The notes under the pieces: model-generated
Database searches by the model: none
What the model saw: only the letters and a program-made list of their open reading frames with translations
What the model was told of the DNA's origin: nothing
In this document: positions 1 to 64,000 of the stretch, one piece after another
Layout: every line of letters begins with the position of its first letter
How positions within the stretch are numbered: position 1 is the stretch's first letter
Position numbers and translations under genes: made by a program
DNA from: Candidatus Omnitrophota bacterium
GTDB taxonomy: Bacteria > Omnitrophota > Gorgyraeia > 2-01-FULL-45-10
Assembly: GCA_030695905.1 (NCBI GenBank)
Contig: JAUYOL010000001.1
Location: 2,023-66,022, forward strand
Direction of reading: 5' to 3'
Length of the DNA: 64,000 nt

Positions 1-386
1 ATCTTCCAGTATGGATAGACCTTTTTTATCTCATCCGGCCATGTGCCCGCCAGGACTACTCTTTGAGCGTTAATTTCGCTTATTGTATATAGATAAGGTA
101 TTGCGCCGATAAGCTTCTTTTCATCCAGCGAGCGGATCATGCTCTTTAGATCCGCCTCTTTAAAATAATCTGCTTTCCCGGTATCGCGGGGCGAGATCAC
201 AATATTGGCGCCGTAAGAACGTAGTTCCCTGTTCATCTTCAGGTTTATATCATAATAAAGGCTTAAAAGGGCCGATACTACGCATGCGGCAATACTCAAA
301 GCAAACAGAGCCAAAAACAACCGGAACTTCCTCTGAGTAAATGACTTTTTTATTACTCTAAAAAACAATACGATATTATTGTTCAT
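1..386 (-). CDS. FtsX-like ABC transporter permease, N-terminal part (gene continues beyond window start)
   Basis: Minus-strand ATG at 386-384; my hand translation MNNNIVLFFRVIKKSFTQRKFRLFLALFALSIAACVVSALLSLYYDINLKMNRELRSYGANIVISPRD... closely parallels the N-terminus of the adjacent FtsX-like ORF 376..1668 (TM helix then large periplasmic loop). Confidence 0.5.
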   Translation of the reverse strand, partial: MNNNIVLFFRVIKKSFTQRKFRLFLALFALSIAACVVSALLSLYYDINLKMNRELRSYGANIVISPRDTGKADYFKEADLKSMIRSLDEKKLIGAIPYLYTISEINAQRVVLAGTWPDEIKKVYPYWK

Positions 387-1668
387 GCAAAACCTCGATC
401 GGCCTTAAGGCCAGGATAAACTTTATAGGTGAGAGGCTTCCTATAATCGCGATACACGTTGACAGGAAAAAAACTACCGGCAGGACAATCGGCTTAATTG
501 AAACGCCATATCCAAAAACGCTCCTGGCAATTACTTGACAAAATAGAAAACCTGCCGCGTACCCTAATAGGCTTCCGCATATACTTATTATTACTACTTC
601 GGCTATAAATGCTCCGGCTATTCTAAATGAATCCGCGCCGAGGGCTTTTGACAGCCCGATCTCTCTTGTCCTTTCCAGGACTGATGTAGTCATGAGGCTC
701 CATATACCGAGGCCGGCCATTATCATCGCGAAGGCCGTCAAAATGAACATAAGGATCTTTAGTCTTGTTAAGATATTGCCCTCTGCCTCAGCCACTTTTC
801 TTATGGGCTTGGCGCAGACGGTCGGGATTGCCTCTTCGATCTGAAAGGCCACTGAGCTGACATAAGCGGTGCAATACCATTTTTCGAATTCGGCGCTCGT
901 CAAGCTATCGGGATCCTCGGACGCATGATCGGACAATTTATTATTGGGCGTGGTCAGCGCACTTACCTCTACCTCCTGCACATGACCCGTCAAATTCATT
1001 TTTTCCTGCAGAAACTTCAACGGGACGTAAAACTTTTTTATGTTTTGGTCGTCTCCTTTTACAATCCCTTTTACATAGAGCTCTGAGTCTATTAAACCAT
1101 CCGGCCCATAAATAACTATTTTTACGGGTTCGCCGGGCTTAAGAGAGAGGGCCTTTTCGGCGGCTTCATTGACGAGCGCCGCGCTATAGTCTGATTCATC
1201 ATCTATCCATTCTCCCTTTACTGCCAGGTAGGGTCTTGTTTTTTTAATCCCTTCGACAAAAGTTTCTCCCGTAGAAATAGTATTATTTTTCTCAAACCAC
1301 GTCCCGTCAATGACAAATTTGTGATTATTAACCTCTCCCGTGCCGGTCAGGTGCGGAGCGAATCCTTTTATGTTATAGCGCCAAAATATCATTCTTAAGT
1401 TTTCCAGATACTTTTCCTCTATGAACGACCTGTTTTTAATAGGATTGAAATCGATCCCTTCTATTTCGAAAGGCAGGCTTCTTTCTTTTGGAATTACGAG
1501 AATATTAGCCCCGTAAGTTTTTAGTTCTTCGGCCATCTTGTCGGAGATGTCCAGAGATATATTAAGCAGAGCCGTCGCGACGCTCGCTCCTAAGGCAAGG
1601 CAGGCTATAGCCAAAACCTTATTTCTTTTCTGCCGCATAAAAGATTTTTTTAATACCCTTATAAACAT
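376..1668 (-). CDS. FtsX/MacB-like ABC transporter permease
   Basis: 430 aa. N-terminal TM helix, large periplasmic domain and C-terminal multi-TM FtsX-type region; tandem with a second permease and an iron-uptake cluster. Confidence 0.6.
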   Translation of the reverse strand: MFIRVLKKSFMRQKRNKVLAIACLALGASVATALLNISLDISDKMAEELKTYGANILVIPKERSLPFEIEGIDFNPIKNRSFIEEKYLENLRMIFWRYNIKGFAPHLTGTGEVNNHKFVIDGTWFEKNNTISTGETFVEGIKKTRPYLAVKGEWIDDESDYSAALVNEAAEKALSLKPGEPVKIVIYGPDGLIDSELYVKGIVKGDDQNIKKFYVPLKFLQEKMNLTGHVQEVEVSALTTPNNKLSDHASEDPDSLTSAEFEKWYCTAYVSSVAFQIEEAIPTVCAKPIRKVAEAEGNILTRLKILMFILTAFAMIMAGLGIWSLMTTSVLERTREIGLSKALGADSFRIAGAFIAEVVIISICGSLLGYAAGFLFCQVIARSVFGYGVSIKPIVLPVVFFLSTCIAIIGSLSPIKFILALRPIEVLHEQ

Positions 1669-1679
1669 ATCTTAAGCCT

Positions 1680-2906
1680 TTACTCTCTGAATACTTCCTT
1701 CTTTTTTTCTATATCAGAAACCTTGATCGATAAGAAATCGTTTTCCTTCCTATAGGCAAGCGGGATAGGATTGCACCCACCGGGTAATCCTATCGTATCA
1801 AGATTCATCATTACATCGCAGGCCAGGCAGACGATCTGGCCTTTTTTCCTCTGATAATAGCCGACGGGCCCGCAAATATCACAGGCATCAAAACCTATGC
1901 CGAAAATACCCGCTCTTTTTTCAACGATAATAAAACGGATGTTAACCCCGTCTTCGGTAGCGCAGGAAAAACGATGCAGGTTTCCGTCGCTCACAGCTTC
2001 AACAGGAATGCGCACCGCTCCATTTTGAGGAACTGTTTTTTCGGATGGCGACAGCGTTATCTTTCTGGAGGCCCAGGCATAATTAGCGATCATAATAGCT
2101 ATCACTATTGCCAAAGATAAATAGCCGGATCTTATCCAGTAATTTCTGATTAAGTGTGCGGCTTTTATCTTACGCTTTTCGGCAGGATTTAAATTGCTCC
2201 TCTGTCTATTCTCACCCTTGTACCTTCCTATAAATAAACCGGCCCCTAATACAAACAATAGCACATAACATGTCAGCTGGCGATAATTTATCAAAGGGGC
2301 CACGATAGTGACAGTCTTCGCGGTCGCGGGTAAAAATCCTAAAACGAGGAGGCCGGACGCCAGAATAATCAGAGCATGGGCCATACTGCTTATAAAAACG
2401 ACGAAAACCAGGAGAAGCGATCTCTTTTTATCCAAAAACCGGCTGATCCGCGCAAAAATCTTACCCAGGATGATTGCTATGCCGCCGCCCAGCATCCCCG
2501 CGACAATCTTAAGGATAAGCTCTGTATTTAGATTGTTTTCAGCGCTAAAAATAGACCGGGAGAATAAGGATATTTCTATAAAATCCTGCAGGGATAAAAG
2601 AAAGGCGATATTGAAAATTAAAGATTTTTTAAACTTAAAGGCGTTCGGGCGCCGCATAAAAACAAATACGGCAAGGCATAGAATTATTGCCAATAATGCC
2701 CAGACCGCGTCAAATTCTTCTCTCAGTTTGAAAAACTTCAAAGGGCATGCTGATAAGACTCCGGCAAGGAAAGAACAGGCCAGGCCCCACCACAAACATT
2801 TCTTTAATCTTTGCAGATCCAGACGCTCGAGCAAGATCGCCCCGGAGGCAAAGGTTAAAGCTATCCTTATGCCCTTTTCTAAAATAAAAGCTATTACCTC
2901 TAGCAT
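1680..2906 (-). CDS. Polytopic membrane protein with C-terminal Cys-rich soluble domain (DUF2318-like, FTR1/P19-associated)
   Basis: 408 aa. Multiple TM helices, then the C-terminal cysteine cluster CATEDG...DACDICGPVGYY...CLACDVMMN...GGCNP. Family assignment is from memory of FTR1-P19 loci and is low-confidence. Confidence 0.4.
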   Translation of the reverse strand: MLEVIAFILEKGIRIALTFASGAILLERLDLQRLKKCLWWGLACSFLAGVLSACPLKFFKLREEFDAVWALLAIILCLAVFVFMRRPNAFKFKKSLIFNIAFLLSLQDFIEISLFSRSIFSAENNLNTELILKIVAGMLGGGIAIILGKIFARISRFLDKKRSLLLVFVVFISSMAHALIILASGLLVLGFLPATAKTVTIVAPLINYRQLTCYVLLFVLGAGLFIGRYKGENRQRSNLNPAEKRKIKAAHLIRNYWIRSGYLSLAIVIAIMIANYAWASRKITLSPSEKTVPQNGAVRIPVEAVSDGNLHRFSCATEDGVNIRFIIVEKRAGIFGIGFDACDICGPVGYYQRKKGQIVCLACDVMMNLDTIGLPGGCNPIPLAYRKENDFLSIKVSDIEKKKEVFRE

Positions 2907-2927
2907 CAGCTATATTTTTTACCCTTT

Positions 2928-4274
2928 TTAAAATTTTATCTGCGTCTGCACATAGAAATAATTGATATCCTTACGCGAATCTACGGCGTCCTTGAAAAAC
3001 CTTCCGAGAAAAAACCGGTTCGCGCTGAGTATCAAGTTTACATTTTCCGTGATTTTAAAATTGGCTATCACGTTGACTTCGCTTCCAATGTTACGGCTTA
3101 TATCGGCCGGTGTTTTATCCGCCAGAAAATAATGGTAGTCGATGTTCAAGTTTATCCTAGGATGCAAATCCATTGATATGCCACCGATTATAATGTGCAT
3201 ACCACTTGCCCTGAAATCGCCTACTGTAATACCGCTCACATCCGGGACAAGGCTTATATCGCCTACAATGTATTGGTCATTATATATGTTTCCATGGAAT
3301 TCACTGTAATATTTGTCATCCGTCTTATTATCACCGCTTCCAAAGGCATAGCCCGCGAAGAGGCGCGGATTATATTTTGATTTGAACGTGTACCCCGCTT
3401 CAACGTGCCCTCCATACGCGCTGATCGTGTCGTGGGCTCCGCGTTCCTCGTTCTCTATATTGCCGAATTGATAAAGCGGCTCAATCTCGTAATCAAACTG
3501 TTCCATGATCTTACCCGCGAACCTTGTTCCGATCGTATACCACGTGGCGTCATCCGCCAGGTCTGAATGGAAAAATTCGAAACCGCCATGGTGATAGAAG
3601 AAATAAAGATCGGCTGTCGTATCTTCCGTAATTTCGTATTGTGAGTACGCGCCATACAGGGCCGGCCTGTCTTTACTTGTCCCTTTATTAAGATTAACAT
3701 ATCTTGCTGCTATCCCATCTACCCAGAATTTGTCGCCCAATAAAACCCTAGCCTTTGCCGCGTCCCACACGAGACCGTCATAAAAGTCATTCGTACCCAG
3801 GAAAAATCCGGAGCCGTAACATAGCTGCTGCCGACCCACCTTTGCTTCCAACGGTATATGCTCCATATCGGAAAGTTCCGCGTATGCCTGATAGAGATTG
3901 CCCTTCGAATAATCGCTGTCGCCTTCATTGTCTTCGCGCATATAGAATTGCCCCTCGGCAAAGACTTTAAGCTCTTTTATGGGGCTGAGCAAAAAATTCA
4001 CCCTGGTTCTCGAAAGTATCTGCTCATCGTGCGTATCAGGCGCGTAGCTGAAATCGCCGAGATTCTGATTTGTCACAAAATCGCCGCGCACCCTCTCTTC
4101 GGCGCCTATATTATAGGTAATGCCCTTTTTCTGGGCTGTCTTTTCTTCGTGTTCATCATGGATTTTATCGTGAATCTCGCCCCGGGTTTGGCATTCTTCA
4201 TTAGCCCATAGAGGATGCGCCAATAATAAGACCGCCGATACAATTATTATTATTTGTCCTTGCTTATACCACAT
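2928..4274 (-). CDS. Outer-membrane beta-barrel porin-like protein
   Basis: 448 aa. Signal peptide (IIIIVSAVLLLAHPLWA), alternating amphipathic strands rich in Y/G/F, and C-terminal ...YVQTQIKF ending in Phe as is typical of OMPs. Confidence 0.45.
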   Translation of the reverse strand: MWYKQGQIIIIVSAVLLLAHPLWANEECQTRGEIHDKIHDEHEEKTAQKKGITYNIGAEERVRGDFVTNQNLGDFSYAPDTHDEQILSRTRVNFLLSPIKELKVFAEGQFYMREDNEGDSDYSKGNLYQAYAELSDMEHIPLEAKVGRQQLCYGSGFFLGTNDFYDGLVWDAAKARVLLGDKFWVDGIAARYVNLNKGTSKDRPALYGAYSQYEITEDTTADLYFFYHHGGFEFFHSDLADDATWYTIGTRFAGKIMEQFDYEIEPLYQFGNIENEERGAHDTISAYGGHVEAGYTFKSKYNPRLFAGYAFGSGDNKTDDKYYSEFHGNIYNDQYIVGDISLVPDVSGITVGDFRASGMHIIIGGISMDLHPRINLNIDYHYFLADKTPADISRNIGSEVNVIANFKITENVNLILSANRFFLGRFFKDAVDSRKDINYFYVQTQIKF

Positions 4275-4310
4275 GCCAATATTCTCCTTTAATTTATTCT
4301 CTTCTCACTA

Positions 4311-4853
4311 TTACCATTTTCTGGGAACATATGGAAAGTCCCATTCAACCACAATAGGCTTTCTCCAGAATCTACCCGGCACGCCGGTTTCACTGTCTGT
4401 GTGCAGCATAAAGTCCTGTTTTAAGGGAGACTCTATAATAAATGTAACCTTATAATTACCCGCTCCCGCCATCTTTATATTGGCTCCATAGTGAGGGCCG
4501 TCGTCGGCGTTCATCGGCATGAATGTGCCTTCTATCACCTGCCCGTTATTTGTATTTTTCAGCTTATACGAGATGGACAGATACGGTATCCATTCTCCGG
4601 AGCCAAAACCCACCCTGTTCCCTGCTGTCGCCTTGATATCGCATTCAAGGTGCAGATCCGATTTCTCAGGTGTTAACCCCATCATCGGCTCCATGGGAAC
4701 AGGCTGAAAATATACCGCGGCTATCTCCATGAATTCAGCCTCCTGTGGATCACCGATAGGATACTCGGTAAAGCCAAACGCGCTTCCGGCTAAACAACAT
4801 AATGCAAACGCTGCCATGATAAAACTAAACACACCACTTTTTACTCTACCCAT
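4311..4853 (-). CDS. Periplasmic P19/FtrA-like iron-transport protein
   Basis: 180 aa. Signal peptide; size and motifs (DGPHYGANIKM, M-rich, E/D) fit the Tp34/P19 family; overlaps the FTR1 permease gene by 8 nt. Confidence 0.5.
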   Translation of the reverse strand: MGRVKSGVFSFIMAAFALCCLAGSAFGFTEYPIGDPQEAEFMEIAAVYFQPVPMEPMMGLTPEKSDLHLECDIKATAGNRVGFGSGEWIPYLSISYKLKNTNNGQVIEGTFMPMNADDGPHYGANIKMAGAGNYKVTFIIESPLKQDFMLHTDSETGVPGRFWRKPIVVEWDFPYVPRKW

Positions 4854-6045
4854 GATTTCCTCCTTTTTTTGAAAACGTTACACGTAAACCGACCAGTGCG
4901 GCTATTATCAATAAACCCTGGGGTATGATGGTCTGCCAGTAGGGATATATTCCGAGAAACGGCGCACTTGGGCCGCTGATTATTAAAGACGGATCAATGA
5001 GCCCGCCCTCTATAAGTTCCATTATGCCTTTTCCCGCAAAGACAAATGCCATGTAATAGAGAAGGGCGCTCGTAGCGATAAAAAACGGTTTTAACGGTAG
5101 TCTCATGCTTCCAAAACGGACTCCTATAAATACGGCGGTGAGCGCAATACAGCCGATAATAAATCCGCCGAAAATAACCCCTACTCCTGCCGCGCCCTGG
5201 CCTGGCACAAGCGCGGAATAGAAAAGGACCGTTTCCGCCCCTTCACGATAAACCGCCAGGAATGCGGCAAACCACAAGGCATACATACTCCCTGTGGTCA
5301 ATGACCTGTCCACCTTACCTTTAATATAGCTCATCCATTTATGCGCCTCCACCTTGCTGATCAACCAGAAGCTCACGAAGAAAAGAACAACGACCGCGAT
5401 GAGCATGGTAATCCCTTCCATAATTTCCTGATTAGCGGCATTGATACGAAAGACCCACTTTACCAATATGCCGGTGATAATACTTAAGGCGATCGCGATA
5501 ATACAGCCGTGATAAATTATCTTTACCTTATCCTTATGCCCTGTCTTGATTAAATAGGCTATGATGGCGCATATGATAAGGATTGCCTCGAATCCTTCCC
5601 TTAAGATAATGAAGAATGAATAGAAAAAGAGCGCCGCGGGGGCTTGCGACTTTTCTTTATTGCGATCCAGCTCGTGAAGCGTTACTTTAAGCTCCGCGAG
5701 CAACTCTTTTATGGAATCCTCTATGACTGGGAATGGGTCGCCTCTTTTTATCATTTTACGGATTTGAGCGAATTTAAATTCCAATTCGGAATTACGTTTG
5801 GCGGAAATGGTTCTCCGGATGGGGCCTTCCAGGTATTCAAAATTTTCGAAGTATGCGCTTTCCCATTCTGCCTTCGCGTCCTTCATCTCGCCTTTTCTAT
5901 AAAGCTCCAGGGCCCTTTCGGAATGTTTCTCGATCCCGACGACATAATCACTTAATTTTTTTCCTGCACCGCTATCCTGCGCCACACAAGCATGCGTCTG
6001 AAAGGCGAGAAACAGCGCCGCAATCAGCATTATCTTTCGTATCAT
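4846..6045 (-). CDS. FTR1-family high-affinity iron permease (EfeU/FtrC-like) with long N-terminal periplasmic extension
   Basis: Two REXXE motifs (REGFEAILI, REGAETVLFY) in TM helices. The track ORF starts at TTG 6078, but ATG 6045 (MIRKIMLIAALFLAF.. signal peptide) with GAGG upstream is the more plausible start. Confidence 0.75.
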   Translation of the reverse strand: MIRKIMLIAALFLAFQTHACVAQDSGAGKKLSDYVVGIEKHSERALELYRKGEMKDAKAEWESAYFENFEYLEGPIRRTISAKRNSELEFKFAQIRKMIKRGDPFPVIEDSIKELLAELKVTLHELDRNKEKSQAPAALFFYSFFIILREGFEAILIICAIIAYLIKTGHKDKVKIIYHGCIIAIALSIITGILVKWVFRINAANQEIMEGITMLIAVVVLFFVSFWLISKVEAHKWMSYIKGKVDRSLTTGSMYALWFAAFLAVYREGAETVLFYSALVPGQGAAGVGVIFGGFIIGCIALTAVFIGVRFGSMRLPLKPFFIATSALLYYMAFVFAGKGIMELIEGGLIDPSLIISGPSAPFLGIYPYWQTIIPQGLLIIAALVGLRVTFSKKGGNHG

Positions 6046-6067
6046 CTCGGTAAAAACCTCTTTCTTT

Positions 6068-6086
6068 ATTGAAAACAATTTTCAAT
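6068..6086. promoter_or_regulatory. Palindromic operator ATTGAAAAcaaTTTTCAAT (Fur-box-like) upstream of the FTR1 operon
   Basis: Perfect 7-nt inverted arms TTGAAAA/TTTTCAA seen in sequence about 25 nt upstream of the FTR1 start; a near-identical copy lies upstream of fur. Confidence 0.4.
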
Positions 6087-6102
6087 TACTAAACAAAAAA
6101 AA

Positions 6103-6531
6103 CTATTTCTTATGTTTGCTGCATATCCCGAATATCTGAAGCTTGTGCCTCAACGGGGTAAAATGCTTTTCTTTCGCTAATTTTTCCTGCAACTCCTCTA
6201 TTTTCGGCTTTACCACTTCCGTATAGCTTCCGCATTTGACACAGATAAGATGATCGTGATGTTCATGTCCATATCGATGCTCAAACCTTGATATGCCGTC
6301 CCCAAAATCGACCTCATTGCAAAGGCCGGCTTCTTCCAGCAATTTCATCGTCCTATATACGGTAACATAGCCTATTTTGGGGGTTTTTTTCTTCACGATT
6401 TTGTATAATTCGTCCGTAGAGAGGTGCATCTCCACCGAGAGGAATACTTTCAGTATCTCTTCCCTCTGAGGCGTGTATCTTAGACCCTTCTCCCTGATAA
6501 ACTTTTCCAGTATCTCGATCTCTTTTTTCAT
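6103..6531 (-). CDS. fur: Fur-family metalloregulator
   Basis: DNA-binding wHTH N-terminus plus HEHHDHLICVKCG metal-site motif. Likely ATG start at 6531 (MKKEIEILEKF), whereas the track used GTG 6543. Confidence 0.8.
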   Translation of the reverse strand: MKKEIEILEKFIREKGLRYTPQREEILKVFLSVEMHLSTDELYKIVKKKTPKIGYVTVYRTMKLLEEAGLCNEVDFGDGISRFEHRYGHEHHDHLICVKCGSYTEVVKPKIEELQEKLAKEKHFTPLRHKLQIFGICSKHKK

Positions 6532-6559
6532 GTCATCTTCCACCTTTGTATGATTTTTT

Positions 6560-6578
6560 ATTGAAAAGTGATTTCAAT
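6560..6578. promoter_or_regulatory. Second copy of the ATTGAAAA-N5-TTTCAAT palindrome upstream of fur
   Basis: ATTGAAAAgtgaTTTCAAT seen about 30 nt upstream of the fur start; shares arms with the 6068..6086 site. Confidence 0.4.
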
Positions 6579-6620
6579 AATATCACGCTCATCGATTCCT
6601 GTCAAGAATTATTTTTAATT

Positions 6621-7571
6621 TTATCTAAAAACCTTCTCTAAGATAAAACCGCAGGACATAAGCAGAGAGAAAACGATAATCAGCGCAATCGCTGAGGCAT
6701 TAGCGGGAAGAAGTTTCTGAACATCCATATAGTGTTTATGCGCTGTCTTTGCCGTTTTAAAACTAAGTGGAGCGCTCAAGAATACCAAAACGCACGATAG
6801 GGGAAAGATTTTCATTATCAGACCTATCAAGGTAAGTACGAATGCTAGCGGCTGCAGCCAGATAAAAACCAGCGCCGCGTTTTTTTTACCTAAACGCACT
6901 ACCAGATTTTTTTTACCGGTCTTATCATCTGCTTCAAAATCCGGAATTTCATTTATCCATAGAACCAAACCGGCTAGAATACCCGTAATAACGCCGGCAC
7001 ATAGGGACACCTTGTCAAAATGCCGAACTTGCGCGTAATACGCACCGCTCACCAAGAGTGGACCAAAGCCTATAACTACAGACAATTCGCCTAAGCCTCT
7101 GGCGGAAAGATTGACCCGCGGCTCGACATAGCCGACAGCCAGAAACATCCCGATTATACCCAAAACCAATACAGGCCAGCCGCAAAGAACGACCAAAACC
7201 AAGCCGATAGCCGCGCCCGCACTCAAGAGCCCGATGCCTGCCTTAAGCAAAGTCTGCGGCTTAATAAGGTTTTCTTGTATAACCCTTGAGCCGCCGCTAT
7301 ATGGCGTAACGGTTTCATTAATATTATCCGTTCCGCTCAAAAAGTCAAAATAGTCGTTCAAGCAGCTTGCGCCGAAATGGATGCAGGCCGAGCTCACCAA
7401 AACCGCTAAAAATAAGCCGAAGTTAAAATACCCTTGGTTATAGGCTATCGCCGTACCCAGGAGAGTTAAAACAATGGTTAATAAAACAAATGGCGGGCCT
7501 AAAACCTTAAGCCAGGCATAAACCGTTTCTGTAGGCGACTGGGCAATAAGCCGCCGAATCTTAACCGGCAT
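6621..7571 (-). CDS. UbiA-superfamily membrane prenyltransferase (MenA/UbiA-like)
   Basis: 316 aa, polytopic; Asp-rich NDYFDFLSGTD motif characteristic of UbiA-family prenyltransferases. Confidence 0.65.
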   Translation of the reverse strand: MPVKIRRLIAQSPTETVYAWLKVLGPPFVLLTIVLTLLGTAIAYNQGYFNFGLFLAVLVSSACIHFGASCLNDYFDFLSGTDNINETVTPYSGGSRVIQENLIKPQTLLKAGIGLLSAGAAIGLVLVVLCGWPVLVLGIIGMFLAVGYVEPRVNLSARGLGELSVVIGFGPLLVSGAYYAQVRHFDKVSLCAGVITGILAGLVLWINEIPDFEADDKTGKKNLVVRLGKKNAALVFIWLQPLAFVLTLIGLIMKIFPLSCVLVFLSAPLSFKTAKTAHKHYMDVQKLLPANASAIALIIVFSLLMSCGFILEKVFR

Positions 7572-7579
7572 TGCTTAAG

Positions 7580-7759
7580 TTAAAATAAGGTTGAAACGAT
7601 GTAATTGCCGTCTTTCTTCAGTGCGGGCGAAACGCCAACAGCGGTCTTTAACGCAAAAGCCTCCATTGAAACCGATTCGGGTGAAGCATATTTTTTTGAC
7701 CCTGTACCCTTTTTGATATCCTGGTTCTTAGTCACTCCGGTTGATCTCATCTTGCTCAT
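7580..7759 (-). CDS. Candidate 59-aa precursor/partner peptide downstream of the PqqD-like gene (not in ORF track, below 60 aa)
   Basis: Hand translation MSKMRSTGVTKNQDIKKGTGSKKYASPESVSMEAFALKTAVGVSPALKEDGNYIVSTLF. Strong SD GGGAGGG 7 nt upstream of ATG 7759; starts 24 nt after the PqqD-like stop and ends 8 nt before the UbiA start. Confidence 0.3.
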   Translation of the reverse strand: MSKMRSTGVTKNQDIKKGTGSKKYASPESVSMEAFALKTAVGVSPALKKDGNYIVSTLF

Positions 7760-7782
7760 GCCGTTACCCTCCCTTTCTTTAT

Positions 7783-8097
7783 TTATTCTTCCAATATTCC
7801 TTTTTCAACAAACAAACGTGCACATTCACTAACTTCAGATAAAAGACTTGAGAAGTCTGTAGTCTCAAATTCACCTGCCACTTTTTCTGCGATTGCTTCA
7901 ATGTTATTGTTACCATCGCAAAGCTGGAAAATTTTCGCGGCTACCGGGTTTAATATCCTCGGTAGAGCAAAATCATCCTTATGGACTATTACAATCTGGT
8001 CATTTTCCCCATCCAGTCTCCAACGTAAATTTGTGGCTATCCTGGGTTTACTCATAATGGATATCTTCAGTGACATAGGGGATAGTCCTCTCCGCAA
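7783..8097 (-). CDS. PqqD-family peptide chaperone (RiPP recognition element-like)
   Basis: 104 aa; ..LNPVAAKIFQLCDGNNNIEAIAEKVAGEF...LFVEKGILEE matches the PqqD pattern; overlaps the rSAM gene by 50 nt. Confidence 0.7.
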   Translation of the reverse strand: MRRGLSPMSLKISIMSKPRIATNLRWRLDGENDQIVIVHKDDFALPRILNPVAAKIFQLCDGNNNIEAIAEKVAGEFETTDFSSLLSEVSECARLFVEKGILEE

Positions 8098-9079
8098 TCA
8101 AATCCTTCATCTGTTCGTATTTCTTTATAAATGAAATCACTTCCGGCCGCTTCCAGCCTTCCTTTAAATATTCTTCCCAAATTTGTTTTATCGACTGCTT
8201 ACGTAAATTGCCATAAGTGAAAGGCAATAGCAAGTCTAGCCTTAAAGTTGCTTCCGGAGTAATGATGCACCAGATATTGGGAGCAGCCGAACGCACGCTA
8301 AGGTAAGTCTTTAAAACCTGCTTTTCCGGAGAGGGTGCAATGATTGTCATTTTATCAGAATATTTCTTGGCCGATTCATCCAGTGATTTAAAAAATTCGG
8401 TATACTGTTTATCGCCCAGGGCGATCGAAGCGGAATTCAGGGCAGCCCGGCCTGTCAAGACCAGCATATCCGTGACAAAATACTCCAGATCCATTTCCGC
8501 GCAGAGCGCGATCACATTACCCACATCGAAATAATTCACGCTGGAGGGCACAAAGGAAACATGGACGCGCACGCCGTTATTTTTAAGCAGTTTTACCGCA
8601 GCGACGGATTTTTCCCAGCTGCCTGCCAAGCCTCTCGCTTTTTCATGGGTTTCGGCCGTTGAGCCGTCTATGCTGATCTGCACCCACTTTACCTTGAGTC
8701 GCGCCATTTCTTTTGCCGCGGCCTCGTCTACCTTGGTGCCATTGGTAATTATCCCTACTTGTATATCATATTCTCTTAACTTGCTGACGATCTGCGCCCA
8801 GTCATCGCGTAACAGTGCCTCGCCGCCGGTAAGATAAACCTCGAATACCCCTAATTCTCCCAACTGTTGGGCGATCTTAATAGCTTCGGAGGTATTAAAT
8901 TCTTTTGCGGAAGACTTTGAATTAGCATTGTAATAACAATGTACGCAGGAAAGGTTGCATTTATTGGTCAATTCCCAAAGCCCAAAAATGGGGGCCTTAA
9001 AATACTTTGGCAGTATCTCTTTCTTATTTAAGGTATCGATGCGCTGCGTAAAACTATTTGTAAATGTTGGCTCGGACAT
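8048..9079 (-). CDS. Radical SAM enzyme, PqqE-like N-terminus, with cysteine-less SPASM-like C-terminal remnant
   Basis: CNLSCVHCY (CxxxCxxC) and GGEALL glycine-rich motif. The C-terminal ...IWCIITPEATLRLDLLLPFTYGNLRKQSIKQIW resembles the SPASM tail (GNL..sl..IW) but carries only 2 Cys in total. Confidence 0.8.
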   Translation of the reverse strand: MSEPTFTNSFTQRIDTLNKKEILPKYFKAPIFGLWELTNKCNLSCVHCYYNANSKSSAKEFNTSEAIKIAQQLGELGVFEVYLTGGEALLRDDWAQIVSKLREYDIQVGIITNGTKVDEAAAKEMARLKVKWVQISIDGSTAETHEKARGLAGSWEKSVAAVKLLKNNGVRVHVSFVPSSVNYFDVGNVIALCAEMDLEYFVTDMLVLTGRAALNSASIALGDKQYTEFFKSLDESAKKYSDKMTIIAPSPEKQVLKTYLSVRSAAPNIWCIITPEATLRLDLLLPFTYGNLRKQSIKQIWEEYLKEGWKRPEVISFIKKYEQMKDLIAERTIPYVTEDIHYE

Positions 9080-9167
9080 AAGTTAGCATTTTATCTTGTT
9101 AACCTTATTAAATCAAGGGGAATTCCACTATTTTAAATTGTGCCAGTGACTATTTATCGAGGGTTTT

Positions 9168-12100
9168 TTAAATGTGCTTTCCGGACGAGAGACTGCTAAT
9201 ATCGACCGTTCCGTGCTTCATCTCATATTTCCATTTCCAAATCGCATATATGGGCGGGTAGACTAATAACTCCATAATAAAACTTGTAAATACACCGCCT
9301 ATCATGGGGGCCGCGATACGTTTCATCATGTCAGCGCCGGTGCCCATGGACCACATGATCGGAATTAAACCCATAAACATAGCCATAACCGTCATCATCT
9401 TCGGCCTTATGCGCTTTACGGCGCCGTGAATTATCGCTTCCTTCAGATCTTCGTATGTCTTCATCCTGCCCTCTCTTACTCTCTCATTATATGAAAGATC
9501 CAGGAATAACAGCATAAAAACACCTGTTTCCGCGTCCAGGCCCATCAGCGCTATCATGCCTACCCAGACAGCGATAGAAATATTGTACCCAAGTATATAC
9601 AGTATCCATATCGCTCCTACGAGGGAGAATGGCACCGCGAGCATGACTATGGAGGCCTTTACCGGAGACTTGGTATTCATGTAGAGCATGACAAATATTA
9701 TAAAAATAGTTATCGGTATCACAAGCTTCAGTCTTTCTCTGACCCGCATCATATTTTCATACTGGCCGCTCCATTGTAAGCTATACCCTGTGGGTATTTT
9801 GAATTCTCTGTTTACTATATTTTTTGCCTCTGTAACGTAACTGCCGATATCGCGGCCGGCAATATCGACATAGACATAACCTGAAAGCATGCCGTTTTCG
9901 TCCCTTATCATGGCGGGGCCCGTGACGAGGTGTATGTCGGCGAGCTGGCCAAGCGGTATCTGCGCGCCGCTCATCGTAGGAACAAGTACGCGGCGAAGTT
10001 TATCCAGATCATCTCTTAATTCACGGGCATAACGCACATTAACCGAATACCGTTCTCTGCCCTCAATAGTAGTTGTAACACCTTCGCCTCCTATCGCTGA
10101 CATTATCACCATTTCAGCATCTTTTATTGTCAGGCCATATCTGGCCAGTTGGTCGCGTTTAATATCAAAATCAACAAAATAACCGCCTGTGACACGCTCG
10201 GCATAGATAGAGCGCGTGCCTTTAACGCCCTTCAAGATCATTTCAAGATGCGTGCCTATTTTTTCTATTTCATCCAGATTCGCGCCGTATATTTTTATTC
10301 CCACAGGCGTGCGCACCCCTGTCGATAGCATGTCTATCCTTGCCTTGATAGGCATGGTCCAGGCATTCGTTACGCCGGGGAATTGGAGTTTTTCGTCCAA
10401 TTCATTTATTATATCTTCCCATGTAATACGATCTCTCCAGATGGCCTTAAACGGCGCCTGTAATATATCCGGCATCCATGAATACCAGCGATGCACTTTT
10501 CTCCATTGATCTTCCGGCTTCAATATTATTGTGGTCTCCATCATGGAAAAAGGCGCCGGGTCCGTGGATGTCTCCGCCCTTCCCGCCTTACCGAATATCC
10601 TCTCAACCTCAGGCACAGTCTTTATAACTTTATCCATGGTCTGAAGCAGCGCCTGAGTCTCTGTTACGGATATGCCGGGTAAAGTGGTGGGCATGTAAAG
10701 TATAGAGCCTTCATTCAAAGGCGGCATGAATTCGTTCCCCAGCTTAAAATATATGGGGATGGTTAAAATCATTAATACTATGGCCGCTATTATTGTGGTC
10801 TTGCGGTATTTCAGGACAAACTTACAGGCAGGTTCATAAATAGCGAATAAAATTTTACTCACAGGATGTTTTTCTTCTGGATAATATTTTCCGACGGTAA
10901 TCGCATTGACTATATTTGATAACCATTTGGGCTTAAAGTGCTTATAATCCATTCTTGTAAAGAGCATGCGCAGCGCAGGGTCGAGCGTGATGGCCAATAT
11001 AGCGGCGATCGCCATGGCCAGGTTTTTGCTGGCCGCGAGCGGCCTGAATAATCTTCCTTCCTGATCGACGAGAGTAAATACCGGCAGGAATGCCACTGCT
11101 ATGACCAGCAACGAAAAGAATACTGATGGGCCCACTTCCTTTAAGGCCTTCAGCCTGACCTCATGAAAATCCCCGACGCGCCCTCCCGACTGCCACAACT
11201 CCAGCTTCTTATAGGCATTCTCCACTTCCACGATTGCCCCGTCGACCAGAACTCCTATTGATATCGCTATGCCGGATAGCGACATGATATTTGAGGTCAA
11301 CTTGAGTCCATATAAAGGTATGAATGAAAGCAGCACCGCAATCGGTATTGTAACAATGGGTATTATAGCGGAAGGAAAATGCCATAAAAATATCAGGATG
11401 ACAATACTTACTATTATCATCTCTTCCGTCAATTGATGCTTCAAGGTGTCGATGGAGCGTTTTATTAACTCCGAGCGGTCGTAAGTGGTAACGAGCGCTA
11501 CCCCTTCGGGTAACGAGGCCTTGACCTCCTGGATCTTTTCTTTAACACTGTTGATCACATTAAGGGCGTTCTCGCCCTGACGCATGACGATTATACCGCC
11601 TACTGTATCGCCCTCGCCATCAAGGTCAGCGACGCCGCGGCGTATATCCGGCCCTAGAACAACCGCGCCGACATTTTTTACTAAAATGGGCACTCCGGAC
11701 TTGTCAACGCTGATAACTATATCCTCGATATCTTTGACGGATTTCGCGTAACCTCTGCCGCGTACCATGTATTCTTTGCCTGAAAATTCCACGAGCCGCC
11801 CGCCAACGTCATTATTTCCGTCGCGGATGGCGTCCACTATTTTAGCTATCGGGATGTTGTACTGCAGAAGAGCGGATGGGTTAACATTGACCTGATATTG
11901 TTTCTGAAAACCGCCTACGGACGCGACTTCTGCCACGCCCGGAACACTCTGCAGCCAATAGCGCAAATACCAATCCTGGAACGACCGAAGTTTTGCCAGG
12001 TCGTTTTTACCGGATTTGTCGACAAGCGCGTATTGGTACACCCAGCCCACGCCTGTCGCGTCAGGCCCCATTTCCGTTTTTACGCCTTCGGGCAATTTGG

Positions 12101-12452
12101 GGATTATCTTGCTTAAGTATTCCAACGTGCGGCTGCGCGCCCAATATATGTCTGTCCCGTCTTTGAATATGACGTATACGTAGGAAAATCCGAAGTCAGA
12201 AAATCCGCGGATCGCCTTGACTTTCGGCGCACCGAGCATCGCGGTTACTATAGGATATGTTACCTGATCTTCGATAATATCGGGTGAGCGGTCCCAGCGC
12301 GAATAGATTATAACCTGGGTATCGGACAGGTCGGGGATAGCATCAAGGGGTATATTCCTGACACAGTATACTGCCGCAACTATGGCCGCAACAGTAAATA
12401 TTATTACTATATATTTATTCTTTGCGGAAAACTCTATTATTCTTTCGATCAT
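9168..12452 (-). CDS. cusA: CusA/CzcA-family heavy-metal RND efflux pump
   Basis: 1094 aa, 12-TM RND architecture, with the HME-type N-terminus. Confidence 0.9.
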   Translation of the reverse strand: MIERIIEFSAKNKYIVIIFTVAAIVAAVYCVRNIPLDAIPDLSDTQVIIYSRWDRSPDIIEDQVTYPIVTAMLGAPKVKAIRGFSDFGFSYVYVIFKDGTDIYWARSRTLEYLSKIIPKLPEGVKTEMGPDATGVGWVYQYALVDKSGKNDLAKLRSFQDWYLRYWLQSVPGVAEVASVGGFQKQYQVNVNPSALLQYNIPIAKIVDAIRDGNNDVGGRLVEFSGKEYMVRGRGYAKSVKDIEDIVISVDKSGVPILVKNVGAVVLGPDIRRGVADLDGEGDTVGGIIVMRQGENALNVINSVKEKIQEVKASLPEGVALVTTYDRSELIKRSIDTLKHQLTEEMIIVSIVILIFLWHFPSAIIPIVTIPIAVLLSFIPLYGLKLTSNIMSLSGIAISIGVLVDGAIVEVENAYKKLELWQSGGRVGDFHEVRLKALKEVGPSVFFSLLVIAVAFLPVFTLVDQEGRLFRPLAASKNLAMAIAAILAITLDPALRMLFTRMDYKHFKPKWLSNIVNAITVGKYYPEEKHPVSKILFAIYEPACKFVLKYRKTTIIAAIVLMILTIPIYFKLGNEFMPPLNEGSILYMPTTLPGISVTETQALLQTMDKVIKTVPEVERIFGKAGRAETSTDPAPFSMMETTIILKPEDQWRKVHRWYSWMPDILQAPFKAIWRDRITWEDIINELDEKLQFPGVTNAWTMPIKARIDMLSTGVRTPVGIKIYGANLDEIEKIGTHLEMILKGVKGTRSIYAERVTGGYFVDFDIKRDQLARYGLTIKDAEMVIMSAIGGEGVTTTIEGRERYSVNVRYARELRDDLDKLRRVLVPTMSGAQIPLGQLADIHLVTGPAMIRDENGMLSGYVYVDIAGRDIGSYVTEAKNIVNREFKIPTGYSLQWSGQYENMMRVRERLKLVIPITIFIIFVMLYMNTKSPVKASIVMLAVPFSLVGAIWILYILGYNISIAVWVGMIALMGLDAETGVFMLLFLDLSYNERVREGRMKTYEDLKEAIIHGAVKRIRPKMMTVMAMFMGLIPIMWSMGTGADMMKRIAAPMIGGVFTSFIMELLVYPPIYAIWKWKYEMKHGTVDISSLSSGKHI

Positions 12453-12453
12453 A

Positions 12454-13734
12454 TTATTGGCCGTGTTTGTGTTCGGCGCTTTGGGATGCGGCCTTTAACT
12501 TGCTTTCCGAATCTATCAGAAAATTGCCGCTCGTTATCACTATATCGCCTTCTTTCAAACCATCCAACACTTCATAATAACCTTCGGCCTTGGGGCCCAG
12601 CCTGACTTCGCGCGACTCCAAAACGCCGCTTTCTTCCGACAGGTAGACTATCTTTCTTAAGCCCGTATCCAGAACAGCGTCTTGAGGCACCGCCAATTTT
12701 TCGCCCATGTTTTCTTTGATCTTGGCGTTAACAAACATCTCCGGTTTTAATTTGTCGTCAGGATTCGGTATCTTCACCCGCACCTGATTGGTTCTTGTCG
12801 CAGGATCCAGCACCGGATTAATGGAAACTACAACGCCTTTGAATATTTCGCCCGGATAAGCAACCGCCTCTATCTCTACAGGTGTGCCGACTTTAACAAG
12901 GCCTATCTCGTATTCATAGATAGCTACATAAGCCCATACGCTTTCTCCTTTTGCGGGAAGGTAAAGGCTCGTATCGGCTTTTCTTGAATTTTGCAATTCG
13001 ACTATCTGTTCATCGCTCATGCCGAGAAGCTTCAACTTGCGGCGAGCTGCCTGCGTAAGCGACTTTGCCCTTTCCACAACATCCAAAAGCGGCGAATCCT
13101 TCACATTATCTTCATTCTTAATTGCTTGAATAAATTCTTCCTGCGTTACCATCAATTGCGGGTCATACGCTATCTTGCCCGACGCGCGTATGGCCCTTAT
13201 TAATTCTAATCTTTTGACGAGCTCGGTTCTCACCCCTATAAGCTGTTGTTTTTCAGGGCTTATCATCACGGTGGTACCGGAAACTGCTGCGGCTTGCGGC
13301 TGTTTTGTTATCTGGATGACCTTGCCGCTGGCCGTAGATATTACCTCTCCGCAAATAGGGCAGATTATCCTTTCGCCCGGTTTCAGCATCGTCTTCACGT
13401 ACATGGTGCAATCTTTCATCGTGCAATCGTGTTCTATGCATACTTCTTCTAAGCTTTTTTCCGGCGCCTGCGTTACGGTTTTTGCGGGCTCCGGGGATTT
13501 TTCTATCTTCACTAATTTCATGCCGCATATAGGACAATCACCAGGCCTGTCTGATGTGTATGCCGGATGCATAGGACAACGGTACACGACCTTGTCTTGA
13601 CCTGAAACGGTGCCTTCTTTTTGGGCGCATCCTTGAATTACAAACGATATGCCAAAAATCAGTACAAGCGCCGTTATCACTACTATAATATTCTTGCTAT
13701 TTTTTCTCATTAGCTTCCTTCTCCTGTAATTCAT
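12454..13734 (-). CDS. cusB: CusB-like membrane fusion protein with N-terminal tandem CxxC heavy-metal-binding domains
   Basis: YRCPMHP...CPICGM and CTMY...CPICGE motifs, then a biotinyl-lipoyl/beta-barrel MFP core. Confidence 0.8.
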   Translation of the reverse strand: MNYRRRKLMRKNSKNIIVVITALVLIFGISFVIQGCAQKEGTVSGQDKVVYRCPMHPAYTSDRPGDCPICGMKLVKIEKSPEPAKTVTQAPEKSLEEVCIEHDCTMKDCTMYVKTMLKPGERIICPICGEVISTASGKVIQITKQPQAAAVSGTTVMISPEKQQLIGVRTELVKRLELIRAIRASGKIAYDPQLMVTQEEFIQAIKNEDNVKDSPLLDVVERAKSLTQAARRKLKLLGMSDEQIVELQNSRKADTSLYLPAKGESVWAYVAIYEYEIGLVKVGTPVEIEAVAYPGEIFKGVVVSINPVLDPATRTNQVRVKIPNPDDKLKPEMFVNAKIKENMGEKLAVPQDAVLDTGLRKIVYLSEESGVLESREVRLGPKAEGYYEVLDGLKEGDIVITSGNFLIDSESKLKAASQSAEHKHGQ

Positions 13735-14986
13735 CTAAAGTAATACCCATAGCCTTTTCAAGATCGGCAAGCGCTATCCTAAGTTCTAAGATCGCCTTGT
13801 AGTGGTCGATCTTAAAGTCTTCCAGATTACGCTGGCTGTCTAATAATGTCAGAAAATCTGTTACCCCCGAAGAATAGCCTTTTAACGAGGCCTTTACGGT
13901 CTCGTCTGCCTGCGGAAGAAAGGCCGTCTCATACAACTCCACCACTTTTTTATTGGCTTCCACTCTCGCGTGAGCATCCCTTACGTTGAACAAAACCATA
14001 TTTTCTTTAGCTCTGTATTCCGCCTTTAACATATCAAGTTCGGCCTTCATCTCTTTTACGCCGAAAGCCTGTTTTTGAAAAAACCAAAGCGGCACCGTAA
14101 CGCCGAGCATGCCTGCCCACATTCTTTTTTCAGTCTTGTCGGGCCCGACCATCTGTCTGAATCTTACGACAAAGTTCGGCATGAATTCATTGATCGACAA
14201 ATCATATGCTGCTTTGCCCCTCTCTATGCCGTACCGGTACGCCTTAAGCTCCGGGTTATAAAATTGCGCGGTCGCATAGAATTTTTCGAGCGGATAATTA
14301 AACGAAATTGCGTCCTCAGCCGAAGGAAGCCCCATCTCTTCCTTAGGGTCTCTGTTCATGAGGGTATTGATCTTAGCCTGCGCGGAGAGCCTTTTCTGCT
14401 CGAGCATAATAAGTTCATTATCTATCTTTGCCAGTTCCACCTGGGCCCTCAAAGCGTCGGCTTGCGTCCCGGTATCTGTCGAATATCTTGCGGTTGCGCT
14501 TTCTGAGAATTGTTCGAGAAGATTTTTCTGGTCCTTTATCACATCAATTGATTTATAGATGAGAGAGAGTTCCGCATAGGCACTCTTGACTTGTGATATT
14601 ATCTCTCTCTCTTTAGTTTTATAATTTTCATACGCCATCTTCGCCAATTTTGACGCTATCTTAGCGCGCAAATACAATTTCGTCGGGAAGGGGATCTCCT
14701 GCGTGATGCCGTAGGTAGTCATCGGTTTGCCGCTTAAGTCTCTGTCTGCGGTGATTCTATCATATTCCATATCGAACATCGGATCATCCAGGCTTGCCGC
14801 CTGCCAGATTCTGGCGCTCGCTGCTTCATACGCTCTTTTGACTACGGAAATTTCGGGGTTAGACTTGAGAGTCTCGTCGATAGTGGCTTTTAGGGTAAAT
14901 GACCCTTCTGCAAAGGCATCATAATAGCCCAGCATGACACCCCCCAGAATCAAAATAAGAATTATAGCTATATATCTAATCTTCAT
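13697..14986 (-). CDS. cusC: TolC/CusC-family outer-membrane efflux protein
   Basis: 429 aa; signal peptide and two coiled-coil/beta-barrel repeats typical of OMF proteins. Confidence 0.8.
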   Translation of the reverse strand: MKIRYIAIILILILGGVMLGYYDAFAEGSFTLKATIDETLKSNPEISVVKRAYEAASARIWQAASLDDPMFDMEYDRITADRDLSGKPMTTYGITQEIPFPTKLYLRAKIASKLAKMAYENYKTKEREIISQVKSAYAELSLIYKSIDVIKDQKNLLEQFSESATARYSTDTGTQADALRAQVELAKIDNELIMLEQKRLSAQAKINTLMNRDPKEEMGLPSAEDAISFNYPLEKFYATAQFYNPELKAYRYGIERGKAAYDLSINEFMPNFVVRFRQMVGPDKTEKRMWAGMLGVTVPLWFFQKQAFGVKEMKAELDMLKAEYRAKENMVLFNVRDAHARVEANKKVVELYETAFLPQADETVKASLKGYSSGVTDFLTLLDSQRNLEDFKIDHYKAILELRIALADLEKAMGITLDELQEKEANEKK

Positions 14987-15070
14987 ATAATTATGTTATT
15001 ATCGCAAATATAGCACATGAAACTTGTTTTGGCAAATACCGGCTCTTAACCGCCATAGTATAATCTGCTC

Positions 15071-17290
15071 TTATCCGCTTCTTTTGTACCTTCTCATTAA
15101 CAAAGAGTTTCCTACTACCGAAACAGAACTAAATGCCATTGCCGCCCCAGCTATCATTGGATTCAGCAAAAATCCTGTAAAAGGATAGAGCAGCCCCGCG
15201 GCAATGGGTATTCCGACAATATTATAAAAAAACGCCCAAAAGAGGTTCTGCCTTATTTTACTCATGGTATATCCCGACAATTCAATAGCAGCGACCACAT
15301 CCCGCAGGTCATCCTTTATCAAAGTAATATCCCCGGATTCAAGGGCTACGTCCGTACCTGAACCTATAGCAATACCCAAATCCGCCTGCGTCAGGGCAGG
15401 GGCATCATTTAGTCCATCGCCAACGAACGCGACTTTTATCCCTTCGGATTGTAAGCGCACGATCTCCTTTAGTTTTTCTCCCGGCAGTACTTCGGTTAAA
15501 ACTTTATCTATGCCCAGCTCCTTCGCAATTACCTGCACTGTGCGCCTATTATCTCCCGACATTATAAGTATTTCTTTCCCCATTTTTTTAAGTCTAGAGA
15601 TTGTATCATGCGCAAAATTTTTTAAACTATCTCTGAACGCCAAGAGCCCAGTTAACTTTTCATCTTTTATTAAATACACTACGGTCTTGCCTTCATTTTC
15701 CAACCTTCTCACATCCTCTTCCGCCATGCGGACATCAATACTTTTCTTTTGCATGAGGCTGCGGTTTCCCACAATAATTTCGCTGCCATTTATACTGCCT
15801 ACTATGCCATTGCCCGGCAAAGACACGAATTTATCTACCGAATAAAGAGAAATTTTATTCGACTTCGCGGCGTTTATAACGGCTTCGGCTAAAGGATGTC
15901 CCGATTTGTTTTCTAAAGATACGCCGAGCCGTAAAACTTCCCGTTCGTCACAATTGTAAGTTTTTATATCCGTAAGCTGCGGCTTACCAATAGTCAGGGT
16001 CCCGGTCTTATCGAATATTACTACCTTAACCTGCCCGGCTATTTGTAAAGAGGCCGCGTTTTTGATAATAATCCCATTTTCCGCGGCCTTACCCGTGCCT
16101 ACCATAACAGCCGTTGGTGTTGCTAATCCCAATGAGCATGGGCAAGCAATGATTAGTACGGATATAAAAGCACTTAGCGCAAAAACAAAATCTTTTCCTA
16201 AAAAAATCCAGCCAAAAAACGAAAGGCAGGCAATTATCAATACTGTTGGAACAAAGATGGCGGCGATTTTGTCTGCCAACTGCTGAACAGGAGCCTTAGA
16301 CCCCTGCGCTTCTTCAACCAACTTTATTATCTGGGCCAGAGTTGTTTCGCGGCCCACCTTTGTCGCTTTAAATTTAAATGATCCGCTTTTATTTATTGTT
16401 CCCCCGATTACGGTATCGCCAATTGTCTTTTCAACCGGCATGCTTTCACCTGTGACCATAGACTCATCTACGCTTGAATAACCTTCGATGATCTTGCCAT
16501 CAACCGGAATTTTTTCTCCGGGCTTAACTATAATGATGTCACCTATAATTAATTCCTCAACGGGCATTTTTTCTTCCATGCCATTTCTTACAGTGGCGGC
16601 TATTTTTGGCTTAAGACCCATCAGTTTTTTGATCGCTTGTGATGTTTTCCTTTTGGAAATCGATTCGAGGTATTTTCCCAACAAGATAAAAGTGGGCAGA
16701 AAAGCGGCTACTTCATAATAAAGATTTTGCATGCCAAATGACTTATCCTGTGACCATATCATAATGCTTACAAATAGACTATACAGGTAAGCGCTCCCCA
16801 CCCCCAAAGCCACCAGGGTATCCATGCTGGCTCGATGTAGTTTAACTATGGTAGAAAATCCTCGACTGAAAAATTGATAGCTGCAGATTAAAACCCCTGT
16901 CGCCAAAATAAACTGCCATAATGCCATGGCCTCCATAACAAACTCAGGAACTGGTAAATCAACACAGGAACCCATCGAGATATACATCAGTGTGGAGGAG
17001 AGCGTTACCGCTATAATAAATTTTAATTTTAAGCGGTTTGTTTCTTTATCGGATTGTCTTTCCCTATTTAAAGAGGCATCTTCGGGCTCCGCGCTATAGC
17101 CTGTTTTTTTAATCGCTGTTATGATATCGAGTGTATTTATTGTTTCGGGATTATACTCTATATATGCCTTTTCTGAAGCAAAATTGACACGAGCGTTCTC
17201 GATGCCCTTAAATTTCTTTAAAGAGATCTCTATATTGGCTGCGCAGGAGACGCAATGCATCCCGAAAATATTTAAAATGATTTTTTTCAT
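15071..17290 (-). CDS. copA: Copper-translocating P1B-type ATPase
   Basis: HMA domain [15 protein letters not shown] motif [30 protein letters not shown]. Confidence 0.9.
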
Positions 17291-18348
17291 TATTTGATTC
17301 CCATTTGCAGAAGATATTTCTTTACACTTAGGGATGCCTTAGCCCCTTCTCCCGAAGCGATAATTATTCTTTTTCCAAAACAATTGGTAACATCGCCGCA
17401 AGCGAATATGCCTTCGACATTGGTGGAACAGTCGGGGTTTATTGCTATTTCTCCTTTTTCATTTAACTTAACCAGGTCCCTGCAAAATTCAGTGTTTGGA
17501 ATAAAGCCCATCTCGATGAATACGCCACTACAGGAGACCTGTTTTGTTGTCAACTTATCGGAAGATTGGATGACAACACCATCTATTCTATCTTCCCCTT
17601 TGATTTCAATAACAGTATTGTTCTCGATGATATTTACAGCACCGCCCCTTTTAAGCTCTTTAATATTATATGGGTTGGCGGTAAGCCTATCTTTTGATAT
17701 AAGCGATACTTTGCATCCCGCATTTTTAAGTTCGGTAGCTGCCCCAACAGCAAAATCTCCTCCCCCCACAACAACTACATCTGCTTCTTTAAATAACGCG
17801 GCGTCCTGGACATAATAATATGAAACTCCGCGCCTCACAAACTTCTCTTCACCTGGTACACCCAGTGTCTTTTGTTTTATCCCTGTAGCAATGATAAGCG
17901 CATAAGTAGTTATGCTGCTTTCGTCCTTGGTAAATACCTCAAAAATGTTTCCTTTCCGGATAATCTTAACAACTTCGTCTATCTTGTGCTCTAAGTAATG
18001 CTCATGTAAAAATTGACGCTCAAATTTCTCCACGAGCTCTTTCCCGCTAATAAAATCAAAACCCATGTAGTTTTTAATTTTTGCGCTGTTAATAGCCTGA
18101 CCGCCGATATTATTTGTTACCACGAAAGTGTCGATTTTTAAAGCAGACGCATAAACAGCTGCTGTCAATCCTGCCGGGCCTGCGCCGATAATAACCAGGT
18201 CGTAAACATATTTCGCCATGGCCTCCTCTGAAGACCCCTTAAATTTTTCCAAGCATCCCTTGGAACAAAAAAAGTATTTTTTGCCTCCAATCTCAAAAAC
18301 GAATTGTTCGCTTTCCACTCTCATGCCGCAAATAGGGTCTTTGATCAT
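17290..18348 (-). CDS. TRASH/YHS metal-binding domain fused to a thioredoxin-reductase-like FAD/NAD(P) flavoprotein lacking the CxxC redox centre
   Basis: N-terminal ICGMRV...YFFCSKGC. Two Rossmann GxGxxG motifs (IIGAGPAG; [12 protein letters not shown]). At the usual CATC position it reads [10 protein letters not shown]. Confidence 0.7.
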
Positions 18349-18408
18349 TCGAGCCCTCCTTTATTTAAAGAGTGAATGAAAAGATTTAAATCAAGATCCT
18401 TCTAATCA

Positions 18409-18564
18409 GTGCTTGCTGCCATGCTCGGTATTTTCATGTATAAGGCTATGCTCGATTGCGCCTATTCTTAAACATATATCAACAAGCGTGATGGTTGTAA
18501 AAATAATATATACAACGCCGGCGGCTACTAATAGTTTCCAGTAAATGGGCTTTATTTTATTCAT
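18409..18564 (-). CDS. Candidate small membrane peptide with His-rich tail (not in ORF track)
   Basis: Hand translation MNKIKPIYWKLLVAAGVVYIIFTTITLVDICLRIGAIEHSLIHENTEHGSKH (about 52 aa). GAGGGA lies upstream; it sits between the YHS protein and TRASH-flavoprotein genes. Confidence 0.25.
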
Positions 18565-18582
18565 AACCTTTTCCCTCATTTG

Positions 18583-18918
18583 TTAACGCGTATGGCCTTC
18601 ATGTGTTGTATGTTCGCCGCTGGTAACCTCTTTCGCCTTTGCGATATATTTCTCCGGATTATTTTTGAATGCGTCGATGCACATCGGGCAGCAGAAATTG
18701 TAGATCTTGCCCTTATGTTCATAAGTCGTGTTTCCGTCCACTTCTTCACCGCTTATAGGGCAGGTCTTATTGCCTACATTAACGGCATCTGTGTCCTGCG
18801 CATATGCTTGACCTGAATCTTTATGGCTATCCATATCACACGACATGGCAAAAGATATCCCGCTCATCCCGAAAATAACTATCGCCGCAAACAATATAAT
18901 TTTTATTTTACCGATCAT
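18583..18918 (-). CDS. Secreted YHS/TRASH-domain metal-binding protein
   Basis: Signal peptide, then CPISGEEV...YNFCCPMC YHS-type motif and a His-rich C-terminus. Confidence 0.6.
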   Translation of the reverse strand: MIGKIKIILFAAIVIFGMSGISFAMSCDMDSHKDSGQAYAQDTDAVNVGNKTCPISGEEVDGNTTYEHKGKIYNFCCPMCIDAFKNNPEKYIAKAKEVTSGEHTTHEGHTR

Positions 18919-19082
18919 CTTAATCTCCTTCCGTTATCTTTTTTCCATTTTTACTATTTCACTATGGGCAGTTTAACGTCTTGCCCCGGACAATATACAG
19001 CACCCTTCTTTACAACGCGCCACGGGTCTAATAAGCCAACGAATATAGTTTCTCGCCATTTTGATCATCCCCCTTTCTGATA

Positions 19083-19370
19083 TCAGCTCGTCTTTCTAAA
19101 TTTGGAGATTGTCTCCACCACTTCATTGATTTTCTTTAACTTTTCTATCTCGGACTTTCCTTTAAGAGCGGTGACAACACAGCCTTCCACATGCTTTTTG
19201 AAAATCTCATCCTCAACCCTGTAGAGCGCGCCTATGATAGAGCGTATCTGGGTAATGATATCTATGCAGTATCTTCTTTCCTCAATCATATGCTGTATGC
19301 CGCGGATCTGGCCTTCGATCTTGTTTAAAAACTTTATCTGCTCTTCATGCGTGGTTATCTGTTTTTTCAT
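19083..19370 (-). CDS. csoR: CsoR/RcnR-family copper-sensing repressor
   Basis: 95 aa; the RYCIDIITQIRSI ... HVEGC pattern gives the C-H-C metal ligands of CsoR. Confidence 0.8.
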   Translation of the reverse strand: MKKQITTHEEQIKFLNKIEGQIRGIQHMIEERRYCIDIITQIRSIIGALYRVEDEIFKKHVEGCVVTALKGKSEIEKLKKINEVVETISKFRKTS

Positions 19371-19401
19371 AGATATGCTCTCCTTTTTATACAGTGTAAG
19401 T

Positions 19402-19423
19402 ATACCATACCCCCCTATGGTAT
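19402..19423. promoter_or_regulatory. CsoR-type operator: ATACCATA-CCCCCC-TATGGTAT
   Basis: Perfect 8-nt inverted repeat flanking a C6 tract, about 30 nt upstream of csoR; resembles known GC-centred CsoR operators. Confidence 0.5.
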
Positions 19424-19448
19424 GTCAAGTATTAAAAAATAAATGCGG

Positions 19449-20075
19449 CTAAATTTTTCTTACCACGTATTCCAAAATACAGTCGGCCTGTTTGGCAGCA
19501 GCTACATTCACTCGCGGTGATAAGGCGGGCTTATGGCAGATATCGGACTTAAGATCCCCTATCATGACGAGATTATCTTTTATCCTATGGACCCTTATAT
19601 CGTCGCTTGAGCCGACACCGCCAAGACCTGAAACCGCTACGATAAACTTTTTCATCTGAAGTAGCTTTTCCAGAAGCATCCTCTTGTATTCGGCCGTATC
19701 AAGGCACTCCGCCACGATATCACATCCGCCGAATATCTCATCTATATTATTCTCGTCTATCTTTTTATTCACTGCTTTAAGTTTAAGGGCCGGATTTATC
19801 CTTAATAGGTTTTCTTTAAGCGCCTCTACTTTAATCCTGCCCACCTGATCCAGAAAATAGAACTGCCTGTCGAGATTCGTGGCATCCACCGTGTCGAAAT
19901 CCGCTATAGTGAGATTCGCAACGCCCGCCCTTACTAAATTCATGGCGCAATTCGACCCTAAGCCTCCCGCGCCCGCGATCCCAATTTTAGCGGCCTGGAC
20001 TTTTTTGAAACTCTCTTTGCCCAGCTTCTTAGCTATATCAGCGTGAAATATATCTATCGTCATATATGCATCCAA
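19449..20075 (-). CDS. thiF: ThiF-like E1 adenylyltransferase for ThiS
   Basis: [10 protein letters not shown] Rossmann motif; position in the thi operon. Confidence 0.75.
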
Positions 20076-21118
20076 TCTTTGAATACTGCCTGATACCCAT
20101 TCTTGTCGAGCATCGCCTTTATCTCTTCTACGCCTCTTGAGTCTGATATCTCAAATTGGGCTGTGCAGTCATCGGCTTCATATTTTATCGTATGGCCTCC
20201 GACGCGTGTAGTGGAGCCAGCGGACATCCTCGTAATGCCCAAGGGTATCAGGTTCTCGCGCAATTCCGGCCTTTCGCGCGTAGACAGCGCTATCCCCAGT
20301 CTCGGAAGAAAAATTCTTAGGGCCAGTATTATCTGGACTAAATTTTTATCACTTACTTCATGATCCGCTCTAAAACCGCTTACCTGAGGCCTTATTCTGG
20401 GAAGCGACACTCCTATCTCAACATCCGGAAATTTGTCCCGCAGATACTTCGCGTGAAGGCCAAGAATAAATATCTCTTTTCTCCAATCGGCAAGCCCCAG
20501 AAGAACACCTATATTTATATTTCTCATGCCGGCCTTTGCTCCGCGCTCCGGCGCGTCGAGACGAAAACGATAGTCACTCTTTGGCCCTTTTGGATGCATA
20601 TTATCATATATATTTTCGTCGTATACCTCCTGATATATAGTAAGCCCGTCGGCACCTTCGCAAATAAGCTGCGAATATTCTTCCTCGGTAAGAGAGTAGA
20701 CTTCTATCGATATGGATGAAAAATATTTTTTTAGCAGCCTGACGCAATCTCTGATATAACTTACCGGGCTCATCGATCTGGATTCGCCTGTAAGTATGAG
20801 AATATGCCTTAAACCCGTCGAAGAAATGGCGCGGGCCTCATCTTCTACCTCTTTGAGAGTAAGCGTTCTTCTCTCTATCTTGTTATTAACATTGAAGCCG
20901 CAATACAGGCAAAGATTATCGCAGTAATTTGAAAGATACATCGGCGTATATAGCCCGATGGTCTTGCCAAAATATCTTAATGTAAGGCCACGGGCATTTT
21001 GAGCCATCTCTTCCAAAGAGCCTTCTGCCGCAGGAGACAGCAGGGCAGTAAATTTTTGAATCTCGGATTCATAACTGCCGGAATTTTTATATCTTGAAAA
21101 TACTTCATAAAAACTCAT
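20060..21118 (-). CDS. thiH: 2-iminoacetate synthase (radical SAM)
   Basis: [10 protein letters not shown] CxxxCxxC motif; 352 aa; thi operon context. Confidence 0.8.
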
Positions 21119-21129
21119 ATCTTTTCCTG

Positions 21130-21921
21130 CTAACTCTCTCTTAAAAATCCGGTTAATGGGCTGGATGCGCTTGCATTAATAGATTGGGACGGGATACCAC
21201 CCAGATATCCGAGCCTTCCGGCCTTGACAGCTATGCTGAATGCTTTTGCCATAACGGCAGGATCTTGGGCTATAGCTATCGCCGTATTTACTAATACAGC
21301 CGCACAGCCTAATTCCATACAGTCGCATGCGTCGGAGGGCCTGCCAAGCCCCGCGTCTACAATAACCGGGATCTTTATCTCTCGCACTATGATCTCGATC
21401 AGCTCTCGTGTCTTAACACCTCTATTGCTTCCTATCGGAGAGCCCAGCGGCATTATGGCCGCCGCTCCTGCATCGACCATCCTTCTTGCTGCTGATAGAT
21501 CAGGGCTCATATATGGGAATACCTTAAATCCGTCTTTGGCCAGTATCTCGGTTGCCTTTAATGTCTCCATGTTATCCGGCAATAAATATTTATTGTCCTG
21601 GATAACTTCTATCTTGACCCAATCGCACGCGCCAGTTGCCCTGGCCAACCGCGCTATTCTTACGGCCTCATCGGCATTTCTCGCTCCGGACGTATTAGGC
21701 ATAACTATACAATTTTTTGGCACATAGTCCAGTATGTTTTCCGTCTTAGAGGCGCTATCAACCCTTCTTAAAGCAACGGTGGCCACTTCTATCTCTGATT
21801 CCTCCAGCGCCCGTTTCATTACAGAATAATTAGAAAATTTGCCTGTGCCGATAAAGAGCCTGTTTGATATCGATTTACCACCTATATTCAATATATCCTG
21901 CACTTTATCCTCCTCCAACAA
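21130..21921 (-). CDS. thiG: Thiazole synthase
   Basis: 263 aa TIM-barrel ThiG-like sequence (GTGKF, Schiff-base Lys region). Confidence 0.85.
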
Positions 21922-22105
21922 AGCTGACTATCTCGACATTGTCGTTTTCTTTCAACGCGATGCCCCGCCACTCGTCTTTTGAAATTATCTTAAGGTTGTA
22001 TTCTACCACTATATGTTCCGGCACGAGCCCTTTTGCCGATATGAGTTCCATCAAATTCACCGGTTTATCTATCGATTCACTTTTGCCGTTTATCTTTAGT
22101 ACCAT
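21905..22105 (-). CDS. thiS: Sulfur-carrier protein ThiS
   Basis: 66 aa ending in -GG; overlaps thiG and thiE. Confidence 0.75.
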
Positions 22106-22739
22106 TTTTGATTGCCCTCTTAAATTCTTTGGTTTTTTTAACTACATCATCTGCCTGGGTAATGCCTCTTATTAAAGCTATATTCTTCGCCCCCTTATTA
22201 AGGCAGCCGCCTATATTCGCGAGATCTATCCCGCCGATAAAGAATACCGGTTTTTTCGCTATATTTAATACTTTATCTACTCCATCGATACCTATGCAAT
22301 AATCCTTTGTTTCCGTTTCAAATAGAGGGCCAAACGCCACATAATCAAAATCTTTTTCGTTAGCTTCCCTGAACTGTTCTTCCGAATGAGTCGATATGCC
22401 TATTATTTTTTTGCGCCCCAGAAGACGGCGGGCCATTTCAAGAGAAAATAACTTAATGTCCTCCTGGCCCAGGTGGACCCCGTCGGCGCCTACCTCTTTC
22501 GCGAGCATAGGATCATCGTTGACTATGAATGTCACGTTGTTGTTTCTACAAAGACCCGACAACTTCTTGCCAAGCTCAACAAGTTCTTTGGCGGTCTTAT
22601 TCTTCTCTCTCATCTGGATAATATCAACTCCGCCTTTAATGGCGTGCTTTGCGATCTCAATGGCATTGCGGCCGCATCCATATTCTTCGCTTATCACCAG
22701 GTATAGACTATAATCTTTTATTTTTTTCATACTCCTCAA
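22077..22739 (-). CDS. thiE: Thiamine-phosphate synthase
   Basis: ThiE-like (..GGVDIIQMREK..). The track start is TTG 22739; ATG at 22730 (MKKIKDYSLY) is the likely start. Confidence 0.8.
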   Translation of the reverse strand: MRSMKKIKDYSLYLVISEEYGCGRNAIEIAKHAIKGGVDIIQMREKNKTAKELVELGKKLSGLCRNNNVTFIVNDDPMLAKEVGADGVHLGQEDIKLFSLEMARRLLGRKKIIGISTHSEEQFREANEKDFDYVAFGPLFETETKDYCIGIDGVDKVLNIAKKPVFFIGGIDLANIGGCLNKGAKNIALIRGITQADDVVKKTKEFKRAIKNGTKDKRQK

Positions 22740-22782
22740 TAAAATGACCCTTGTGCCGAAGCATAAGGGTCCTTAAAATCTA

Positions 22783-22873
22783 TTCCCCACGCTGGCATTA
22801 TCCAGATCGGGTCCATTGGGTAATCCGCTTAAATCTTGCGGAACTCTCAGACCGAAATCATCGGCCTCCCCTC
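22783..22873 (-). promoter_or_regulatory. TPP (THI-box) riboswitch with terminator-type expression platform upstream of thiE
   Basis: Minus-strand RNA contains CUGAGA and ACCCGAUCUGGAUAAUGCCAGCGUGGGGA, which match the TPP aptamer consensus. This is followed by the hairpin GACCCUU...AAGGGUC plus a U-run (about 22744-22775). Confidence 0.8.
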
Positions 22874-22925
22874 TTGTTCTGTATATTAAACCACCTGCCA
22901 AAATGTTTGTCAAACGAATACTTTA

Positions 22926-23945
22926 TTATATTCTCAAGCTCTCGACTGTTTCTTTGTCTGCGGGTTTGGCAAAAATAGTATCTTTGGGCAAAGAGCCGGC
23001 CTCCCAATAATTAACGGCTACTGATTTTTCGCCGCGAAATTTGGTATGATATGCGGCCACGCTTGCCGCCAGATTAACAAGCTTATCGTCTGCCTTGCCT
23101 CTTAATATAGATAGCGGGCCCTGGTGGTCTTTCATTATAAAAATAATATCGCCGGATTTAGCAAGCGATTCTAAGATCTCGTTTTCCGCGGCGTCCCTGC
23201 CCACGACGAGCCTTACACTATCAGAAAGCCTGAAATGCCTGCCTACGGAAAGAATAGCAAGATTTTCTTTGATAAACTCGCCGTGCTTCATAGCTTCCTT
23301 AACCCTTTGCGCAAAGCAGGGGTCTGTAAGTAAGCATCCTCCGGCGGGGCTCGGATATTTTGTAATGCCAAATTTTTCCGCTAACGCCATCTGCGGCTTG
23401 CGGGACCTTCCTCTTATATCCAGAAGCTTTTCTCTGTCAACTATGCCTTCGAGCTCAGGCTTTGTGAGAGGCAGATTTTTTGCCGTAAGCGGCCTCAAAA
23501 GAATACCTCTGACTCCGGCGGTCTTCTCGATAAGATTAAGAGCGTCCTTCCTCTGCGACATCGGCCGCTCGCCCAGGACCTCCCCTGTCACCAAAAATGA
23601 CGCGCCAAGCTTTTCCATGAGAGACTTGGCGTGTTTAAGCATATAAATTTTACAGTCTATGCAGGGATTTATGTTAGAGCCGTGGCCATACCGCGGATTC
23701 TTTACGATCTCGACAAAATCATCGGTTATATCTATGGTCTTTAGCTCGACTCCGAGCATCTTTGCCGCGGCCTGAGCGGGGCTTTCGCCCGTTTTTTTCG
23801 TGCCGCACATGCAGAGTTTCGCCGAAAAATTGACCGCAATGACATCGATACCCTGTTCAAGCATCAATTTCACCGCAAGGATGCTGTCTAACCCGCCGGA
23901 AAGCAAGACTATCGCCTTCTTATTCATCGACACATTATATATCAT
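22926..23945 (-). CDS. MnmA-like PP-loop tRNA 2-thiouridylase family protein
   Basis: SGGLDS PP-loop, NPCIDCKIYMLK and GGCLLTDPCF motifs parallel MnmA (NPDILCNKEIKF, DSTGICFIGE). Confidence 0.6.
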   Translation of the reverse strand: MIYNVSMNKKAIVLLSGGLDSILAVKLMLEQGIDVIAVNFSAKLCMCGTKKTGESPAQAAAKMLGVELKTIDITDDFVEIVKNPRYGHGSNINPCIDCKIYMLKHAKSLMEKLGASFLVTGEVLGERPMSQRKDALNLIEKTAGVRGILLRPLTAKNLPLTKPELEGIVDREKLLDIRGRSRKPQMALAEKFGITKYPSPAGGCLLTDPCFAQRVKEAMKHGEFIKENLAILSVGRHFRLSDSVRLVVGRDAAENEILESLAKSGDIIFIMKDHQGPLSILRGKADDKLVNLAASVAAYHTKFRGEKSVAVNYWEAGSLPKDTIFAKPADKETVESLRI

Positions 23946-26031
23946 GGTTAGGATAACGGGAAGGATTTTTCAATGCGGTAAAATAACGCCAGGCCCTGCA
24001 TCGCCTGTCCCACCATTGCATAGTTTCGGTAATATATAATACGAAACCCTTTTTTATATAAGAATCATTTACAAATATTTGATTGCCATCGCCGCCTTTT
24101 ACTTTTCCATACAGGAAGACCGTTCCTTTTTTTATTATAACAACTCCTTTATATTGCGCGTCGTTCCAATATAACAAGTTGAGGTTTTTCTTAATCCTGG
24201 AAGGGGAGAAATCGACGTCTTTTTCTTCAGCAAACCAACGCCCATAGGTAAATACAGCTTTACCGGCGCCTTCATAAATCGTCCAGCTATCAGATACTCT
24301 ATATAGAACAAAATCTTCTTTGGCTATCAATAACCCTTGTTCCTTCTCAGCAAAATCTTTTTTATATTTATTAAGCTCTTCGAGTTCTTTGCCAATGATC
24401 TCGCCTCTGTATAGCTCGGCAACTGTATGTATTTCCTTGCGGGGAGGCGGAGAACGCGCTGAAGAGCATGAACTGTCATCAATCCTGTCTTCGTCGTAGC
24501 CCTCACGCCACAAACTTTCAAATTCATCATAATATTCTCCGACTTTAAATGGGATTAAAATTAGGTTTTCCATGTTCTTATTTTCGGCGGCTTTAGTCCA
24601 ATTGTAACTACCTGTAACTGTATTATTCCCTATAATTGCAAATTTATTATGCATCATGCCGCCTTTTATCCTGTAATATTTTATTACCATATAGCCACGA
24701 TTTTTTTTAGCCATTCTGCCGGGATCTATATTGCGCATGTCGTCTTCAAATCTATGCAGATGCCTTACCGCTGAAGCAGGGTGGTTTTGTTGGATCTTAT
24801 CGAGAACTATCTCTATATTCACTCCGGACTCTTTAGCGTCAAAGAGTTCTTTTGCGATTTTTTTATTGGTAAAATAATGCAGGGCGATCTTTATTGTATA
24901 TGGTATTTCCGGCCTGCATTCTTTGTTTGCCCTAGCTTCACTTATCAGCCGTATCAATTCATCTTCGCATCTCCCTCTTGGGGAGAATAAAGACATGATC
25001 CCGCGGCATAGCGAAGGCCCGCGGATTTTCGGCGGCGAACGATCCTTACACCCCCACAAACAGCAGAATTCCTCCTTAAAAGACTCTATAAAAGGAAGGA
25101 TTATTAGGTTCTCTCTGTTTAATTTTTCCGCCTGACCTGTCCAATTATAACTACCTGTATATATCTTTTTATCGTCTATTATCATAAACTTGTTATGCAT
25201 CAGGCTACCTTTTTTATAATAATATTTTATTTTTACATCGTAAGATTCGAGTTCTCCTGCCAGCTTATTTGAGTCGCGCTTGCCGTTCAGAAATAATCTC
25301 ACCTTAACACCCCTTGATGCCGCTTTCTTTATCGCTTCGGCAATTTTTATACTGCTAAAATCGCAGATAGCGGCATCTATCGTACAACGGGACGCGTTGA
25401 TCGCATCTAATAGCTCGTCTTCGCATCCGCCCTCCGGAGAAAAGAGCACTTTGATGTCATTTGCCAGCTGGGCATATAGCTCACTGCTGATAGATTCGAT
25501 ATGCAGATAGCTGTGCGGCCCCACAGGTAACGTTATATACTTACTCGCATAACTATCTTTTTCATCCAGAAAATAATGTAAAATCGAAGCGCGGTATTCG
25601 GATGTTTTTTGATAGGTAACATACAGCCCCTTGCTCTTGGGGATCTTTTCCACGTGCAGCTGCCATGCATAATATTTTTTTAGTTCCTCTCTTATTGCCG
25701 ATATATCATAATTATTCTGCAGAGCTTTAGCGATGAGGAGATTGATGTAGAGATATGAAAATTCTTTTCTATTTTGTTCTTCTGCGGCTTTGCCGTTATC
25801 CGACACTGCGATACCTTTGTCCGAATAAACGGTAGACACTATCGGATGACTATTCAATGGCGGGCTTATAGATCTTAATGGAGAATCAAGGCAGGCATCT
25901 GTTGATATTGAAAACAACAAAAAAGACCATATAGTTATCAGGCTGATAATGCTATATGGCCCAAAGATTTTTTTTACAACGCGTGGCCCTTCTCTCATAG
26001 GTGTTACCCTTTCGAGACATAGGCGCAACAA
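23935..26031 (-). CDS. Membrane-anchored protein with two tandem Nuc-like PLD (HKD) domains and an uncharacterised C-terminal domain
   Basis: Two HxK motifs: MHNKFMIIDDKKIYTGSYNWTGQAE and MHNKFAIIGNNTVTGSYNWTKAAE. Each is preceded by FSP.G.CEDEL; N-terminal hydrophobic segment. Confidence 0.7.
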   Translation of the reverse strand: MLRLCLERVTPMREGPRVVKKIFGPYSIISLITIWSFLLFSISTDACLDSPLRSISPPLNSHPIVSTVYSDKGIAVSDNGKAAEEQNRKEFSYLYINLLIAKALQNNYDISAIREELKKYYAWQLHVEKIPKSKGLYVTYQKTSEYRASILHYFLDEKDSYASKYITLPVGPHSYLHIESISSELYAQLANDIKVLFSPEGGCEDELLDAINASRCTIDAAICDFSSIKIAEAIKKAASRGVKVRLFLNGKRDSNKLAGELESYDVKIKYYYKKGSLMHNKFMIIDDKKIYTGSYNWTGQAEKLNRENLIILPFIESFKEEFCCLWGCKDRSPPKIRGPSLCRGIMSLFSPRGRCEDELIRLISEARANKECRPEIPYTIKIALHYFTNKKIAKELFDAKESGVNIEIVLDKIQQNHPASAVRHLHRFEDDMRNIDPGRMAKKNRGYMVIKYYRIKGGMMHNKFAIIGNNTVTGSYNWTKAAENKNMENLILIPFKVGEYYDEFESLWREGYDEDRIDDSSCSSARSPPPRKEIHTVAELYRGEIIGKELEELNKYKKDFAEKEQGLLIAKEDFVLYRVSDSWTIYEGAGKAVFTYGRWFAEEKDVDFSPSRIKKNLNLLYWNDAQYKGVVIIKKGTVFLYGKVKGGDGNQIFVNDSYIKKGFVLYITETMQWWDRRCRAWRYFTALKNPSRYPNHDI

Positions 26032-26144
26032 TTGTTCAATTTTTTACAGCATGCTTCTCCTTACTTAGCGTCTAAAAAAAGTATAGCCCCGAATTGCCGA
26101 ATGGCAATAAGGAATCGCCAGCTTTTGTATTACTTAATTTTATA

Positions 26145-27461
26145 TTATTCTGGTCTCTGTTTTAATTTGGCGAGCCACTCTTTGATCTTCTTTTCGTGCC
26201 CGATATCGGTGGGGATATAATAGACTTTATCTGAAGGCTTATATTCCTGTTTCACGTAATGATCCTCAAAATCATGGGCATACTTGTAGTCCTTGCCGTG
26301 CCCGAAGGCTTCTGAATCCATCGTCGCGTCTTTTAGGTGGTCCGGCACCTCCAAAACTTTTCCCTGCTCAACATCTTTGAGGGCGCTCTCTATTCCCAAA
26401 TATGCCGCATTGGACTTCGGCGCGCATGCCACATAAACGGCCGCCTGCGCCAATGGTATACGCGCCTCCGGCATTCCGACAAATTCAACCGATTGAAGCG
26501 CCGCGGCCGCAATCACAAGAGCCTGCGGATCGGCGTTGCCTACGTCTTCAGAAGCGCAGATTATAATGCGCCGGGCTATAAAACGTGGATCTTCGCCCGC
26601 ATATATCATCTTCGCGAGCCAGTATAGCACGGCATCCGGATCCGAGCCGCGCATAGATTTTATAAATGCCGATATCGTATCGTAATGCCCATCCTCGTCC
26701 TTGTCATAAACAACCGCTTTTTTCTGGATAGACTCTTCGGCTATCTTGAGCGTAAACCGGATTTTTTTATCCTTGTCCGGCGCGGTGGTCAATGCCCCGA
26801 TCTCAAGCGCCGAGAGGGCGCGCCTGGCATCGCCTTCGGAGATCTTCGCAAGGAATGCCGTTGCCTGGTCATCCATAACTATCGGCATCGCACCAAGTCC
26901 GATAGTCTTATCGGACACTGTCTTCTTTATAAGTTTAAGGATATCGCTTTCAGAAAGTTTTTTGAATTCAAATACCTGTGAGCGAGAAAGTAGCGCCGCA
27001 TTGACATAGAAAAATGGATTATGAGTTGTGGTGCCTATCATAACCGGATTGCCCGCTTCGACATCCGGCATCAAGACATCCTGCTGGGCCTTATTAAAAC
27101 GATGTATCTCGTCGACAAGAAGAATGGTGCGCCTGCCACCTATAGATTCGCGCTTCTTTGCAGCGTCTATGATCTTACGCATATCCGCAACGTTGTTCGA
27201 CGCGGCATTGATCCTTTCAAAATGCGATTTCGTCTTTTCGCTTATTATGAGAGCTAGTGTGGTCTTGCCGCATCCTGGAGGGCCGTAAAGTATCAGCGAG
27301 GAGATCTTGTCTGATTCAATGAGCCGGCGCAGTAGCCTTCCTTCACCGAGAATATGCTCTTGCCCGGTAAAGTCATCGAGTGACTTCGGCCTCATCCTCA
27401 TCGCCAAAGGCTCGTTGTCTTTTTTCGTCTTCCGCGTTTCGTCGTTCGTAAATAAGTCCAT
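26145..27461 (-). CDS. rarA: Replication-associated recombination protein A (AAA+ ATPase)
   Basis: GPPGCGKTTLA Walker A; RarA/MgsA-like C-terminal domain. Confidence 0.85.
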   Translation of the reverse strand: MDLFTNDETRKTKKDNEPLAMRMRPKSLDDFTGQEHILGEGRLLRRLIESDKISSLILYGPPGCGKTTLALIISEKTKSHFERINAASNNVADMRKIIDAAKKRESIGGRRTILLVDEIHRFNKAQQDVLMPDVEAGNPVMIGTTTHNPFFYVNAALLSRSQVFEFKKLSESDILKLIKKTVSDKTIGLGAMPIVMDDQATAFLAKISEGDARRALSALEIGALTTAPDKDKKIRFTLKIAEESIQKKAVVYDKDEDGHYDTISAFIKSMRGSDPDAVLYWLAKMIYAGEDPRFIARRIIICASEDVGNADPQALVIAAAALQSVEFVGMPEARIPLAQAAVYVACAPKSNAAYLGIESALKDVEQGKVLEVPDHLKDATMDSEAFGHGKDYKYAHDFEDHYVKQEYKPSDKVYYIPTDIGHEKKIKEWLAKLKQRPE

Positions 27462-27714
27462 AAATATATAAGATATCCCGCCTAATTAAAAATCCCCGCG
27501 ATTGCCGTGTGAAATCGAATTATCTTGATCCTGTTATTTACAGGTGGGTGCCCTCCAGATAAGCGCTAAAAGCTCCTACCCGAGTTAGGCTCCCAATATT
27601 AATGCTATTGGCTCAAGATTCTTCGCTCAAAGCACGCGCACCGCAGGGAATTTTTTACTTCCAAGACAAGTATAGCACATAAAATAGTGTAAATCAAATT
27701 GCGGTAAGCCTTGG

Positions 27715-29754
27715 CTATCTTAAGCTGGCGCCAAGATTGTCCTGAAGTGCGCGCACCGCGCGAGAATGGGCGTCCTGGACCTCTTTTTCCTCGAGCGTTC
27801 TATTAATATCCTGGTACTCCAGCCTGTAGGTAAGAGAAACTTTTCCTTCGGGGATCTGCCCGCCGCGGTACCTGTCTATGAGCTGAACCTTCTTCAATAA
27901 TTCGCCCGCGCTTTCTTTTATAAGAGAAGATATGCTGGCGTTCGACACGCTGCCGTCAACGACTATTGACACATCCCTTGTCGATGATGGGTATCGCGCG
28001 ATGTTTTTGAAGCGCTTCTCCATCGACGCGAGTGTTAAAAGTTCCTCGCAATTGATTTCAAACATATAAACTTTATCTTTTATATCAAAATTCTTTGCGA
28101 CCACGGGATCGATTTCGCCTATAATGCCTACAGGTTTTCCTGCGGCCTCTATAAGGGCACATGCGGCAGAAGAGAAAGTCTTGTCTTGCGCCTCTTTTAC
28201 GGAAAATTTTTCAATACCCAGGCTCATAAAAAGTGCTTCCAATACCCCTTTCAGATCAAACAGGTTCACCGGGCGTGATTTGCCGACCCATCCATCATAT
28301 ATTTCACCGGTAAGGCCCGCTGTGAGATTTCTTCTCTCCTCAAAAGAGTTTGCGCCTCTCGCAAAATAGACCCTGCCGAGCTCAAAAAGTTTAAGATCGT
28401 TATTTTTTCTATTTATATTATACCGAATGGTCTCGAGCATCCCGGGCATCGCTGATGGACGCAAAATTTGCTGCTGGGCTGATAAAGGATTTTTTACGGC
28501 CGCGGCGTCTTTATCGTCTATCCTCGCGAAAGCAAGTTCTTTTCTGCTAAGAAGACTATATGTAATAATCTCGAAAAGATGCAAGCTCTTTAAAACTTCG
28601 CGGATCTTATTATCTACATTGATGCCAAGAGGCAACCCCGGGCCTTTTTCCGTCACAAACGGCAGCGTCTCCGGAATATTATTGTACCCATATATCCTCG
28701 CCACTTCCTCTATCAGGTCTATTTCATTTTGCAGGTCCTGCCTGAAGTTCGGCGTTTCAAATTTTAATACGCCTTTCGACTGGGATTTGCTTTTTAAACC
28801 AAGGGATGCGAGAATCTTGTTTATCTTCGAGGACACTATATCTGTGCCCAGCACATTGTTAACTTTATCTACGCTGAGGCTTACTACTTTTTTTACCGGC
28901 TTTGCCTTCCCTATATCTATATAGTCCTGTGCTTGCCCGCCCGCGGCTTCCAATATAAGCGCTGTCGCCCTGTCCGACGCATATTTGATATTATCGATAT
29001 CTACTTTTCTTTCGAACCGATAGCTTGATTCGGTTGAAAGAGCTAATCTTCTCGCCGTTCTTCTGACGGAAACAGGGTCAAAATATGCCGCTTCTAATAG
29101 GATATCTTTTGTGCCGCTGCCGACTTCTGTCCTTACGCCTCCCATTACTCCCGCTATCGCGACAGGGCCGGAAGCATCCGCTATCACCAGCATAGATTCA
29201 TCAAGAGCTCTTTCAGAGCCGTCTATGATAACTATCTTTTCGCCTTTTTTAGCGTTACGGACTGTGAGGCTATTTCCGGAGAGATTACCCAGATCAAAAG
29301 CATGCATAGGCTCTCCCGTTTCGAATAAACAGAAGTTTGTAATATCTACTATATTATTTACACTTCTTAGCCCTATCGACTCGATCTTGTCTTTTAGCCA
29401 TTTGGGGGACTCACCCACTTTAACATTTCTTATTATGCGGGCGGTATACCGCGGACACAACTTCTTGTCTTCTACCTTAATAGGGAATCGGGATCCGGGG
29501 GCTGCGGGCCGTATAGTTTTTACAAAAGGGGGTTTTAACTTCTTTCCGGTGATCGCCGCGACTTCACGCGCCACGCCTATATATGAAAGCCAGTCCGGCC
29601 GATTCGAGGTTATCTCTATCTCAAGGACAGAATCCTGGCTTTTTCGTTCTATAGAACCTACGGATAAACCGGCCATGGTAAGAATTGCCGCGAGCTTTTC
29701 GGCGGGCATGCTTATATCAACGTAATCTTTTAACCAGCTATATGATACTTTCAT
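27715..29754 (-). CDS. pheT: Phenylalanine--tRNA ligase beta subunit
   Basis: 679 aa; B3/B4 and FDX-ACB-like regions; follows pheS. Confidence 0.85.
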   Translation of the reverse strand: MKVSYSWLKDYVDISMPAEKLAAILTMAGLSVGSIERKSQDSVLEIEITSNRPDWLSYIGVAREVAAITGKKLKPPFVKTIRPAAPGSRFPIKVEDKKLCPRYTARIIRNVKVGESPKWLKDKIESIGLRSVNNIVDITNFCLFETGEPMHAFDLGNLSGNSLTVRNAKKGEKIVIIDGSERALDESMLVIADASGPVAIAGVMGGVRTEVGSGTKDILLEAAYFDPVSVRRTARRLALSTESSYRFERKVDIDNIKYASDRATALILEAAGGQAQDYIDIGKAKPVKKVVSLSVDKVNNVLGTDIVSSKINKILASLGLKSKSQSKGVLKFETPNFRQDLQNEIDLIEEVARIYGYNNIPETLPFVTEKGPGLPLGINVDNKIREVLKSLHLFEIITYSLLSRKELAFARIDDKDAAAVKNPLSAQQQILRPSAMPGMLETIRYNINRKNNDLKLFELGRVYFARGANSFEERRNLTAGLTGEIYDGWVGKSRPVNLFDLKGVLEALFMSLGIEKFSVKEAQDKTFSSAACALIEAAGKPVGIIGEIDPVVAKNFDIKDKVYMFEINCEELLTLASMEKRFKNIARYPSSTRDVSIVVDGSVSNASISSLIKESAGELLKKVQLIDRYRGGQIPEGKVSLTYRLEYQDINRTLEEKEVQDAHSRAVRALQDNLGASLR

Positions 29755-29755
29755 A

Positions 29756-30790
29756 CTAAAATTGTCTTAGCATCCTTATGTCATTTTCAAAAAACATTCT
29801 TATGTCTGTGATACCATACTTTAATATAGCTATTCTCTCCACGCCCATGCCAAACGCGAAGCCTGTAACTTTTTCCGGGTTGTAACCTACATTCTTAAAT
29901 ACTTTGGGGTTTACCATGCCTGCGCCCAATATTTCGAGCCACCCATTGCCTGCGCATAGGCTGCATTTTTCTTGACCTTTGACCCTTGACCCTTGACCCT
30001 CGCATAATATGCACGAAATATCCACCTCGGCGCTTGGTTCAGTAAACGGAAAGAAGCTGGGGCGGAATCTCATCCTGGTCTTCTCACCAAACATCCTCTT
30101 GGCGAAAGTGATAAGGGCTCCTTTGAGATCGGAAAATTTTATATTTTCTCCGACCGCAAGGCCTTCAACCTGATGGAACATAAATGAGTGGGATGCGTCG
30201 GTAGCGTCGGGCCGGTAAACCTTGCCCGGTATGACTATCGCGAGCGGCCAGGGATTTTTTTCCATAAACCGCGCCTGCACCGGTGACGTGTGGCTCCTTA
30301 ATAACCATTTATCGGAAAGATAAAAGGTATCAAACGCGTCGCGCGACGGGTGTTCCAAGGGTATATTAAGGGCTTCAAAATTGTAATGCTCGTTCTCTAT
30401 CTCCGGCCCCTCAACGACTTTAAACCCAAGCGATACGAATACATCGCAAATTTGACTTATTGTCTGTGAGATAAGATGGGTGGCGCCTAATTCCGCCGGG
30501 ATACCGGGAAGTGTTATATCGACTTTCTCCAGTTTCGCGCCGCCGGTTGCGGACGCGCCTTGCGCCTTCTCATCAAGCGCTTTCGTAACATCGCTCTTCA
30601 GCGCGTTAATAAGCTGCCCGACCTCTCCTTTTTGCTCGGGCGGAACCTGCCCCATCATTTTAAATAATTCTGTGATAAGGCCTTTTCGCCCCAAATATTT
30701 TATACGTAGTTTTTCTACAGCATCGCTATCTGAAGCGGCGCCTATGTCAGCGAGCGCATTGGTCTTAAGATCTTTGATTTTTTCTTTCAC
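29756..30790 (-). CDS. pheS: Phenylalanine--tRNA ligase alpha subunit
   Basis: Class II motifs (FPFTEPSAEVD, GAGMVNP); contains a CxxC-x16-CxxC insertion. Confidence 0.9.
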   Translation of the reverse strand: MKEKIKDLKTNALADIGAASDSDAVEKLRIKYLGRKGLITELFKMMGQVPPEQKGEVGQLINALKSDVTKALDEKAQGASATGGAKLEKVDITLPGIPAELGATHLISQTISQICDVFVSLGFKVVEGPEIENEHYNFEALNIPLEHPSRDAFDTFYLSDKWLLRSHTSPVQARFMEKNPWPLAIVIPGKVYRPDATDASHSFMFHQVEGLAVGENIKFSDLKGALITFAKRMFGEKTRMRFRPSFFPFTEPSAEVDISCILCEGQGSRVKGQEKCSLCAGNGWLEILGAGMVNPKVFKNVGYNPEKVTGFAFGMGVERIAILKYGITDIRMFFENDIRMLRQF

Positions 30791-30823
30791 CTATAAAATC
30801 CTTGCGACCCTAAAAAACTTATT

Positions 30824-31171
30824 TTACGCCTTAGCCATCTCTACAAGCCTACCAAATGCCTTCTTATCCGAAACAGCCAGTTCGGCAAGTATCTTTCTAT
30901 CGACAAGAACTTTCAGCTTTTTTAGCCCAGCCATAAATTTTGAATAAGAGATATCGTGTTCCCTGCACGCCGCGTTTATTCTGACTATCCAAAGTGAACG
31001 GAAGTCTCTTTTTTTGGCTTTCCTGTCTCTAAAAGCGTAGCTTCTTCCTTTTGCCACTGATTCCATAGCTCGACGGTAAAATCTGTGACGCCCGCCCCAC
31101 TGGCCTTCAGCAGCCTTAAGTATTCTTTTTCTGTGTCTTTTTGTCGCAACCGCGTGTTTTACTTTACTCAT
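30824..31171 (-). CDS. rplT: 50S ribosomal protein L20
   Basis: 115 aa, KRHRKRILKAAEG..., strongly basic. Confidence 0.9.
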   Translation of the reverse strand: MSKVKHAVATKRHRKRILKAAEGQWGGRHRFYRRAMESVAKGRSYAFRDRKAKKRDFRSLWIVRINAACREHDISYSKFMAGLKKLKVLVDRKILAELAVSDKKAFGRLVEMAKA

Positions 31172-31187
31172 TTCCCCTCCTCCTTAA

Positions 31188-31388
31188 TTACGCACCGTAA
31201 GGCAAAAGCAGTCTTATCGCTGAGCTGTCTGCCTTAGAGACGTACCCGGCCTTGCCAAGCTGTCTCTTGCGCTTAGACGCTTTCCCGCCCAATAGATGCC
31301 TTCTGCCTGCCTTCCAATGTTTAATCTTACCTCTTTTACTTATACGTATTCTTTTTTTGACACTTTTACTTGTCTTAAGTTTTGGCAT
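31188..31388 (-). CDS. rpmI: 50S ribosomal protein L35
   Basis: 66 aa, MPKLKTSKSVKKR.. Confidence 0.85.
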   Translation of the reverse strand: MPKLKTSKSVKKRIRISKRGKIKHWKAGRRHLLGGKASKRKRQLGKAGYVSKADSSAIRLLLPYGA

Positions 31389-31412
31389 TGTATCGCCTCC
31401 TAAAGATTATAT

Positions 31413-31922
31413 TTATTTTGCCCTGATAATCATATTGATAAATCGGCCTTCGAGCCTTGGAGACTCCTCGATCTCTCCTATGCTTGAAATATCACTCGAC
31501 AACTTATCCAGGATCTTGCGGCCTAAATCGATATGCGCCATCTCTCTGCCTCTGAATATCATAGTAACCTTTACCTTGTCGCCTTTCTTCAGAAAGTCCT
31601 CGAGATGTCTTAGTTTAAATTGGTAATCGTGTTCGCCTATCTTGGGCCCCATGCGGATCTCTTTTATATGCACTACCTTCTGCTTTTTCCTGGCTTCCTT
31701 CTCCTTCTTTTCCTGTTCGTATTTATACCTGGAGTGGTCCATGATCCTGCAGACAGGCGGCACTGCGGTTGGAGCTATCTCCACCAAATCGAGCCCCACT
31801 TCCTCGGATTTTTTCAGCGCGTCCTGGATACTCATTACACCCAGCTGCTCGCCGCTATCACCAATAACTCTTACTTCTCTGGCCCTTATTCTATGGTTGA
31901 TTCGTATCTCTTTCTTAAAAAT
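31413..31922 (-). CDS. infC: Translation initiation factor IF-3, probable ATT start codon
   Basis: The ATG ORF 31413..31835 lacks the conserved N-terminus. The in-frame upstream extension (I)FKKEIRINHRIRAREVRVIGDSGEQLGVMS aligns with the IF3 N-terminus; ATT at 31922-31920 lies 9 nt after GGAGG. Confidence 0.8.
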   Translation of the reverse strand: MFKKEIRINHRIRAREVRVIGDSGEQLGVMSIQDALKKSEEVGLDLVEIAPTAVPPVCRIMDHSRYKYEQEKKEKEARKKQKVVHIKEIRMGPKIGEHDYQFKLRHLEDFLKKGDKVKVTMIFRGREMAHIDLGRKILDKLSSDISSIGEIEESPRLEGRFINMIIRAK

Positions 31923-31947
31923 ACTAAACCACCTCCCCTCTCGTTTT

Positions 31948-33663
31948 TTACCTGACCTTCTTTTCTATCTCTTCTTTTATTCTCTCCACAAATTCGCTTA
32001 ATTTCATTCTGCCGATATCGCCCTGCGCCTTCGATCTTACAGAGATCATCCCTATGGACTCTTCTTTTTCTCCGATAACTATCATATAGGGTATCTTTTC
32101 CATTTCCGCGTCACGCACCTTTTTCTGCAACCTTTCATTTCTGAAATCTATGTCCACGCGAATGTCCAGGCCCATAAGCGTCTTTCTTATATTTTCGGCG
32201 TATACACTCGCCTTGTCCGAAACCGGTATTATTATGCATTGGACCGGCGCGAGCCATAAAGGCATTGCCCCCGCGAAATGCTCTATCAGGGCCCCCATAA
32301 ACCTTTCAAGACTGCCGAGTATGACGCGATGCAGCATTATCGGGCGGTATTCTTTGCCGTCCTGCCCTATATATTTCAGGTCAAACCTTTCGGGTAGCGC
32401 AAAGTCGCATTGTATAGTCGCGCATTGCCACTCTCTTTTTAGCGCATCTTTTAATTTTATATCTATCTTGGGGCCATAAAACGCGCCCTCGCCCTCATTT
32501 ATCTCGTAATTCAATTGTTTTTTCTTCAGAGAATTGATAAGTGCCGCCTGCGCTAGTTCCCAGTCCTCATCCGTGCCGATAGACTTTTCCGGCCTCGTAG
32601 AAACTTCTATCGAAAAATCATCAAATCCAAACGCGTTCAGCGTATCTATGACGAAGTCTATGACATTAACGATTTCGTCTTCAACCTGGTCCTTTAAACA
32701 AAATATATGCGCGTCGTCCTGGGTAAAACCCCTGACACGCAGAAGGCCGTGCAGGACTCCTGATTTCTCATTTCTATAAACGGTGCCGAGTTCAAAAAAC
32801 TTTAGAGGCAGGTCCTTATAGCTCCTGGTCTTGGACTTGTACACCATTATATGATTGGGACAATTCATAGGCTTAATGGCATACTCCTGCTTCTCTATCT
32901 TGAACATGTACATATTCTCTTTGTAATAATCGTAGTGGCCGCTTTTAATCCACACGTCACTTTTAAGTATGTGCGGGCCTATTACAAGTTCATACCCCCG
33001 TCTTAGGTGTTCGTTTCTTATATATTCTTCGATCAGCGTCCTAAGCCTCGCGCCCTTGGGGTGATATAATACGAGCCCCGGGCCCATTTCATCGCTTAAG
33101 CTAAAATATTCAAGTTGCTTGCCAAGGACTCTGTGGTCTCTCTTCTTGGCTTCCTCGATCATCTTTATATAATTTTCCAGATCTTTTTGCGTCGGGAATG
33201 CCGTGCCATATATACGCTGCAGCATAGGATTTGTCTCTATGCCGTGCCAATAAGCGCCGGCTACGGAAAGAAGCTTAAACGCTTTTATCTCACCTGTGGA
33301 GTGTATATGCGGCCCGCGGCAGAGATCTACAAAATCCCCGTTTTTGTATAATGAAACTGTATCCCCAGGGATCTTTTCTATTAATTCTATCTTGTACTTC
33401 TCGTCCATTTTTTTAAAAAGTTTTAACGCTTCTTTTTTGCTTATTTCTTCTCTCTCAAAAAGATAGTCTTTTTTTACAATATCGCGCATCTTCGTTTCTA
33501 TCTTATTGATATCGTCAGGAGAGAATGGTTCTTCGCGCTCAAAGTCGTAATAGAATCCGTCCTCTATCGACGGGCCTATGCCCAATTTAGCGTCGGGCCA
33601 CAAGATTTTGACTGCCTGCGCCATAACATGTGCCGTACTATGTCTTAGTGCGTCTAAGTCCAC
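31948..33663 (-). CDS. thrS: Threonine--tRNA ligase (lacks N-terminal TGS domain)
   Basis: 571 aa; begins at the N2/editing-domain equivalent (RHSTAHVMAQA..); class II catalytic and anticodon-binding domains; GTG start abutting tRNA-Leu. Confidence 0.9.
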   Translation of the reverse strand: MDLDALRHSTAHVMAQAVKILWPDAKLGIGPSIEDGFYYDFEREEPFSPDDINKIETKMRDIVKKDYLFEREEISKKEALKLFKKMDEKYKIELIEKIPGDTVSLYKNGDFVDLCRGPHIHSTGEIKAFKLLSVAGAYWHGIETNPMLQRIYGTAFPTQKDLENYIKMIEEAKKRDHRVLGKQLEYFSLSDEMGPGLVLYHPKGARLRTLIEEYIRNEHLRRGYELVIGPHILKSDVWIKSGHYDYYKENMYMFKIEKQEYAIKPMNCPNHIMVYKSKTRSYKDLPLKFFELGTVYRNEKSGVLHGLLRVRGFTQDDAHIFCLKDQVEDEIVNVIDFVIDTLNAFGFDDFSIEVSTRPEKSIGTDEDWELAQAALINSLKKKQLNYEINEGEGAFYGPKIDIKLKDALKREWQCATIQCDFALPERFDLKYIGQDGKEYRPIMLHRVILGSLERFMGALIEHFAGAMPLWLAPVQCIIIPVSDKASVYAENIRKTLMGLDIRVDIDFRNERLQKKVRDAEMEKIPYMIVIGEKEESIGMISVRSKAQGDIGRMKLSEFVERIKEEIEKKVR

Positions 33664-33684
33664 TTATCACCCTACGTCTTTAAT

Positions 33685-33770
33685 TGGTGGGCAAGGAGGG
33701 AGTTGAACCCTCACGACCTTGCGGCCAAAGGATTTTAAGTCCTTCGTGTATGCCATTCCACCACTTGCCC
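33685..33770 (-). tRNA. tRNA-Leu (anticodon TAA)
   Basis: Hand-folded cloverleaf: acceptor GGGCAAG/CTTGCCC, anticodon stem AAGGA/TCCTT, loop CTTAAAA, long variable arm, T-loop TTCAACT, encoded CCA. Confidence 0.85.
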
Positions 33771-33786
33771 ACACAATTTGCTTTTA

Positions 33787-33863
33787 TGGTGGACGCGACA
33801 GGACTTGAACCTGTGACCCCTTCCATGTCAAGGAAGTGCTCTAGCCAACTGAGCTACGCGTCC
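33787..33863 (-). tRNA. tRNA-Val (anticodon GAC)
   Basis: Acceptor GGACGCG/CGCGTCC, anticodon loop TTGACAT, T-loop TTCAAGT, encoded CCA. Confidence 0.85.
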
Positions 33864-33883
33864 ATCATCCTGCTTCATAAATT

Positions 33884-33958
33884 TGGAGGCGCGGAGCGGA
33901 ATTGAACCGCTGTATAGGAGTTTTGCAGACTCCTGCCTTACCGCTTGGCTACCGCGCC
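33884..33958 (-). tRNA. tRNA-Cys (anticodon GCA)
   Basis: Acceptor GGCGCGG/CCGCGCC, anticodon loop CTGCAAA, T-loop TTCAATT, encoded CCA. Confidence 0.85.
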
Positions 33959-34402
33959 CTATCTCGGCTTACCGGCGGTGCTCTGCACCCACTCCACAGA
34001 GCCGTTAACCCTTACAAGGTTACGGCCGAGCTTGCCGTGGTTGCCATCCTTATCGTAAAGGATGACTTCCGTCCCGCTGGAAGATTCTGTAAGACCGCTA
34101 ATATATTCATAACTTGCTTCTTCGGTCGTGCCTCTTACAGAGCCTGCCGGACAATCAAAGATCTTTTCTTTCTTAATATATTCCGGATATAATTGCGTTA
34201 AAGAACCGGGGAATGTTTCATCGTGATCCGCCGCGTACATATGCAGCCCAAGGCTCACCATCCGCGCGTTATTCGAGCATTTTATAATATTGGATCGTTC
34301 CTTCATTTTATTGACGAGCGGAGTAAGCGCGGCGAACGTAAGTGTAAATATAACCACCACTATCAACAGCTCTACTAATGTTACCGCCCTATTTGCTCTC
34401 AT
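33959..34402 (-). CDS. Prepilin-type N-terminal domain protein (pseudopilin-like)
   Basis: MRANRA-VTLVELLIVVVIFTL is a type IV pilin-like leader plus hydrophobic N-terminal helix; 147 aa; 4-nt overlap with coaB. Confidence 0.5.
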   Translation of the reverse strand: MRANRAVTLVELLIVVVIFTLTFAALTPLVNKMKERSNIIKCSNNARMVSLGLHMYAADHDETFPGSLTQLYPEYIKKEKIFDCPAGSVRGTTEEASYEYISGLTESSSGTEVILYDKDGNHGKLGRNLVRVNGSVEWVQSTAGKPR

Positions 34403-35046
34403 GCTCTATTTCCCGCCCCAAGCTTCAAAGCCTTGTCTATAATCATTCCGGCCAGTTCCTTTTTTGACTTATTGTGTATTCTGGCCTTATTCCCAAACTT
34501 ATCTACAGTGACCACATCTATTGCCTTATCGCCGAAGATGTTAGATTTTCCCGCGAGCCTGTTCGCTACGATAAGATCCAGATTTTTGTCTTTTAATTTT
34601 TTGAGCGCGTTTCTTTCCAGGTTCTCGGTTTCGAGCGCAAACCCAACTGCTATCCTATTTCTCTTTTTTGCGCCCAGCTCGGCTAATATGTCCGGAGTTT
34701 CTATCAATTCTATCGTCTTTTTGGGACTTTTCTTTATCTTCCTCTTCGCGGAATATATCGGACGCCAATCCGCGACAGCGGCCGTCATCACGACACAATC
34801 GGCTTTCCTAAATTCATCGAGAACCGCGCGCCTCATATCGAGCGAGCTCTCCACGCTAATAAACTTTACACCCGATGGAGCTTTTAAGGCCGTTGGCCCG
34901 CTTATAAGCGTCACCGTAAGCCCGCGCCGTTTCGCCTCTTTAGCGATTTCGTACCCGAATACTCCTGTAGAATAATTTGATATGAACCTTACCGGATCGA
35001 TTCTTTCCCTGGTCGGCCCCGCCGCGACAAGAATTCTTTTAATCAT
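34399..35046 (-). CDS. coaB: Phosphopantothenate--cysteine ligase (stand-alone CoaB)
   Basis: 215 aa CoaB-like; separate ORF overlapping coaC by 4 nt. Confidence 0.8.
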   Translation of the reverse strand: MIKRILVAAGPTRERIDPVRFISNYSTGVFGYEIAKEAKRRGLTVTLISGPTALKAPSGVKFISVESSLDMRRAVLDEFRKADCVVMTAAVADWRPIYSAKRKIKKSPKKTIELIETPDILAELGAKKRNRIAVGFALETENLERNALKKLKDKNLDLIVANRLAGKSNIFGDKAIDVVTVDKFGNKARIHNKSKKELAGMIIDKALKLGAGNRA

Positions 35047-35585
35047 CTTCTGACGAGCTTCTTTACTTCTTTAACTACATCTTCTGTACAGGATATGTGG
35101 CCGATGGCATCATGGCCACACGCAAGATGCCCTTTAATTGGGCCGACAAATGAATAGCCCACTTTTTTAAGCTTTGCTATATTTTCCTGCAGTATAGCGT
35201 GATTATACATTTTTTCGTTCATCGCCGGCGCTATTAGTATCGGCGCCTTTGTAGCATAGACAACACATGTTAAAAGGTCATCACATATGCCGCCGGCTAA
35301 CTTGCCTATAACATTTGCGGTGGCCGGCGCTATGAGAACTAATGACGCGCTGTCTGCCAGTGATGTATGCACCGGTTCCCATTTTTGCGGAGGCTCAAAC
35401 ATGTCGGTGAATACTTTGTTGCCCGACAGCGCCTGTAAAGTAAGCGGAGTAATAAAATTGGCGCCTTCTTTTGTAAGTATAACCTTTACATCGAACAACG
35501 ATTTCTTTAGCGCGCTTACTATCTCACACGCCCTGTATGCCGCTATACTGCCCGTAACTCCTACTATTATCGTTTTTGGCGTCAC
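35043..35585 (-). CDS. coaC: Phosphopantothenoylcysteine decarboxylase flavoprotein (stand-alone CoaC)
   Basis: 180 aa; VGVTGSIAAYRA flavoprotein N-terminus. Confidence 0.8.
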   Translation of the reverse strand: MTPKTIIVGVTGSIAAYRACEIVSALKKSLFDVKVILTKEGANFITPLTLQALSGNKVFTDMFEPPQKWEPVHTSLADSASLVLIAPATANVIGKLAGGICDDLLTCVVYATKAPILIAPAMNEKMYNHAILQENIAKLKKVGYSFVGPIKGHLACGHDAIGHISCTEDVVKEVKKLVRR

Positions 35586-35785
35586 TTTACCTCTTTGATT
35601 TTATATTCGACCTTGCCGGCAAGTATTTCATCCAGCGCAACGTGCGCGGGTTTGGTGTCCACAGGATCATCAACCAGCTTCTGTGCCCCGTCGGCAAGTT
35701 CTATCGCGCGCCGTGAGGCTAAGATAGTAAGTTTATAAATAGAGTGCGTCTTATCGAGCAGCTTATCCATCGGTATGTCCTGCAT
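35582..35785 (-). CDS. rpoZ: DNA-directed RNA polymerase subunit omega
   Basis: 67 aa; conserved gmk-rpoZ-coaBC neighbourhood. Confidence 0.7.
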   Translation of the reverse strand: MQDIPMDKLLDKTHSIYKLTILASRRAIELADGAQKLVDDPVDTKPAHVALDEILAGKVEYKIKEVK

Positions 35786-36356
35786 TTAGAGTCTCCTTCT
35801 TTATTATGTTTTTGAGCTTTCTGCAGGCCGTATCGAGCCTGTCATTTACTACTACGTAATCGTATCTTCCTTTATATTTAATTTCATGCTTCGCTATCTT
35901 CAGCCTGTTAGATATAGAATGCGCCGGGTCGGTCATTCTTGATTCAAGCCGTTTTTTAAGCACCCCCAGCGTGGGCGGCATTATGAATATCAATACACTT
36001 TTGCCAGGATAAAGCGCGCTTATCCTGGCCGCGCCCTTTACATCTATGCTCAAAAGAACGTTCTTGCCCTTCGCCAGCAGGTTCTCGACAAATTTTTTAG
36101 GCGTTCCGTAAAAATAACCGAAATTCTCCTCGTTCTCTAAAAATTCTTTCCTCTTCGCCATCGCGCGAAACTCTTCCAGCGAGACGAAAAAATAGTCCTT
36201 CCCTTCGATTTCGCCTGGACGGGGAGGACGAGTGGTGACTGACACCGAGTGGCTTAAATTTAATTTGTGCCGCAAGAGCTTCTTGCACAAGGTCGTCTTG
36301 CCGCAACCGGAAGGAGCGGAGACTATAAAAAGTTTTCCCTCGCGCATAGAGTGCAT
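35763..36356 (-). CDS. gmk: Guanylate kinase
   Basis: P-loop SAPSGCGKTTL; 197 aa. Confidence 0.9.
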   Translation of the reverse strand: MHSMREGKLFIVSAPSGCGKTTLCKKLLRHKLNLSHSVSVTTRPPRPGEIEGKDYFFVSLEEFRAMAKRKEFLENEENFGYFYGTPKKFVENLLAKGKNVLLSIDVKGAARISALYPGKSVLIFIMPPTLGVLKKRLESRMTDPAHSISNRLKIAKHEIKYKGRYDYVVVNDRLDTACRKLKNIIKKETLNAGHTDG

Positions 36357-37222
36357 TATTCTATATTCTTCGCTTGTTCGCGTATCTTTTCGATTTCGCT
36401 CTTTATCTCTATGACGTTCTTTGATATCTTAAAGTCGCTCGATTTTGAGCCTATCGTATTTGTCTCTCTGTGCAATTCCTGGGCGATAAAATCTATCTTC
36501 TTTCCGGCCTCGCCATTAAGGGCCATCGTCCTTTTAAAATTCGCCAGATGATTCTTAAGCCGCGCGATCTCCTCGGATATGTCGCTATTTTTCGCGAATA
36601 TCGCCACTTCCATCTCAAGCCTGCCCTTGTCTATATTGTGGCCGCTGGTCAAATCTTTGACTCTCTCGGCAAATCTTTCTCTGTATTCCTTGATATTAAG
36701 ATGCGCCCTGGATTTTATTTCGGTAAGCATCTTAACTATATTATCTACTCTCTTACACAGATCGCGATATGTGGCATGGCCTTCTTTTTCCCTGTCTACG
36801 ACTAATCTGCCAAGCGCCAATAACAGGGCTTTTTCCACCTTCGGCCATAAACTCGTCAGCCCTTCTTGTGTTACTTCATAATTTATTACGCCCGGCAAAG
36901 CAACCATGTCCTTCATGCCAAGCGAATCTTCGAAACCGAGATGTTTCTTCAGGCTCAAAAGACCCGTATAATAACTCTTTGCCAATTTTTTATTTATTGT
37001 TATTATCTCTTCTTTAGAGACCTTGTTATCGTAAATTATACTTACGTTTACCTTGCCCCTTTGTATCTTCTTTTGTAAAACTTCTTTTATTCTATCCTCA
37101 AACGGCATCACCACTTCGGGAAGTTTAAGGCTGGCATCAAAAAATTTATGATTAACGGTCTTTATCTCGACTATTATTTCGCCGCCTTTAAACTTTACTC
37201 CCGCCTTGCCGAATCCTGTCAT
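36356..37222 (-). CDS. yicC: YicC-family protein
   Basis: MTGFGKAG... is the YicC N-terminus. The track ORF extends to 37333 and overlaps ndk; the start at 37222 is inferred. Confidence 0.75.
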   Translation of the reverse strand: MTGFGKAGVKFKGGEIIVEIKTVNHKFFDASLKLPEVVMPFEDRIKEVLQKKIQRGKVNVSIIYDNKVSKEEIITINKKLAKSYYTGLLSLKKHLGFEDSLGMKDMVALPGVINYEVTQEGLTSLWPKVEKALLLALGRLVVDREKEGHATYRDLCKRVDNIVKMLTEIKSRAHLNIKEYRERFAERVKDLTSGHNIDKGRLEMEVAIFAKNSDISEEIARLKNHLANFKRTMALNGEAGKKIDFIAQELHRETNTIGSKSSDFKISKNVIEIKSEIEKIREQAKNIE

Positions 37223-37248
37223 CGACTTAATCACGATTATCCCCCGCC

Positions 37249-37746
37249 CTATGCCCAAACAAGTTTTTCTACGCTCTTTTTCGCCGTCTTCGTCGGATAG
37301 AGATCCACTATTATCTCCTCCGGCTCGAACCATAGCTTTATTTCGCGCTCCGATTCCTCCGGATTGGTAGAGGCATGTATAACATTTTCATAAACGCCTT
37401 TTGTTGTTATGCGGCCGTAAGCGCCTCTTATCGAAACGGGATCGGCCTCTTCCGGGTTTGTCGCACCGCAGATATCTCTCACTTTCTTTATCGCGTCCTC
37501 TCCCCAGTATACCAGGGCCATTACTTTCTTCTTGTGGTACTCGCCCATTATATACCTTAGCAGCTCCGGGAAGAACGGCTTATCTTTAAGAAAGATATAG
37601 TGGTTCTCCGCGAGCTCTTGTGAAACCTTTACTATTCTCGCCCCTACGATTTCAAGCTTGGTCTCTGAAAGGCGTGTCAAAATATTGCCCGTAAGAGACT
37701 TCTTTAACCCATCCGGCTTTATCAAAACAAGTGTGGCTTGTTCCAT
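37249..37746 (-). CDS. ndk: Nucleoside diphosphate kinase
   Basis: LVLIKPDG..; NDK fold motifs. Confidence 0.8.
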   Translation of the reverse strand: MEQATLVLIKPDGLKKSLTGNILTRLSETKLEIVGARIVKVSQELAENHYIFLKDKPFFPELLRYIMGEYHKKKVMALVYWGEDAIKKVRDICGATNPEEADPVSIRGAYGRITTKGVYENVIHASTNPEESEREIKLWFEPEEIIVDLYPTKTAKKSVEKLVWA

Positions 37747-37976
37747 AATATCCCCTTATCTATTATGATTCATTGGTACGCTTTTAGGTAAATATTGTAT
37801 TTAACTATAATTTGGATTGTTTGTCAACTGTAAACGGTCTACTTCGCAATCGACTATCATTAAATCGTATGCTTCGTAGAACCTGTCCCTACGAAGCTCA
37901 AAGCTGACCTGCCTCTTCGTAGCTTTAGCGAAGAAGGGAAAGCTTTGAGCGAAGTAGGACGGAAGATTGACTGACC

Positions 37977-38837
37977 CTATGCCTTATTGGATGTTATCAG
38001 GCCCAATATCCTATTTAGGTCTTCCACAGAGTAATATTCTATCTGGATGGTTCCGCGTTTTTTGCCGTGGCATATCTTTACACGCGTGCCGAGCACATGC
38101 TGCAGTTGATTTGCTATATCATCGAGGCCGGCATCTTTTTTAACTTCCCTTTTCTTAGCGCCGGAGGTTCTTCTCGATACCAATTTTTCCGCTTCCCGGA
38201 CAGACAGCCCTTTATTTATTATCAGGTTGCACACCCTGTACTGCTCATTTTCCGTCGGAAGAGTAAGCAGCGCCCTGGCATGCCCTGCCGTGATAGAATT
38301 TTTCGATACATAATCCTGGATCTTTTTCGGTAACGACAATAATCTTATGATATTAGACACTGTCGACTTATCCTTGCCTAAAACCTGGGCTATCTTATCC
38401 TGCGTAAAATTAAACTCCTTGACGAATCTTTCAAAGGCGGTTGCTTCTTCTATCGGGTTCAACTCCTCCCGCTGTATATTCTCTATCAGGGCGATTTCGA
38501 GCATATCTATATCATTAACTTCTTTCACGATCGCCGGTATATTTTCCATATTCAAACGCTTCGCCGCCCTAAACCTTCTTTCTCCGGCAATAAGTTCATA
38601 GCCGTCCTGGGATTTCCTGACCAGTACGGGCTGTATTACGCCTTTTTCCTGTATCGATTTTACAAGATCATTTAACTTTTCTTCGTTAAATTGAACTCGC
38701 GGCTGATATTTGTTTGTCTTAATATCTTTCAACGAGATGTTCATAACTTTTTCTTGTTTTTCTGTGTCAACAAAAACTACCTCTCTTGGTGGAATAAGCG
38801 CGCCCAGACCTCTGCCTAAAGCTCTCTTTTCTATCAT
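37977..38837 (-). CDS. parB: Chromosome partitioning protein ParB
   Basis: RGLGALI N-terminus; GERRFRAA motif; HTH. Confidence 0.85.
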   Translation of the reverse strand: MIEKRALGRGLGALIPPREVVFVDTEKQEKVMNISLKDIKTNKYQPRVQFNEEKLNDLVKSIQEKGVIQPVLVRKSQDGYELIAGERRFRAAKRLNMENIPAIVKEVNDIDMLEIALIENIQREELNPIEEATAFERFVKEFNFTQDKIAQVLGKDKSTVSNIIRLLSLPKKIQDYVSKNSITAGHARALLTLPTENEQYRVCNLIINKGLSVREAEKLVSRRTSGAKKREVKKDAGLDDIANQLQHVLGTRVKICHGKKRGTIQIEYYSVEDLNRILGLITSNKA

Positions 38838-39691
38838 TTAATTTCTCCCCCGCTAATTTGTTTTAATTCTTTGTCATCATTTGAGTTATGTTTAATATTA
38901 TCATCTACACTTTGCTCAACATGTGTGTCTTTCTTAATGCCTAACAATTCATTCGCGAAATCTTCATACTTCTTTGCCGCGATTGAATTTTTATCATACA
39001 TAGCTATGGGTTTACCAAACCCCGGAGCTTCCGCCAAACGGATATTACGCGGTATCACCGTAGTATAAACTTTGTTACCAAAAAATTTCTTTACTTCATT
39101 TATAACTTCGTTGGTAAGATTGGTACGATAATCGGCCATGGTCAATAAAACACCTTCGACTTCCAGGCCTGTATTTATATTTTCTTTAACAAGATTTATA
39201 GTATTCACCAACTGACCTAATCCTTCGAGCGCATAATATTCGCATTGGATCGGTATAAGCACCGCATTTGCGGCGGAAAGGGCATTCACCGTCAAAAGCC
39301 CGAGCGACGGAGGACAATCTATCAGTATAAAGTCAAATTCGTTTAAAAGACCCGCCAGGGCCTTTTTAAGCTTATGCTCACGGCCTAATATTCCTACTAA
39401 TTCGACTTCGGCTCCGGTTAGATTCAGGTTGGATGGGAACAGAAACAAATTATTGACTTGGGTGCTGATCATAATGGATCTTGGATCCGCGTCATCTATC
39501 AATAGATGATAAACACTATGTTTAATATCATGCTTATTTATGCCAAGACCGCTTGTGGCGTTGCCTTGTGGGTCAATATCGATCAACAGTGTTTTTTTGC
39601 CGGATAAGGCGAGATATGTGGCGAGATTTATCGCGGTTGTTGTTTTGCCAACACCGCCTTTTTGATTACAGAGCGCTATTACTTTTGCCAT
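38834..39691 (-). CDS. parA: Chromosome partitioning ATPase ParA/Soj
   Basis: KGGVGKTT deviant Walker A; 285 aa. Confidence 0.9.
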   Translation of the reverse strand: MAKVIALCNQKGGVGKTTTAINLATYLALSGKKTLLIDIDPQGNATSGLGINKHDIKHSVYHLLIDDADPRSIMISTQVNNLFLFPSNLNLTGAEVELVGILGREHKLKKALAGLLNEFDFILIDCPPSLGLLTVNALSAANAVLIPIQCEYYALEGLGQLVNTINLVKENINTGLEVEGVLLTMADYRTNLTNEVINEVKKFFGNKVYTTVIPRNIRLAEAPGFGKPIAMYDKNSIAAKKYEDFANELLGIKKDTHVEQSVDDNIKHNSNDDKELKQISGGEIK

Positions 39692-39707
39692 CTTACTTTA
39701 TGTATTA

Positions 39708-39723
39708 GTTTTCACGTGACAAC
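39708..39723. promoter_or_regulatory. parS-like site GTTTTCACGTGACAAC
   Basis: Imperfect inverted repeat around CACGTG, about 12 of 16 matches to TGTTTCACGTGAAACA; 17 nt upstream of parA. Confidence 0.35.
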
Positions 39724-39788
39724 TATTAGCCATGCCGTACACTACAAACAGATATTACACTACGTTTTCAGTAAAGTCAAGCCCTGCA

Positions 39789-41372
39789 TTATGTCTTTTT
39801 CAATATTACAGACTGCTCAACTATTGTCAGCACAGTATTCACCACCCAGTAAAGCACCATACCGGAGGGCATGTTATAAAATATGAACCCAAACATTATC
39901 GGCATTATGACAAGCATTATCTTTTGCTGCTGTCTTTGCTCTTCGGTAACGGCTCCGCCCATAACTTTAGACGATATCTTCTGCTGAACAACCATAAGCG
40001 CTACCATCATCAGTGGTAATACGTTTATGCTGTTGCCGAATATCGGCAAGGAGAATGGTATGCCCACGGCGTCCGGCATAGAAAGATCGCTTATCCATAA
40101 AAAGCTGGCGCCCCTTAAATCTATCGATTTTGTAAGCGCCTGGTATAACGCGACAAATATCGGCATTTGAAGTAAAAGAGGCAGGCAACCACTTAATGGA
40201 TTTATCTTATATTTTTTGTACAGCTCTAATACTTCTTTATTGAGTTTTTGCGGATTATCTTTGTTCTGCGCCTTGAGCTTTTCCATTTGTGGATGCAGTT
40301 CGTGCATCTTCTGCATAGACTGGAAACTTTTTAATGTGAGAGGGAAGAGCACTATATTTAAGAATATCGATATAAGTATTATCGACAGCCCCCAGTTGTG
40401 AACGAGCTTATAGAAGAAAGCTGTGATCACCAGCAACAGCTTTGCTATGCCACCAAAAAATCCATAATTTATCGACTCTTCAAATTCTAAGCCTAACTTC
40501 TTGAGTTCCGCACCGATACTTGGACCCGCATATAAAACGAATTTATTCTCCACTGAAGAATTTGCGGGGATCAAAAGCTTTTCCATTTCGATTCCGGAAT
40601 ATATCTTATCTCCTGCGGCATATCCGTGATACTGACTTTTTGTTTGCCCATACGGCTTCATTATGAGCGAGAAATATCTTGTTTTTGCCGCAACCCAACT
40701 AACTATCCCTGGATTTACAATAACATTTTTGTTGGGTCTTTTGAAACCAACCGTCTTACCATCAACTTTTGAGATTACCTCAATTAGATTCTTGTCCTCG
40801 GTCCTTGGTTCAACCAGGCCCGATCCGGATATAATTTTGTATCCGAGTTCGGCAGGAGACGATGAGTAGTTTTTCACTAAGAGTTGTAACTCTATTACAT
40901 TGCTTGAGTTGCGTAAAGTATATATTTTTACTATCTCCAAATTCTTTATCGCCAGGGTGTAAATAATCTTGTTGTCATCGCTATCAAGTTTATATGCCAT
41001 TTGATTCAATGGCAAAGCGCCAAGCGTGTCATTAATGGAAAAAAGATAGTTCGAGGGGGTTTTTTCTTCAACCAGCGGCATCGGGTCGTTAGATTTCAGT
41101 TTTTTATAGTTCCTTAACTCTATTTTCTTGATAGCGCCGCCGATATTGCTGAATGTAACTATATATCTGTCGGTAGATGCCAAAAACTCCTTTTCGTCAG
41201 CGGGAGGGGTTGGCGTAAGATACTGTATATTTTCAACCTCTTTTTCTTTTACCACCGCGGCTTCCTGCGTCTTACCGGGCATGGGCGCTTGTTTTGGCGA
41301 CGGAAACAGGTATTGGAACCCCACTATTATAAGCACTGAGAAGGCTATAGCTAAAATCAGTTTTTTTTCCAT
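39789..41372 (-). CDS. yidC: Membrane protein insertase YidC
   Basis: 527 aa; N-terminal TM, large periplasmic domain, 5-TM C-terminal core. Confidence 0.85.
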   Translation of the reverse strand: MEKKLILAIAFSVLIIVGFQYLFPSPKQAPMPGKTQEAAVVKEKEVENIQYLTPTPPADEKEFLASTDRYIVTFSNIGGAIKKIELRNYKKLKSNDPMPLVEEKTPSNYLFSINDTLGALPLNQMAYKLDSDDNKIIYTLAIKNLEIVKIYTLRNSSNVIELQLLVKNYSSSPAELGYKIISGSGLVEPRTEDKNLIEVISKVDGKTVGFKRPNKNVIVNPGIVSWVAAKTRYFSLIMKPYGQTKSQYHGYAAGDKIYSGIEMEKLLIPANSSVENKFVLYAGPSIGAELKKLGLEFEESINYGFFGGIAKLLLVITAFFYKLVHNWGLSIILISIFLNIVLFPLTLKSFQSMQKMHELHPQMEKLKAQNKDNPQKLNKEVLELYKKYKINPLSGCLPLLLQMPIFVALYQALTKSIDLRGASFLWISDLSMPDAVGIPFSLPIFGNSINVLPLMMVALMVVQQKISSKVMGGAVTEEQRQQQKIMLVIMPIMFGFIFYNMPSGMVLYWVVNTVLTIVEQSVILKKT

Positions 41373-41390
41373 GATATTCCTTTATATTGT

Positions 41391-41600
41391 TTACTTTACA
41401 GGGTCATATCCGCCGCGTGAGAACGGGTTGCAGCGTAAAACTCTCCAAATGCTTCTTACGCCGCCGGAGATTACCCCGTGTTTTTGAACAGCCTCTATGG
41501 CATATTCTGAACAGGACGGATAAAATCTGCAGCAACGTATGTTTATTATTGACAAATACTTACGATAAAACTTCAAGGCCGATATTACTATATACTTCAT
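41391..41600 (-). CDS. yidD: Membrane protein insertion efficiency factor YidD
   Basis: 69 aa; LKFYRKYLS...[11 protein letters not shown]. Confidence 0.8.
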
Positions 41601-41983
41601 ACTAATATCCTTGCTTTTCTGGCCAGGTTTAAAAAAATGTTTTCGGCATCCTTATAAGAAAATTTTACCGCGGGATCTTTTCTCACAACGAGTGTCATGT
41701 CAAATCCGTTTTTGAGTTTCCCCTTGGTCAGTCGAAAAACCTCACGGAACAATCTGCGCACACGGTTGCGCCTAAAAGCTTTCTTGATGCTCCTGGAACT
41801 TATCGAAAACCCTATACGGTTTAGGCTTAAGGTGTTGGGCAGGACTTTTAGAACAAACGGCCCGCTGGATAATGAGCTTCCGGATTTATAGATCTTCCTG
41901 AATTCGCCCGTTTTTATCAGGCGCTCTTTTTTTGGGAAAGTCCGAGGACCAGATAATGCAGTTTTCTCGTCGGAGCCCATCAT
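41597..41983 (-). CDS. rnpA: RNase P protein component
   Basis: 128 aa, basic; rpmH-rnpA-yidD-yidC synteny. Confidence 0.8.
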
Positions 41984-42117
41984 ACGGTGAGCTTATATCT
42001 GCCCTTCTGTCTTCGTCTTTTTAAAACAGCTCTGCCATGGCGCGTGCGCATTTTCTTCCTGAATCCGTGCGTTCTCTTTCTCTTAATATTAGAGCCGGCT
42101 TTTAAAGTATACTTCAT
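41980..42117 (-). CDS. rpmH: 50S ribosomal protein L34 (not in ORF track)
   Basis: Hand translation [45 protein letters not shown]; stop TGA overlaps the rnpA ATG (ATGA). Confidence 0.75.
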
Positions 42118-42325
42118 TGGTTTGGTCCTTTCGTAAATTTATTGGAAGATTGATTATACCACAACGTCTTGCCGAGTCAATCTTTTTGTTTTTGCTTGCA
42201 ATTACAATTTTTTTCCTCTATAATGGGTGCGATTCTGGAAGGTTTTTGTTAACAACCTGTGTATAACCTATGTGCTACATATGGAAAAACGGCGTATTCA
42301 CTGTGGATAATTTTTGGCAGGATAA
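42118..42325. other. oriC / dnaA promoter region with DnaA boxes
   Basis: TGTGGATAA (42302-42310) and TGTGTATAA (42258-42266) are reverse complements of TTATCCACA-type boxes. Promoter TTGCAA-N17-TATAAT at 42195-42223; AT-rich; divergent rpmH and dnaA. Confidence 0.6.
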
Positions 42326-43699
42326 ATGACAAGCAACGACTCTTCAATCTGGCTCAGGGCCAGAGAATTTATAAAGAAAGATCTCGATAACGACCAGGTA
42401 TTTAATATTTGGTTCGGCCCTATCAGGCTTGTGTCTTCGACAGAAAGCTCCATAACGCTGGAGGTCCAGAACAAGTTATTCCAGGAGATGCTTCTCGACC
42501 GCTATCTGAAGATCATAAATTCCAGCGTCGCTAAATCGTGCGGCAAGGAGATGCGCGTTGAATTCGTATTAACGGAGTCTTCCGACGCGCCCAAACAGGC
42601 GCAGCCTCAGGATATACCAAAAACTCCCGGCAAACCATTCTGGCCTTTTGCGCGCGAAAAACAGGATACCGGCAAAGAGATAGGCTTAAACCCGAGATAT
42701 ACATTCGATAGCTTTGTCGTCGGGCCAAGCAACCGGTTCGCGCATGCCGCGACAAACGCCGTATGCGATTCCCCCGCAAAAGCATATAATCCTTTGTTCA
42801 TCTACGGCGGCGTCGGTTTGGGTAAGACCCATCTAATGCACGCTATCGGCCACAAGGCTTTACAAAGGGCTCCGAAGACAAAAATATTATACATATCCAG
42901 CGAGGACTTTACAAACCAACTCATAGCTTCTATACAAAACAGGACCACCATGAAGTTCCGGGAAAAATACCGCAATGTCGATATCCTTCTCATAGATGAT
43001 ATACATTTTATCGCCGGCAAGGAGTCGACACAGGAAGAATTTTTCCATACATTCAATACTCTTTACGACGCGCATAAGCAGATAGTCGTTTCCAGCGACA
43101 GGCCGCCAAAAGAGATACAGTCTCTCGAGGAAAGGCTTGTCTCCAGGTTTGAGTGGGGGCTTGTCACCGACATCCAGCCGCCTGATTTTGAAACGCGAAT
43201 GGCCATATTGAAGAAAAAGTCCGAGCGCGACGGAATAGTTTTGCCCGACGATGTATACTACTTCCTGGCGGAGAAAGTAAAGTCTAACATCCGCGAGCTT
43301 GAAGGTGCGCTCATACGCGTTGTGGCATACGCGAAGCTTATAGGCAGAGAGATAACCGTGGATATGGTTAAAGAGGTTTTAAAAGACATGATCCGTGAAG
43401 GTGAAAAAAATATAACGATCGATTTAATACAGAAAAAGGTGTGTGAGTATTTTGATATCAAGCTATCTGATATGAAGGTAAAAAAGCGTTCGCGGGGCAT
43501 AGCATACCCAAGACAGATAGCAATGTATTTAGCCCGTCAGCTCACGGATTACTCTCTACCTGAAATAGGCGAATACTTTGGCGGCAGGGACCATACCACG
43601 GTAATGCATGCCTTTGATAAGATACAAAATGATCTAAAGATTAAGAAGGGTTTGAGTAGTTTGATTGAAAGGGTTACCGAAAACATACAGTCGTCTTAG
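42326..43699 (+). CDS. dnaA: Chromosomal replication initiator DnaA
   Basis: GGVGLGKTHLMHAIG Walker A; AAA+ domain III and C-terminal DNA-binding domain IV. Confidence 0.95.
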   Translation: MTSNDSSIWLRAREFIKKDLDNDQVFNIWFGPIRLVSSTESSITLEVQNKLFQEMLLDRYLKIINSSVAKSCGKEMRVEFVLTESSDAPKQAQPQDIPKTPGKPFWPFAREKQDTGKEIGLNPRYTFDSFVVGPSNRFAHAATNAVCDSPAKAYNPLFIYGGVGLGKTHLMHAIGHKALQRAPKTKILYISSEDFTNQLIASIQNRTTMKFREKYRNVDILLIDDIHFIAGKESTQEEFFHTFNTLYDAHKQIVVSSDRPPKEIQSLEERLVSRFEWGLVTDIQPPDFETRMAILKKKSERDGIVLPDDVYYFLAEKVKSNIRELEGALIRVVAYAKLIGREITVDMVKEVLKDMIREGEKNITIDLIQKKVCEYFDIKLSDMKVKKRSRGIAYPRQIAMYLARQLTDYSLPEIGEYFGGRDHTTVMHAFDKIQNDLKIKKGLSSLIERVTENIQSS

Positions 43700-43856
43700 G
43701 TTTTATTGTGGATAAGCCTGTGGGCTTTGTGGTTAAGTTAATTTTACACAACATCTTGGGGCAAAATAGGTTGGTAACTTATACACACTATCAACACCAC
43801 TACTAATGCTACTACTATTTTCTTATCTATAGAATAATAACAGAAGAGGTGAGTGA
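43700..43856. promoter_or_regulatory. dnaA-dnaN intergenic DnaA-box cluster
   Basis: TGTGGATAA at 43707-43715; TTATACACA at 43779-43787 and an adjacent TATCAACAC; AT-rich. Confidence 0.5.
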
Positions 43857-44948
43857 ATGAAGTTTGACACGACAAAGGATGTTCTAACAAAAGGAATACA
43901 AGACGTCCAAAGCGCCATAAACCCAAAAACAACATTACCGATACTATCGAACATATTAATGGAAACCGGCAAAGATAATCTATCACTCACAGCAACAGAC
44001 CTTGATATAGGCATAATATCAAACATACAAGTTAAACCAGGGACAGAGGGGGCTATAACCATCCCGGCAAAGAAATTTTTCGATATTATAAAAGAATTAC
44101 CCGAAGGGGATGTGTCTGTATCGGTAAAAAAGAACAATTTAGTGCACATAGAATGCCCAAGCTGTTTATTTAAGATAATGGGCCTGCCAAAAGATGAATT
44201 TCCTCAATTACCGGATTTTAAAGACAAGGACTCAATAGCGATACAACGGCCGAGACTGAAAAAGATGATCGCGATGACAAGTTTCGCGATAAGCCGCGAT
44301 GAAACAAGGTATGTGTTAAACGGTGTATTGTTTATAATAAAGCCAACATATATAAGGATGGTGGCAACTGATGGGCGCCGACTCGCAATGGTGGAAGAAA
44401 AGATACAGGCGCCAAAGACGCAGGAAAGAAAGGTTATAATACCGGCCAAGACTATAGCGGAGCTTGGGAAGTTGTTGGGAGATGAAGGCGAGGTTAAGGT
44501 TTGTTTTGGGAATAATCAGGTGCTGTTTGATATGGGCGGGACAAAAGTTGTGTCGCGGCTTATTGAGGGAGAATTCCCAAACTACGAACAGGTAGTGCCC
44601 AAAGAGGTTAAGGACAAGATTGGTGTGTCGCGGGTAAAGCTTCTTGCGGCGACAAAAAGAGCCGCGTTGTTTACAAATACCGACTCTCTCGCAGTCAAGA
44701 TAGAATTATCCAAAGACAAGATGGTTCTTTCAAAGAGCGCACCGTATATAGGCGAAGCGCGCGAAGAGATCGTGGTTGATTACAAGGGCAAAGACATTGC
44801 GATAGGGTTCAACCCTGATTATCTTGTAGACGCGTTAAAAAACATAAATGAAGAAACTGTAAACCTTGAAATTTCCGACCCTGAAAAGCCGGGGGTGATA
44901 AGAATAGGCAATGAATATGTTTATGTAGTACTGCCGATGCAGTTATAA
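43857..44948 (+). CDS. dnaN: DNA polymerase III beta sliding clamp
   Basis: 363 aa three-domain clamp; follows dnaA. Confidence 0.9.
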   Translation: MKFDTTKDVLTKGIQDVQSAINPKTTLPILSNILMETGKDNLSLTATDLDIGIISNIQVKPGTEGAITIPAKKFFDIIKELPEGDVSVSVKKNNLVHIECPSCLFKIMGLPKDEFPQLPDFKDKDSIAIQRPRLKKMIAMTSFAISRDETRYVLNGVLFIIKPTYIRMVATDGRRLAMVEEKIQAPKTQERKVIIPAKTIAELGKLLGDEGEVKVCFGNNQVLFDMGGTKVVSRLIEGEFPNYEQVVPKEVKDKIGVSRVKLLAATKRAALFTNTDSLAVKIELSKDKMVLSKSAPYIGEAREEIVVDYKGKDIAIGFNPDYLVDALKNINEETVNLEISDPEKPGVIRIGNEYVYVVLPMQL

Positions 44949-44952
44949 TTTT

Positions 44953-49076
<4,124 letters not shown>

Positions 49077-49085
49077 AGGAGAGAC

Positions 49086-51686
49086 ATGTACGCGAGAAAT
49101 GAAAAATTAGTTCCGGTATACATAGAAGAGGAGATGAAAGACTCCTATATAAATTATGCTATGAGCGTTATCGTTGGCCGCGCTCTTCCGGATGTGCGCG
49201 ACGGGTTGAAGCCCGTTCATCGTCGTATATTATTTGCGATGAAAGAACTCGGCGTAGAGCATTCCAAGCCCTACAAGAAATGCGCCCGTATAGTCGGAGA
49301 GGTTTTGGGAAAGTTCCACCCTCATGGAGATGTCGCCGTGTATGATACTCTTGTGAGAATGGCGCAGGATTTTTCTTTAAGGTATCCTTTAATAGAGGGC
49401 CAGGGGAACTTCGGATCTGTCGACGGAGATTCGCCGGCCGCTATGAGGTATACCGAAGCCAGGCTTAGCCGCATAACAGATTACATGCTTCTCGATATAG
49501 AAAAGAACACAGTCGACTTTATGCCGAACTTTGACGGATCGCTCGAAGAGCCGATGGTTCTGCCGGCATGCCTTCCGAATTTGTTAGTAAATGGTTCAAG
49601 TGGTATAGCGGTTGGCATGGCTACAAACATCCCGCCGCATAACCTGACAGAAGTCGCGCAGGCCGTGATGTTTGTTATAGACGATCCAAGCTGTGACCCT
49701 AAAGATCTTTTAAAGATAGTCAAAGGTCCGGACTTCCCCACGGGCGGTATTATAAGAGGTTATGAAGGTATTAAGAATGCGTACTCAACGGGCAGGGGGC
49801 TGTTAAGGGTTCACGCAAAAGCATTCATAGAAGAACAGAAGAATGGGAAAGAAACAATTATAGTAAAAGAACTGCCATATCAGGTCAACAAGGCCAATCT
49901 TATCGAAACGATAGCGGACCTTATCACAGATAAGAAGATCGACGGTATAACGGACTTGAGAGACGAGTCGGATAAAGACGGCATGCGCATCGTCATAGAG
50001 ATAAGGCGCGGCGCTAACGCAAAAGTTATACTAAACCAGCTCTACAAACACACCCAGATGCAGACGACATTCGGCGTGATAATGCTGGCGCTGGTTGAGG
50101 GCCGGCCCAGGGTTCTTAACTTAAAAGAGGTTTTGGAAGAATTCATCCGCCACAGAAAAGAGATCGTTATCCGTCGGACGAAATACGATCTTGAGAAAGC
50201 GCAGGATCGCGCCCACATTCTGGAAGGATTAAAGATTGCCTTAAAGGAACTGGACAAGGTCATAAAGATAATACGCGGCTCAAAAGACCCGCAGGAAGCG
50301 AAGGCCGAGTTAATAAAAAAGATAGGGCTGTCCGACAGGCAGGCGCAAGCTATTCTTGAAATGCAGTTACAGCGCCTTACGCATCTGGAGCGCGACAAAA
50401 TTGACAAAGAATACCTGGAGCTGATAAAGAAGATAGAATTATTCAAATCTATCTTAGAGAGCGAAAAAAAGGTCCTCGAGATAATCAAGCAGGAGATGAA
50501 AGATCTGATAGAAAAGTTCGGAGACGCGCGCAGGACGGATATATTGCCGGAGACCGAAGAACTTGATATAGAGGACCTCATAGCCGAAGAGGACGTTGTC
50601 ATAACGATAAGTCACGCCGGCTATATTAAGAGGCTGCCGGTTTCAGGATACAGGAAGCAGCGGCGCGGCGGTAAAGGTGTTACGGGCGCAGACATGAAAG
50701 AAGAGGACTTTATAGAGCACCTCTTCATAGCTTCTACCCACGACTACATGCTATTTTTTACCGACAAAGGCATAGTGCATTGGCTTAAGGTGCATGAAAT
50801 ACCCGAAGCCGGGCGCACTTCCAAAGGAAGACCCATAGTGAATTTGCTTACCCTTGGCGCCGGAGAGAAGGTAAGCGCCTTTGTCCCGGTAAGACAATTC
50901 AAAGAGGGCGAATTCCTGGTGATGGCCACCAAAAACGGCACGATAAAAAAGACGGCCCTTACGGCATATTCGAATCCGAGAAAAGGCGGCATTATTGGCA
51001 TAACTCTTGAGAAGGACGATGAGCTTATCGAAGTCCAGCGCACCGACGGGAACGCCGAACTGCTTATGGCCACGCGCGAAGGCAAGGCGATACGCTTTAA
51101 AGAATCACAAGTCCGGGATATGGGCCGCGGCGCAAAAGGTGTGCGCGGGATAAATCTCGGCAAGAAAGACGCGCTGATAGCGATGGAAGTGGCGAAGGCC
51201 GACCAGACGATTCTTACAGTCACGCAGGAAGGCTTCGGTAAGCGCACACTATTTAAAGAATATCGCATACAATCGCGCGGCGGCAAGGGTATAATCAATA
51301 TAAAAGTCACCGGCAAGAACGGCGAAGCCGTCGGAATAAAGACAGTTTCCGATAGAGATGAAATTATGCTTATTACAGAAAAGGGCATGATAGTCCGTTC
51401 GCCGATCAAGGATATTAGGGCGACAGGCCGTTCAACGCAGGGCGTGAGGCTCATGAAACTTGACAAGGGTGATAAAATATCCTCTGTGGCAAAGATAGTC
51501 CCCGAGGATGAGGCAGCGGAAGAAGAGAAGATAAAAGAAGCGGGGGCCAGCGCTGGGAAGGAAACTCCCGCTCCCAAGAAAGAAGAAGCGGCTGTAAAAG
51601 AAGAAGCAAAGAAAGAAGTTATAAAAAAAGAGGAAGTAGAGCAGAAAAAATCGCCTAAGAAAAAAGCTATAAGGCGCAAAAAATAA
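49086..51686 (+). CDS. gyrA: DNA gyrase subunit A
   Basis: [10 protein letters not shown] active-site Tyr region; beta-pinwheel C-terminal domain; KE-rich acidic/basic tail. Confidence 0.95.
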
Positions 51687-51693
51687 TTTAAGC

Positions 51694-51771
51694 GCCCCCA
51701 TCGTCTAGCCTGGTCTAGGACATCAGATTTTCATTCTGATGACACCGGTTCGAATCCGGTTGGGGGTGCCA
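51694..51771 (+). tRNA. tRNA-Glu (anticodon TTC)
   Basis: Acceptor GCCCCCA/TGGGGGT, D-arm GTCTAGCCTGGTCTAGGAC, anticodon loop TTTTCAT, T-arm ACCGGTTCGAATCCGGT, encoded CCA; starts 8 nt after the gyrA stop. Confidence 0.85.
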
Positions 51772-51874
51772 CTCCTTAAAAAAACACCCAAATACAACAC
51801 CCCGGTTAGGAATTTCAAAAGCTGGCTATCTTTTCATTGACTTAACGTTATTCTGTGGTACAATCTCCCTACGT

Positions 51875-54800
51875 ATGTTTCTATACAATATTAGATATAG
51901 CGTATTATTTAAGGCTATGGCCCTGGCGTTGGTGTGCCTATTTGTAGCTAGTGATCTCATTTACGCTACCCCAGAACTCCGCACTGCTTCTCAATCCACT
52001 CTCGCCGCACTTACACAACTTAACAAGCCTGAATTTAGAGAAGCAGCTGCCATCAGAGAATGTCTGCTTGCATCCAAAGGAGCGGATAAGTATATAAATG
52101 AGCAAATCCCCAAAGAAAAAGGCATCTTTGGCAAAGAATGGGAATCTCAGCGAACCGAACGCGTAAACATATATGATACAGAGCTAAAAGGTCGAATAAA
52201 CGGTAAGCCAATAGCAGGACTGGATTCCGTGCTTTTTATCAAGCTCGCAGGGTTTTTGGCTTCCACAGGCCAGCCATTTCAGGCTGATCTTGCCGGCAAA
52301 GGTTATGACGGTCTTCCAGTAGTGTATATCGACAGCGCATTGTGCAATACACCTGACAAATGTATTCAAAAGCACGAGATAGACCAAATCCTGCAATGGG
52401 AAGACCTAAGAGTAAATATGCTACATATCGCCGATAAGAAAGCGATGAGAAGATGGGTCAGAAGATATATCAACGATGCCGACCAGGCGCTTCAAGGTAC
52501 CCCTTACGAAGGAATGAACTCACGCCAGATCGCAAAACTCTTCCACGGATATTCCTATCCTTTAAGAGATCCCTATAAAAAATTATTCCGTGAAACTGAC
52601 TATGACTACGAATATATAAGGACGATGCTCTCCATTTATGGTACCGACGAAGAATCGGGCGAGCTTAAACTAGTCGCGCGGCGCGAAGAAACCCCCGCGC
52701 CCCACGTTAGGCCAGCGGCCGCGGGAACTGGAGTAGCACAAAATATGCTATCCCCGGAGTTTACCTGGCTTATCATGACTTCCCAGGTCACTACTGACAT
52801 AGAATCGATTTCTACTTATTTGAAGCCGATACAGGACACGATAGAAAGTTTAGACAGCTCCGGCGCAAGATTTTCACCTTATACCAGAAAGGTTTTAGGT
52901 GATGCGCGCAAACAAGGAGCTTACCTTTGCGAACAATTAAAAGTTATGATCCAGAAAACAAAAGGATTGTCCTCTGGGCCCATAAACAGACAAGCAGCAG
53001 CTTCCCTGCTTAATAAAATCGACAATGGTGGGAGGTTTGACGAGGTATTGGGTATCTTTTACCACGATGTATGGGATATCATAAGAGAAACACCTCCCAC
53101 AGAGCAAGCAGAATCATTAAAAGATGCATTTGAAAAGCTCCATAGCCGGCATGACCGTATCCGTTCGCAATTACTCGCCCTTGCACATCCGCAGATATTT
53201 ACAGGTAAAACGGGCGCGCTTTGCTACCCTCCCTGGCTTATAAAAATTCCTGAAGCACCGAGAAGTCATATCGAAATTAATCTTTGGGAGCTTCTAAGCG
53301 GGCGCCGTGCCATCTCATATGATTCTTGGCCGTCAAAGCATGAAAGACGAGAACACATTCTCCCAATCGAAAATGAACACAGGTTTTTTGAAAGACGCTT
53401 TGCGAAACTCCCTGAATTAATCACAAGCGGCGCATGGATGGGAATTAACAGAGACTTTAAGACTTTTGCCATAGAGCTTATCTATCTTTACGGGCTTTCT
53501 CTGGATTATTTTCGAATTCAGAAGCAAGTCTTGGAAAAGGCCGCGATAGATCCAGACCAGGTAAAGGACGTTCTCGACCTGGGAACAAATTCATGGCCTT
53601 ATGCTTGGTGCTTTGAAGAAATCTTTCCCAATCTTGAAAAGGCGTATGGCATTGAGGGTAGATGGAAACATTCCAAGGAATTCCAGAATTTTTGGGCGCC
53701 CTTATCCGGCTTGGATCCGACTAAATATAAAATCATCAACGGAGACTTTCTGGAGATAGAAGAGATACCCGAACTCTGGCCGTCAAGCGAGACGGGAGGC
53801 TCTTTCGATCTTATTTTTGCGCATGGTTTTAAGCCGGACTTTAAGGTATCGAATGGCGCTAATGAAGACGCGTATTATTACAAATTATTGCTCTCCGCAA
53901 GCAGGTTGCTTAGGCCCGCGGGGCACATTGTTTTTATTATCAAAAAAGATGAATTGGATAAATTCCGTAAGATGCTCGCGCTTTTAGAGGGTCGGAGCTG
54001 GGCCGACAGGGTGATGAACATGGCGGGCTTTGCGCAAATAATTTATGAAGATGTCGATGTTTTTGTTATTTCTCAAGAAGACCTTGTCAGACATGAGAAG
54101 ATTTTGGAGCAAGGAGTTCAAGCCCGCGAGGCCAGACACGAATATGCCGAAGCAGCCGCATTTTATGAAAGGCAAAGCGATCTCGAGGCCGATACGGCCA
54201 AGCCCTATGTTTTAGCGGGAGATGAGTGGCTGAAGGGGGCCGAGTCATTCATAAAGACAGCAAAAAAATGGCGTCGGAAGCCCTCCAACGATGATGAGTG
54301 GATCAGCTGGATGCTTGAAAACGCTATCGATCGATATAGCCGCTATTTTAAAGCGCCAAAACAACGGAAAGATGATATGTATGTCCGTCAACAACTCGAT
54401 AGGATCTATGAAATAATAATAACAATGCGTCAGGGGTTTTTTGATGACGAAGAAAGCCGATTGTTTGTTTCGAAATTCCCAAAAAAGCCCGCTACCGATT
54501 CACAGCGGGATCAGCTGATAAATTATTTTTTCCTTAAAGACTCCGGTGGAGATCCTTTAGAAAGCGCTCCGGGCAGCCTGCCATTAAATGTGCCACAGAA
54601 TACCGATGCGGACCGTTTAATAGGCGAGGCCCTGGCAGAAATCGAAGCCGGGCAGCGTTTGTTGGTGCAAAAAAAGGCAGAGGCGAAAGCACAAGGAAAT
54701 GCGAGTATTTTGTGGAACCATATACGGGAAAGCAGCATCCCCGATTATGAGCTGCGCCTTCGACTGCTATATCATATGGGGATTTTAAGGGGCAATCTTT

Positions 54801-57475
54801 TGTATCCTTTGATGGGCGATGATTGTATTCCCGCTTATTTTACAGCCACCTTCGGTATAAACTATTACACAGGTATCGGCAAAACCAAAGATATCGAAGC
54901 CGCGGAAAAGGCGTTGTTAAAAAATGGGTTGCCTCCTGCTTACAAGGGTCGGCCAAAGGATCTTACGGTAATGCCGGTTAATGCGTTTGATCGCGGGGTA
55001 TACTTCCCGGCGCTGACAAAAAAAGGCGGTATAGACACGGTTCTGGTAAAAGGATTGACATCCTGGTCGATGACTTATGAAGGCAGGCGCTCAAATAAAG
55101 ACATTTGGGAGCTAGTCGAAAAGATCGGCAACAATCTGCTCCGGCCGGGAGGTTGCATAATAATTGCTGACGAAAAGGATTTGTGGCTGGCACAGTACCT
55201 TGAAGAGAAATTAGGTTATGAAGACTTGCTGGCCGGGCAGGGACATCAAAGAATCAAGCAGGCATTAAACAATGAGTGCGCCAGCTATGAGGCGTACCTG
55301 GGGGATATGTTCACTATTTTTGGAAGGGTGCCAATAAGGGTTTTGAGGAAACCCGATTTTTCCCCCGGCCCGACCGTGGAAACCGGAGTAGCACAAAATG
55401 AACCGTCCCCAAAAGCCACAAAAGTCTTCGGCCGTAACACGGTAGGCGCTGCCCAATTGCCGCCGGGATATGACAAGAGAGACCCGGGCCTGGTCGGGCA
55501 AATTAAGATACTACGGCTAAGGCAAGCGGATGGAAAAATTAAATATTGGGCTAATCAGATAGTAGGTCTCGATCGCAGGATAGGAATAATAAAAGAAAAA
55601 CAGGAATACATAATCGGGTACACAAAAAGAGCGGACCCATTGATTCTTTTAGCGGTGTGTGGTAATAAGCTGGCGGGGTTTCTTTTGGCATCCGGAGCAG
55701 GGGATGGTTTTGGCATAGATTTCTTTGGAGTCGATCCCTCTATTATAAATCACGGCATAGGTACTTCTCTATTATCCAAAGCGCTTAAGATAGCAAAAAC
55801 AAATGGTAAGAAAAAAGCTTCATTACGTGTCGAGACCAGGAGGGCGAGGGCCTCAGGAATTTATGAAAGACTTGGTTTCAAGCGGGATGTAGGGTCTTCA
55901 GATAGCTCATGGACTACCATGATATTAGATCTTACTTCAAGATCTAATTCGATATCAAGCCCTCGTTTCGGGCCAGGTGCGATGTCTGCAGATCAGCCGT
56001 TTGACGATAAGCTCGTTCCGAAAGACGCACCGGTGAACAATTCCGCCTCCGGTCAGCCGGCAGCACCAAAGGAAGTGGCGCCCGAAGGAACGGCACCAAA
56101 ACAACCTGACAATTCTAACCAGGTTAGCCTAACCAGGTTAGATGCTGAAGGACAGACGAGGCTCGTTCCTAAAGTCTTGCCGCAAGCATTCGCCGCCGGC
56201 CCAGGCGAAGAGATTGCTTCGGCCGCTTCCCTCCGGGCCTTGCGGCCCGTAGGGCCGGAGGCGTGGCCTCGCAATGACGAAATGTCAGAAGAAGCGGTGA
56301 TAAAAGGATCGTCTTCCGATACCGTAAGTACTGCGGAAAAAGCCGCAAAAATTCGGCGCGAATTTGTTCCCAAGGTTTATGAATTAAAGGGTGGAATTTT
56401 GAAACTCACGGAGTCTTTGCTTTTAGATCAAAAAATTGACCTGCAACATCTTGTGTCTGAGCAATTACAGATTATCTTCAATGTATTGGGAAGGATTGAA
56501 CTTGGTTCGAAAACCGCGAAAAGCTCGGAAGCAGATATTAGTCAGATTCTTCGCCGTTTTGACAAGGTACATTATTGGCTGGATCGGTTGGCAGATCCTG
56601 ATAAGCCGGATTCAGGGGGCAGTTCGTTAGTCGATTTTGCGAAGAAGAGATTATCGACAGGAACAGCCGATAGCAATCTGCCAAATCAGGGCCTTGCGGA
56701 ATTTGTCGGACAATACTATTTCAAACCAAATGCGGAAGGAGCTAAATTTAAAGAAGGTTTTGCAAAACTTCGCGAGCAATTTATACAGATTGAAACAGAA
56801 TATCGCCCATTGATAGCGTCTTTATTAGATACCGTTTTACCCACCGGGAGGGGAGATGCGGTTTGGCGCGCGAATGCGACTGATATTGAAAATGCCTTAC
56901 AGATGTTAACCAAACTTATTCCCGAGCAGGAGCAGGTAAAGGAGAAAGAGCTTACATATTACACGATACGATATGACGCGGATAAGATGCCGCCTCTCGC
57001 GGAAGAGTTGCTTAAAATATATGCCGGGCAGATACTGCCGGCGTGGCTGCCGGGCAAGGAGAGGGTTAAGCTAATTGCTACAAAAGGGCAAAGCGAGGGA
57101 ATTATATGGGTAAATTGTTATAAGGACCAGGGTAGGAGCCAATTGGCTGGGACAGGACACGTCGATATTCACTTCGATATCAATGAAGATATAAATGGCA
57201 GGGCGCTAAGGATAATGGGCATGCTAAACATAGCATTAGCCGCTTCCCATCTTCCCGATAACTTATCTACCGATGATATGGATAAATATAATGCTCTGGT
57301 ATCGTTTATTCAAAGGCAGTATAAAGATATAACAGGAGAAGATTTAACCGCGGATGCGCTAAAAAATGATAACAAAAACATCTGGATAAACTTGCCGCCC
57401 GCGGAACACGTTTCACCGGAAAGGGCCGACGAGTATTACCGCCTCACAATTACACAATTGCGGCAATCCGCGTAA
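51875..57475 (+). CDS. Giant secreted/membrane-anchored multidomain protein with GNAT acetyltransferase and two degenerate class-I methyltransferase-like modules; function unknown
   Basis: 1866 aa uninterrupted ORF with promoter TTGACT-N16-TACAAT upstream; N-terminal hydrophobic signal. MTase-like motifs: VLDLGTNS...FDLIFAHG...LLRPAGHIVF and IDTVLVKG...LLRPGGCIII. GNAT motifs NHGIGTSLL and YERLGFKRD. P/A-rich linker. Duplicated TGVAQN(M/E)xSP motif. Confidence 0.7.
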   Translation: MFLYNIRYSVLFKAMALALVCLFVASDLIYATPELRTASQSTLAALTQLNKPEFREAAAIRECLLASKGADKYINEQIPKEKGIFGKEWESQRTERVNIYDTELKGRINGKPIAGLDSVLFIKLAGFLASTGQPFQADLAGKGYDGLPVVYIDSALCNTPDKCIQKHEIDQILQWEDLRVNMLHIADKKAMRRWVRRYINDADQALQGTPYEGMNSRQIAKLFHGYSYPLRDPYKKLFRETDYDYEYIRTMLSIYGTDEESGELKLVARREETPAPHVRPAAAGTGVAQNMLSPEFTWLIMTSQVTTDIESISTYLKPIQDTIESLDSSGARFSPYTRKVLGDARKQGAYLCEQLKVMIQKTKGLSSGPINRQAAASLLNKIDNGGRFDEVLGIFYHDVWDIIRETPPTEQAESLKDAFEKLHSRHDRIRSQLLALAHPQIFTGKTGALCYPPWLIKIPEAPRSHIEINLWELLSGRRAISYDSWPSKHERREHILPIENEHRFFERRFAKLPELITSGAWMGINRDFKTFAIELIYLYGLSLDYFRIQKQVLEKAAIDPDQVKDVLDLGTNSWPYAWCFEEIFPNLEKAYGIEGRWKHSKEFQNFWAPLSGLDPTKYKIINGDFLEIEEIPELWPSSETGGSFDLIFAHGFKPDFKVSNGANEDAYYYKLLLSASRLLRPAGHIVFIIKKDELDKFRKMLALLEGRSWADRVMNMAGFAQIIYEDVDVFVISQEDLVRHEKILEQGVQAREARHEYAEAAAFYERQSDLEADTAKPYVLAGDEWLKGAESFIKTAKKWRRKPSNDDEWISWMLENAIDRYSRYFKAPKQRKDDMYVRQQLDRIYEIIITMRQGFFDDEESRLFVSKFPKKPATDSQRDQLINYFFLKDSGGDPLESAPGSLPLNVPQNTDADRLIGEALAEIEAGQRLLVQKKAEAKAQGNASILWNHIRESSIPDYELRLRLLYHMGILRGNLLYPLMGDDCIPAYFTATFGINYYTGIGKTKDIEAAEKALLKNGLPPAYKGRPKDLTVMPVNAFDRGVYFPALTKKGGIDTVLVKGLTSWSMTYEGRRSNKDIWELVEKIGNNLLRPGGCIIIADEKDLWLAQYLEEKLGYEDLLAGQGHQRIKQALNNECASYEAYLGDMFTIFGRVPIRVLRKPDFSPGPTVETGVAQNEPSPKATKVFGRNTVGAAQLPPGYDKRDPGLVGQIKILRLRQADGKIKYWANQIVGLDRRIGIIKEKQEYIIGYTKRADPLILLAVCGNKLAGFLLASGAGDGFGIDFFGVDPSIINHGIGTSLLSKALKIAKTNGKKKASLRVETRRARASGIYERLGFKRDVGSSDSSWTTMILDLTSRSNSISSPRFGPGAMSADQPFDDKLVPKDAPVNNSASGQPAAPKEVAPEGTAPKQPDNSNQVSLTRLDAEGQTRLVPKVLPQAFAAGPGEEIASAASLRALRPVGPEAWPRNDEMSEEAVIKGSSSDTVSTAEKAAKIRREFVPKVYELKGGILKLTESLLLDQKIDLQHLVSEQLQIIFNVLGRIELGSKTAKSSEADISQILRRFDKVHYWLDRLADPDKPDSGGSSLVDFAKKRLSTGTADSNLPNQGLAEFVGQYYFKPNAEGAKFKEGFAKLREQFIQIETEYRPLIASLLDTVLPTGRGDAVWRANATDIENALQMLTKLIPEQEQVKEKELTYYTIRYDADKMPPLAEELLKIYAGQILPAWLPGKERVKLIATKGQSEGIIWVNCYKDQGRSQLAGTGHVDIHFDINEDINGRALRIMGMLNIALAASHLPDNLSTDDMDKYNALVSFIQRQYKDITGEDLTADALKNDNKNIWINLPPAEHVSPERADEYYRLTITQLRQSA

Positions 57476-57518
57476 TTCTGATGGAAGAGAGCATGGGCAG
57501 TATGTTATATTATGTAGT

Positions 57519-58634
57519 ATGAGCAAGCTCTATATTAAGAATGGCAATGTAATTTCAAAAGAGCGGATTATAAATGGCGCTTCGGTTTATATTGATGGCT
57601 CAAAGATAGCATCTATAGGAAAAAATATTAAACCGAGCAAGGGGTCGTTTATAGTCGACGCAAAGAACTGTTTTGTCTCCCCCGGGTTTATCGACTGCCA
57701 CATACATGGCGAGCCTGAAAAGATATTTTTCAATGAAGCCAGGCATGGCATGACATCGTTTGTCGTGGCGCAGTCGTGCGCATCTTTAGAATCCATTTAT
57801 AAAAGAGCCGGAAAGATAAAAGAATTTATTAATAAAAATCCTTTTGGCGAAAATGTGCTGGGCTTACGCCTCGAAGGGCCTTATATAAATCAGGAGAAAG
57901 CGGGCGCGCAGAATAAGGCTTACATAAAAAATCCCGACATGCAGGAACTGATGCAGATCTTGCAAGGCTGTAAAGGTCTTTTAAAGATAATGACCGTTGC
58001 CCCCGAGCTTATAGGCATAAAGCCTATCTTAAGGACATTATGTAAAAATGGGGTTATTCCATCCATAGGCCACTCGGACGCAACCTATGAATCCGCCATA
58101 GATGGTATAGATGCCGGTATACGCCACGCAACGCATACATTTAACGCGATGAGCCCGCTCGACAGACGCTCACCCGGAGTTATCGGAGCGATCCTATTAG
58201 ATAACAGGGTTACGGCCGAGATAATCCTGGACCTTGTGCACGTGCATAGGGCGTTATTCGCTCTTCTGATTAAGGCAAAGACAAAGGATAGGGTTATTGT
58301 AATAACGGACTCCATAGTTTCATCTCCGCATAAAGATACCGCGCAGATCGGGGGCGCATACAGATTTGATGACGGAAGATTGGCGGGGTCGGCGCTTAAT
58401 ATGATAGAGGCCCTGAAGAACGCGGTGACAAAGTGCAACCTATCGTTATTAGAAGCTCTGCGGCTTATTACGTTAAATCCCGCGAGATTTTTGGGGGTAG
58501 ATGGCAAAAAAGGCTCCATAGAGACGGGCAAGGACGCGGATATAGTAATTTTCGACAAAAATTTTGATGTAAAAGCGACGATAATTTGTGGTAGAATAGC
58601 CTACGAGAAGAAAGGCTTTATATGTGCGGCATAG
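57519..58634 (+). CDS. nagA: N-acetylglucosamine-6-phosphate deacetylase-like amidohydrolase
   Basis: FIDCHIHG, SIGHSDATYE and HTFNAMS motifs typical of NagA. Confidence 0.8.
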   Translation: MSKLYIKNGNVISKERIINGASVYIDGSKIASIGKNIKPSKGSFIVDAKNCFVSPGFIDCHIHGEPEKIFFNEARHGMTSFVVAQSCASLESIYKRAGKIKEFINKNPFGENVLGLRLEGPYINQEKAGAQNKAYIKNPDMQELMQILQGCKGLLKIMTVAPELIGIKPILRTLCKNGVIPSIGHSDATYESAIDGIDAGIRHATHTFNAMSPLDRRSPGVIGAILLDNRVTAEIILDLVHVHRALFALLIKAKTKDRVIVITDSIVSSPHKDTAQIGGAYRFDDGRLAGSALNMIEALKNAVTKCNLSLLEALRLITLNPARFLGVDGKKGSIETGKDADIVIFDKNFDVKATIICGRIAYEKKGFICAA

Positions 58635-60448
58635 TGGGATATATAGGAGATCGCAACGCCCAAGAGCTTTTGCTTGAGGGTTTAGGACGGCTTGAGTACA
58701 GAGGATATGATTCTGCCGGCGTGGCCATTTTTGACGGGAAGGCAATAAACCTGTCGAAGCGGCAGGGGAAACTGAAAGAACTCATTCTTGAGCTTAAAAA
58801 AAGGCCTTTAACCGGCTGCTTGGGCATAGGCCATACTCGCTGGGCCACACACGGAGCGCCAAACCAAAGAAATGCTCACCCGCACACTGGTTGTAAAGAC
58901 GACCTCGCGATAGTCCACAACGGTATTATTGAAAATTACGCGGAGCTTAAAGAAGATCTTATAAAGCAGGGCCATAAGTTCAGGAGCGAGACCGACACCG
59001 AGGTATTGGCTCATTTGATAGAAAAATTTTATAAAGCGGCGCCGATAGAAGAAGCCGTAAGGAAGGCCGTCTCTATGGTCAGGGGATCTTTCGCCATAGG
59101 CGTAATTTCAAAAAAGGAGCCCGGTAAGCTTATCGGCGCGAGGATGGGCAGCCCTTTAATAGTGGGGTTGGGCAAAAAAGAAAATTTTCTCGCATCAGAC
59201 GTGCCCGCGATATTGAGCTCGACAAAAGATGTAATCTTCCTCGACGAGCAGGAACTGGTCATCTTGACGAAAGAGAGCTGCAAGGTAACTAATTTAAGCG
59301 GCAAAGAAATACAAAAACAATCCACACGCATAAGCTGGGATATAGAGCAGGCGCAGAAACAGGGCTATAAACATTTTATGCTCAAAGAGATAAACGAACA
59401 GCCGGGCATAATAGAAAATTTTATCAATGCCAGAGTTAAAGACGGTGATATCGCGTTCGAAGAGCAGAAAATACCGGAAGAGCGGCTAAAGGCAATAAAG
59501 AATATATATATTGTCGCGTGCGGTACCGCCTATCATGCGGGGCTTGTCGGCAGGTATGTCCTGGAATCTCTTTGCGGCATCCCCGTATTCATAGATGTTT
59601 CGAGCGAATTCAGATACAAAAAATTATTGATAGACAAAGATACGCTGGTCATTCCGATAAGCCAATCGGGCGAGACCGCTGACACATTGGCCGGGGTCGC
59701 GGAAGCGAAAAAACATGGCGCCGTGATTCTCTCCATATGTAACGTGCTTGGGTCTACATTGACTCGCGGATCCGACGGTGTCATATATACACATGCCGGC
59801 CCCGAGATAGGCGTCGCGTCGACGAAAGCATATACGGCGCAGCTGGTGGCTTTGTATATTTTTGCGCTTTATCTTGCGGGCATAAAAGGCATTGTGCAGA
59901 AGCAGGATATAGCCAAATATATAAGAGAGTTAAAAAACATCCCGGGTAAACAGAGCGAGGTATTGAAGGATCAGGAAAAGATAGCGAAGCTTGCCAAGCG
60001 CCACTCGCACCTCGGGTCCTTTCTTTATCTAGGGCGATCAGTAAACTTTCCCTCGGCGCTGGAGGGCGCGCTTAAATTAAAAGAGATATCCTATATCCCC
60101 GCGGAAGGATACGCGGCGGGCGAAATGAAACACGGCCCGATCGCCTTGATAGACGAATATCGCGCCGTAGTTTGTATAGCATGCGAATCCGCGGTATACG
60201 AAAAGATGTTTTCGAACCTTCAGGAGATAAGAGCGAGGAACGGCAAAATAATAGCGATAGCTACCGTCGGGGATAAGAAGATATTGGAAGAGACAAAAGA
60301 GGTCATATATATACCAAGATGCAGCGAAATATTCTCACCGCTGGTGGTTGCCATTCCCCTGCAGCTGATCGCGTACCACATTGCCGTAAAGAGAGGCTGC
60401 GACGTGGACCAGCCGCGTAATTTAGCAAAATCGGTAACGGTAGAATAA
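58622..60448 (+). CDS. glmS: Glutamine--fructose-6-phosphate aminotransferase
   Basis: MCGIVGYIG Ntn-amidotransferase start; two SIS domains; 608 aa. Confidence 0.95.
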   Translation: MCGIVGYIGDRNAQELLLEGLGRLEYRGYDSAGVAIFDGKAINLSKRQGKLKELILELKKRPLTGCLGIGHTRWATHGAPNQRNAHPHTGCKDDLAIVHNGIIENYAELKEDLIKQGHKFRSETDTEVLAHLIEKFYKAAPIEEAVRKAVSMVRGSFAIGVISKKEPGKLIGARMGSPLIVGLGKKENFLASDVPAILSSTKDVIFLDEQELVILTKESCKVTNLSGKEIQKQSTRISWDIEQAQKQGYKHFMLKEINEQPGIIENFINARVKDGDIAFEEQKIPEERLKAIKNIYIVACGTAYHAGLVGRYVLESLCGIPVFIDVSSEFRYKKLLIDKDTLVIPISQSGETADTLAGVAEAKKHGAVILSICNVLGSTLTRGSDGVIYTHAGPEIGVASTKAYTAQLVALYIFALYLAGIKGIVQKQDIAKYIRELKNIPGKQSEVLKDQEKIAKLAKRHSHLGSFLYLGRSVNFPSALEGALKLKEISYIPAEGYAAGEMKHGPIALIDEYRAVVCIACESAVYEKMFSNLQEIRARNGKIIAIATVGDKKILEETKEVIYIPRCSEIFSPLVVAIPLQLIAYHIAVKRGCDVDQPRNLAKSVTVE

Positions 60449-60449
60449 T

Positions 60450-61112
60450 ATGCCCGGAACGCTATATGTAGTTGCCACGCCCATAGGTAATTTAGAAGAC
60501 ATTACACTGCGCGCAATAGACACTTTGAAAAAAGTCGACCTTATCGCGGCAGAAGATACCCGCCACACAAAGATACTTCTTGATAGATACGATATCCACG
60601 TACCCATGACCAGCTATTTCGAATACAATAAAATCCAAAAATCCGATTATTTGTTAAAGGCATTGCAGGAAGGCAAGTCGGTTGCTCTTGTTTCCGACGC
60701 CGGCACACCCGGCATATCGGATCCGGGTTATACTATTATTAAACTATGTATAGATAGCAATATACCGGTAGTGCCGATACCGGGCCCGTCAGGGCTGATT
60801 ACGGCGCTTACCGTTTCAGGTAAGTCGACAAGCCAGTTCACATTTGCCGGCTTCCTGTCTCCAAAACCGATTAAGCGGAAAAATCAACTAAAAAAATTGC
60901 AATCAGAGGAGAGAACGGTCGTGCTATATGAGTCTCCACATAGAATGGAGAAGCTTTTGGATGACATTTTGGAGATATATGGCGATACACAACTCGTTAT
61001 AGTTAGGGAAGTTACAAAGAAATTTGAAGAGATAAGGCGAGAAAAAGTAAGTTTTTCTATAGAGCATTTTAAATCGCACAAGCCCAAAGGCGAATTTGTA
61101 GTAATTATCTAA
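60450..61112 (+). CDS. rsmI: 16S rRNA 2'-O-methyltransferase RsmI-like (tetrapyrrole-methylase fold)
   Basis: LYVVATPIGNLEDIT...AAEDTRHT; 220 aa, shorter than typical. Confidence 0.75.
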   Translation: MPGTLYVVATPIGNLEDITLRAIDTLKKVDLIAAEDTRHTKILLDRYDIHVPMTSYFEYNKIQKSDYLLKALQEGKSVALVSDAGTPGISDPGYTIIKLCIDSNIPVVPIPGPSGLITALTVSGKSTSQFTFAGFLSPKPIKRKNQLKKLQSEERTVVLYESPHRMEKLLDDILEIYGDTQLVIVREVTKKFEEIRREKVSFSIEHFKSHKPKGEFVVII

Positions 61113-61120
61113 GAAAAGCC

Positions 61121-61149
61121 TTGACAATGCGCACCTTCTATGGTATTAT
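61121..61149 (+). promoter_or_regulatory. sigma70-type promoter of the pyr operon (TTGACA-N17-TATTAT)
   Basis: Seen in sequence at 61121-61126 and 61144-61149. Confidence 0.55.
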
Positions 61150-61175
61150 CTATGTACAATAAACACCTTTTAATT

Positions 61176-61257
61176 CGGGACAGAGAGCCCGGGAAGGGAG
61201 TAAAATTGGTGAAAGGAACCCACGCATCTGTAAATATAGGTACGTGGGACTTTTTTT
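61176..61257 (+). promoter_or_regulatory. pyr leader: PyrR-binding-like hairpin (CGGG-ACAGAGAG-CCCG) and intrinsic terminator/attenuator (CCCACG...CGTGGG-AC-TTTTTTT)
   Basis: Hairpin at 61176-61191; terminator stem 61219-61248 plus T7 run 61251-61257, about 20 nt before the pyrR RBS GAGGTG. Confidence 0.5.
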
Positions 61258-61276
61258 GCCCATTTGAGGTGTTAAG

Positions 61277-61831
61277 ATGCATTTAAAAGAAAAGTCGAAG
61301 ATATTAGACAAAGATGCGATAGAAAAATCCTTAAAGAGGATTGCGCACGAGATAATCGAAAACTCCGCGGATATGGACGATACCGTATTGATAGGCATTA
61401 AGAATAGAGGCTCATACATTGCTGAAAGGCTCGCGGATAAGATAAAAGAGATCGCAGGCTCGCGTCCTAAAGTAGGCGCTCTCGACATAACATTATACAG
61501 GGATGATCTTACTCAAGTTTCCGAACAGCCGATAGTCCACGCAACCGAGATAGATTTTGACATAGACCAAAAAAGGATAGTTCTTGTTGACGATGTATTG
61601 TTTACAGGCAGGACCATAAGGTGCGCCCTGGACGCGCTGATAGATTTCGGCAGGCCGGGCAAGATACAGCTCGCGGTGCTTGTCGACAGGGGCCACAGAG
61701 AGCTTCCGATAAGAGCGGACTATGTGGGCAAGAACGTGCCGACCGCTATAAATGAGGTGGTCGAGGTGCGGCTGACCGAGCCGGACGGAAAAGATGAAGT
61801 AGTTATATGCGAAAAAGGTCGATTAATATGA
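61277..61831 (+). CDS. pyrR: Bifunctional pyr-operon attenuation regulator / uracil phosphoribosyltransferase PyrR
   Basis: 184 aa; PRTase motif [20 protein letters not shown]. Confidence 0.85.
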
Positions 61832-62769
61832 CGAATGAAAAGAAGTTTGTCTGGACAAAAAAAGACCTGCTTGGCCTTGAATACCTATCCAGGGAAGAGA
61901 TAGAACATATTTTATATACCGCCTCAAGTTTTAAAGAAGTTACCACCCGCCAGATAAAGAAGGTTCCCGCCCTGCGGGGCAAAACGGTGGTAAATCTATT
62001 CTATGAACCATCCACCAGGACGAGGATATCGTTTGAGCTTGCCGCTAAGAGACTTTCAGCCGACGTGATAAATGTCGCGGTAGAGGCGTCGAGCGTAAGA
62101 AAAGGCGAAACGCTTATCGATACCGGTAAAAATATAGAAGCGCTAAAGATAGATATAATAGTCGTGCGACACGATTGCTCGGGCGCCCCCAACATATTGG
62201 CCCGCTCGGTGAAGGCAAGTGTTGTAAATGCCGGTGACGGATGGCATGAGCACCCGACACAGGCGCTTCTCGACATATTCACATTAAAATCCAAGTTGGG
62301 TAAAGTTGACGGGCTAAGTGTAAGCATAATAGGAGACATAGCGCATTCGAGAGTTGCGCGTTCGAATATATGGGGCCTTACGAAGCTCGGCGCAAAAGTT
62401 ACCGTATGCGCGCCAAAGATATTAATACCGGAAGGCATAGAAAAGATGGGCGTGAGAGTTACGTATGACGTCGATGATGCCATCAAAAACGCTGACGCGA
62501 TAAATGTACTTAGAATGCAGCTAGAGCGGGATACGGCAGGGGCATTCCCGAAGAGGATAGATTTCTTTAAGCAATATGGGATTTCGGAAGAGAGACTCAA
62601 GATTTGTAAAAAAGATTTAGTGGTTATGCATCCGGGCCCCATAAACAGGGGTGTCGAAATGTCCAGCGGCGTAGCGGATGGCCAGAATTCGGTAATATTA
62701 GAACAGGTAACGAACGGCATCGCCGTCAGGATGGCAGTGTTGTATTTAATCGCTCACGCGAAGAGATAA
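61807..62769 (+). CDS. pyrB: Aspartate carbamoyltransferase catalytic subunit
   Basis: STRTR and HPTQALLD motifs; overlaps pyrR by 25 nt. Confidence 0.9.
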
Positions 62770-62773
62770 TATT

Positions 62774-64000
62774 ATGGGAACATATCTGATAAAAAACGGG
62801 CGTGTAATAGACCCGCAAAACAAAGTCGATGATATTTTAGATATATTAATATCAGACGGCAAGATAGAAAAGATAGAAAAAAACCTGTCAGCCAGGGCGG
62901 ACGAAACGATAGATGCCAAAGGTTGTATTGTCGCGCCCGGTTTGGTAGATATGCATACTCACTTAAGAGAGCCCGGCAGAGAAGATGAAGAGACGGTCCT
63001 GACCGGCACCCGTGCCGCGGTAAAAGGCGGGTTTACCACGGTGGCGTGTATGCCAAATACCGAGCCGCCTCTTGACAATCCCGCGATAATAAAATCACTA
63101 AAAGAGATAATAGAAAAAGACGCACTCTGTAATGTAGCCATAGTGGGAGCCATAACGGAAGACCGCGCCGGCAAACGCCCAACCGATTTTCATAAGATGA
63201 AGAGCCAGGGAGTTGTCGCCGTGTCAGATGACGGATCGTCGGTTGCGGACGAAAAAGTGATGACCGAGGCGCTTACGCAATCCAAAGAAGAGGACCTGCT
63301 TGTAATAGACCACTGTGAGGACGCAAAGTTATCGGCAAACGGCGTAATGAATCAGTCGTTCACCTCGACGAAGTTAGGCCTCCGGGGTATTCCCGGGGCA
63401 GCGGAATACGAGATGGTAAAACGCGACATAGCGCTTGCGAAAAAATTATTATGCAGAATACATATAGCCCACGTGAGCACCAAAGAGTCGGTAGAACTTA
63501 TACGCAAAGCAAAAAAAGAGGGTGTAAACATTACCGCTGAAACTGCGCCGCACTACTTTTCACTTACCGAAGAGTGCTGCGCGACGTATGATACAAATAC
63601 CAAGATGAACCCGCCGCTAAGATCCAAAGACGATGTAGACGCGATTAAGGCAGGGTTGAAGGACGCCACGATAGATGTTATAGCTACCGACCATGCTCCG
63701 CATGCGGATAACGAGAAAGATGTTGAATTTGACTCCGCGCCATTCGGCATAATCGGCCTGGAAACGGCGCTGAGCCTGTCTGTAATGGAACTGGTAGAAA
63801 GCAAAGTGCTTTCGTGGAGCGGTATTATAGAAAAGATGTCTGTGAACCCTTCAAAAATATTGGGCATAAAAAAAGGCAACCTGAAAAAAGGGGCCGCGGC
63901 GGATATGGTGATCATAGATCCAGCTAAAGAATATACATATACAAAAGAGTCCATAGAATCGAAATCGAAGAATTCGCCTTTTATCAACTGGATATTAAAA
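62774..64000 (+). CDS. pyrC: Dihydroorotase (partial, C-terminus beyond window)
   Basis: Not in track (no stop in window). ATG 62774 is in frame to 64000; MGTYLIKNGRVIDP...APGLVDMHTHLREPG...DHAPH are amidohydrolase motifs. Confidence 0.8.
   Translation, partial: MGTYLIKNGRVIDPQNKVDDILDILISDGKIEKIEKNLSARADETIDAKGCIVAPGLVDMHTHLREPGREDEETVLTGTRAAVKGGFTTVACMPNTEPPLDNPAIIKSLKEIIEKDALCNVAIVGAITEDRAGKRPTDFHKMKSQGVVAVSDDGSSVADEKVMTEALTQSKEEDLLVIDHCEDAKLSANGVMNQSFTSTKLGLRGIPGAAEYEMVKRDIALAKKLLCRIHIAHVSTKESVELIRKAKKEGVNITAETAPHYFSLTEECCATYDTNTKMNPPLRSKDDVDAIKAGLKDATIDVIATDHAPHADNEKDVEFDSAPFGIIGLETALSLSVMELVESKVLSWSGIIEKMSVNPSKILGIKKGNLKKGAAADMVIIDPAKEYTYTKESIESKSKNSPFINWILK

Follow-up and report, generated by a model that had tools for sequence, protein, structure and literature searches.

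A conserved Omnitrophota gene block that sets a radical SAM enzyme, a PqqD-like protein, and a short peptide beside a MenA-like prenyltransferase

The analysis of a 64-kb window (the whole stretch of DNA considered here) reveals a compact block of four minus-strand genes that recurs in the same order in Omnitrophota metagenomes and encodes a radical SAM enzyme (rSAM), a stand-alone PqqD-family protein, a 59-aa precursor-type peptide, and a MenA/UBIAD1-like UbiA-family polyprenyltransferase. We tentatively prefer to explain the block as a conserved operon, confined to Omnitrophota, for a product derived from a ribosomal peptide; its pathway would include polyprenyl transfer and probably yield a membrane-anchored respiratory cofactor. 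The pairing of a peptide-modifying set with a prenyltransferase, usually beside respiratory genes, suggests an undescribed membrane-bound, peptide-derived cofactor. A sequence-only reading of this DNA had proposed one operon joining RiPP or cofactor maturation to a prenyltransferase. The outcomes that it had listed as contrary evidence did not occur, and that proposal stands as the best hypothesis, with its chemistry inferred and with one derived subclade of loci (type B) carrying the first three genes without UbiA.

The four open reading frames named in that reading are all present, with the rSAM at 8048 to 9079 (343 aa; PF04055, E 1.7e-26), the PqqD-family protein at 7783 to 8076 (97 aa counted from its conserved ATG; PF05402), the peptide at 7580 to 7759 (no family match, conserved across homologues), and the prenyltransferase at 6621 to 7571 (316 aa; PF01040, E 5e-24), all on the minus strand. 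The spacing of 8 nt from peptide stop to UbiA start and the strong Shine-Dalgarno sequence of the peptide gene (GGGAGGG, 7–8 nt ahead of the ATG) were as described, while the gap between the PqqD stop and the peptide start measures 23 nt rather than 24. The reported 50-nt overlap of the rSAM and PqqD genes holds only for a TTG start at 8097 (7783 to 8097); from the ATG at 8076, which opens the conserved “MSxxISI” segment and is the start in all relatives, the overlap is 29 nt. The 88 nt that separate the cusA stop from the start of the rSAM gene contain a promoter-like site, TTGATT-17-TAAAAT (9088 to 9116, minus strand; a consensus match only, 9/12). No terminator-like site was found 3′ of UbiA, and an Rfam scan of 5900 to 9400 returned no riboswitch and no known RNA. 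The flanks likewise agree with the setting that had been described, with cusCBA, copA, and related genes upstream and fur with the FTR1/P19 iron-uptake set downstream. The emphasis previously placed on this metal and iron setting did not hold up, as the block of relatives sits in respiratory and quinone-type operons. Moreover, the palindrome ATTGAAA-N5-TTTCAAT, a likely Fur box, occurs at exactly two sites, before fur and before FTR1, and is absent ahead of the cassette; Fur control of the cassette was therefore rejected and the iron and metal context judged incidental. Polyprenyl synthase and Rnf/Nqr genes are absent from the 64-kb window, and no genes of a Men or futalosine (Mqn) route to DHNA were seen either there or in the flanks of relatives, covered up to 10 kb.

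The 59-aa reading frame is a genuine gene under purifying selection. More than 25 distinct homologues were found, an annotated hypothetical protein from a Candidatus Omnitrophota MAG matches the window peptide at 100% identity, and dN/dS ranges from 0.08 to 0.26, with synonymous sites saturated; conservation and selection on this frame, which the sequence-only reading had put forward as a check, are thus borne out. The N-terminus is variable and Lys-rich, while approximately 36 C-terminal residues, ending …NYIVSTLF, are invariant even though the accompanying rSAMs share only 53–60% identity. The conserved pattern reads YxxP...SM..F...TA.GVSPA.KK...Y..S.LF-COOH, and the C-terminus is Leu-Phe in all homologues. 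A profile search of 1.84 billion representative proteins returned only 7 clusters, all within the cassette family, and no peptide relatives outside it. The YxxP motif (Tyr24-x-x-Pro27; 7679 to 7690, minus strand) is invariant in all homologues and probably marks where the PqqD-type protein makes contact, by analogy with the [Y/W]xxP motif of leaders to which discrete recognition elements of lasso and LPP pathways bind (PMC13381572). The conserved core S31–F59 (SMEAFALKTAVGVSPALKKDGNYIVSTLF; 7583 to 7669, minus strand), which includes Tyr53 and ends in the invariant Leu-Phe, is probably where the peptide is modified. Neither Tyr of the peptide has a conserved Glu four residues ahead of it. All loci with enough sequence share this RiPP-type layout of a conserved short precursor, a recognition element, and a maturase.

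The PqqD-like protein scores 28.7 bits against PF05402 (gathering cutoff 23.4), in agreement with the family and the position beside the rSAM previously assigned to it, and 26 bits against the PqqD equivalog TIGR03859 (cutoff 46). Its start codon and a WRxDGE...LP.ILN..A..IF..C.G motif are kept across 11 loci, and a single-sequence AF2 model of low confidence (pLDDT 58.6) finds PqqD (3g2b) and TbiB1 (5v1u) as its top fold matches, neither of them significant. The rSAM belongs to the SPASM/twitch lineage by its CNLSCVHC core and fold similarity, with SkfB and PqqE as the nearest solved structures. That core is the CxxxCxxC motif (C41, C45, and C48; 8936 to 8959, minus strand) for binding the radical SAM [4Fe-4S] cluster, invariant in the family alignment (A1). 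Among the five cysteines of the protein, only these three and Cys271 (8267 to 8269, minus strand), the sole invariant Cys of the C-terminal domain, are fixed in that alignment. There is no match to the SPASM domain PF13186, and the cysteines for two auxiliary Fe-S clusters are absent, which makes the enzyme a naturally cluster-less member of its lineage and a tractable biochemical target. Cys271 may be the remnant of a lost auxiliary cluster site or possibly a hydrogen-atom donor.

Assignment of the rSAM to a curated family was explored and rejected, as scores fell far under the cutoffs for AhbD/NirJ (AhbD 132 bits, cutoff 500), MftC (TIGR03962, 111.9 and 265), PqqE (TIGR02109, 99.8 and 381.35), SkfB (TIGR04403, 105 and 300), MoaA, and all other NCBIfam models. 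The earlier label “PqqE-like” is accordingly too loose for an enzyme that lacks the SPASM cysteines and scores so low, and the concern that the rSAM might prove to be a well-characterized non-RiPP enzyme such as MoaA found no model at trusted cutoff. The MftC model gave the longest alignment (residues 23–302). The best solved relative by sequence is SkfB (6efn, E 8e-31), followed by PqqE, and SkfB is also the best fold match of the predicted model (mean pLDDT 77; TM 0.70, 25% identity). Top Foldseek matches of this model were SkfB, PqqE, BlsE, SuiB, MoaA, and anSME, each with probability 1.00.

The UbiA-family identity of the prenyltransferase, claimed earlier, is upheld by PF01040, and its best NCBIfam matches are MenA models (157 bits); its reading as a heme O synthase or a chlorophyll synthase, at 19–32 bits, was discarded. 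An ordinary MenA, acting on DHNA that is salvaged from hosts or neighbors or produced through genes elsewhere, would be simply a neighbor of the peptide genes. Those genes would then have a product of their own, for example, a soluble cofactor derived from the peptide, and the two would be co-located only because Omnitrophota cluster respiratory cofactor genes; we consider this explanation rather unlikely, while giving it serious weight. It agrees with the enzyme passing the older MenA model TIGR00751 (121.1 bits, cutoff 102.15), with UBIAD1 (8djk) as the best PDB match, and with pipelines naming members of the clade DHNA octaprenyltransferase. It is countered by the newer MenA equivalogs, all of which the enzyme fails (NF004751, 157/264; NF004749, 130/277), and by the residues that set its clade apart. 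Both Asp-rich motifs (N72, D73, D76, and D82; N207, D211, and D215) are kept in the clade and the outgroup, and the conserved TM4 Tyr148 is found in 46/46 cassette-clade proteins. TM1 residue 25 is Gly in all 46, whereas 66 of 67 outgroup MenA-like proteins carry Arg (R25G). Its spacing suggests that this Arg is probably the counterpart of R22 in AfUbiA, a residue in contact with the diphosphate whose R22A substitution abolishes GPP binding (PMC4106721). Two further invariant switches, N69S (outgroup Asn 97%) and F209I (outgroup Phe 96%), adjoin the two Asp-rich motifs, and the clade also shows A66F and an N-terminal extension with a conserved Arg6. Judged from these residues, the cassette enzyme is a distinct, cassette-specific MenA-like clade with changed active-site-flanking positions, and this altered surround makes it a tractable target for biochemistry. 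Two loci add to the case against an ordinary MenA. Locus L018 carries an ordinary-type MenA paralogue and a polyprenyl synthase immediately upstream of the block, besides the block’s own UbiA, which is therefore not simply the housekeeping enzyme there, and the closest non-cassette UbiA (L046, 46% identity) occurs with a synthase and a geranylgeranyl reductase and without the three-gene core.

Conservation of the block further strengthens the link between the prenyltransferase and the peptide genes. The full order from rSAM to UbiA is present in the window and in Omnitrophota metagenome loci L001–L005, L008/L014, L018, L043, L044, and L045, and a cassette-clade UbiA was placed on the same contig for 11 of 17 rSAM clusters with contigs of at least 5 kb, the contigs being paired by their lengths, with one more seen directly. 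The sequence-only reading had asked whether the rSAM and PqqD homologues might never co-occur with a short ORF or UbiA; they are always found with the short ORF and mostly with UbiA. Conversely, the cassette UbiA is always preceded by the peptide gene, with a gap of 5–8 nt in the window, L004, L008, and L043. In Omnitrophota loci the block is usually flanked by a polyprenyl-diphosphate synthase on one side and the genes of an Rnf/Nqr-type complex on the other, and both of these shift around the block while its order stays intact. This suggests that UbiA has a closer tie to the three-gene core than it has to the synthase and argues against an ordinary MenA that merely lies nearby.

Other neighborhoods lean toward independent genes. 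In type B, a monophyletic subclade whose peptides end in …SVLF, the three-gene core is retained and follows B12-dependent rSAMs and carbamoyltransferases. The available flanks of these loci contain neither UbiA nor a polyprenyl synthase nor Rnf/Nqr genes, so the core can function without an adjacent prenyltransferase and the coupling is not obligatory. AhbC/D-like, MoeA, and molybdoenzyme genes in the neighborhoods of relatives point to broad “respiratory cofactor” clusters, where lying side by side says little by itself about belonging to one pathway. DHNA salvage could also explain an orphan MenA. Use of exogenous DHNA or quinones by bacteria is documented (PMC12502741; 10.1101/2023.03.13.532228), and a host dependence proposed for Omnitrophota (PMC10066038) would fit such salvage. 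An rSAM gene following UbiA in L001 and L044 encodes an AhbD-like heme b synthase (466 bits, cutoff 500) and was excluded from the cassette. Second-tier rSAM and PqqD relatives (L006 and L007, 30% identity) lack UbiA, carry a small ORF unrelated to the peptide gene, and gave no clue to function. The family is rare, as scans of species-representative genomes and of JGI metagenomes yielded few further loci.

The peptide itself raises another alternative, which we hold to be unlikely: that the 59 aa act as a small protein in their own right, for example, as an accessory subunit of the Rnf/Nqr-type complex or of a different membrane system, or as a factor in its assembly. The rSAM would then install a single modification such as L-to-D epimerization via Cys271 as hydrogen donor, with UbiA unrelated or only indirectly related. 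Roughly 36 contiguous invariant residues exceed what a small excised cofactor would need, no locus encodes a peptidase, and the strong Shine-Dalgarno sequence suggests high expression. An rSAM without an auxiliary cluster and with a single invariant C-terminal Cys would also suit this role, as Cys271 may resemble the hydrogen-donor Cys of the peptide epimerases YydG and PoyD. Such a protein is harder to reconcile with a peptide that occurs only with rSAM and PqqD genes and never alone with Rnf/Nqr genes, and with the window and type B loci, where the core occurs without Rnf/Nqr genes. A secreted antimicrobial or signaling RiPP, lipidated or not, is highly improbable despite the generic layout of precursor, recognition element, and rSAM maturase and the B12-dependent rSAMs of type B loci, which recall heavily tailored RiPPs, because the core is invariant family-wide where antibiotic cores usually vary, and the block is embedded in respiratory operons. 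In addition, approximately 15 distinct loci lack adjacent peptidase or leader protease and transporter or exporter domains, and no locus has an immunity gene, as would be expected of a cofactor and not of an antibiotic.

Under the preferred explanation of a peptide-derived, prenylated cofactor, the stand-alone PqqD-type protein would bind the YxxP segment and present the C-terminal core to the rSAM, which would abstract a hydrogen atom from it; the likeliest positions are Tyr53, the C-terminal Leu-Phe, or residues close to them. As it has no auxiliary clusters, the rSAM would carry out a redox-neutral or single-cluster reaction, possibly via Cys271. The MenA-like enzyme would then add a long polyprenyl chain, supplied by the polyprenyl-diphosphate synthase adjoining the block in relatives, to the aromatic moiety that the rSAM has modified, whether this is still part of the peptide or already released. 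Against this step, an acceptor that is a peptide or derived from one is not known for any UbiA-family enzyme. The product would be membrane-anchored, probably redox-active, and would serve the Rnf/Nqr-type complex encoded beside the block in most relatives. A bolder version, which we regard as doubtful, holds that the invariant Tyr of the peptide or its C-terminal Phe is the aromatic head group of an unknown isoprenoid redox lipid, a “ribosomally encoded quinone,” activated or excised by the rSAM, given its tail by the MenA-like enzyme, and used by the Rnf/Nqr-type complex in Omnitrophota lacking the Men, futalosine, and Ubi head-group pathways.

Published genome data provide a setting for this idea. 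Seymour et al. describe the source of the quinone head group in Omnitrophota as unresolved. The KO table of a Velamenicoccia MAG, genome 231 (GCA_023819315.1, 92.7% complete), lists menA (K02548), pqqD (K06138), and Rnf KOs without MenF/D/C/E/B, MqnA/C/E, or UbiE (PMC10066038 supplement). This genome is likely a cassette carrier, its pqqD and menA being only putatively the cassette genes. A search of the accessible literature, including the quinone survey PMC13386864, found no paper combining an rSAM-PqqD-peptide set with UbiA. If the coupling is true, no earlier pathway would have linked the maturation of a ribosomal peptide with a membrane prenyltransferase of the UbiA family, and it could explain a membrane electron carrier in small-genome, host-associated Omnitrophota without known quinone head-group pathways; four genes are also few enough for direct heterologous expression.

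Comparison with known systems places the cassette among several pathways. Like MenA and UBIAD1, which are DHNA or menadiol polyprenyltransferases, its UbiA has the UbiA fold, the Asp-rich motifs, and Tyr148, passes TIGR00751, and often lies beside a polyprenyl-diphosphate synthase in relatives; it differs in failing all NF0047xx equivalogs, in the TM1 Gly, N69S, F209I, A66F, and the extra N-terminal segment, in the peptide gene that always precedes it, and in flanks that showed no Men/Mqn genes. SkfB, the thioether-forming maturase of the sporulation killing factor, is a peptide maturase and the best solved rSAM homologue by sequence and fold. In SkfB, a recognition domain is fused to the N-terminus and the twitch domain carries an auxiliary cluster, whereas the cassette has a separate recognition protein and an rSAM in which no auxiliary cluster is possible and which reaches 105 of the 300 bits of TIGR04403. 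The stand-alone PqqD-like protein and the invariant YxxP of the peptide resemble the discrete recognition elements of lasso and LPP systems and their leader motif, and TbiB1 is among the top, non-significant fold matches; unlike those pathways, the cassette has no lasso cyclase, protease, or LPP kinase, and the P+2 residue of its peptide is not consistently hydrophobic. Mycofactocin (MftA/MftB/MftC) likewise combines a peptide of invariant C-terminus, a PqqD-like protein, and an rSAM to make a redox cofactor. The cassette departs from it in an MftC score of 112 bits against a cutoff of 265, in the lack of auxiliary clusters, in a peptide ending Leu-Phe rather than Val-Tyr, in the absence of MftD, MftE, and MftF homologues, and in a tailoring partner that is a prenyltransferase and not a glycosyltransferase. 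Relative to the PQQ core (PqqA/PqqD/PqqE), the cassette rSAM lacks SPASM auxiliary clusters (100 bits against a 381-bit cutoff), the 59-aa peptide has no Glu-x3-Tyr motif, and a MenA-like prenyltransferase takes the fourth position with no pqqB, pqqC, or pqqF, PqqB and PqqC domains being absent from the flanks of every relative. The two nonetheless have in common a small invariant peptide and a stand-alone PqqD protein, their rSAMs come from one lineage (PqqE being the second-best solved relative of the cassette enzyme), and the genes sit in one operon in which those for rSAM and PqqD overlap; the product of the PQQ pathway is a cofactor, not an antibiotic.

The analysis of the minus strand between positions 6621 and 9079 upholds the four ORFs that the sequence-only reading had claimed there, with Pfam confirming the families of three: a 343-aa radical SAM protein (rSAM; 8048-9079, Radical_SAM, E 1.7e-26), a PqqD-family protein (7783-8097 when read from a TTG; Pfam PqqD 28.7 bits, gathering score 23.4) and a 316-aa UbiA-family protein (6621-7571, UbiA, E 5e-24). 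The fourth, a 59-aa ORF at 7580-7759 on the same strand, has no match and was assigned no family by the Pfam and NCBIfam scans. Its strong Shine-Dalgarno sequence (GGGAGGG) and the 8 nt between it and UbiA are as first described, and its tight spacing behind the PqqD-like gene holds, at 23 nt rather than 24. The rSAM and PqqD-like genes do overlap, but the 50 nt given for this presuppose the TTG; all relatives begin their PqqD-like gene at a conserved 'MSxxISI' ATG, which lies at 8076 in the window and gives an overlap of 29 nt. An 88-nt gap upstream of the rSAM gene holds a promoter-like site, and no terminator was found 3' of UbiA.

More than 25 distinct homologues of the peptide were gathered from protein searches and translated loci, and the window, which derives from a Candidatus Omnitrophota MAG, encodes a peptide with 100% identity to a hypothetical protein annotated in such a MAG. 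Variation is concentrated in the Lys-rich N-terminal ~20 residues, and the last ~36 residues hardly vary (K-x-Y-x-x-P-x3-[SA]-M-x-x-F-x3-T-A-[VL]-G-V-S-P-A-[ML]-K-K-x3-Y-[IV]-x-S-[TV]-L-F-COOH). Because pN is low in the conserved codons (0.03-0.29) against saturated synonymous sites (pS 0.6-1.0), and dN/dS, where computable for the conserved C-terminal codons, is 0.08-0.26, the ORF is a real gene under constraint, which settles in the affirmative the earlier question of its conservation and purifying selection. A peptide profile run against 1.84 billion representative proteins recovered only seven clusters, all from the peptide's own family. The invariant YxxP of the peptide fits the [Y/W]xxP leader motif to which the discrete PqqD-like recognition elements of the lasso and LPP pathways bind (PMC13381572); by this analogy, YxxP is the probable, predicted docking site of the PqqD-like protein, itself well conserved between loci (WRxDGE...LP.ILN..A..IF..C.G).

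The rSAM carries CxxxCxxC plus a GGE motif and falls in a close-knit family (~48 clusters, 53-94% identity) that a score cliff from 433 to 176 bits sets apart from all other matches. Since only C41, C45, C48 and C271 of its five cysteines are family-invariant, the enzyme cannot ligate auxiliary clusters of the SPASM or twitch type, and PF13186 (SPASM), present in more distant matches, is absent from all family members. The protein falls far under the cutoff of every curated NCBIfam model (score/cutoff: AhbD 132/500, MftC 112/265, PqqE 100/381, SkfB 105/300, MoaA 82/325), and the last of these values speaks against a known non-RiPP family such as MoaA. Its closest solved relatives, by profile search and fold, are the peptide maturases SkfB (E 8e-31) and then PqqE (E 6e-17), with an AF2 model (pLDDT 77) reaching a Foldseek TM of 0.70 to 6efn (SkfB). 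The initial label 'PqqE-like' therefore survives in part: PqqE is the second-best solved relative, but its cutoff is missed and its SPASM cysteines are lacking. In the next-nearest rSAM family (30% identity; no SPASM matches), the partners are a PqqD gene and a convergently oriented ORF of 70-73 aa that contains Cys, with a large NB-ARC/GerE regulator alongside (L006:1314-2970, L007:822-2462); this is another RiPP-like set.

The UbiA protein is MenA/UBIAD1-like (TIGR00751 121 vs cutoff 102; UBIAD1 as best PDB match) and lies under the cutoff for all newer MenA equivalogs. When 46 UbiAs of the clade tied to this block were set against 67 MenA-like sequences from outside it, both groups proved to share a conserved Tyr and the Asp-rich motifs, whereas position 25 is Gly in the cassette clade vs Arg in 66/67 of the others, Ser69 replaces an Asn found in 97% of them, Ile209 replaces a Phe found in 96%, and Phe66 replaces Ala. 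An extra N-terminal stretch of ~10 residues with a conserved Arg6 is also present. R22 of AfUbiA makes contact with the diphosphate, and GPP binding is lost when it is changed to Ala (PMC4106721); the Arg25 of the other MenA-like sequences is probably its equivalent, as judged from spacing rather than alignment, since the motif Asn lies 47 residues after Arg25 and 46 after R22. The nearest UbiA outside the clade (46% identity, archaeal MAG) is grouped with a polyprenyl synthase, a geranylgeranyl reductase and Nuo genes in a locus that lacks the rSAM-PqqD-peptide core. To judge from these residues, the cassette prenyltransferase is specialised.

Examination of the related loci reveals two arrangements. 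Type A combines a peptide ending in STLF with an invariant rSAM-PqqD-peptide-UbiA block (window, L001-L005, L008/L014, L018, L043, L044 and L045), around which the other genes shuffle in position. When contigs shorter than 5 kb are set aside and identical length is taken as the sign of a shared contig, 11 of 17 rSAM clusters have a cassette-clade UbiA on the same contig; one further case was observed directly. The gene for a long-chain polyprenyl-diphosphate synthase lies 5' of the rSAM in L001, L043, L044 and L018 and 3' of UbiA in L005, and a six-gene Rnf/Nqr-type operon adjoins the block in L001-L005, L019, L043 and L044. This complex (L001:1519-7018; likewise L004, L005, L043, L044) looks like a hybrid intermediate between Rnf and Na+-NQR, to go by model scores: the first subunit is RnfC-like, keeping Complex1_51K and Fe-S domains (TIGR01945 238 bits, cutoff 246; NqrA models much lower), and the last exceeds the NqrF equivalog cutoff (303 bits vs 295). 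Further neighbours include a Rex-like regulator (L004), IspH, MoeA, AhbC/AhbD-like heme genes and molybdoenzymes. Heme/cofactor genes lie 3' of UbiA at L001:10590-11657, L044:10873-11925 and L043:12367-14928, where an AhbD-like heme b synthase (466 bits vs cutoff 500) overlaps the UbiA end by 4 nt, and L043 additionally has AhbC/NirJ1-like, AhbA/B-like and MoeA genes; by gene content, these three are respiratory cofactor gene clusters. In L018, a second MenA-like paralogue with the ordinary-type residues RAPF / NLANDY / NEFPD and a polyprenyl synthase sit directly upstream of the block (471-2368), so that two different MenA-type enzymes share one operon.

Type B loci (L020/L021, L040/L041, L042, L047) carry a peptide ending in SVLF and keep rSAM-PqqD-peptide with no UbiA in the available flanks, so the co-occurrence with UbiA proposed from the window holds in type A but not, as far as those flanks reach, in type B. 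Here a carbamoyltransferase, two B12-binding rSAMs and an rSAM/SPASM gene come before the core (L040:4048-9497; L047:2339-9616; also L020, L042), and the outcome may be the same peptide with a different set of tailoring steps. A neighbour-joining tree gathers the type B loci in one clade inside the type A lineages, which suggests a single secondary change.

The block is isolated between cusCBA and fur both in the window and in its closest relatives, in line with the metal-island setting first described, and no polyprenyl synthase, Rnf/Nqr, men, mqn or ubi genes were found in the 64 kb. The perfect palindrome ATTGAAA-N5-TTTCAAT, likely the Fur box of this organism, occurs exactly twice in the 64 kb (6068-6086 and 6560-6578), once in the FTR1/P19 iron-uptake operon's promoter region and once in that of fur, the latter gene also preceded by a promoter-like site (TTGACA-17-TATTAT) much stronger than that of the cassette. 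Because this putative Fur box precedes fur and FTR1 and is absent upstream of the cassette, the metal context is incidental. The Cu-type P1B ATPase gene (15071-17290) is followed directly by one for a pyridine-nucleotide disulfide oxidoreductase (17290-18348) that carries a YHS metal-binding domain at its N-terminus. Given dnaA, dnaN and gyrBA, the window spans the replication origin region, with the origin probably in the yidC-dnaA intergenic region (41372-42326), parAB near and dnaN-gyrBA downstream. The gyrB product (45255-49076, 1273 aa) is interrupted ahead of its Toprim domain by an intein splicing domain, and a giant 1866-aa ORF (51875-57475) has a GNAT acetyltransferase as its sole recognisable domain (~residues 1244-1338).

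Omnitrophota prenyltransferases occur without a recognisable head-group route (Seymour et al. 2023). In the KO table of that study, a Velamenicoccia MAG (GCA_023819315.1; 92.7% complete, 0% contamination) has menA K02548, pqqD K06138 and Rnf KOs and lacks MenF/D/C/E/B, MqnA/C/E, UbiE and pqqE (PMC10066038); this hints at the pattern that the cassette would produce, its menA and pqqD being only candidate cassette genes. The cassette carrier GCA_001805575.1 is likewise a Velamenicoccia genome (1.31 Mb, 94.6% complete). We tentatively propose, at somewhat less than an even chance for the whole scheme, that the PqqD-like protein would bind the YxxP segment and hand the invariant peptide core to the rSAM, which, because no auxiliary cluster accepts an electron, would most likely abstract a hydrogen atom with a redox-neutral outcome or use Cys271; the specialised MenA-like enzyme would then join a polyprenyl chain to the aromatic group so modified, giving a membrane-anchored product used with the Rnf/Nqr-type complex. 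For that product to be a ribosomally encoded prenylated redox cofactor, we see only a slim chance. The main alternative, somewhat unlikely, is an ordinary MenA acting on salvaged or elsewhere-encoded DHNA beside an independent three-gene module, which is consistent with type B loci, where the core stands without UbiA, and with accounts of exogenous DHNA/quinone use in other bacteria (PMC12502741; 10.1101/2023.03.13.532228). That the peptide is a small functional protein bearing one modification, such as epimerisation, is rather unlikely, and a secreted antibiotic is very improbable given the invariant core and no exporter, protease or immunity gene.

No paper in the literature searched links radical SAM and UbiA with either PqqD or a RiPP recognition element. 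Like this cassette, the cores of the PQQ and mycofactocin systems consist of a peptide, a PqqD-type chaperone and an rSAM, but the cassette belongs to neither family, since it reaches none of their equivalog cutoffs and lacks their SPASM clusters, peptide motifs and companion genes. Its UbiA works like MenA/UBIAD1, yet without residues near-universal in that group. We place the cassette among peptide-derived cofactor or RiPP-type pathways; it is restricted to a small Omnitrophota lineage.

Follow-up and report, generated by a model that had tools for sequence, protein, structure and literature searches.

A conserved short peptide gene beside radical-SAM, PqqD-type and MenA-like prenyltransferase genes in Omnitrophota: a probable precursor in a cofactor-type RiPP-like pathway, but not a PqqA

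The window, i.e., the whole 64-kb stretch (64,000 nucleotides) of Candidatus Omnitrophota DNA that was analyzed, carries a minus-strand cassette in the order radical-SAM enzyme (rSAM), PqqD-type protein, peptide, and MenA-like polyprenyltransferase of the UbiA superfamily (Table 1). The third gene is a 59-codon ORF that runs from an ATG at 7759 to a TAA at 7582-7580, and its full translation is MSKMRSTGVTKNQDIKKGTGSKKYASPESVSMEAFALKTAVGVSPALKKDGNYIVSTLF. The original prediction had described this ORF, a GGGAGGG element 7 nt before its start codon, and the lack of cysteine in the peptide; translation of the window bore out all three, with the element at 7773..7767. The ORF had also been reported as absent from the six-frame track, which is correct and solely due to a length below the default of 60 aa. 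It is not unannotated, as had been claimed, since GenBank carries it as MDP3790434.1 (hypothetical protein Q8R38_00055, Candidatus Omnitrophota bacterium), and it was called in a Logan assembly as well. The prenyltransferase gene starts 8 nt past the stop codon of the peptide, and in the window no separate ribosome-binding site precedes it. The promoter match in front of the rSAM gene agrees at 9/12 positions, and such matches are no commoner in the region than in shuffle controls.

Table 1. Features of the cassette and its putative expression signals, with positions in the window.
Feature	Position	Strand	Remarks
MenA/UBIAD1-like membrane polyprenyltransferase (316 aa)	6621..7571	-	PF01040, TIGR00751; fourth conserved cassette gene
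Peptide gene (59 aa, basic)	7580..7759	-	Putative precursor/substrate peptide; based on translation, homologue alignments, and dN/dS
Shine-Dalgarno GGGAGGG	7767..7773	-	7 nt 5' of the peptide ATG; strongest ribosome-binding site in the operon
PqqD-family protein (97 aa), putative peptide-recognition (RRE) partner	7783..8076	-	PF05402; overlaps the end of the rSAM gene
Radical-SAM enzyme (343 aa)	8048..9079	-	PF04055 match; CxxxCxxC at C41/C45/C48
Sigma-70-like promoter match TTGATT-17-TAAAAT	9088..9116	-	Directly 5' of the rSAM gene; possible operon promoter, weak

By themselves, the ORF and the heptamer are not significant: 79 ORFs of at least 40 aa lie within the first 16 kb of the window, and GGGAGGG occurs five times in the window against 5.9 expected. 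Because the heptamer is no more frequent than expected, its weight rests on its position and its conservation, and it is the conservation, in terms of purifying selection and the position of the site, that exceeds chance. Comparison of orthologues over the last 36 codons gave dN/dS values of 0.04-0.11; synonymous sites were saturated, and the variable sites fell 7/7/31 on the three codon positions. Peptide length, stop codon, and ribosome-binding site are kept across 17 distinct loci, with a GGAGG-type site 5-9 nt 5' of the start in all 17 orthologous peptide genes. Conservation in orthologous loci, which had been proposed as a check, is thus seen as purifying selection on this frame and a nearly invariant C-terminal half. 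The plus-strand ORF 7605..7832 had been named as the possible real gene; across loci, the longest antisense open stretch varies between 38 and 85 codons, and the antisense frame is broken in several of them. We rejected this ORF on the dN/dS of the minus frame and the non-conserved antisense frame. Purifying selection in frame, the conserved ribosome-binding site, the lack of a conserved antisense frame, and the listing of the ORF by gene callers and GenBank demonstrate that 7580..7759 (-) is a genuine, strongly conserved peptide gene. The frequency of ORFs of this size and the count of the heptamer would suit a chance ORF; however, variation at third positions fits the peptide frame, and we regard the probability that there is no gene here, or that the plus strand holds the real one, as negligible.

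The peptide family is very small, mostly confined to Omnitrophota, and comprises members of 56-62 aa with one copy per locus. Neither Pfam nor NCBIfam contained a family matching the peptide at E ≤ 0.01, and the Rfam scan revealed no RNA family at the locus. In the alignment, residues 1-23 are variable and basic, and residues 24-59 are nearly invariant family-wide, including Y24, P27, M32, F35, TAxGxSPA, K48, Y53, S56, L58, and F59-COOH. Between rSAM clades that share only 53-61% identity with each other, identity over the last 36 residues of the peptide is 56-94%. That the variable part is N-terminal is unusual for a leader and counts against a precursor. AF2 modeling of the peptide alone yielded a mostly disordered, low-confidence model (pLDDT 53), which fits a precursor and is weak evidence.

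The C-terminal region had been read as E-D-G-N-Y, i.e., with the Glu-x3-Tyr spacing that is crosslinked in PqqA. This reading goes back to one error of hand translation: codons 47-53 are CTG AAG AAA GAC GGC AAT TAC and encode L-K-K-D-G-N-Y, so that residue 49 is Lys (AAA), and the correctly translated C-terminal stretch is ALKKDGNYIVSTLF. The motif is missing family-wide and was rejected. In orthologous loci, where conservation of the motif had been proposed as a check, the residue four positions before Tyr53 is Lys in 16/16 peptides, none of which has Glu there, and the wider alignment shows K, N, or G. An acidic residue at Y-3 or Y-2 is found in some homologues and is not conserved. A Y-x-S-P recognition motif common to the peptide and to a small convergent ORF of a 31%-identical sister rSAM/PqqD family was not significant by hhalign (P 0.076).

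The genes adjacent to the peptide had been called PqqE-like and PqqD-like. An rSAM gene and a gene for a PqqD-domain protein are indeed present 5' of it; the rSAM, judged by its family scores, is no PqqE, since its match to the PqqE model TIGR02109 is far below the cut-off (99.8 vs. 381 bits, core only) and the SPASM domain PF13186 was not matched in the Pfam scan. None of 48 close homologues carries PF13186 (0/48), in contrast to more distant matches, which do. Every NCBIfam match of the rSAM is far below its cut-off and covers the core only; the best family matches are AhbD, NirJ, and TIGR04053, and the longest alignment is to the MftC model TIGR03962 (residues 23-302; 111.9 bits, cut-off 265). 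The only invariant cysteines are those of C41-x3-C45-x2-C48. Outside this motif, the clade of the window has C193 and C271, and some members add C279 and C342; Cys271 is kept in 25/25 aligned members, and the L012 orthologue, read directly, has Gly there. The AF2 model of the rSAM (pLDDT 87.6) shows a C-terminal domain that is SPASM/Twitch-like in fold without the full set of cluster-binding cysteines. The nearest solved structures are peptide maturases, i.e., SkfB (PDB 6efn; E 6e-42 by sequence, 3e-18 by fold; TM 0.70 over 309 columns), followed by PqqE and SuiB. The PqqD-like protein is conserved in every locus. It passes the gathering score of PF05402 (28.7 vs. 23.4 bits) and fails on the equivalog TIGR03859 (26 bits, cut-off 46), which by these scores makes it a PqqD-family (RRE-type) member and not a PqqD orthologue. 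PqqD/RRE domains are the peptide-binding modules of RiPP pathways.

A PqqA-like precursor with Glu and Tyr four residues apart, crosslinked by a PqqE/PqqD pair, would be in line with the adjacent PqqD-domain protein, the weak PqqE similarity of the rSAM, and the invariance of Tyr53. It is refuted at the level of the sequence, and extremely improbable given the lysine at Y-4, the lack of conservation of the acidic residues, and the rSAM scores and missing SPASM domain described above; furthermore, pqqB and pqqC are found neither in the 64-kb window nor in any related locus, and pqqF is found in no locus. What stands of the original proposal is the broader part, a precursor for the adjacent rSAM/PqqD-like pair, which selection, synteny, and predicted disorder support; the PqqA-like crosslink site does not stand.

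Regarding genomic context, the peptide gene always directly follows the rSAM and PqqD genes on the same strand in about 20 distinct loci, and the UbiA gene follows the peptide in 15/17 distinct loci with enough downstream sequence. Two divergent loci, L016 and L028, have rSAM, PqqD, and peptide without an adjacent UbiA gene, so the prenyltransferase is not obligatory; this counts against a link of the peptide to prenylation. Genes that recur nearby encode a polyprenyl-diphosphate synthase, enzymes of Ahb haem synthesis, an Rnf/NqrF-type complex, and cytochromes c. The polyprenyl-diphosphate synthase adjoins the cassette in three arrangements (L012/L013/L030/L034; L017; L027); its scores of 219 (heptaprenyl), 207 (solanesyl), and 213 bits (short-chain) are all below cut-off and do not separate chain lengths. 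An Rnf/NqrF-type operon lies upstream of the cassette in L013, L030, and L034. The copper and iron genes (Cus, Fur, FTR1, P19) that neighbor the cassette of the window were rejected as parts of the system, as the cassette elsewhere occurs in unrelated contexts. No mftD/E/F accessory genes were found in the loci, and the cassettes of the roughly 20 loci show no recurring gene for a protease, an exporter, or immunity. The latter, together with the single copy and the conserved C-terminal 36 residues, makes cofactor-type the best reading over toxin-type. A secreted antimicrobial or signaling RiPP of the bacteriocin kind is typically built from an rSAM, an RRE, and a short peptide, and SkfB, the closest solved structure, is a bacteriocin maturase; we nevertheless consider it very improbable, as the core, far from being hypervariable, hardly changes, there is one copy per locus, the neighbors are housekeeping or respiratory genes, and none of the roughly 20 loci contains a leader protease, ABC exporter, or immunity gene.

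The MenA-type prenyltransferase is the fourth conserved gene and was missed by the original prediction. GenBank names it DHNA octaprenyltransferase, and its closest PDB sequence is UBIAD1 (8djk). It scores 121 bits on TIGR00751 menA (cut-off 102) and stays below cut-off on all NF0047xx equivalogs; E-values are 7e-46 for MenA, 7e-8 for chlorophyll synthases, and 1e-3 for haem O synthase. Both Asp-rich motifs, NDYFD...D and NEIPDxEAD...GK, are kept. In the tree, the cassette UbiA proteins form a clade of 51 terminals, 47 of them search-hit clusters at ≥ 50% identity, with canonical MenA falling outside; in size, the clade (47 clusters) and the rSAM family (48 clusters) are nearly equal. Its members share a conserved N-terminal extension of about 24 residues as well as the replacements R25G and N69S, at positions that are 97-99% conserved in relatives. 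All eight contexts read for this clade were the cassette, and the clade was not met outside it.

It could be that rSAM, PqqD-like protein, and peptide form a modification unit and that the UbiA protein is an ordinary MenA, co-located with respiratory-cofactor genes and not acting on the peptide product. This reading is unlikely. The enzyme of the window passes the menA cut-off and could be the MenA of the organism, which also counts against the prenyl link; its GenBank name and its Asp-rich motifs point the same way, as do the long-chain-type polyprenyl-diphosphate synthase and quinol-using cytochromes near the cassette in several loci and the two loci without an adjacent UbiA gene. However, the cassette UbiA proteins of L030 and L033 reach only 91 and 87 bits on menA, below cut-off, and L027 has a second, more canonical MenA beside the cassette that lies outside the cassette clade. 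The restriction of the clade to the cassette, the replaced R25 and N69, and the short distance to the peptide stop codon likewise argue against an ordinary MenA, and no men or mqn genes were found in the 64-kb window or the locus flanks.

A further alternative takes the peptide as a small structural or regulatory partner, e.g., a chaperone for, or a subunit of, the prenyltransferase or tetrapyrrole enzymes, with the rSAM acting on a small molecule such as an intermediate of haem or siroheme. Several neighborhoods would suit it: the cassette lies between ahbA and ahbB within a haem and cytochrome c cluster in L033, an AhbD-like rSAM gene is located 3' of the UbiA gene in L013, L024, L030, and L034, and cobalamin genes lie beside the cassette in L006. 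The best family matches of the rSAM (AhbD, NirJ, TIGR04053), the place of haem O and chlorophyll synthases within the UbiA superfamily, and the high conservation of 36 residues, which also suits a protein-protein interface, are in line with it. We still consider it improbable, because PqqD/RRE domains bind peptides in RiPP pathways, the peptide is predicted to be unstructured, the UbiA protein is far nearer to MenA than to haem O or chlorophyll synthases, and the likeness of the rSAM to AhbD is confined to the shared core.

Taken together, the peptide is probably a ribosomal precursor in a cofactor-type RiPP-like pathway, a substrate of the rSAM that is linked to the prenyltransferase, and not a PqqA. 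A substrate role most likely accounts for the constant synteny with rSAM and PqqD, the predicted disorder, and the likeness of the rSAM to peptide maturases. The peptide, probably translated efficiently, is made from the best ribosome-binding site of the operon, a step we regard as shown. By analogy with what PqqD/RRE domains are known to do, the PqqD-like protein would then bind the conserved middle segment Y24-x2-P27-x3-S-M32-x2-F35 and present the peptide to the rSAM. The rSAM would cleave SAM at its single [4Fe-4S] cluster and abstract a hydrogen atom from the invariant C-terminal segment K48...Y53-I/V-x-S56-x-L58-F59-COOH; a Glu-Tyr crosslink would not be used. As the rSAM lacks a complete auxiliary cluster and Cys271 is kept in all aligned members, we give roughly equal weight to an oxidative crosslink and to a redox-neutral or Cys-assisted reaction; the latter could be an epimerization, or a C-C cleavage or rearrangement at Tyr53 or Phe59. 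SPASM auxiliary clusters are used by most known peptide-crosslinking maturases, and their lack in this rSAM counts against the explanation we prefer. Finally, conserved synteny and a prenyltransferase clade specific to the cassette suggest that this enzyme may use the modified peptide, or an aromatic fragment derived from the peptide, as acceptor or partner. The product would be membrane-anchored and could serve the respiratory and cofactor machinery encoded nearby (polyprenyl-diphosphate synthase, Ahb haem genes, Rnf/NqrF-type complex, cytochromes c). The known acceptors of UbiA-superfamily enzymes are small aromatics or tetrapyrroles and not peptides, which counts against the prenyl link.

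A more specific version would have the peptide end up as a polyprenylated, membrane-anchored redox cofactor, i.e., a peptide-derived quinone, serving the Rnf/NqrF-type complex and quinol-dependent cytochromes. The rSAM/PqqD pair would make an aromatic head group, or else a reactive handle, out of the invariant Tyr53...Phe59 tail; the dedicated MenA-type enzyme would add a long polyprenyl chain to it, and the product would be used in Omnitrophota without a complete classical quinone head-group pathway. Incomplete quinone head-group pathways have been reported for many Omnitrophota in a published survey (PMC10066038). We put this version forward as a speculation that is rather unlikely to hold in full.

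Only few ribosomal peptides are known to serve as raw material for cofactors and not as toxins, i.e., PQQ, mycofactocin, and the pearlin-type scaffolds, and each of these discoveries opened new enzymology. The cassette bears the genomic signature of such cofactor peptides, with a single-copy gene whose core does not vary, a PqqD-like protein paired with an rSAM, redox and cofactor genes as neighbors, and neither export nor immunity genes. It departs from the known cofactor peptides in two respects. The SPASM clusters are gone from the rSAM, and a clade of membrane-bound MenA-type prenyltransferases of its own accompanies the cassette, often joined by genes of the alternative haem pathway and for a polyprenyl-diphosphate synthase. 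Should the link prove functional, RiPP chemistry would be joined to the biosynthesis of isoprenoid quinones or respiratory cofactors in Omnitrophota, a phylum with no known cultured members; if the peptide-derived quinone is real, this would be the first UbiA-superfamily enzyme in a RiPP pathway. Even the conservative reading adds an uncharacterized peptide and maturase family to which no Pfam or NCBIfam model was matched. A full-text literature search, with subscription-only papers outside its scope, returned no published description of an rSAM/PqqD/peptide/UbiA system. With four small genes, the cassette is directly testable in a heterologous host.

Compared to known systems, the cassette shows the generic features of RRE-dependent radical-SAM RiPP loci, i.e., a co-oriented, conserved short ORF next to a CxxxCxxC rSAM and a PqqD-like element, with the peptide as the putative target of modification. 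With PQQ biosynthesis (PqqA/PqqD/PqqE), it shares a short peptide that is encoded once and has a conserved core and an invariant Tyr, a discrete PqqD-domain protein, an rSAM of the same broad clade, and, as we read it, the logic of building a cofactor from a ribosomal peptide. It differs in lacking E-x3-Y, in a peptide of 56-62 aa instead of about 23 aa for PqqA, in an rSAM without the SPASM domain and auxiliary-cluster cysteines that PqqE has, and in a MenA-type prenyltransferase in place of PqqB, PqqC, and PqqF. Mycofactocin (MftA/B/C), a cofactor-type RiPP with redox-enzyme neighbors, resembles it in the conserved C-terminal core ending in an aromatic residue at the free C-terminus, in the PqqD-like RRE partner, and in the long alignment of the MftC model to the rSAM. 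However, the tail reads ...Y-I-V-S-T-L-F instead of ...C-G-V-Y, the rSAM reaches 112 of the 265 bits required for MftC, SPASM, MftD, MftE, and MftF are lacking, and a membrane prenyltransferase is present. SkfB, the Twitch-domain rSAM that matures the sporulation killing factor, is closest in structure; it acts on a peptide, as the cassette enzyme would, and also has a reduced C-terminal auxiliary domain. In contrast to the cassette enzyme, it joins Cys to the alpha-carbon of Met in a thioether and carries an auxiliary cluster, whereas the peptide described here has no conserved Cys and the rSAM keeps two C-terminal cysteines in the clade of the window. MenA/UBIAD1 provide the best family and PDB matches of the cassette UbiA protein and share both Asp-rich motifs. 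The cassette protein differs from them by its separate, cassette-only clade, the N-terminal extension, and the replaced R25/N69, and from MenA also by the lack of DHNA pathway genes nearby and the coexistence with canonical MenA in L027. Finally, if the product is prenylated, the placement of an isoprenoid on an aromatic side chain would recall peptide prenylation by the cyanobactin F-type ABBA enzymes and by ComQ on ComX; those enzymes are soluble ABBA or polyprenyl-synthase-like proteins with C5-C15 donors, whereas the cassette encodes an integral-membrane UbiA protein.

Computed translation of the 59-codon minus-strand ORF, which was recovered together with the GGGAGGG ahead of its ATG as originally predicted, yielded the peptide MSKMRSTGVTKNQDIKKGTGSKKYASPESVSMEAFALKTAVGVSPALKKDGNYIVSTLF. 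The E-D-G-N-Y motif reported with it does not exist: codons 47–53 (CTG AAG AAA GAC GGC AAT TAC) encode L-K-K-D-G-N-Y, so residue 49 is Lys (AAA) and the earlier hand translation was off by one residue. The ORF is indeed missing from a default six-frame list, its length of under 60 aa being the sole reason, but it is not unannotated, being called both in GenBank (MDP3790434.1, hypothetical protein Q8R38_00055, Candidatus Omnitrophota bacterium, 142.8-kb contig) and in a Logan assembly. Taken alone, neither the ORF (the first 16 kb of the window contain 79 that reach 40 aa or more) nor GGGAGGG (5 seen and 5.9 expected in the window) is statistically significant. Comparison with orthologues establishes the ORF, at the sequence level, as a real gene that is conserved, under selection, and equipped with a strong ribosome-binding site. 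A word-indexed search returned 12 more peptide clusters (60–88% identity), a full scan of 1.84 billion representative proteins gave only 7 representative clusters matching the peptide HMM at E ≤ 1e-10, and scans located the peptide at 3 loci in GTDB species genomes and 13 in JGI metagenomes. The expected conservation of the reading frame in related loci was borne out by dN/dS values of 0.04–0.11 against saturated or nearly saturated synonymous sites, with 7/7/31 variable first/second/third codon positions (last 36 codons, six divergent orthologues), and by a GGAGG-type site 5–9 nt ahead of the ATG in 17/17 distinct orthologous genes. The plus-strand ORF 7605..7832 was rejected as the true gene: across loci, no more than 38–85 codons stay open in the antisense frame, and this ORF is therefore unconserved. 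No Rfam family matched the peptide locus.

Features of the peptide cassette and other features observed in the window
Feature	Coordinates	Strand	Remarks
UbiA-superfamily protein, 316 aa	6621..7571	-	start 8 nt past peptide stop codon
Peptide gene, 59 codons	7580..7759	-	ATG at 7759, TAA at 7582-7580
GGGAGGG	7773..7767	-	7 nt 5' of peptide ATG
PqqD-domain protein, 97 aa	7783..8076	-	PF05402 above gathering score
Radical-SAM protein, 343 aa	8048..9079	-	upstream of peptide, co-oriented
Near-consensus promoter	6577..6605	-	TTGACA-17-TATTAT, extended TG; ahead of Fur-family gene 6103..6543
YHS fusion gene	17290..18348	-	N-terminal YHS metal-binding domain fused to pyridine-nucleotide-disulfide oxidoreductase; directly after copper P-type ATPase and CusCBA genes
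TPP riboswitch	22767..22882	-	56.4 bits; upstream of thiE-thiG-thiH-like-thiF block 19449..22739
6S RNA	27489..27652	-	74.7 bits
Chromosome origin region	39789..51686		YidC (-), then DnaA, DnaN, GyrB, GyrA (+); orientation flips at ~41.4-42.3 kb, likely oriC
GyrB, 1273 aa	45255..49076	+	intein (PF14890 Intein_splicing, residues 457-880) ahead of Toprim domain
Giant ORF, 1866 aa	51875..57475	+	after GyrA and a tRNA

In an alignment of 18 family peptides, residues 1–23 are variable, basic, and rich in Lys, Arg, and Ser (N-terminal net charge 0 to +8, mostly +4 to +8), and residues 24–59 are almost invariant, with Y24, P27, M32, F35, T39, A40, G42, S44, P45, A46, K48, Y53, S56, L58, and the C-terminal F59 near-invariant and no conserved Cys. 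A PqqA-like Glu-x3-Tyr is likewise not a family feature, as the residue four ahead of Tyr53 is Lys in 16/16 locus peptides, the wider set having K, N, or G there; an acidic residue at Y-3 or Y-2 occurs in some members and is not fixed. The AlphaFold2 model built with the family alignment reached a pLDDT of 53 with only a short helix at 32–40, and the peptide is therefore predicted to have no autonomous fold. None of the Pfam and NCBIfam models matched it.

The radical-SAM (rSAM) protein retains an invariant C41-x3-C45-x2-C48 motif, and the SPASM Pfam domain gave no match in it. Its NCBIfam matches, including AhbD, TIGR04053, NirJ, ScmE, MftC, WgkB, and PqqE, all lie far under their cut-offs and span the core only. 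Its family comprises ~48 clusters (at least 53% identity, all ~342 aa), from all of which PF13186 is absent; next below, after a gap, comes a sister family at 31%. Outside CxxxCxxC, Cys271 is present in 25/25 aligned rSAMs, Cys193 in 23/25, Cys279 in 18/25, and Cys342 in 11/25; C193 and C271 are the sole such Cys kept in the window's clade, and direct reading of the orthologue from L012 (L numbers denote loci of other genomes or metagenomes) gave Gly at position 271. The AF2 model (pLDDT 87.6) is nearest to three peptide maturases (SkfB, PqqE, SuiB), followed by viperin and MoaA. The PqqD-domain protein scores below the cut-off of the PqqD equivalog model. The 31%-identical sister rSAM, also without SPASM, occurs with a PqqD partner in a low-GC organism (L014 1314..2970, L015 819..2462), where a convergent 70–73-aa Cys-containing small ORF lies beside a large LuxR/NB-ARC/TPR regulator; the 'Y-x-S-P' stretch common to this ORF and the window peptide is not a significant similarity.

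The UbiA-superfamily protein is MenA-like by its TIGR00751 score (121 bits, cut-off 102), its nearest PDB sequence is UBIAD1, and GenBank names it DHNA octaprenyltransferase. That it is just a housekeeping MenA we consider rather unlikely. The peptide gene is followed by a UbiA gene in 15 of the 17 distinct loci with enough downstream sequence, and all cassette UbiAs group in a single clade; of its 51 terminals, 47 are clusters of search hits at 50% identity or more, a size close to that of the rSAM family. The clade leaves out canonical MenAs, the archaeal MenA of L032 (46% identical), and the second MenA of L027. Within the clade, both Asp-rich motifs and an N-terminal extension are conserved, and R25 and N69, conserved to 99% and 97% in relatives, are replaced by G and S. 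A dedicated MenA-like clade is shown to travel with the peptide cassette. In L027 (471..2368), the cassette carries its own UbiA paralogue, and directly upstream of it lie a polyprenyl-diphosphate synthase and a second MenA of more canonical type, which reaches 194 bits on a DHNA prenyltransferase model.

The copper-efflux and iron-uptake neighbours of the window cassette are not conserved elsewhere, and the promoter at 6577..6605, just 3' of the cassette, is probably the mark of a separate transcription unit. Polyprenyl-diphosphate synthase is a recurrent neighbour in other loci, in three arrangements: upstream (L012/L013/L030/L034), downstream (L017), and with the extra MenA (L027). Family scores do not separate long from short chains for it, the heptaprenyl (219 bits), short-chain IdsA (213), and solanesyl (207) values all being under cut-off. 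An AhbD-like rSAM/SPASM gene (454–466 bits, cut-off 500) directly follows UbiA in L013, L024, L030/L031, and L034. An RnfC-D-G-E-A + NqrF-like operon lies upstream of the cassette in L013 (2484..3572), L030 (1..4253), and L034 (1..5265). This hybrid operon, whose next neighbours downstream are the polyprenyl synthase and the cassette, encodes RnfC, RnfD, an FMN_bind protein (RnfG/NqrC-like), two Rnf/Nqr membrane subunits, and then an NqrF-type 2Fe-2S/FAD/NAD reductase (TIGR01941, 305 bits, cut-off 295). In L033 (1..16966), the cassette sits between ahbA and ahbB, both above their cut-offs, in the order cobA/hemD, ahbC-like, hemB, ahbD-like, ahbA, cassette, ahbB, hemL, followed by NrfH-type and multihaem cytochromes and resB/ccsA (cytochrome c maturation); this siroheme-dependent haem operon looks complete. 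Anaerobic cobalamin genes directly precede the cassette in L006. These neighbourhoods tie the cassette to haem, quinone, and Rnf genes by correlation. Among the cassette loci, there is no recurring protease, exporter, or immunity gene. A divergent clade (L016 1..9194, L028 156..8787), whose peptides read ...SSRTALGVSPAMKKKENYVVSVLF, has rSAM, PqqD, and peptide genes without an adjacent UbiA; nearby are two BchE/HpnJ-like B12-radical-SAM genes, another rSAM, and two carbamoyltransferases, and L016 has an additional rSAM gene 3' of the peptide.

The synteny of the peptide gene with the rSAM and PqqD-domain genes is fixed. PqqD/RRE (peptide-recognition) domains have an established role in the PQQ and mycofactocin pathways and in numerous other RiPP pathways; by analogy, the PqqD-like protein would bind the conserved Y24...F35 segment and offer the rSAM the invariant K48...Y53...F59-COOH tail, from which the enzyme may then take a hydrogen atom. 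Sequence alone cannot tell the reaction type; as the rSAM has no complete auxiliary cluster and Cys271 is found in 25/25 (Gly in L012), an oxidative crosslink and a reaction that is redox-neutral or Cys-assisted (epimerisation, cleavage, rearrangement) are about equally plausible. A cofactor-type product is favoured over a toxin, given that the core is invariant, the peptide is present in single copy, export genes are absent, and respiratory-cofactor genes lie nearby. Because a dedicated MenA-type enzyme is tightly coupled to the peptide and a polyprenyl-diphosphate synthase is often present, the modified peptide or a fragment might, as the least secure step, be polyprenylated or cooperate in the membrane with a prenylated molecule. 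According to a published survey (PMC10066038), many Omnitrophota have a prenyltransferase and lack the usual head-group pathway, which is compatible with this idea and no test of it. A peptide-derived polyprenylated redox cofactor seems unlikely to us.

The cassette resembles PqqA/D/E and MftA/B/C in its logic; however, it lacks E-x3-Y, a SPASM domain, and pqqB/C in comparison with the former, and a SPASM domain and mftD/E/F in comparison with the latter, and its equivalog scores are far under the cut-offs for both. Membership in the PQQ or mycofactocin system was therefore rejected on motif, SPASM, equivalog scores, and accessory genes. In a full-text literature search, no account of a cassette combining rSAM, PqqD, and UbiA turned up, and we tentatively place it among the RRE-dependent radical-SAM peptide systems, as one of cofactor type whose partner enzyme is new.

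Follow-up and report, generated by a model that had tools for sequence, protein, structure and literature searches.

The copper pumps CopA and CusCBA move Cu(I) only. Export is said to require prior reduction of Cu(II) (PMC7558416), and a 2020 review that treats this reduction as a prerequisite step describes its bacterial enzymology as almost unknown. CcoG, NDH-2 and the Fe-S domain of Archaeoglobus fulgidus CopZ are cupric reductases of prokaryotes that turn Cu(II) into Cu(I) ahead of Cu(I) handling; NDH-2, a flavoprotein, reduces Cu(II), and in CopZ a redox domain fused to the chaperone module does so (PMC7558416). The same reaction may be carried out by the protein that concerns us here, a flavoprotein of the thioredoxin reductase (TrxR) fold that carries an N-terminal YHS domain. 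The three differ from it: CcoG and CopZ rely on Fe-S clusters, and what gives them electrons is not known; NDH-2 is membrane-associated and unspecific; and in none of them is a soluble flavoprotein that uses NAD(P)H combined with a copper-binding domain of its own.

Other well-described systems resemble the flavoprotein in one part or another. MerA with its NmerA domain likewise tethers an N-terminal soft-metal domain to an NAD(P)H flavoprotein in a metal-resistance operon, and there too the metal-binding module recurs on the transport and chaperone proteins of the system. MerA, however, belongs to class I, the glutathione-reductase type; its flavin site holds a CxxxxC, its C-terminus a Cys pair, and it has a dimerisation domain and an NmerA of the HMA fold. 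Our family possesses none of these features, and the proposed reductase differs from MerA in fold class, active site and probably metal. A TrxR fold without the disulfide is found in FeS of Thermus scotoductus and in the YumC-type ferredoxin-NADP+ reductases (FNRs); a paper that cites Bester 2010 describes FeS as a CxxC-less TrxR-like protein in which a metal ion, Fe(III), is reduced directly from the flavin, the absence of the CxxC reportedly being an advantage (PMC4142287). Unlike the flavoprotein, these enzymes have no metal-binding domain and no linkage to copper operons. Finally, a Mycobacterium phlei adenylyl cyclase carries a YHS domain for which one Asp and three Cys are proposed, joined to the catalytic domain by a linker of 8 residues (within the roughly 8-10 of the present comparison), and it is copper-responsive, being activated by 1-10 uM copper (PMC4626032). 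Its YHS is C-terminal and its partner a signalling enzyme, whereas the flavoprotein carries its YHS at the N-terminus, next to a redox enzyme, and is encoded within an efflux operon.

That operon occupies part of the window, by which we mean the whole stretch of 64,000 nucleotides of a Candidatus Omnitrophota bacterium that was analysed (contig JAUYOL010000001.1), and its features are as follows.

19399-19428, minus strand: operon promoter, TTGACA-18-TATACT with a TG before it, the best promoter match in 9000-19600 (11/12 positions)
19083-19370, minus strand: csoR, copper-sensing repressor (PF02583, E 1e-23), with a C35/H60/C64 ligand triad read from the translation
18583-18918, minus strand: secreted YHS protein of 111 aa (Pfam YHS, E 1.6e-8), with a signal-peptide-like N-terminus and the motif CPISGEE...YNFCCPMC
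18406-18579, minus strand: putative 57-aa ORF separating the secreted YHS protein from the flavoprotein; its translation shows a single hydrophobic helix and a tail rich in His
17290-18348, minus strand: YHS plus TrxR-like flavoprotein gene, complete (352 aa and a stop codon), from ORF and domain searches
15071-17290, minus strand: copA, a P1B-1 type Cu(I)/Ag(I) ATPase with an N-terminal HMA (TIGR01511, 613 bits; HMA, E1-E2_ATPase, Hydrolase)
9168-14986, minus strand: downstream CusCBA-type efflux genes (Pfam OEP, ACR_tran; HlyD_D23 plus HMBD), made up of the three that follow
13697-14986, minus strand: OEP (Pfam OEP)
12454-13734, minus strand: CusB-like adaptor with HMBD (HlyD_D23 plus HMBD; partial CusB similarity in NCBIfam)
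9168-12452, minus strand: CusA-like RND pump (Pfam ACR_tran)

The promoter encloses an 8-bp perfect inverted repeat, ATACCATA-N6-TATGGTAT (19402-19423), which we predict to be a CsoR-type operator; the exact pattern ATACC-N12-GGTAT has this one site in the window, and no second CsoR operator was found inside the operon. The csoR product has RicR as its best NCBIfam match, the CPC, YN and MxxSS motifs are visible in the CopA translation, and the 57-aa ORF has no Pfam match. An AAGGAGG ribosome-binding site lies 7 nt 5' of the flavoprotein ATG. At the other end of the gene the TAA shares one base with the copA ATG (TAATG), and the original prediction that the two genes are co-oriented and adjacent is thus borne out, in the stricter form of translational coupling. 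Its description of the surroundings held for the csoR operon and went too far in speaking of several YHS proteins, as the operon contains one other, the secreted protein at 18583-18918, whose subclass also adjoins cusA in another locus (L001). Among the other operon proteins, CopA has an HMA and the CusB-like protein an HMBD.

The flavoprotein itself, whose ORF product is 100% identical to the NCBI entry 'MAG: FAD-dependent oxidoreductase [Candidatus Omnitrophota bacterium]', can be divided into the following parts.

18238-18345, minus strand: YHS domain, residues 2-37 (Pfam PF04945), with candidate ligands D4, C7, M9, C28 and C32
18205-18237, minus strand: short linker, residues 38-48, from the YHS to the first FAD beta-strand (alignment, pLDDT)
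17293-18204, minus strand: TrxR/AhpF-type FAD and NAD(P)H two-Rossmann module, residues 49-352 (Pyr_redox_2, TIGR01292, Foldseek)
17986-18000, minus strand: 'HYLEH', residues 117-121, in which H121 and H117 are family-specific
17803-17823, minus strand: 'SYYYVQD', residues 176-182, in place of the TrxR S-x-C-x-x-C-D (residue-level alignment to 5mh4 and 3f8p)
17749-17766, minus strand: NAD(P)H glycine motif GGGDFA, residues 195-200 (alignments)
17368-17373, minus strand: K326-R327, invariant (241/241)

The N-terminal domain matches PF04945 over residues 2-37 (E 8e-11), its 42.2 bits exceeding the cut-off of 30.3, and in the AF2 model (pLDDT 81.4, built without FAD or metal) it is predicted to form a beta-hairpin followed by a helix. 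A metal module of the YHS/TRASH type had been anticipated and is conserved in the orthologues; its motif is not the C-x-x-C...C first read, being D4-P-x-C7-G-M9...F27-C28-S-x-G-C32, the classic 'DPVCGM...FCSxGC' pattern. The linker that follows is about 10 residues long, is variable in the alignment and falls below a pLDDT of 50 at residues 42-44. For the remainder, the expected two-Rossmann FAD/NAD(P)H flavoprotein of the TrxR fold is well attested: Pyr_redox_2 matches residues 49-328 (E 8e-40), the top Foldseek matches are all class II TrxR or AhpF, with a probability of 1.00 to many TrxR structures, and the motifs for FAD (GAGPAG) and NAD(P)H (GGGDFA) are intact, as is the GD motif (ACGDV). 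Identity to TrxB and the C-terminal module of AhpF is 33-37%, with the GxGxxG, GGQ, xNYxGF, GGGNS and GD motifs and the Asp after the CxxC position in common, and AhpF also shares the general plan of an N-terminal Cys-containing domain on a linker. On the other side of the comparison, the family has a YHS rather than a thioredoxin fold at the N-terminus, its H121 and K326-R327 are its own, its context is copper export and not peroxide or thiol metabolism, and it has no HRR: the motif of NADPH-specific TrxRs (HRRxxxR) is replaced by S-K-D, within an aligned segment that reads I-S-K-D-R-L-T-A. Family-wide, this segment has S/T/E and then D/K, and position 219 is D in 93/241 and K in 89/241, a split under which the preferred cofactor may be NADH or NADPH.

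It is at the former active site that the departure from the disulfide reductases is complete. In the best solved relative, the L. lactis TrxR 5mh4 (E 3e-49), 'GVSYCAVCD' pairs with 'GVSYYYVQD' of the query, which means that C-A-V-C aligns to Y-Y-V-Q, the two Cys giving way to Tyr178 and Gln181 with no shift in register and with D182 kept. The loss of the TrxR disulfide claimed at the outset survives the objection named with it, a displaced CxxC, just as the conserved N-terminal Cys motif answers the other, its possible absence from orthologues; and among 241 full-length homologues Cys occurs at neither position (0/241). Where TrxB and AhpF have these Cys, the family has G/S/R/Y at position 178 and, in 235/241, Q or H at position 181 (Q in 210, H in 25), followed at position 182 by D in 229 and E in 11. 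A compensating or shifted Cys pair was sought around the motif and across the whole core, and none was found; C212, C273, C289 and C317 are conserved solely in the subfamily of the window protein, and C307 is also found in CxxC-bearing relatives. As the alignments have it, position 181 is constrained to Q/H and D/E182 is retained at what was formerly the flavin-facing site.

Membership of the named families was also considered. The protein scores 263.3 bits against the TrxB equivalog TIGR01292 (cut-off 343.45) and has no CxxC and no HRRxxxR; it scores 229 bits against AhpF (TIGR03140, cut-off 503), its N-terminus being a 37-residue YHS and not a double thioredoxin fold, again with no CxxC; and it scores 60 bits against MerA (TIGR02053, cut-off 454), with a C-terminus that lacks Cys and a fold that matches class II. 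All three assignments were rejected. The TrxR-like FNRs share with the query the absence of the CxxC, but the similarity is far weaker than to TrxR (3lzw at E 5e-26 against 3e-49 for TrxR; across FNRs, 1e-26 to 1e-13 against 1e-49), and their C-terminal extension of about 30 residues, which covers the flavin, appears to be absent from the flavoprotein: 3lzw aligns over residues 7-303 of 332, leaving about 29 beyond the core, and the query runs on for 15 residues past the end of the alignment. An FNR identity is accordingly not favoured on these alignments.

The combination of YHS and flavoprotein is not a one-off. The YHS fusion goes together with the loss of both Cys in 120/120 of the closest homologues and in 241/241 full-length members, which fall into two subfamilies from about 8 bacterial phyla, and in a library of 1.84 billion proteins all 12 full-length representatives have the YHS and lack the CxxC. 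The fusion is thus a conserved family, far beyond what chance would give. Its nearest relatives without a YHS retain the CxxC, its closest relatives include fusions to Grx/Trx domains, and in a tree of the flavoprotein core, from which the YHS was left out, the YHS proteins form one clade. By the pattern across homologues the architecture is obligatory and co-evolved, with the YHS always present and the CxxC always absent. Within the YHS, Cys28 and Cys32 are invariant in the 241 homologues, M9 is found in 236, and C7 in all (222) but the 19 that have a gap at that position. H121 is present in 240/241 and H117 in 225/241, and CxxC-bearing relatives have neither; the closest of these relatives have 'K-Q' where the family has K326-R327, a pair that we take to correspond to R293-Q294 of E. 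coli TrxR. Both histidines belong to the FAD domain and, in the TrxR fold, are probably distant from the isoalloxazine. We found no curated family model for the architecture and no paper on a YHS/TRASH-flavoprotein fusion, and a search of known plasmids turned up no family member, its sole match being an ordinary FAD oxidoreductase that is 36% identical. In public databases, where candidate members number more than 1,000 proteins, many are named 'alkyl hydroperoxide reductase subunit F' (JGI), and one NCBI record reads 'thioredoxin-disulfide reductase'.

A survey of the fusion in copper operons, suggested with the original prediction, supports the link to export. It was based on contigs that encode family members; a peptide-pattern scan of genome contigs also matched ordinary TrxRs, and its true members were confined to two loci (L001 and L002). 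Across 15 independent loci, drawn from about 8 phyla, a heavy-metal P1B ATPase lies within 3.2 kb of the family member in 13, with the two genes side by side in 6; in the other 2/15 no pump is nearby. Proteins with HMA, HMBD and YHS domains are abundant in these islands, and the YHS module of the flavoprotein type (KDPICGM...) also sits at the N-termini of neighbouring ATPases and on cytoplasmic YHS mini-proteins, a distribution that parallels the NmerA, CopZ and pump-MBD arrangement. No locus surveyed contained merT, merP or merR, and neither ahpC nor trx was consistently adjacent to family members. A MerR-family regulator lies near the divergent family member of L002, and in L091 a PEP-utilising enzyme with a C-terminal YHS is encoded immediately 5' of the family member. 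We judge the hosts to be mostly anaerobes because rubrerythrin, desulfoferrodoxin and PFOR genes occur in the neighbourhoods.

What, then, might such a protein do? We think it plausible, with a probability of roughly 0.35, that it uses NAD(P)H to reduce a metal, Cu(II), and has in its tethered YHS an acceptor for the Cu(I) formed, as a cytoplasmic FAD enzyme of the copper-export operon, and to that extent the functional part of the original prediction, a dedicated NAD(P)H-dependent metal reductase, stands as a plausible inference. The ancestor would have been a TrxR/AhpF-like disulfide reductase that gave up thiol-disulfide chemistry and took a metal ion as its substrate. FAD would be reduced by NAD(P)H, the binding motifs being intact, and at the former CxxC site, which would be lined at the flavin by the hard ligands Gln/His181 and Asp182, the reduced flavin may give single electrons to Cu(II) or another reducible soft-metal ion. 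To judge from its domain family, the tethered YHS would then capture Cu(I) through Cys7, Cys28 and Cys32, with Met9 and/or Asp4, and the shared modules and synteny suggest that ligand exchange would move Cu(I) on, either to the P1B ATPase translated together with the flavoprotein, at its metal-binding domains, or to the stand-alone YHS mini-proteins, with export as the end. In favour of such a reductase we count the obligatory YHS in proteins without the CxxC, the want of a compensating Cys pair and the constraint on Q/H181 and D/E182, together with the P1B ATPase linkage, the TAATG overlap, the CsoR operator-promoter and the sharing of the YHS with pumps and mini-proteins. The CxxC-less FeS, as a reducer of Fe(III), and NDH-2 and CopZ, as reducers of Cu(II), serve as precedents. 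Against it stand the ligands of the YHS (Cys3 plus Met), which are soft and favour Cu(I), so that the domain would hold the product and not the substrate; a linker of just 10 residues or so, with access of the metal to the flavin purely hypothetical; the placement of H117 and H121, a hint that the YHS may bind at some distance from the active site; the expectation that cytoplasmic Cu(II) should be short-lived in mostly anaerobic hosts; and the two loci without a nearby pump. The copper-sensing YHS of the adenylyl cyclase (PMC4626032) weighs on the same side, as does the YHS tail of the PEP-utilising enzyme in L091, which suggests that a YHS can be a regulatory add-on.

These last points lead directly to the main rival, which we consider somewhat doubtful, namely a copper-switched flavoenzyme in which the YHS is an allosteric copper sensor that turns an NAD(P)H oxidoreductase on or off. 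The acceptor would then not be copper, and might be O2, a quinone, Fe(III), rubredoxin/ferredoxin or some other small oxidant, with an output that eases copper stress. The cyclase is a precedent, as it shares the D/C/C/C set and has a linker of comparable length; the PEP-utilising enzyme fits as well, H117 and H121 could offer the YHS a docking surface or join it in a composite site, and operon membership is explained equally well. Yet a CsoR-repressed operon is already under copper control, which makes a second sensor look redundant, and a sensor gives no account of why the gain of the YHS coincides strictly with the loss of the CxxC and the fixation of Q/H181, or of why the same module is carried by pumps and mini-proteins; nor does the sequence indicate an alternative acceptor.

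The remaining readings are harder to sustain. A detoxifying reductase in the manner of MerA, which would take Hg(II), Ag(I) or Au(III) from the YHS and reduce it, possibly to the elemental state, is unlikely: the mirrored architecture within a resistance island, the ability of the island P1B-1 and CusCBA systems to handle Ag(I) as well, the wealth of HMA, HMBD and YHS proteins and the MerR-family regulator of L002 are all in keeping with it, but MerA chemistry depends on two Cys pairs, one at the flavin and one at the C-terminus, that the family lacks, the TIGR02053 score is far short of its cut-off, merT, merP and merR are missing from the loci, and the window has as its regulator a CsoR that carries the Cu(I) triad. 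We regard as similarly improbable a redox-gated copper chaperone or redox relay, whereby the YHS would deliver Cu(I) to the pump or serve as a one-electron metal centre, and the redox state of the flavin (the NADH/NAD+ ratio) would set affinity or release with no net metal reduction. The constant presence of the YHS in the family, its occurrence on pumps and mini-proteins and the translational coupling to copA would all suit this; a 300-residue enzyme that keeps its FAD/NAD(P)H motifs fully conserved, and whose former active site is constrained, would nonetheless be a costly device for pure regulation, and stand-alone YHS proteins are already available in the same islands. That automatic annotation is right, and the protein is simply a thioredoxin reductase or AhpF whose N-terminal domain is ornamental, we consider very improbable indeed; the database names, the fold and the best sequence matches do point to TrxR and AhpF, but both catalytic Cys are missing in every member and no ahpC or trx gene is a consistent neighbour.

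The labels in current use, 'AhpF', 'thioredoxin reductase' and 'FAD-dependent oxidoreductase', are thus a mis-annotation, and pipelines should drop the TrxR and AhpF names for these proteins. Returning to the copper reductase that we prefer, the YHS-flavoprotein family is a candidate for the missing Cu(II)-reduction step, being widespread, sharply defined, tied to copper-export operons and equipped with a donor site for NAD(P)H. It is possible, and we put it forward tentatively, that the family would give bacteria their first soluble enzyme dedicated to the NAD(P)H-dependent reduction of Cu(II) (or of a soft metal), one that reduces its metal at Q/H181-D182, in a TrxR active site since remodelled, traps Cu(I) on the YHS and feeds the P1B pump, a MerA-style step in many anaerobic phyla that may lack glutathione. 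Should the sensor model prove true, the family would add a new case in which copper acts as the switch of a metabolic redox enzyme. Under either model, a disulfide-reductase scaffold has been put to new use through the swap of its N-terminal domain and the deletion of its Cys pair.

The minus-strand ORF at 17290-18348, whose ATG stands 7 nt downstream of a strong ribosome-binding site (AAGGAGG), encodes 352 residues, and the original prediction that it fuses a YHS module to a thioredoxin reductase (TrxR)-fold flavoprotein without the redox-active CxxC is confirmed by both Pfam and structure-based alignment. Pfam assigns residues 2-37 to YHS (42.2 bits, cut-off 30.3) and residues 49-328 to a pyridine-nucleotide-disulfide-oxidoreductase module (E 8e-40); the N-terminal motif, previously given as C-x-x-C...C, has to be corrected to D4-P-I-C7-G-M9 ... 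F27-C28-S-K-G-C32. The top match among solved structures is Lactococcus lactis TrxR (5mh4, E 3e-49), whose 'rGVSYCAVCDgaff' pairs gap-free with the segment bearing Tyr178 and Gln181, so these two residues stand in place of the two catalytic cysteines; Asp182, directly after the former CxxC, is kept in the same alignment. The GAGPAG (FAD), GGGDFA (NAD(P)H) and ACGDV (GD) motifs are all intact. Judged by its sequence, the protein retains FAD and NAD(P)H binding, and TrxR-type dithiol-disulfide chemistry is impossible for it.

Its fold and ancestry place the protein among the class II (TrxR/AhpF-type) flavoproteins. A protein-only AlphaFold2 model (100 homologues as input, mean pLDDT 81.4) has an N-terminal domain of a beta-hairpin and a helix, then a low-confidence linker (residues 42-44) and the TrxR fold, and the PDB structures that match it best are TrxR or AhpF only. 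Membership of TrxR and AhpF is, however, defined by CxxC, which the protein lacks, and the nearest NCBIfam models (thioredoxin reductase, 263 bits; AhpF, 229 bits) score far under their equivalog cut-offs of 343 and 503. Nor is it a MerA, and the TrxR-like ferredoxin reductases that lack CxxC are only distant relatives. NCBIfam holds no model specific for the architecture, a full-text literature search turned up no description of a YHS/TRASH-flavoprotein fusion, and the names attached to family members by their sources ('FAD-dependent oxidoreductase', 'alkyl hydroperoxide reductase subunit F', 'thioredoxin-disulfide reductase') are generic or wrong.

The best 120 matches in a 5.8-billion-protein collection (53-78% identity) all carry YHS and none has Cys at either CxxC position, and a search from a divergent member brought in a second large subfamily, mostly Thermodesulfovibrionia/Nitrospirota and Thermodesulfobacteriota. 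By its own terms, the original prediction would have been refuted by a CxxC that is simply shifted, or by an N-terminal Cys motif missing in orthologues. Among 241 full-length members drawn from the two subfamilies, C28 and C32 are invariant (241/241), M9 is kept in 236 and C7 in 222 (the other 19 being alignment gaps), and a Cys-rich YHS module is always present. Position 178 is G/S/R/Y; position 181 is Q in 210, H in 25 and C in none; position 182 is D in 229 and E in 11. H121 is found in 240/241 and K326-R327 in all. Since C212, C273, C289 and C317 of the window protein are kept in one subfamily only, and C307 occurs in CxxC-bearing relatives too, the core hides no replacement disulfide. 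At position 219 one subfamily has Asp and the other Lys, which, together with the absence of the HRR NADPH motif, hints that at least part of the family may use NADH.

How might such an enzyme have arisen? Searched with a profile, a library of 1.84 billion representatives gave 12 with YHS, CxxC being present in 0/12, and 118 with CxxC and no YHS, several of which bear N-terminal glutaredoxin/thioredoxin-like domains instead. A further 15 full-length representatives have neither; these also miss the GKR hallmark of the family, and so are probably separate CxxC losses. These roughly 15 TrxR-like proteins (including P0145, P0199, P0245, P0265 and P0269) are 300-333 aa long, with no N-terminal domain and motifs such as GVSYSAxxD, and a crude tree places P0145 as sister of the YHS clade. 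In a neighbour-joining tree of the flavoprotein core alone, one clade holds all YHS-bearing representatives, its sole further member being an N-terminally truncated fragment. Given this clade and the co-occurrence, YHS gain and disulfide loss look, from sequence, like a single evolutionary event creating a new enzyme type. The family is widespread in uncultured anaerobes and was not found in a search of known plasmids.

Every gene from 19370 down to 9168 lies on the minus strand.

Genes of the operon, in order
(-), csoR: PF02583, Cu(I) ligand triad C35/H60/C64
18583-18918 (-), secreted YHS protein
18406-18579 (-), putative 57-aa hydrophobic ORF
17290-18348 (-), flavoprotein
(-), copA: TIGR01511 (613 bits), HMA domain, CPC, YN and MxxSS motifs of Cu(I)/Ag(I) pumps
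(-), outer-membrane factor
12454-13734 (-), CusB-like adaptor with HMBD
(-), ending at 9168, CusA-like RND pump

The gene is indeed co-oriented with copA and adjoins it, the flavoprotein TAA overlapping the copA ATG (TAATG), which implies translational coupling. Of the claim that it is surrounded by YHS proteins and csoR, the csoR part holds; the operon has just one other YHS protein. The top sigma-70-like promoter of the region (11/12 positions, extended -10) lies directly 5' of csoR, and its spacer holds a perfect 8-bp inverted repeat, ATACCATA-N6-TATGGTAT, the sole exact ATACC-N12-GGTAT site within the 64-kb window; we take it to resemble known CsoR operators, making it a candidate operator. 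The 57-aa ORF, which has no Pfam match, is predicted to have a single transmembrane helix, and its C-terminal end is rich in His (HSLIHENTEHGSKH); the CusB-like adaptor carries an N-terminal HMBD and an extra Cys/Met-rich segment (CIEHDCTMKDCTMYVKTM...ICPICGEVI) ahead of its membrane-fusion domains.

Just upstream of the csoR promoter ends an apparent thiamine-biosynthesis operon (19449-22739 (-), ThiF at 19449 being its last gene), preceded by a TPP riboswitch at 22767-22882 (-) (RF00059, 56.4 bits). Thiamine genes (thiM, thiE) also adjoin the family member at L001, another Omnitrophota locus, which points to a gene order conserved among Omnitrophota and not to a functional connection. Further along are a 6S RNA gene at 27489-27652 (-) (RF00013, 74.7 bits) and, at about 40000-44000, a switch in sign of GC and AT skew, where gene orientation also appears to flip; cumulative GC skew bottoms out near 42 kb, and an origin or terminus of replication may lie here.

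We surveyed 15 independent loci, the window plus 14 from MAGs of Omnitrophota, Bacteroidota, Chlorobi-type, Caldiserica, Planctomycetota, Eisenbacteria, Nitrospirota and Thermodesulfobacteriota. At 13/15 a P1B ATPase of the heavy-metal type lies no more than 3.2 kb from the fusion gene (directly adjacent at 6). L090 has an adjacent CsoR gene in its place, and L002 has neither, with a MerR-family regulator 2.7 kb away. CusABC genes, P-II-like, SHOCT, DUF302, DUF5676 and HMA/HMBD/YHS mini-proteins recur as neighbours, and the family is inherited together with copper/silver export genes. Small P-II-like proteins (PF00543, about 100-114 aa) adjoin the family member or Cus genes at nine loci (L001, L081, L082, L083, L085, L089, L091, L094 and L095; the window has none). 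At L089, a Chlorobi-type copper island, an NDH-2-type flavoprotein (5409-6746 (+), Pyr_redox_2 and NDH2_C) lies two genes upstream. At L091, a PEP-utilising enzyme (5115-7004 (+); PEP-utilisers_N, PEP-utilizers, PEP-utilizers_C) with a C-terminal YHS overlaps the family member from directly upstream, and a YHS-ATPase follows; here, too, YHS is joined to a metabolic enzyme within a copper island.

The flavoprotein YHS (KDPICGM...) is essentially the module found at neighbouring ATPase N-termini and in cytoplasmic stand-alone YHS proteins. In the HMA system, likewise, chaperone, pump metal-binding domain and MerA N-terminal domain are one fold and exchange metal. The secreted YHS proteins (window 18583-18918 (-); L001 752-1141 (+)), which adjoin CusCBA genes, are a distinct subclass that differs from the cytoplasmic DPVCGM...FCSxGC type in its CP[IV]SGEE...YNFCCxxC motif and His/Glu-rich tail; it looks periplasmic and is perhaps a CusF-like partner.

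What, then, does the flavoprotein do? With the catalytic cysteines missing, it cannot work as an ordinary TrxR or AhpF. We tentatively favour, at a probability of roughly 0.35, a metal reductase: where the disulfide once sat, at a site now remodelled (Q/H181, D/E182), reduced flavin would pass electrons to a metal ion, the tethered YHS would catch the Cu(I) product, and Cu(I) would then be handed to the pump. By analogy this seems chemically reasonable. PMC4142287, where it cites Bester et al. 2010, describes FeS of Thermus scotoductus as a CxxC-less TrxR-like protein that reduces Fe(III), CxxC loss being advantageous; Cu(II) reductase activity is reported for the flavoprotein NDH-2 of E. coli, and A. 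fulgidus CopZ joins a redox domain to a chaperone domain (PMC7558416).

The main rival, which we consider somewhat unlikely, is a flavoenzyme switched by copper, with YHS as a regulatory sensor. In an adenylyl cyclase of Mycobacterium phlei, YHS has been shown by experiment to act as a switch that senses copper; there it sits on an 8-residue linker and is proposed to bind through one Asp and three Cys (PMC4626032). The flavoprotein has these same ligands, on a linker of similar length. The YHS-tailed enzyme at L091 fits this too, and gene context is accounted for as well as by a reductase. Conserved H117 and H121, in the FAD domain near the expected exit of the N-terminal domain and presumably remote from the isoalloxazine, could be a docking site for a regulatory rather than catalytic YHS. 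A switch leaves unexplained, however, both the strict coupling of YHS gain to disulfide loss and the common module on the pumps. A MerA-like enzyme that reduces Hg, Ag or Au is improbable, as the flavoprotein has no Cys pairs and mer genes are absent from the loci. A redox-gated chaperone or relay has a similarly slim chance.

The observation behind the original prediction is confirmed and its interpretation partly supported. Although function is something we infer, the case is clean and conserved and can be put to a direct test, and the family would represent a repurposed TrxR scaffold with MerA-like modular logic in copper homeostasis, one that bears on an acknowledged gap, namely what reduces Cu(II) for Cu(I) pumps.

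What the first reader, a model, noticed from the sequence alone, without database searches (positions are those of the whole stretch)
51875..57475. Orphan 1866-aa secreted multidomain protein (GNAT plus two methyltransferase-like modules) inserted after tRNA-Glu
This is a single 5.6-kb uninterrupted ORF with its own near-consensus promoter (TTGACT-N16-TACAAT). It lies between the gyrA-tRNA-Glu unit and nagA/glmS. It has a predicted signal/anchor, two degenerate class-I SAM-MTase-like modules and a clear GNAT domain. It also has a Pro/Ala-rich linker, a roughly 550-aa C-terminal region with no recognisable motifs, and an internal duplicated TGVAQN(M/E)xSP motif that is also duplicated at the DNA level (GGAGTAGCACAAAAT at about 52729 and 55385). 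tRNA 3' flanks are classic insertion hotspots. No integrase is present, so it may be an old acquisition or a lineage-specific giant protein. Many catalytic motifs look degenerate. It could be a pseudoenzyme scaffold, a surface-modification enzyme or an effector.
Basis: partly seen in the sequence, partly recalled or inferred. Interest (0 to 1): 0.7.

Follow-up and report, generated by a model that had tools for sequence, protein, structure and literature searches.

The report
Capped cargo-swapping exported protein of Omnitrophota
The 1866-aa ORF is not an orphan island gene: it belongs to an apparently undescribed Omnitrophota family in which a fixed promoter, signal peptide, N-terminal domain and C-terminal domain frame an enzyme payload that is replaced wholesale between relatives.

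Summary
The ORF (51875-57475, +, 1866 aa), the upstream tRNA-Glu, the promoter-like site, the GNAT domain and the duplicated TGVAQN motif are all real.

- Not an orphan. Its first ~283 aa ("N-cap") and last ~205 aa ("C-cap") define a family seen only in Omnitrophota or PVC-labelled MAGs: 95 cluster representatives carry the N-cap and 43 carry both caps (878-4308 aa).
- The caps co-vary, but the sequence between them is replaced. Pairs with 70-80% identical caps have unrelated middles (starch synthase, amylase, PGM, PPDK, PLD, SGNH, MutS, kinase, MTase, GNAT).
- A ~70-nt promoter cassette (UP-like A-tract, TTGACTTAAC, TGnTATAAT ending 8-10 nt before the ATG, no SD) travels with the gene to unrelated loci. 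This implies a near-leaderless mRNA.
- The N-terminus is a conserved Sec-type signal peptide.
- Neither cap matches Pfam, NCBIfam or any solved fold convincingly.
- One methyltransferase-like module is supported by transitive homology. The other is not.
- The tRNA-island idea fails. There is no att repeat, no integrase and host-like composition, and a relative has a family member with different cargo at the same gyrA-tRNA-Glu junction.

Function is inferred: an exported, constant-frame carrier of cofactor-dependent enzymes, possibly acting on or in another cell.

The parts
51694..51771 (+). tRNA-Glu(ttc). It is a neighbour of the gene, not an integration site.
   Evidence: ARAGORN. No repeat of its 3' end occurs downstream of the ORF. 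The tRNA is 74/78 identical, and in the same position, upstream of the family gene in L004.
51805..51874 (+). Conserved family promoter cassette: GTTAGG, an A-tract, CTATCTTTTCA, -35 TTGACT(TAAC) at 51837-51846, TG at 51856-51857, -10 TACAAT at 51859-51864, then 10 nt to the ATG with no Shine-Dalgarno. This implies a near-leaderless mRNA.
   Evidence: Sequence. Best-scoring site in the region. The same cassette precedes family genes at 10 other unrelated loci. TTGACTTAAC occurs exactly once in the window. Only 3 of 39 long ORFs in the window have a -10-like box 5-12 nt from the ATG.
51875..51970 (+). Conserved Sec-type signal peptide (aa 1-32). The n-region contains R7 and K13, the h-region is AMALALVCLFVA, the c-region is SDLIYA, and cleavage is likely before T33 (inferred).
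   Evidence: Across 73 family N-termini: mean net charge +3.3 before a 12-aa hydrophobic core (KD 2.75), followed by N-D-I-[AS]-W-A. The AF2 model has a helix at 4-25 and then a disordered stretch at 30-46.
51971..52723 (+). N-cap domain (aa 33-283), an alpha/beta domain. L43, L139, Y151, D153, H167 and E176 are invariant. The consensus is TGQFAHVGL..PVIYIDS...KHExDEIxQWExLR.
52727..52744 (+). TGVAQN junction motif, copy 1 (aa 285-290). It includes the 15-mer at 52730-52744.
52745..53362 (+). Orphan spacer M1 (aa 291-496).
   Evidence: No homologue in the 1.84-billion representative search except a partial overlap with P0075. No Pfam hit.
53363..54109 (+). Cargo module A (aa 497-745): a divergent class-I SAM-methyltransferase-like module.
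   Evidence: 11 relatives, some standalone (~300 aa) and some inside 4.9-6.2 kaa proteins. Relative P0080 passes the Pfam cut-offs for Methyltransf_25 and Methyltransf_11, and P0096 and P0083 give sub-threshold MTase hits. The profile finds only methyltransferases among weak PDB hits. LDLG..W, GIE and GDF are conserved.
54110..54709 (+). Orphan spacer M3 (aa 746-945).
   Evidence: No homologues. No Pfam hit.
54710..55378 (+). Cargo module B (aa 946-1168): a recurrent module of unknown fold. The consensus is GNxLYPxxGxDxFPSYF...GGxDVLFIKGL...LLKxGGFIVIAD.
   Evidence: 26 relatives, some standalone (237-340 aa) and some inside 1.6-6.0 kaa proteins. No Pfam hit. No PDB-sequence hit. hhalign against module A is in register but only 8.9% probability.
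55382..55399 (+). TGVAQN junction motif, copy 2 (aa 1170-1175). It includes the 15-mer at 55385-55399. Together with copy 1 it brackets exactly the 885-codon block M1-A-M3-B.
55412..55909 (+). Cargo GNAT N-acetyltransferase domain (aa 1180-1345; Pfam core 1244-1338).
   Evidence: PF00583 E 7e-10, above the cut-off, plus PF13508 and PF13673. RimI-like hits fall below the NCBIfam cut-offs. PHROG acetyltransferase families.
55910..56314 (+). Pro/Ala/Ser-rich low-complexity linker (aa 1346-1480).
   Evidence: Sequence. GC 0.553 against 0.46 for the gene. No hits.
56315..56854 (+). Orphan region C1 (aa 1481-1660).
   Evidence: No hits in Pfam, among the homologues found, or elsewhere.
56855..57475 (+). 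C-cap domain (aa 1661-1866) plus the stop codon. It is alpha/beta and the protein ends ...EYYRLTITQLRQSA-COOH.

Best explanation
The ORF encodes a complete member of an Omnitrophota-restricted family of 'capped' modular proteins.

The constant frame has four parts:
1. A strong promoter cassette placed 8-10 nt from the ATG, so the mRNA is leaderless or nearly so.
2. A sequence-conserved Sec-type signal peptide.
3. A ~250-aa N-cap domain.
4. A ~205-aa C-cap domain that ends exactly at the protein's C-terminus (...L-x-[A/S]-A-COOH).

Between the caps lies a payload that evolution replaces wholesale. In this gene the payload is a divergent SAM-methyltransferase-like module, a second recurrent module of unknown fold, a GNAT acetyltransferase, and orphan spacers.

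Shown:
- the family exists;
- the caps always sit at the two termini;
- the caps are co-inherited;
- cargo is replaced between near-identical caps;
- the promoter cassette is conserved;
- the N-terminus has signal-peptide features.

Inferred:
- The protein is exported through Sec, and the caps are the constant export, targeting or anchoring apparatus for a variable enzymatic payload.
- The payloads need SAM, acetyl-CoA, ATP or NDP-sugars, which are absent from a periplasm. The most plausible site of action is therefore at or inside another cell (host or prey), where this protein would acetylate and methylate a target.

The gene is a long-standing resident of the origin-proximal gyrA-tRNA-Glu locus, not a recent insertion.
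For: Family and termini:
- Homologues share only aa 1-283 and aa 1661-1866.
- 95 representatives carry the N-cap, 94 of them at the N-terminus. 43 carry the C-cap, all within 10 aa of the protein end and none without an N-cap. Nine more end in ...RLLQLLxAA.

Co-inheritance and cargo replacement:
- Cap identities correlate (Spearman 0.54, p 2e-59).
- P0009/P0007 have caps 80% and 68% identical with no middle similarity. P0015/P0007 have 72% and 78%, also with none.
- Only 84 of 780 pairs share any middle similarity, and the query shares none.

Cargo repertoire:
- Glyco_transf_5 in 8 of 30 members, plus amylase, phosphorylase, GT4, PGM, PPDK, PLD, SGNH, MutS_V, ARMT1, MTases and kinase.
- This is the same Pfam vocabulary reported for Omnitrophota long proteins (bioRxiv 10.64898/2026.06.07.730766).

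Promoter cassette:
- Conserved at 10 other loci and specific to this gene within the window.

Signal peptide:
- n/h/c structure across 73 N-termini. AF2 helix at 4-25 followed by a disordered stretch.

Taxonomy:
- All 12 genome hits are Omnitrophota MAGs or 'uncultured Planctomycetia' MAGs. None is in viral contigs. There are no PADLOC hits.

Resident locus:
- No att repeat and host-like GC/GC3.
- The same gyrA-tail/tRNA-Glu junction in L004 with different cargo.
- The gene is embedded between dnaA-dnaN-gyrB-gyrA and nagA-glmS-rsmI-pyrR-pyrB.
Against: - Export is predicted from sequence features only. No signal-peptide predictor or experiment was available.
- Much of the cargo looks like ordinary cytoplasmic metabolism (glycogen synthase, PGM, PPDK, MutS). 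The genes sit in housekeeping neighbourhoods, and no secretion-system, chaperone or partner gene recurs beside them. This fits an intracellular, membrane-tethered role at least as naturally.
- Neither cap resembles a known secretion, translocation or receptor-binding domain, so their role is a guess.
- 'Leaderless' is inferred from promoter geometry, not from a mapped transcription start.
- About 9 long N-cap proteins lack any C-cap-like end. They may be truncated, but this was not verified.
- The family census rests on cluster representatives and pattern-limited scans. Two database searches were uninformative.
Confidence: 0.6

Rival explanations
1. Self-directed, membrane-tethered enzyme scaffold. 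The N-terminal hydrophobic segment is an uncleaved anchor, and the caps organise or oligomerise variable enzymes at the producer's own inner membrane. These enzymes (glycogen metabolism, regulatory acetyl- and methyl-transfer) serve the cell itself and are not delivered to another cell.
For: - Cargo is dominated by housekeeping-type, cofactor-dependent enzymes.
- The genes lie among core genes: here about 9.5 kb from dnaA, and in L001 after the dcw/ftsA cluster.
- No recurrent secretion or partner genes.
Against: - The n-region carries a mean net charge of +3.3, and a small-x-small c-region follows a short 12-aa hydrophobic core. This predicts translocation of the C-terminal bulk, not cytoplasmic retention.
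- There is only one hydrophobic segment.
- On the periplasmic face the enzymes would lack SAM, acetyl-CoA, ATP and NDP-sugars.
Confidence: 0.25
2. Polymorphic toxin-like weapon for competition between bacteria. The conserved trafficking ends deliver variable toxic enzymes (PLD, SGNH lipase, kinase, acetyltransferase), with cargo diversification driven by an arms race.
For: - Wholesale replacement of the payload between conserved trafficking parts.
- Some cargos (PLDc_2, GDSL lipase, kinase, GNAT) belong to classes used as toxins or effectors elsewhere.
- An export signal is present.
Against: - There is no immunity-like small ORF downstream. nagA starts 43 nt after the stop codon, and nothing recurs next to family members.
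- The variable part is internal, not C-terminal.
- No Rhs/YD, PAAR, VgrG, TPS or RHS-like trafficking domains and no PADLOC hits.
- The most frequent cargos are starch-synthase-like GT-B enzymes, amylase and PGM, which are not typical toxins.
Confidence: 0.08
3. One reading: a lineage-specific orphan acquired by insertion at the tRNA-Glu 3' flank, possibly a decaying pseudoenzyme.
For: - The position immediately 3' of a tRNA.
- The full-length architecture is unique: a cluster of 1 member on 1 contig.
- Three internal stretches (M1, M3, C1) have no homologues.
Against: - Both ends belong to a large family.
- No integrase, no att repeat, and host-like composition.
- The same junction is occupied by a family member in a relative.
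- The ORF is intact over 5.6 kb, with both caps in frame.
Confidence: 0.04

Closest known systems
Omnitrophota long or giant 'multi-enzyme' proteins (West-Roberts et al. 2023, bioRxiv 10.1101/2023.11.21.568195; bioRxiv 10.64898/2026.06.07.730766)
   Same: - Same phylum.
- Same domain vocabulary: MTase PF08241, GNAT PF00583, starch synthase PF08323, GT1, PGM, radical SAM, PPDK_N.
- Mosaic, largely sequence-unique architectures.
- An N-terminal signal peptide or TM segment in most members.
[quoted passage not shown]
- Modules A and B of this ORF recur inside 4.5-6.2 kaa proteins.
   Different: - Those studies treat proteins of 10 kaa and above (or giants above 30 kaa). This protein is 1.87 kaa, and the capped family spans 0.9-4.3 kaa.
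- In the passages searched, neither paper describes a conserved N-cap/C-cap pair, cargo replacement between them, or a shared leaderless promoter cassette.
MARTX toxins (Vibrio and others)
   Same: Works alike in outline: conserved N- and C-terminal regions flank a variable, strain-specific set of internal enzymatic effector domains that are exchanged by recombination. This comparison rests on my own knowledge.
   Different: - MARTX toxins have glycine-rich repeat regions, an inositol-phosphate-activated cysteine protease domain and type I secretion without a Sec signal.
- Here there are no repeats, no CPD or other peptidase hit and no rtx-type transporter neighbours. A Sec-type signal peptide is present instead.
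- It is not a member.
Polymorphic toxin systems (Rhs, CdiA and similar)
   Same: Conserved trafficking portion plus a swappable enzymatic portion. Diversification is by cassette replacement.
   Different: - The variable part is internal and the extreme C-terminus is conserved.
- There is no adjacent immunity gene.
- No known trafficking domains are present.
Sec-dependent surface or secreted proteins with a conserved C-terminal sorting domain (type V autotransporters, type IX CTD substrates)
   Same: The linear logic is the same: signal peptide, then variable passenger, then conserved C-terminal domain.
   Different: - The C-cap model is a 205-aa alpha/beta domain with a partial thioredoxin-like topology. 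It is neither a beta-barrel nor an Ig-like beta-sandwich.
- A conserved 250-aa N-cap is also present.
- T9SS is a Bacteroidota system (own knowledge).
GNAT acetyltransferases (RimI-like) and class-I SAM methyltransferases
   Same: The GNAT domain passes the Pfam thresholds. Relatives of module A pass the Pfam MTase thresholds.
   Different: - All NCBIfam equivalog scores are far below their cut-offs (RimI 27.9 against 86.4), so no specific substrate can be assigned.
- The domains are embedded in an exported 1866-aa protein.

Membership tests
Capped modular protein family of Omnitrophota (defined here) | N-cap domain beginning at the protein N-terminus, directly after a conserved signal peptide | tested here: met
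   Query aa 1-283 align to residues ~1-290 of homologues at 40-54% identity. 94 of 95 N-caps are N-terminal.
Capped modular protein family of Omnitrophota (defined here) | C-cap domain ending at the last residue (...L-x-[A/S]-A-COOH) | tested here: met
   Query aa 1661-1866 end in ...LRQSA. All 43 C-caps end 0-10 aa from the protein terminus.
Capped modular protein family of Omnitrophota (defined here) | Conserved promoter cassette: TTGACTTAAC-N12-TGnTATAAT, then 8-10 nt to the ATG | tested here: met
   Window 51837-51874, aligned with 10 other loci.
GNAT superfamily (PF00583) | Profile match above the curated threshold | tested here: met
   39.6 bits against 20.7, aa 1244-1335. PF13508 and PF13673 are also above their cut-offs.
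GNAT superfamily (PF00583) | Acetyl-CoA pyrophosphate-binding motif A, (Q/R)xxGxG/A | tested here: inconclusive
   The sequence has N-H-G-I-G-T at about aa 1290-1295. GxG is present, but the first position is N and not Q/R. Activity is not testable here.
Class-I SAM-dependent methyltransferase (module A, aa 497-745) | Significant profile match of the query itself | tested here: not met
   Best hit is Methyltransf_29 at E 0.12. The PDB sequence search found nothing relevant.
Class-I SAM-dependent methyltransferase (module A, aa 497-745) | Homology to proteins that do pass the family thresholds, and conservation of the SAM-binding motifs | tested here: met
   Relatives match at E 1e-14 to 1e-10. 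P0080 passes Methyltransf_25 (28.6 against 27) and Methyltransf_11 (21.7 against 21.2). The profile finds only MTases among weak PDB hits. LDLG, GIE and GDF are conserved.
Class-I SAM-dependent methyltransferase (module B, aa 946-1168) | Any significant sequence or profile link to methyltransferases | tested here: not met
   Five standalone relatives give no Pfam hit. The profile against PDB finds none. hhalign against module A gives 8.9% probability.
tRNA-linked genomic island | Integrase or recombinase at the island border | tested here: not met
   The ORF is flanked directly by tRNA-Glu/gyrA and by nagA.
tRNA-linked genomic island | Direct repeat of the tRNA 3' end at the distal border | tested here: not met
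   No match of 11 nt or more from the tRNA region lies near 57.4-58 kb.
tRNA-linked genomic island | Deviant composition relative to the flanks | tested here: not met
   GC 0.461 and GC3 0.453, against flanking genes at 0.42-0.48 and 0.43-0.54. The GC profile is flat.
tRNA-linked genomic island | Presence/absence polymorphism at the junction among relatives | tested here: inconclusive
   Only one related junction was recovered (L004). It is occupied by a family member with different cargo. No empty site was seen.
Zincin metallopeptidase (considered for the N-cap) | HExxH motif on the active-site helix | tested here: not met
   The helix at 163-182 carries H167-E168-I-D-Q171, and the family consensus is HExDE. 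H167 and E176 are invariant, but there is no second His.
Zincin metallopeptidase (considered for the N-cap) | Fold similarity | tested here: inconclusive
MARTX toxin | Glycine-rich N- and C-terminal repeats, a CPD autoprocessing domain, and type I secretion | tested here: not met
   No internal repeats. No peptidase or RTX Pfam hit. A Sec-type signal is present. No transporter neighbours.
Polymorphic toxin-immunity system | Variable C-terminal toxin followed by an immunity gene | tested here: not met
   The C-terminus is the conserved part. nagA follows after 43 nt. No recurrent or small downstream ORF.
Autotransporter or T9SS substrate | C-terminal beta-barrel translocator, or an Ig-like CTD | tested here: not met
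Omnitrophota giant proteins as catalogued in the literature | Length of at least 10 kaa (catalogue threshold) | tested here: not met
   1866 aa. The threshold is stated in the preprint.
Omnitrophota giant proteins as catalogued in the literature | Mosaic of MTase, GNAT and sugar-metabolism Pfams behind a signal peptide or TM segment | tested here: met
   compared.

The most novel reading that the evidence does not exclude
The N-cap and C-cap together are a previously unknown delivery device. In this reading it is a constant two-ended frame, transcribed from a dedicated leaderless promoter and exported by Sec. It carries interchangeable cofactor-dependent enzymes out of the ultra-small Omnitrophota cell and into or onto a host or prey cell. 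The free ...L-x-A-A carboxy-terminus and the invariant Y-x-D/H/E site of the N-cap would serve recognition or processing. If so, this family is a compact, tractable model for how the enigmatic giant multi-enzyme proteins of this phylum are targeted, and the first defined 'cassette-exchange' effector platform with both ends fixed.
Probability: 0.25. Interest if true: 0.85.

Novelty: new variant of a known kind. Interest (0 to 1): 0.6.

Why it matters
Omnitrophota are uncultivated, ultra-small bacteria that are probably host-dependent or predatory. Their huge mosaic 'multi-enzyme' proteins are an open puzzle: it is not known whether they act inside or outside the cell, or how they are targeted.

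This locus exposes a short, well-delimited subfamily (0.9-4.3 kaa) with three fixed, recognisable elements: a promoter cassette, a signal peptide plus N-cap, and a C-cap. It also gives clear evidence that the enzymatic payload between them is exchanged.

That turns a vague phenomenon into testable objects:
- two new domain families with confident models;
- a predicted leaderless transcription start;
- a predicted signal-peptidase site;
- natural 'swap' series of cargos in otherwise near-identical frames.

It also corrects the annotation. The database name 'GNAT family N-acetyltransferase' describes under 10% of the protein.

Tried and rejected
- **tRNA-island model.** I searched for att-like repeats of the tRNA region, compared GC and GC3, and looked for an integrase. 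All were negative.
- **Phage or defence origin.** PADLOC gave no hits, PHROGs hit only the GNAT domain, and the viral contig scan found no relatives.
- **TGVAQN as a family-wide linker or cleavage motif.** It is absent from all other members.
- **Conserved partner genes.** Clustering of flanking ORFs over 23 loci found only antisense artefacts and one local synteny group.
- **Conserved 3' element.** None found.
- **'Leaderless is general in this organism'.** Rejected: 3 of 39 ORFs have the geometry, against 14 of 39 with SD-like sequences.
- **Uninformative searches.** The word-index profile search with the N-cap alignment returned one protein. The C-cap single-sequence search returned nothing, not even the query's own protein.
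Full report
**1. What is in the sequence**

A single ATG-initiated ORF runs from 51875 to 57475 on the + strand and encodes 1866 aa.

- tRNA-Glu(ttc) lies at 51694-51771.
- Upstream are dnaA, dnaN, an intein-containing gyrB, and gyrA. Downstream are nagA (starting 43 nt after the stop codon), glmS, rsmI, pyrR and pyrB.
- The GC-skew minimum at about 41-43 kb, between yidC(-) and dnaA(+), marks the probable replication origin. The gene is therefore origin-proximal, on the leading strand, and embedded among core genes.
- The TTGACT-N16-TACAAT site (51837-51864, with a TG extension) exists and is the best-scoring promoter-like site in the region. The count of such sites is not above chance.
- Pfam recognises only a GNAT domain at aa 1244-1338.
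- The TGVAQN motif occurs at aa 285 and aa 1170, with an exact 15-nt repeat at 52730 and 55385.

**2. It is not an orphan**

The database copy (P0001, 'MAG: GNAT family N-acetyltransferase [Candidatus Omnitrophota bacterium]') is a singleton. Nine other large proteins match it only at aa 1-283 and aa 1661-1866.

An exhaustive HMMER scan with aa 1-1199 resolved three independent modules:
- the N-terminal 'N-cap';
- module A (aa ~497-745);
- module B (aa ~946-1168).

Local iterative searches over the 128 retrieved proteins gave these counts:
- 95 proteins have an N-cap, and 94 of these are at the very N-terminus.
- 43 have a C-cap. All end within 0-10 residues of the protein end, and none lacks an N-cap.
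- Of the 60 N-cap proteins of 850 aa or more, 42 have a detected C-cap.
- Nine more of these end in ...RLLQLLxAA, a divergent version of the C-cap terminus ...YYRLTIxQLxQAA.

Full-length members span 878-4308 aa (median 1772 aa). All genome hits are Omnitrophota MAGs or MAGs labelled 'uncultured Planctomycetia'. None is viral.

**3. The middle is a swappable payload**

Between the caps, family members carry starch-synthase-like GT-B domains (8 of 30), alpha-amylase, phosphorylase-like domains, GT4, PGM, PPDK, PLD, SGNH lipase, MutS-V, ARMT1 phosphatase, HEAT repeats, kinase and methyltransferases.

N-cap and C-cap pairwise identities are correlated (Spearman 0.54, p 2e-59). The pairs with the most similar caps have no detectable similarity in the middle:
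- P0009/P0007: 80% and 68% identical caps.
- P0015/P0007: 72% and 78% identical caps.

Only 84 of 780 pairs share any middle similarity, and the query shares none. The caps are therefore inherited together while the cargo is replaced.

**4. A promoter cassette travels with the gene**

The 60-110 nt upstream of family genes at unrelated loci align as GTTAGG ... A-tract ... gCTAtCTTTCtA-TTGACTTAAC-N12-TGnTATAAT-N8-10-ATG.

A second group of loci has GTTACCTTCC-tgTGACAt ... TATAnT-N7-9-ATG.

In both groups the -10 box ends 7-10 nt before the start codon and there is no Shine-Dalgarno sequence. The transcript should therefore be leaderless or nearly so. This is inferred from geometry.

The arrangement is not the organism's general style. 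TTGACTTAAC occurs once in 64 kb. Only 3 of 39 long ORFs have such geometry, against 14 of 39 with SD-like sequences. Conservation stops at the stop codon.

**5. The ends**

*Signal peptide.* Across 73 N-termini the pattern is a textbook Sec signal: net charge +3.3, a 12-residue hydrophobic core (mean KD 2.75), then N-D-I-[A/S]-W-A. It is unusually conserved in sequence (...YSILFKAIALxLVCLF...). The window protein has ...SDLIYA|TP.

Both caps are, for practical purposes, new domain families.

**6. This protein's cargo**

- Module A is a divergent class-I SAM-methyltransferase by transitive evidence. Its standalone relative P0080 passes the Pfam cut-offs, and P0096 and P0083 give sub-threshold MTase hits. 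The profile recovers only MTases among weak PDB hits. The LDLG, GIE and GDF positions are conserved.
- Module B is a recurrent module (26 relatives, some standalone). It has no detectable link to any known family. An in-register alignment to module A reaches only 8.9% probability.
- The GNAT domain is genuine, but no NCBIfam equivalog threshold is approached, so its substrate is unknown.
- M1, M3 and C1 are orphan stretches.
- The two TGVAQN copies bracket exactly the 885-codon block M1-A-M3-B. This could be the scar of a block insertion or duplication, but the statistical support is weak (8 of 300 shuffles) and no other member has the motif.

**7. Not a tRNA island**

- There is no integrase and no att-like repeat.
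- GC and GC3 fall within the range of the flanking genes.
- The closest homologue (P0002, locus L004) lies behind a Lys-rich gyrA-like tail (...KIRRK*, against ...AIRRKK* here) and a tRNA-Glu that is 74/78 identical. A small GIY-YIG ORF is interposed, and the cargo is a different 2.4 kaa.
- Other members sit elsewhere, for example after the dcw/ftsA/pilZ cluster in L001.
- No partner gene recurs.

**8. Interpretation**

The anatomy is that of a constant frame carrying a variable payload. The frame consists of the promoter, the signal peptide plus N-cap, and the C-cap.

The N-terminus predicts export, whereas the payloads need cytoplasmic cofactors. My preferred reading is that the enzymes act at or in another cell. 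This fits the proposed host-dependent or predatory lifestyle of Omnitrophota and the effector hypotheses for their long proteins.

The main rival is a self-directed, membrane-tethered enzyme scaffold. It is favoured by the housekeeping flavour of the cargo and of the neighbourhoods.

MARTX toxins are the nearest functional analogy, with conserved ends and swappable internal effectors. All of their defining features are absent, so this is a resemblance and not membership.

**9. Relation to the literature and novelty**

Two preprints describe Omnitrophota long or giant proteins as mosaics of exactly these Pfam families, mostly with signal peptides or TM helices, and with unresolved function.

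This ORF is a small relative of that phenomenon. In the library searched I found no description of the cap pair, the cargo replacement between caps, or the shared leaderless promoter.

I therefore rate it a new variant of a known kind, of moderate to high interest. The functional model remains inferential.

Noticed in passing
window 45255-49076 (+): gyrB is 1273 aa because it carries an intein at about aa 448-892, with N- and C-terminal splicing-region hits. The flanking extein halves match GyrB end to end.
   Followed up: no
window ~41400-42300: The cumulative GC-skew minimum lies between yidC (39789-41372, -) and dnaA (42326-43699, +), followed by dnaN. This is the probable oriC. The capped gene lies about 9.5 kb away, co-directional with replication.
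   Followed up: partly
L004 375-653: A small GIY-YIG-like ORF (MWYVYILECRESSLYTGIATD...) lies between tRNA-Glu and the family gene in the related genome. It is absent from the window, where the tRNA-to-ATG gap is only 103 nt.
   Followed up: no
L004 922-8268: The gene call for P0002 (start at 991) is probably too short. An in-frame ATG at 922 restores the family signal peptide (MFIRKAQYNVLYKAITLGLVCLF...) and sits 9 nt after a TGaTATAAT box.
   Followed up: partly
window 52730-52744 and 55385-55399: An exact 15-nt direct repeat, about 22 nt long if 2-3 mismatches are allowed, brackets an in-frame 885-codon block (M1, module A, M3, module B). It may be a recombination or insertion junction. Significance is marginal.
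   Followed up: partly
protein P0040 (4489 aa), residues 2422-2566: The core of the N-cap domain occurs once internally in a 4.5-kaa protein that also carries module B. The N-cap fold is therefore not strictly an N-terminal leader.
   Followed up: no
C-termini of family members (e.g. P0089, P0097, P0098, P0104, P0110, P0119, P0120, P0121): Full-length members almost always end in L-x-[A/S]-A-COOH (QAA, QSA, IAA...), with nothing after it. This resembles the ssrA-type ...LAA terminus recognised by tail-specific proteases and ClpX. I have not tested this idea.
   Followed up: no
window 57476-57518: Only 43 nt separate the giant ORF from nagA, with no terminator-like hairpin on the + strand. A TTATATT box ends 7 nt before the nagA ATG. 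nagA-glmS may be read through from the strong upstream promoter, or may have their own leaderless-type start.
   Followed up: no
window 8048-9079 (-): A radical SAM/SPASM protein has TTGATTTAA...TAAAAT ending 8 nt before its ATG. It is the only other ORF in the window with clear leaderless-type geometry. It has no signal peptide and is unrelated to the family.
   Followed up: partly
window 60450-61112 (+): The rsmI ORF is 220 aa and matches only positions 2-219 of the 275-position TIGR00096 profile. It may be C-terminally short, or the downstream part may lie in another frame.
   Followed up: no
L008, L010, L020 (upstream 4 kb): Three family loci share the same three upstream genes (local synteny), whereas the other loci do not. 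This points to at least one further conserved 'home' locus for the family besides the gyrA-tRNA-Glu junction.
   Followed up: no
window 33685-33958 (-): A tRNA cluster, Leu(taa)-Val(gac)-Cys(gca).
   Followed up: no
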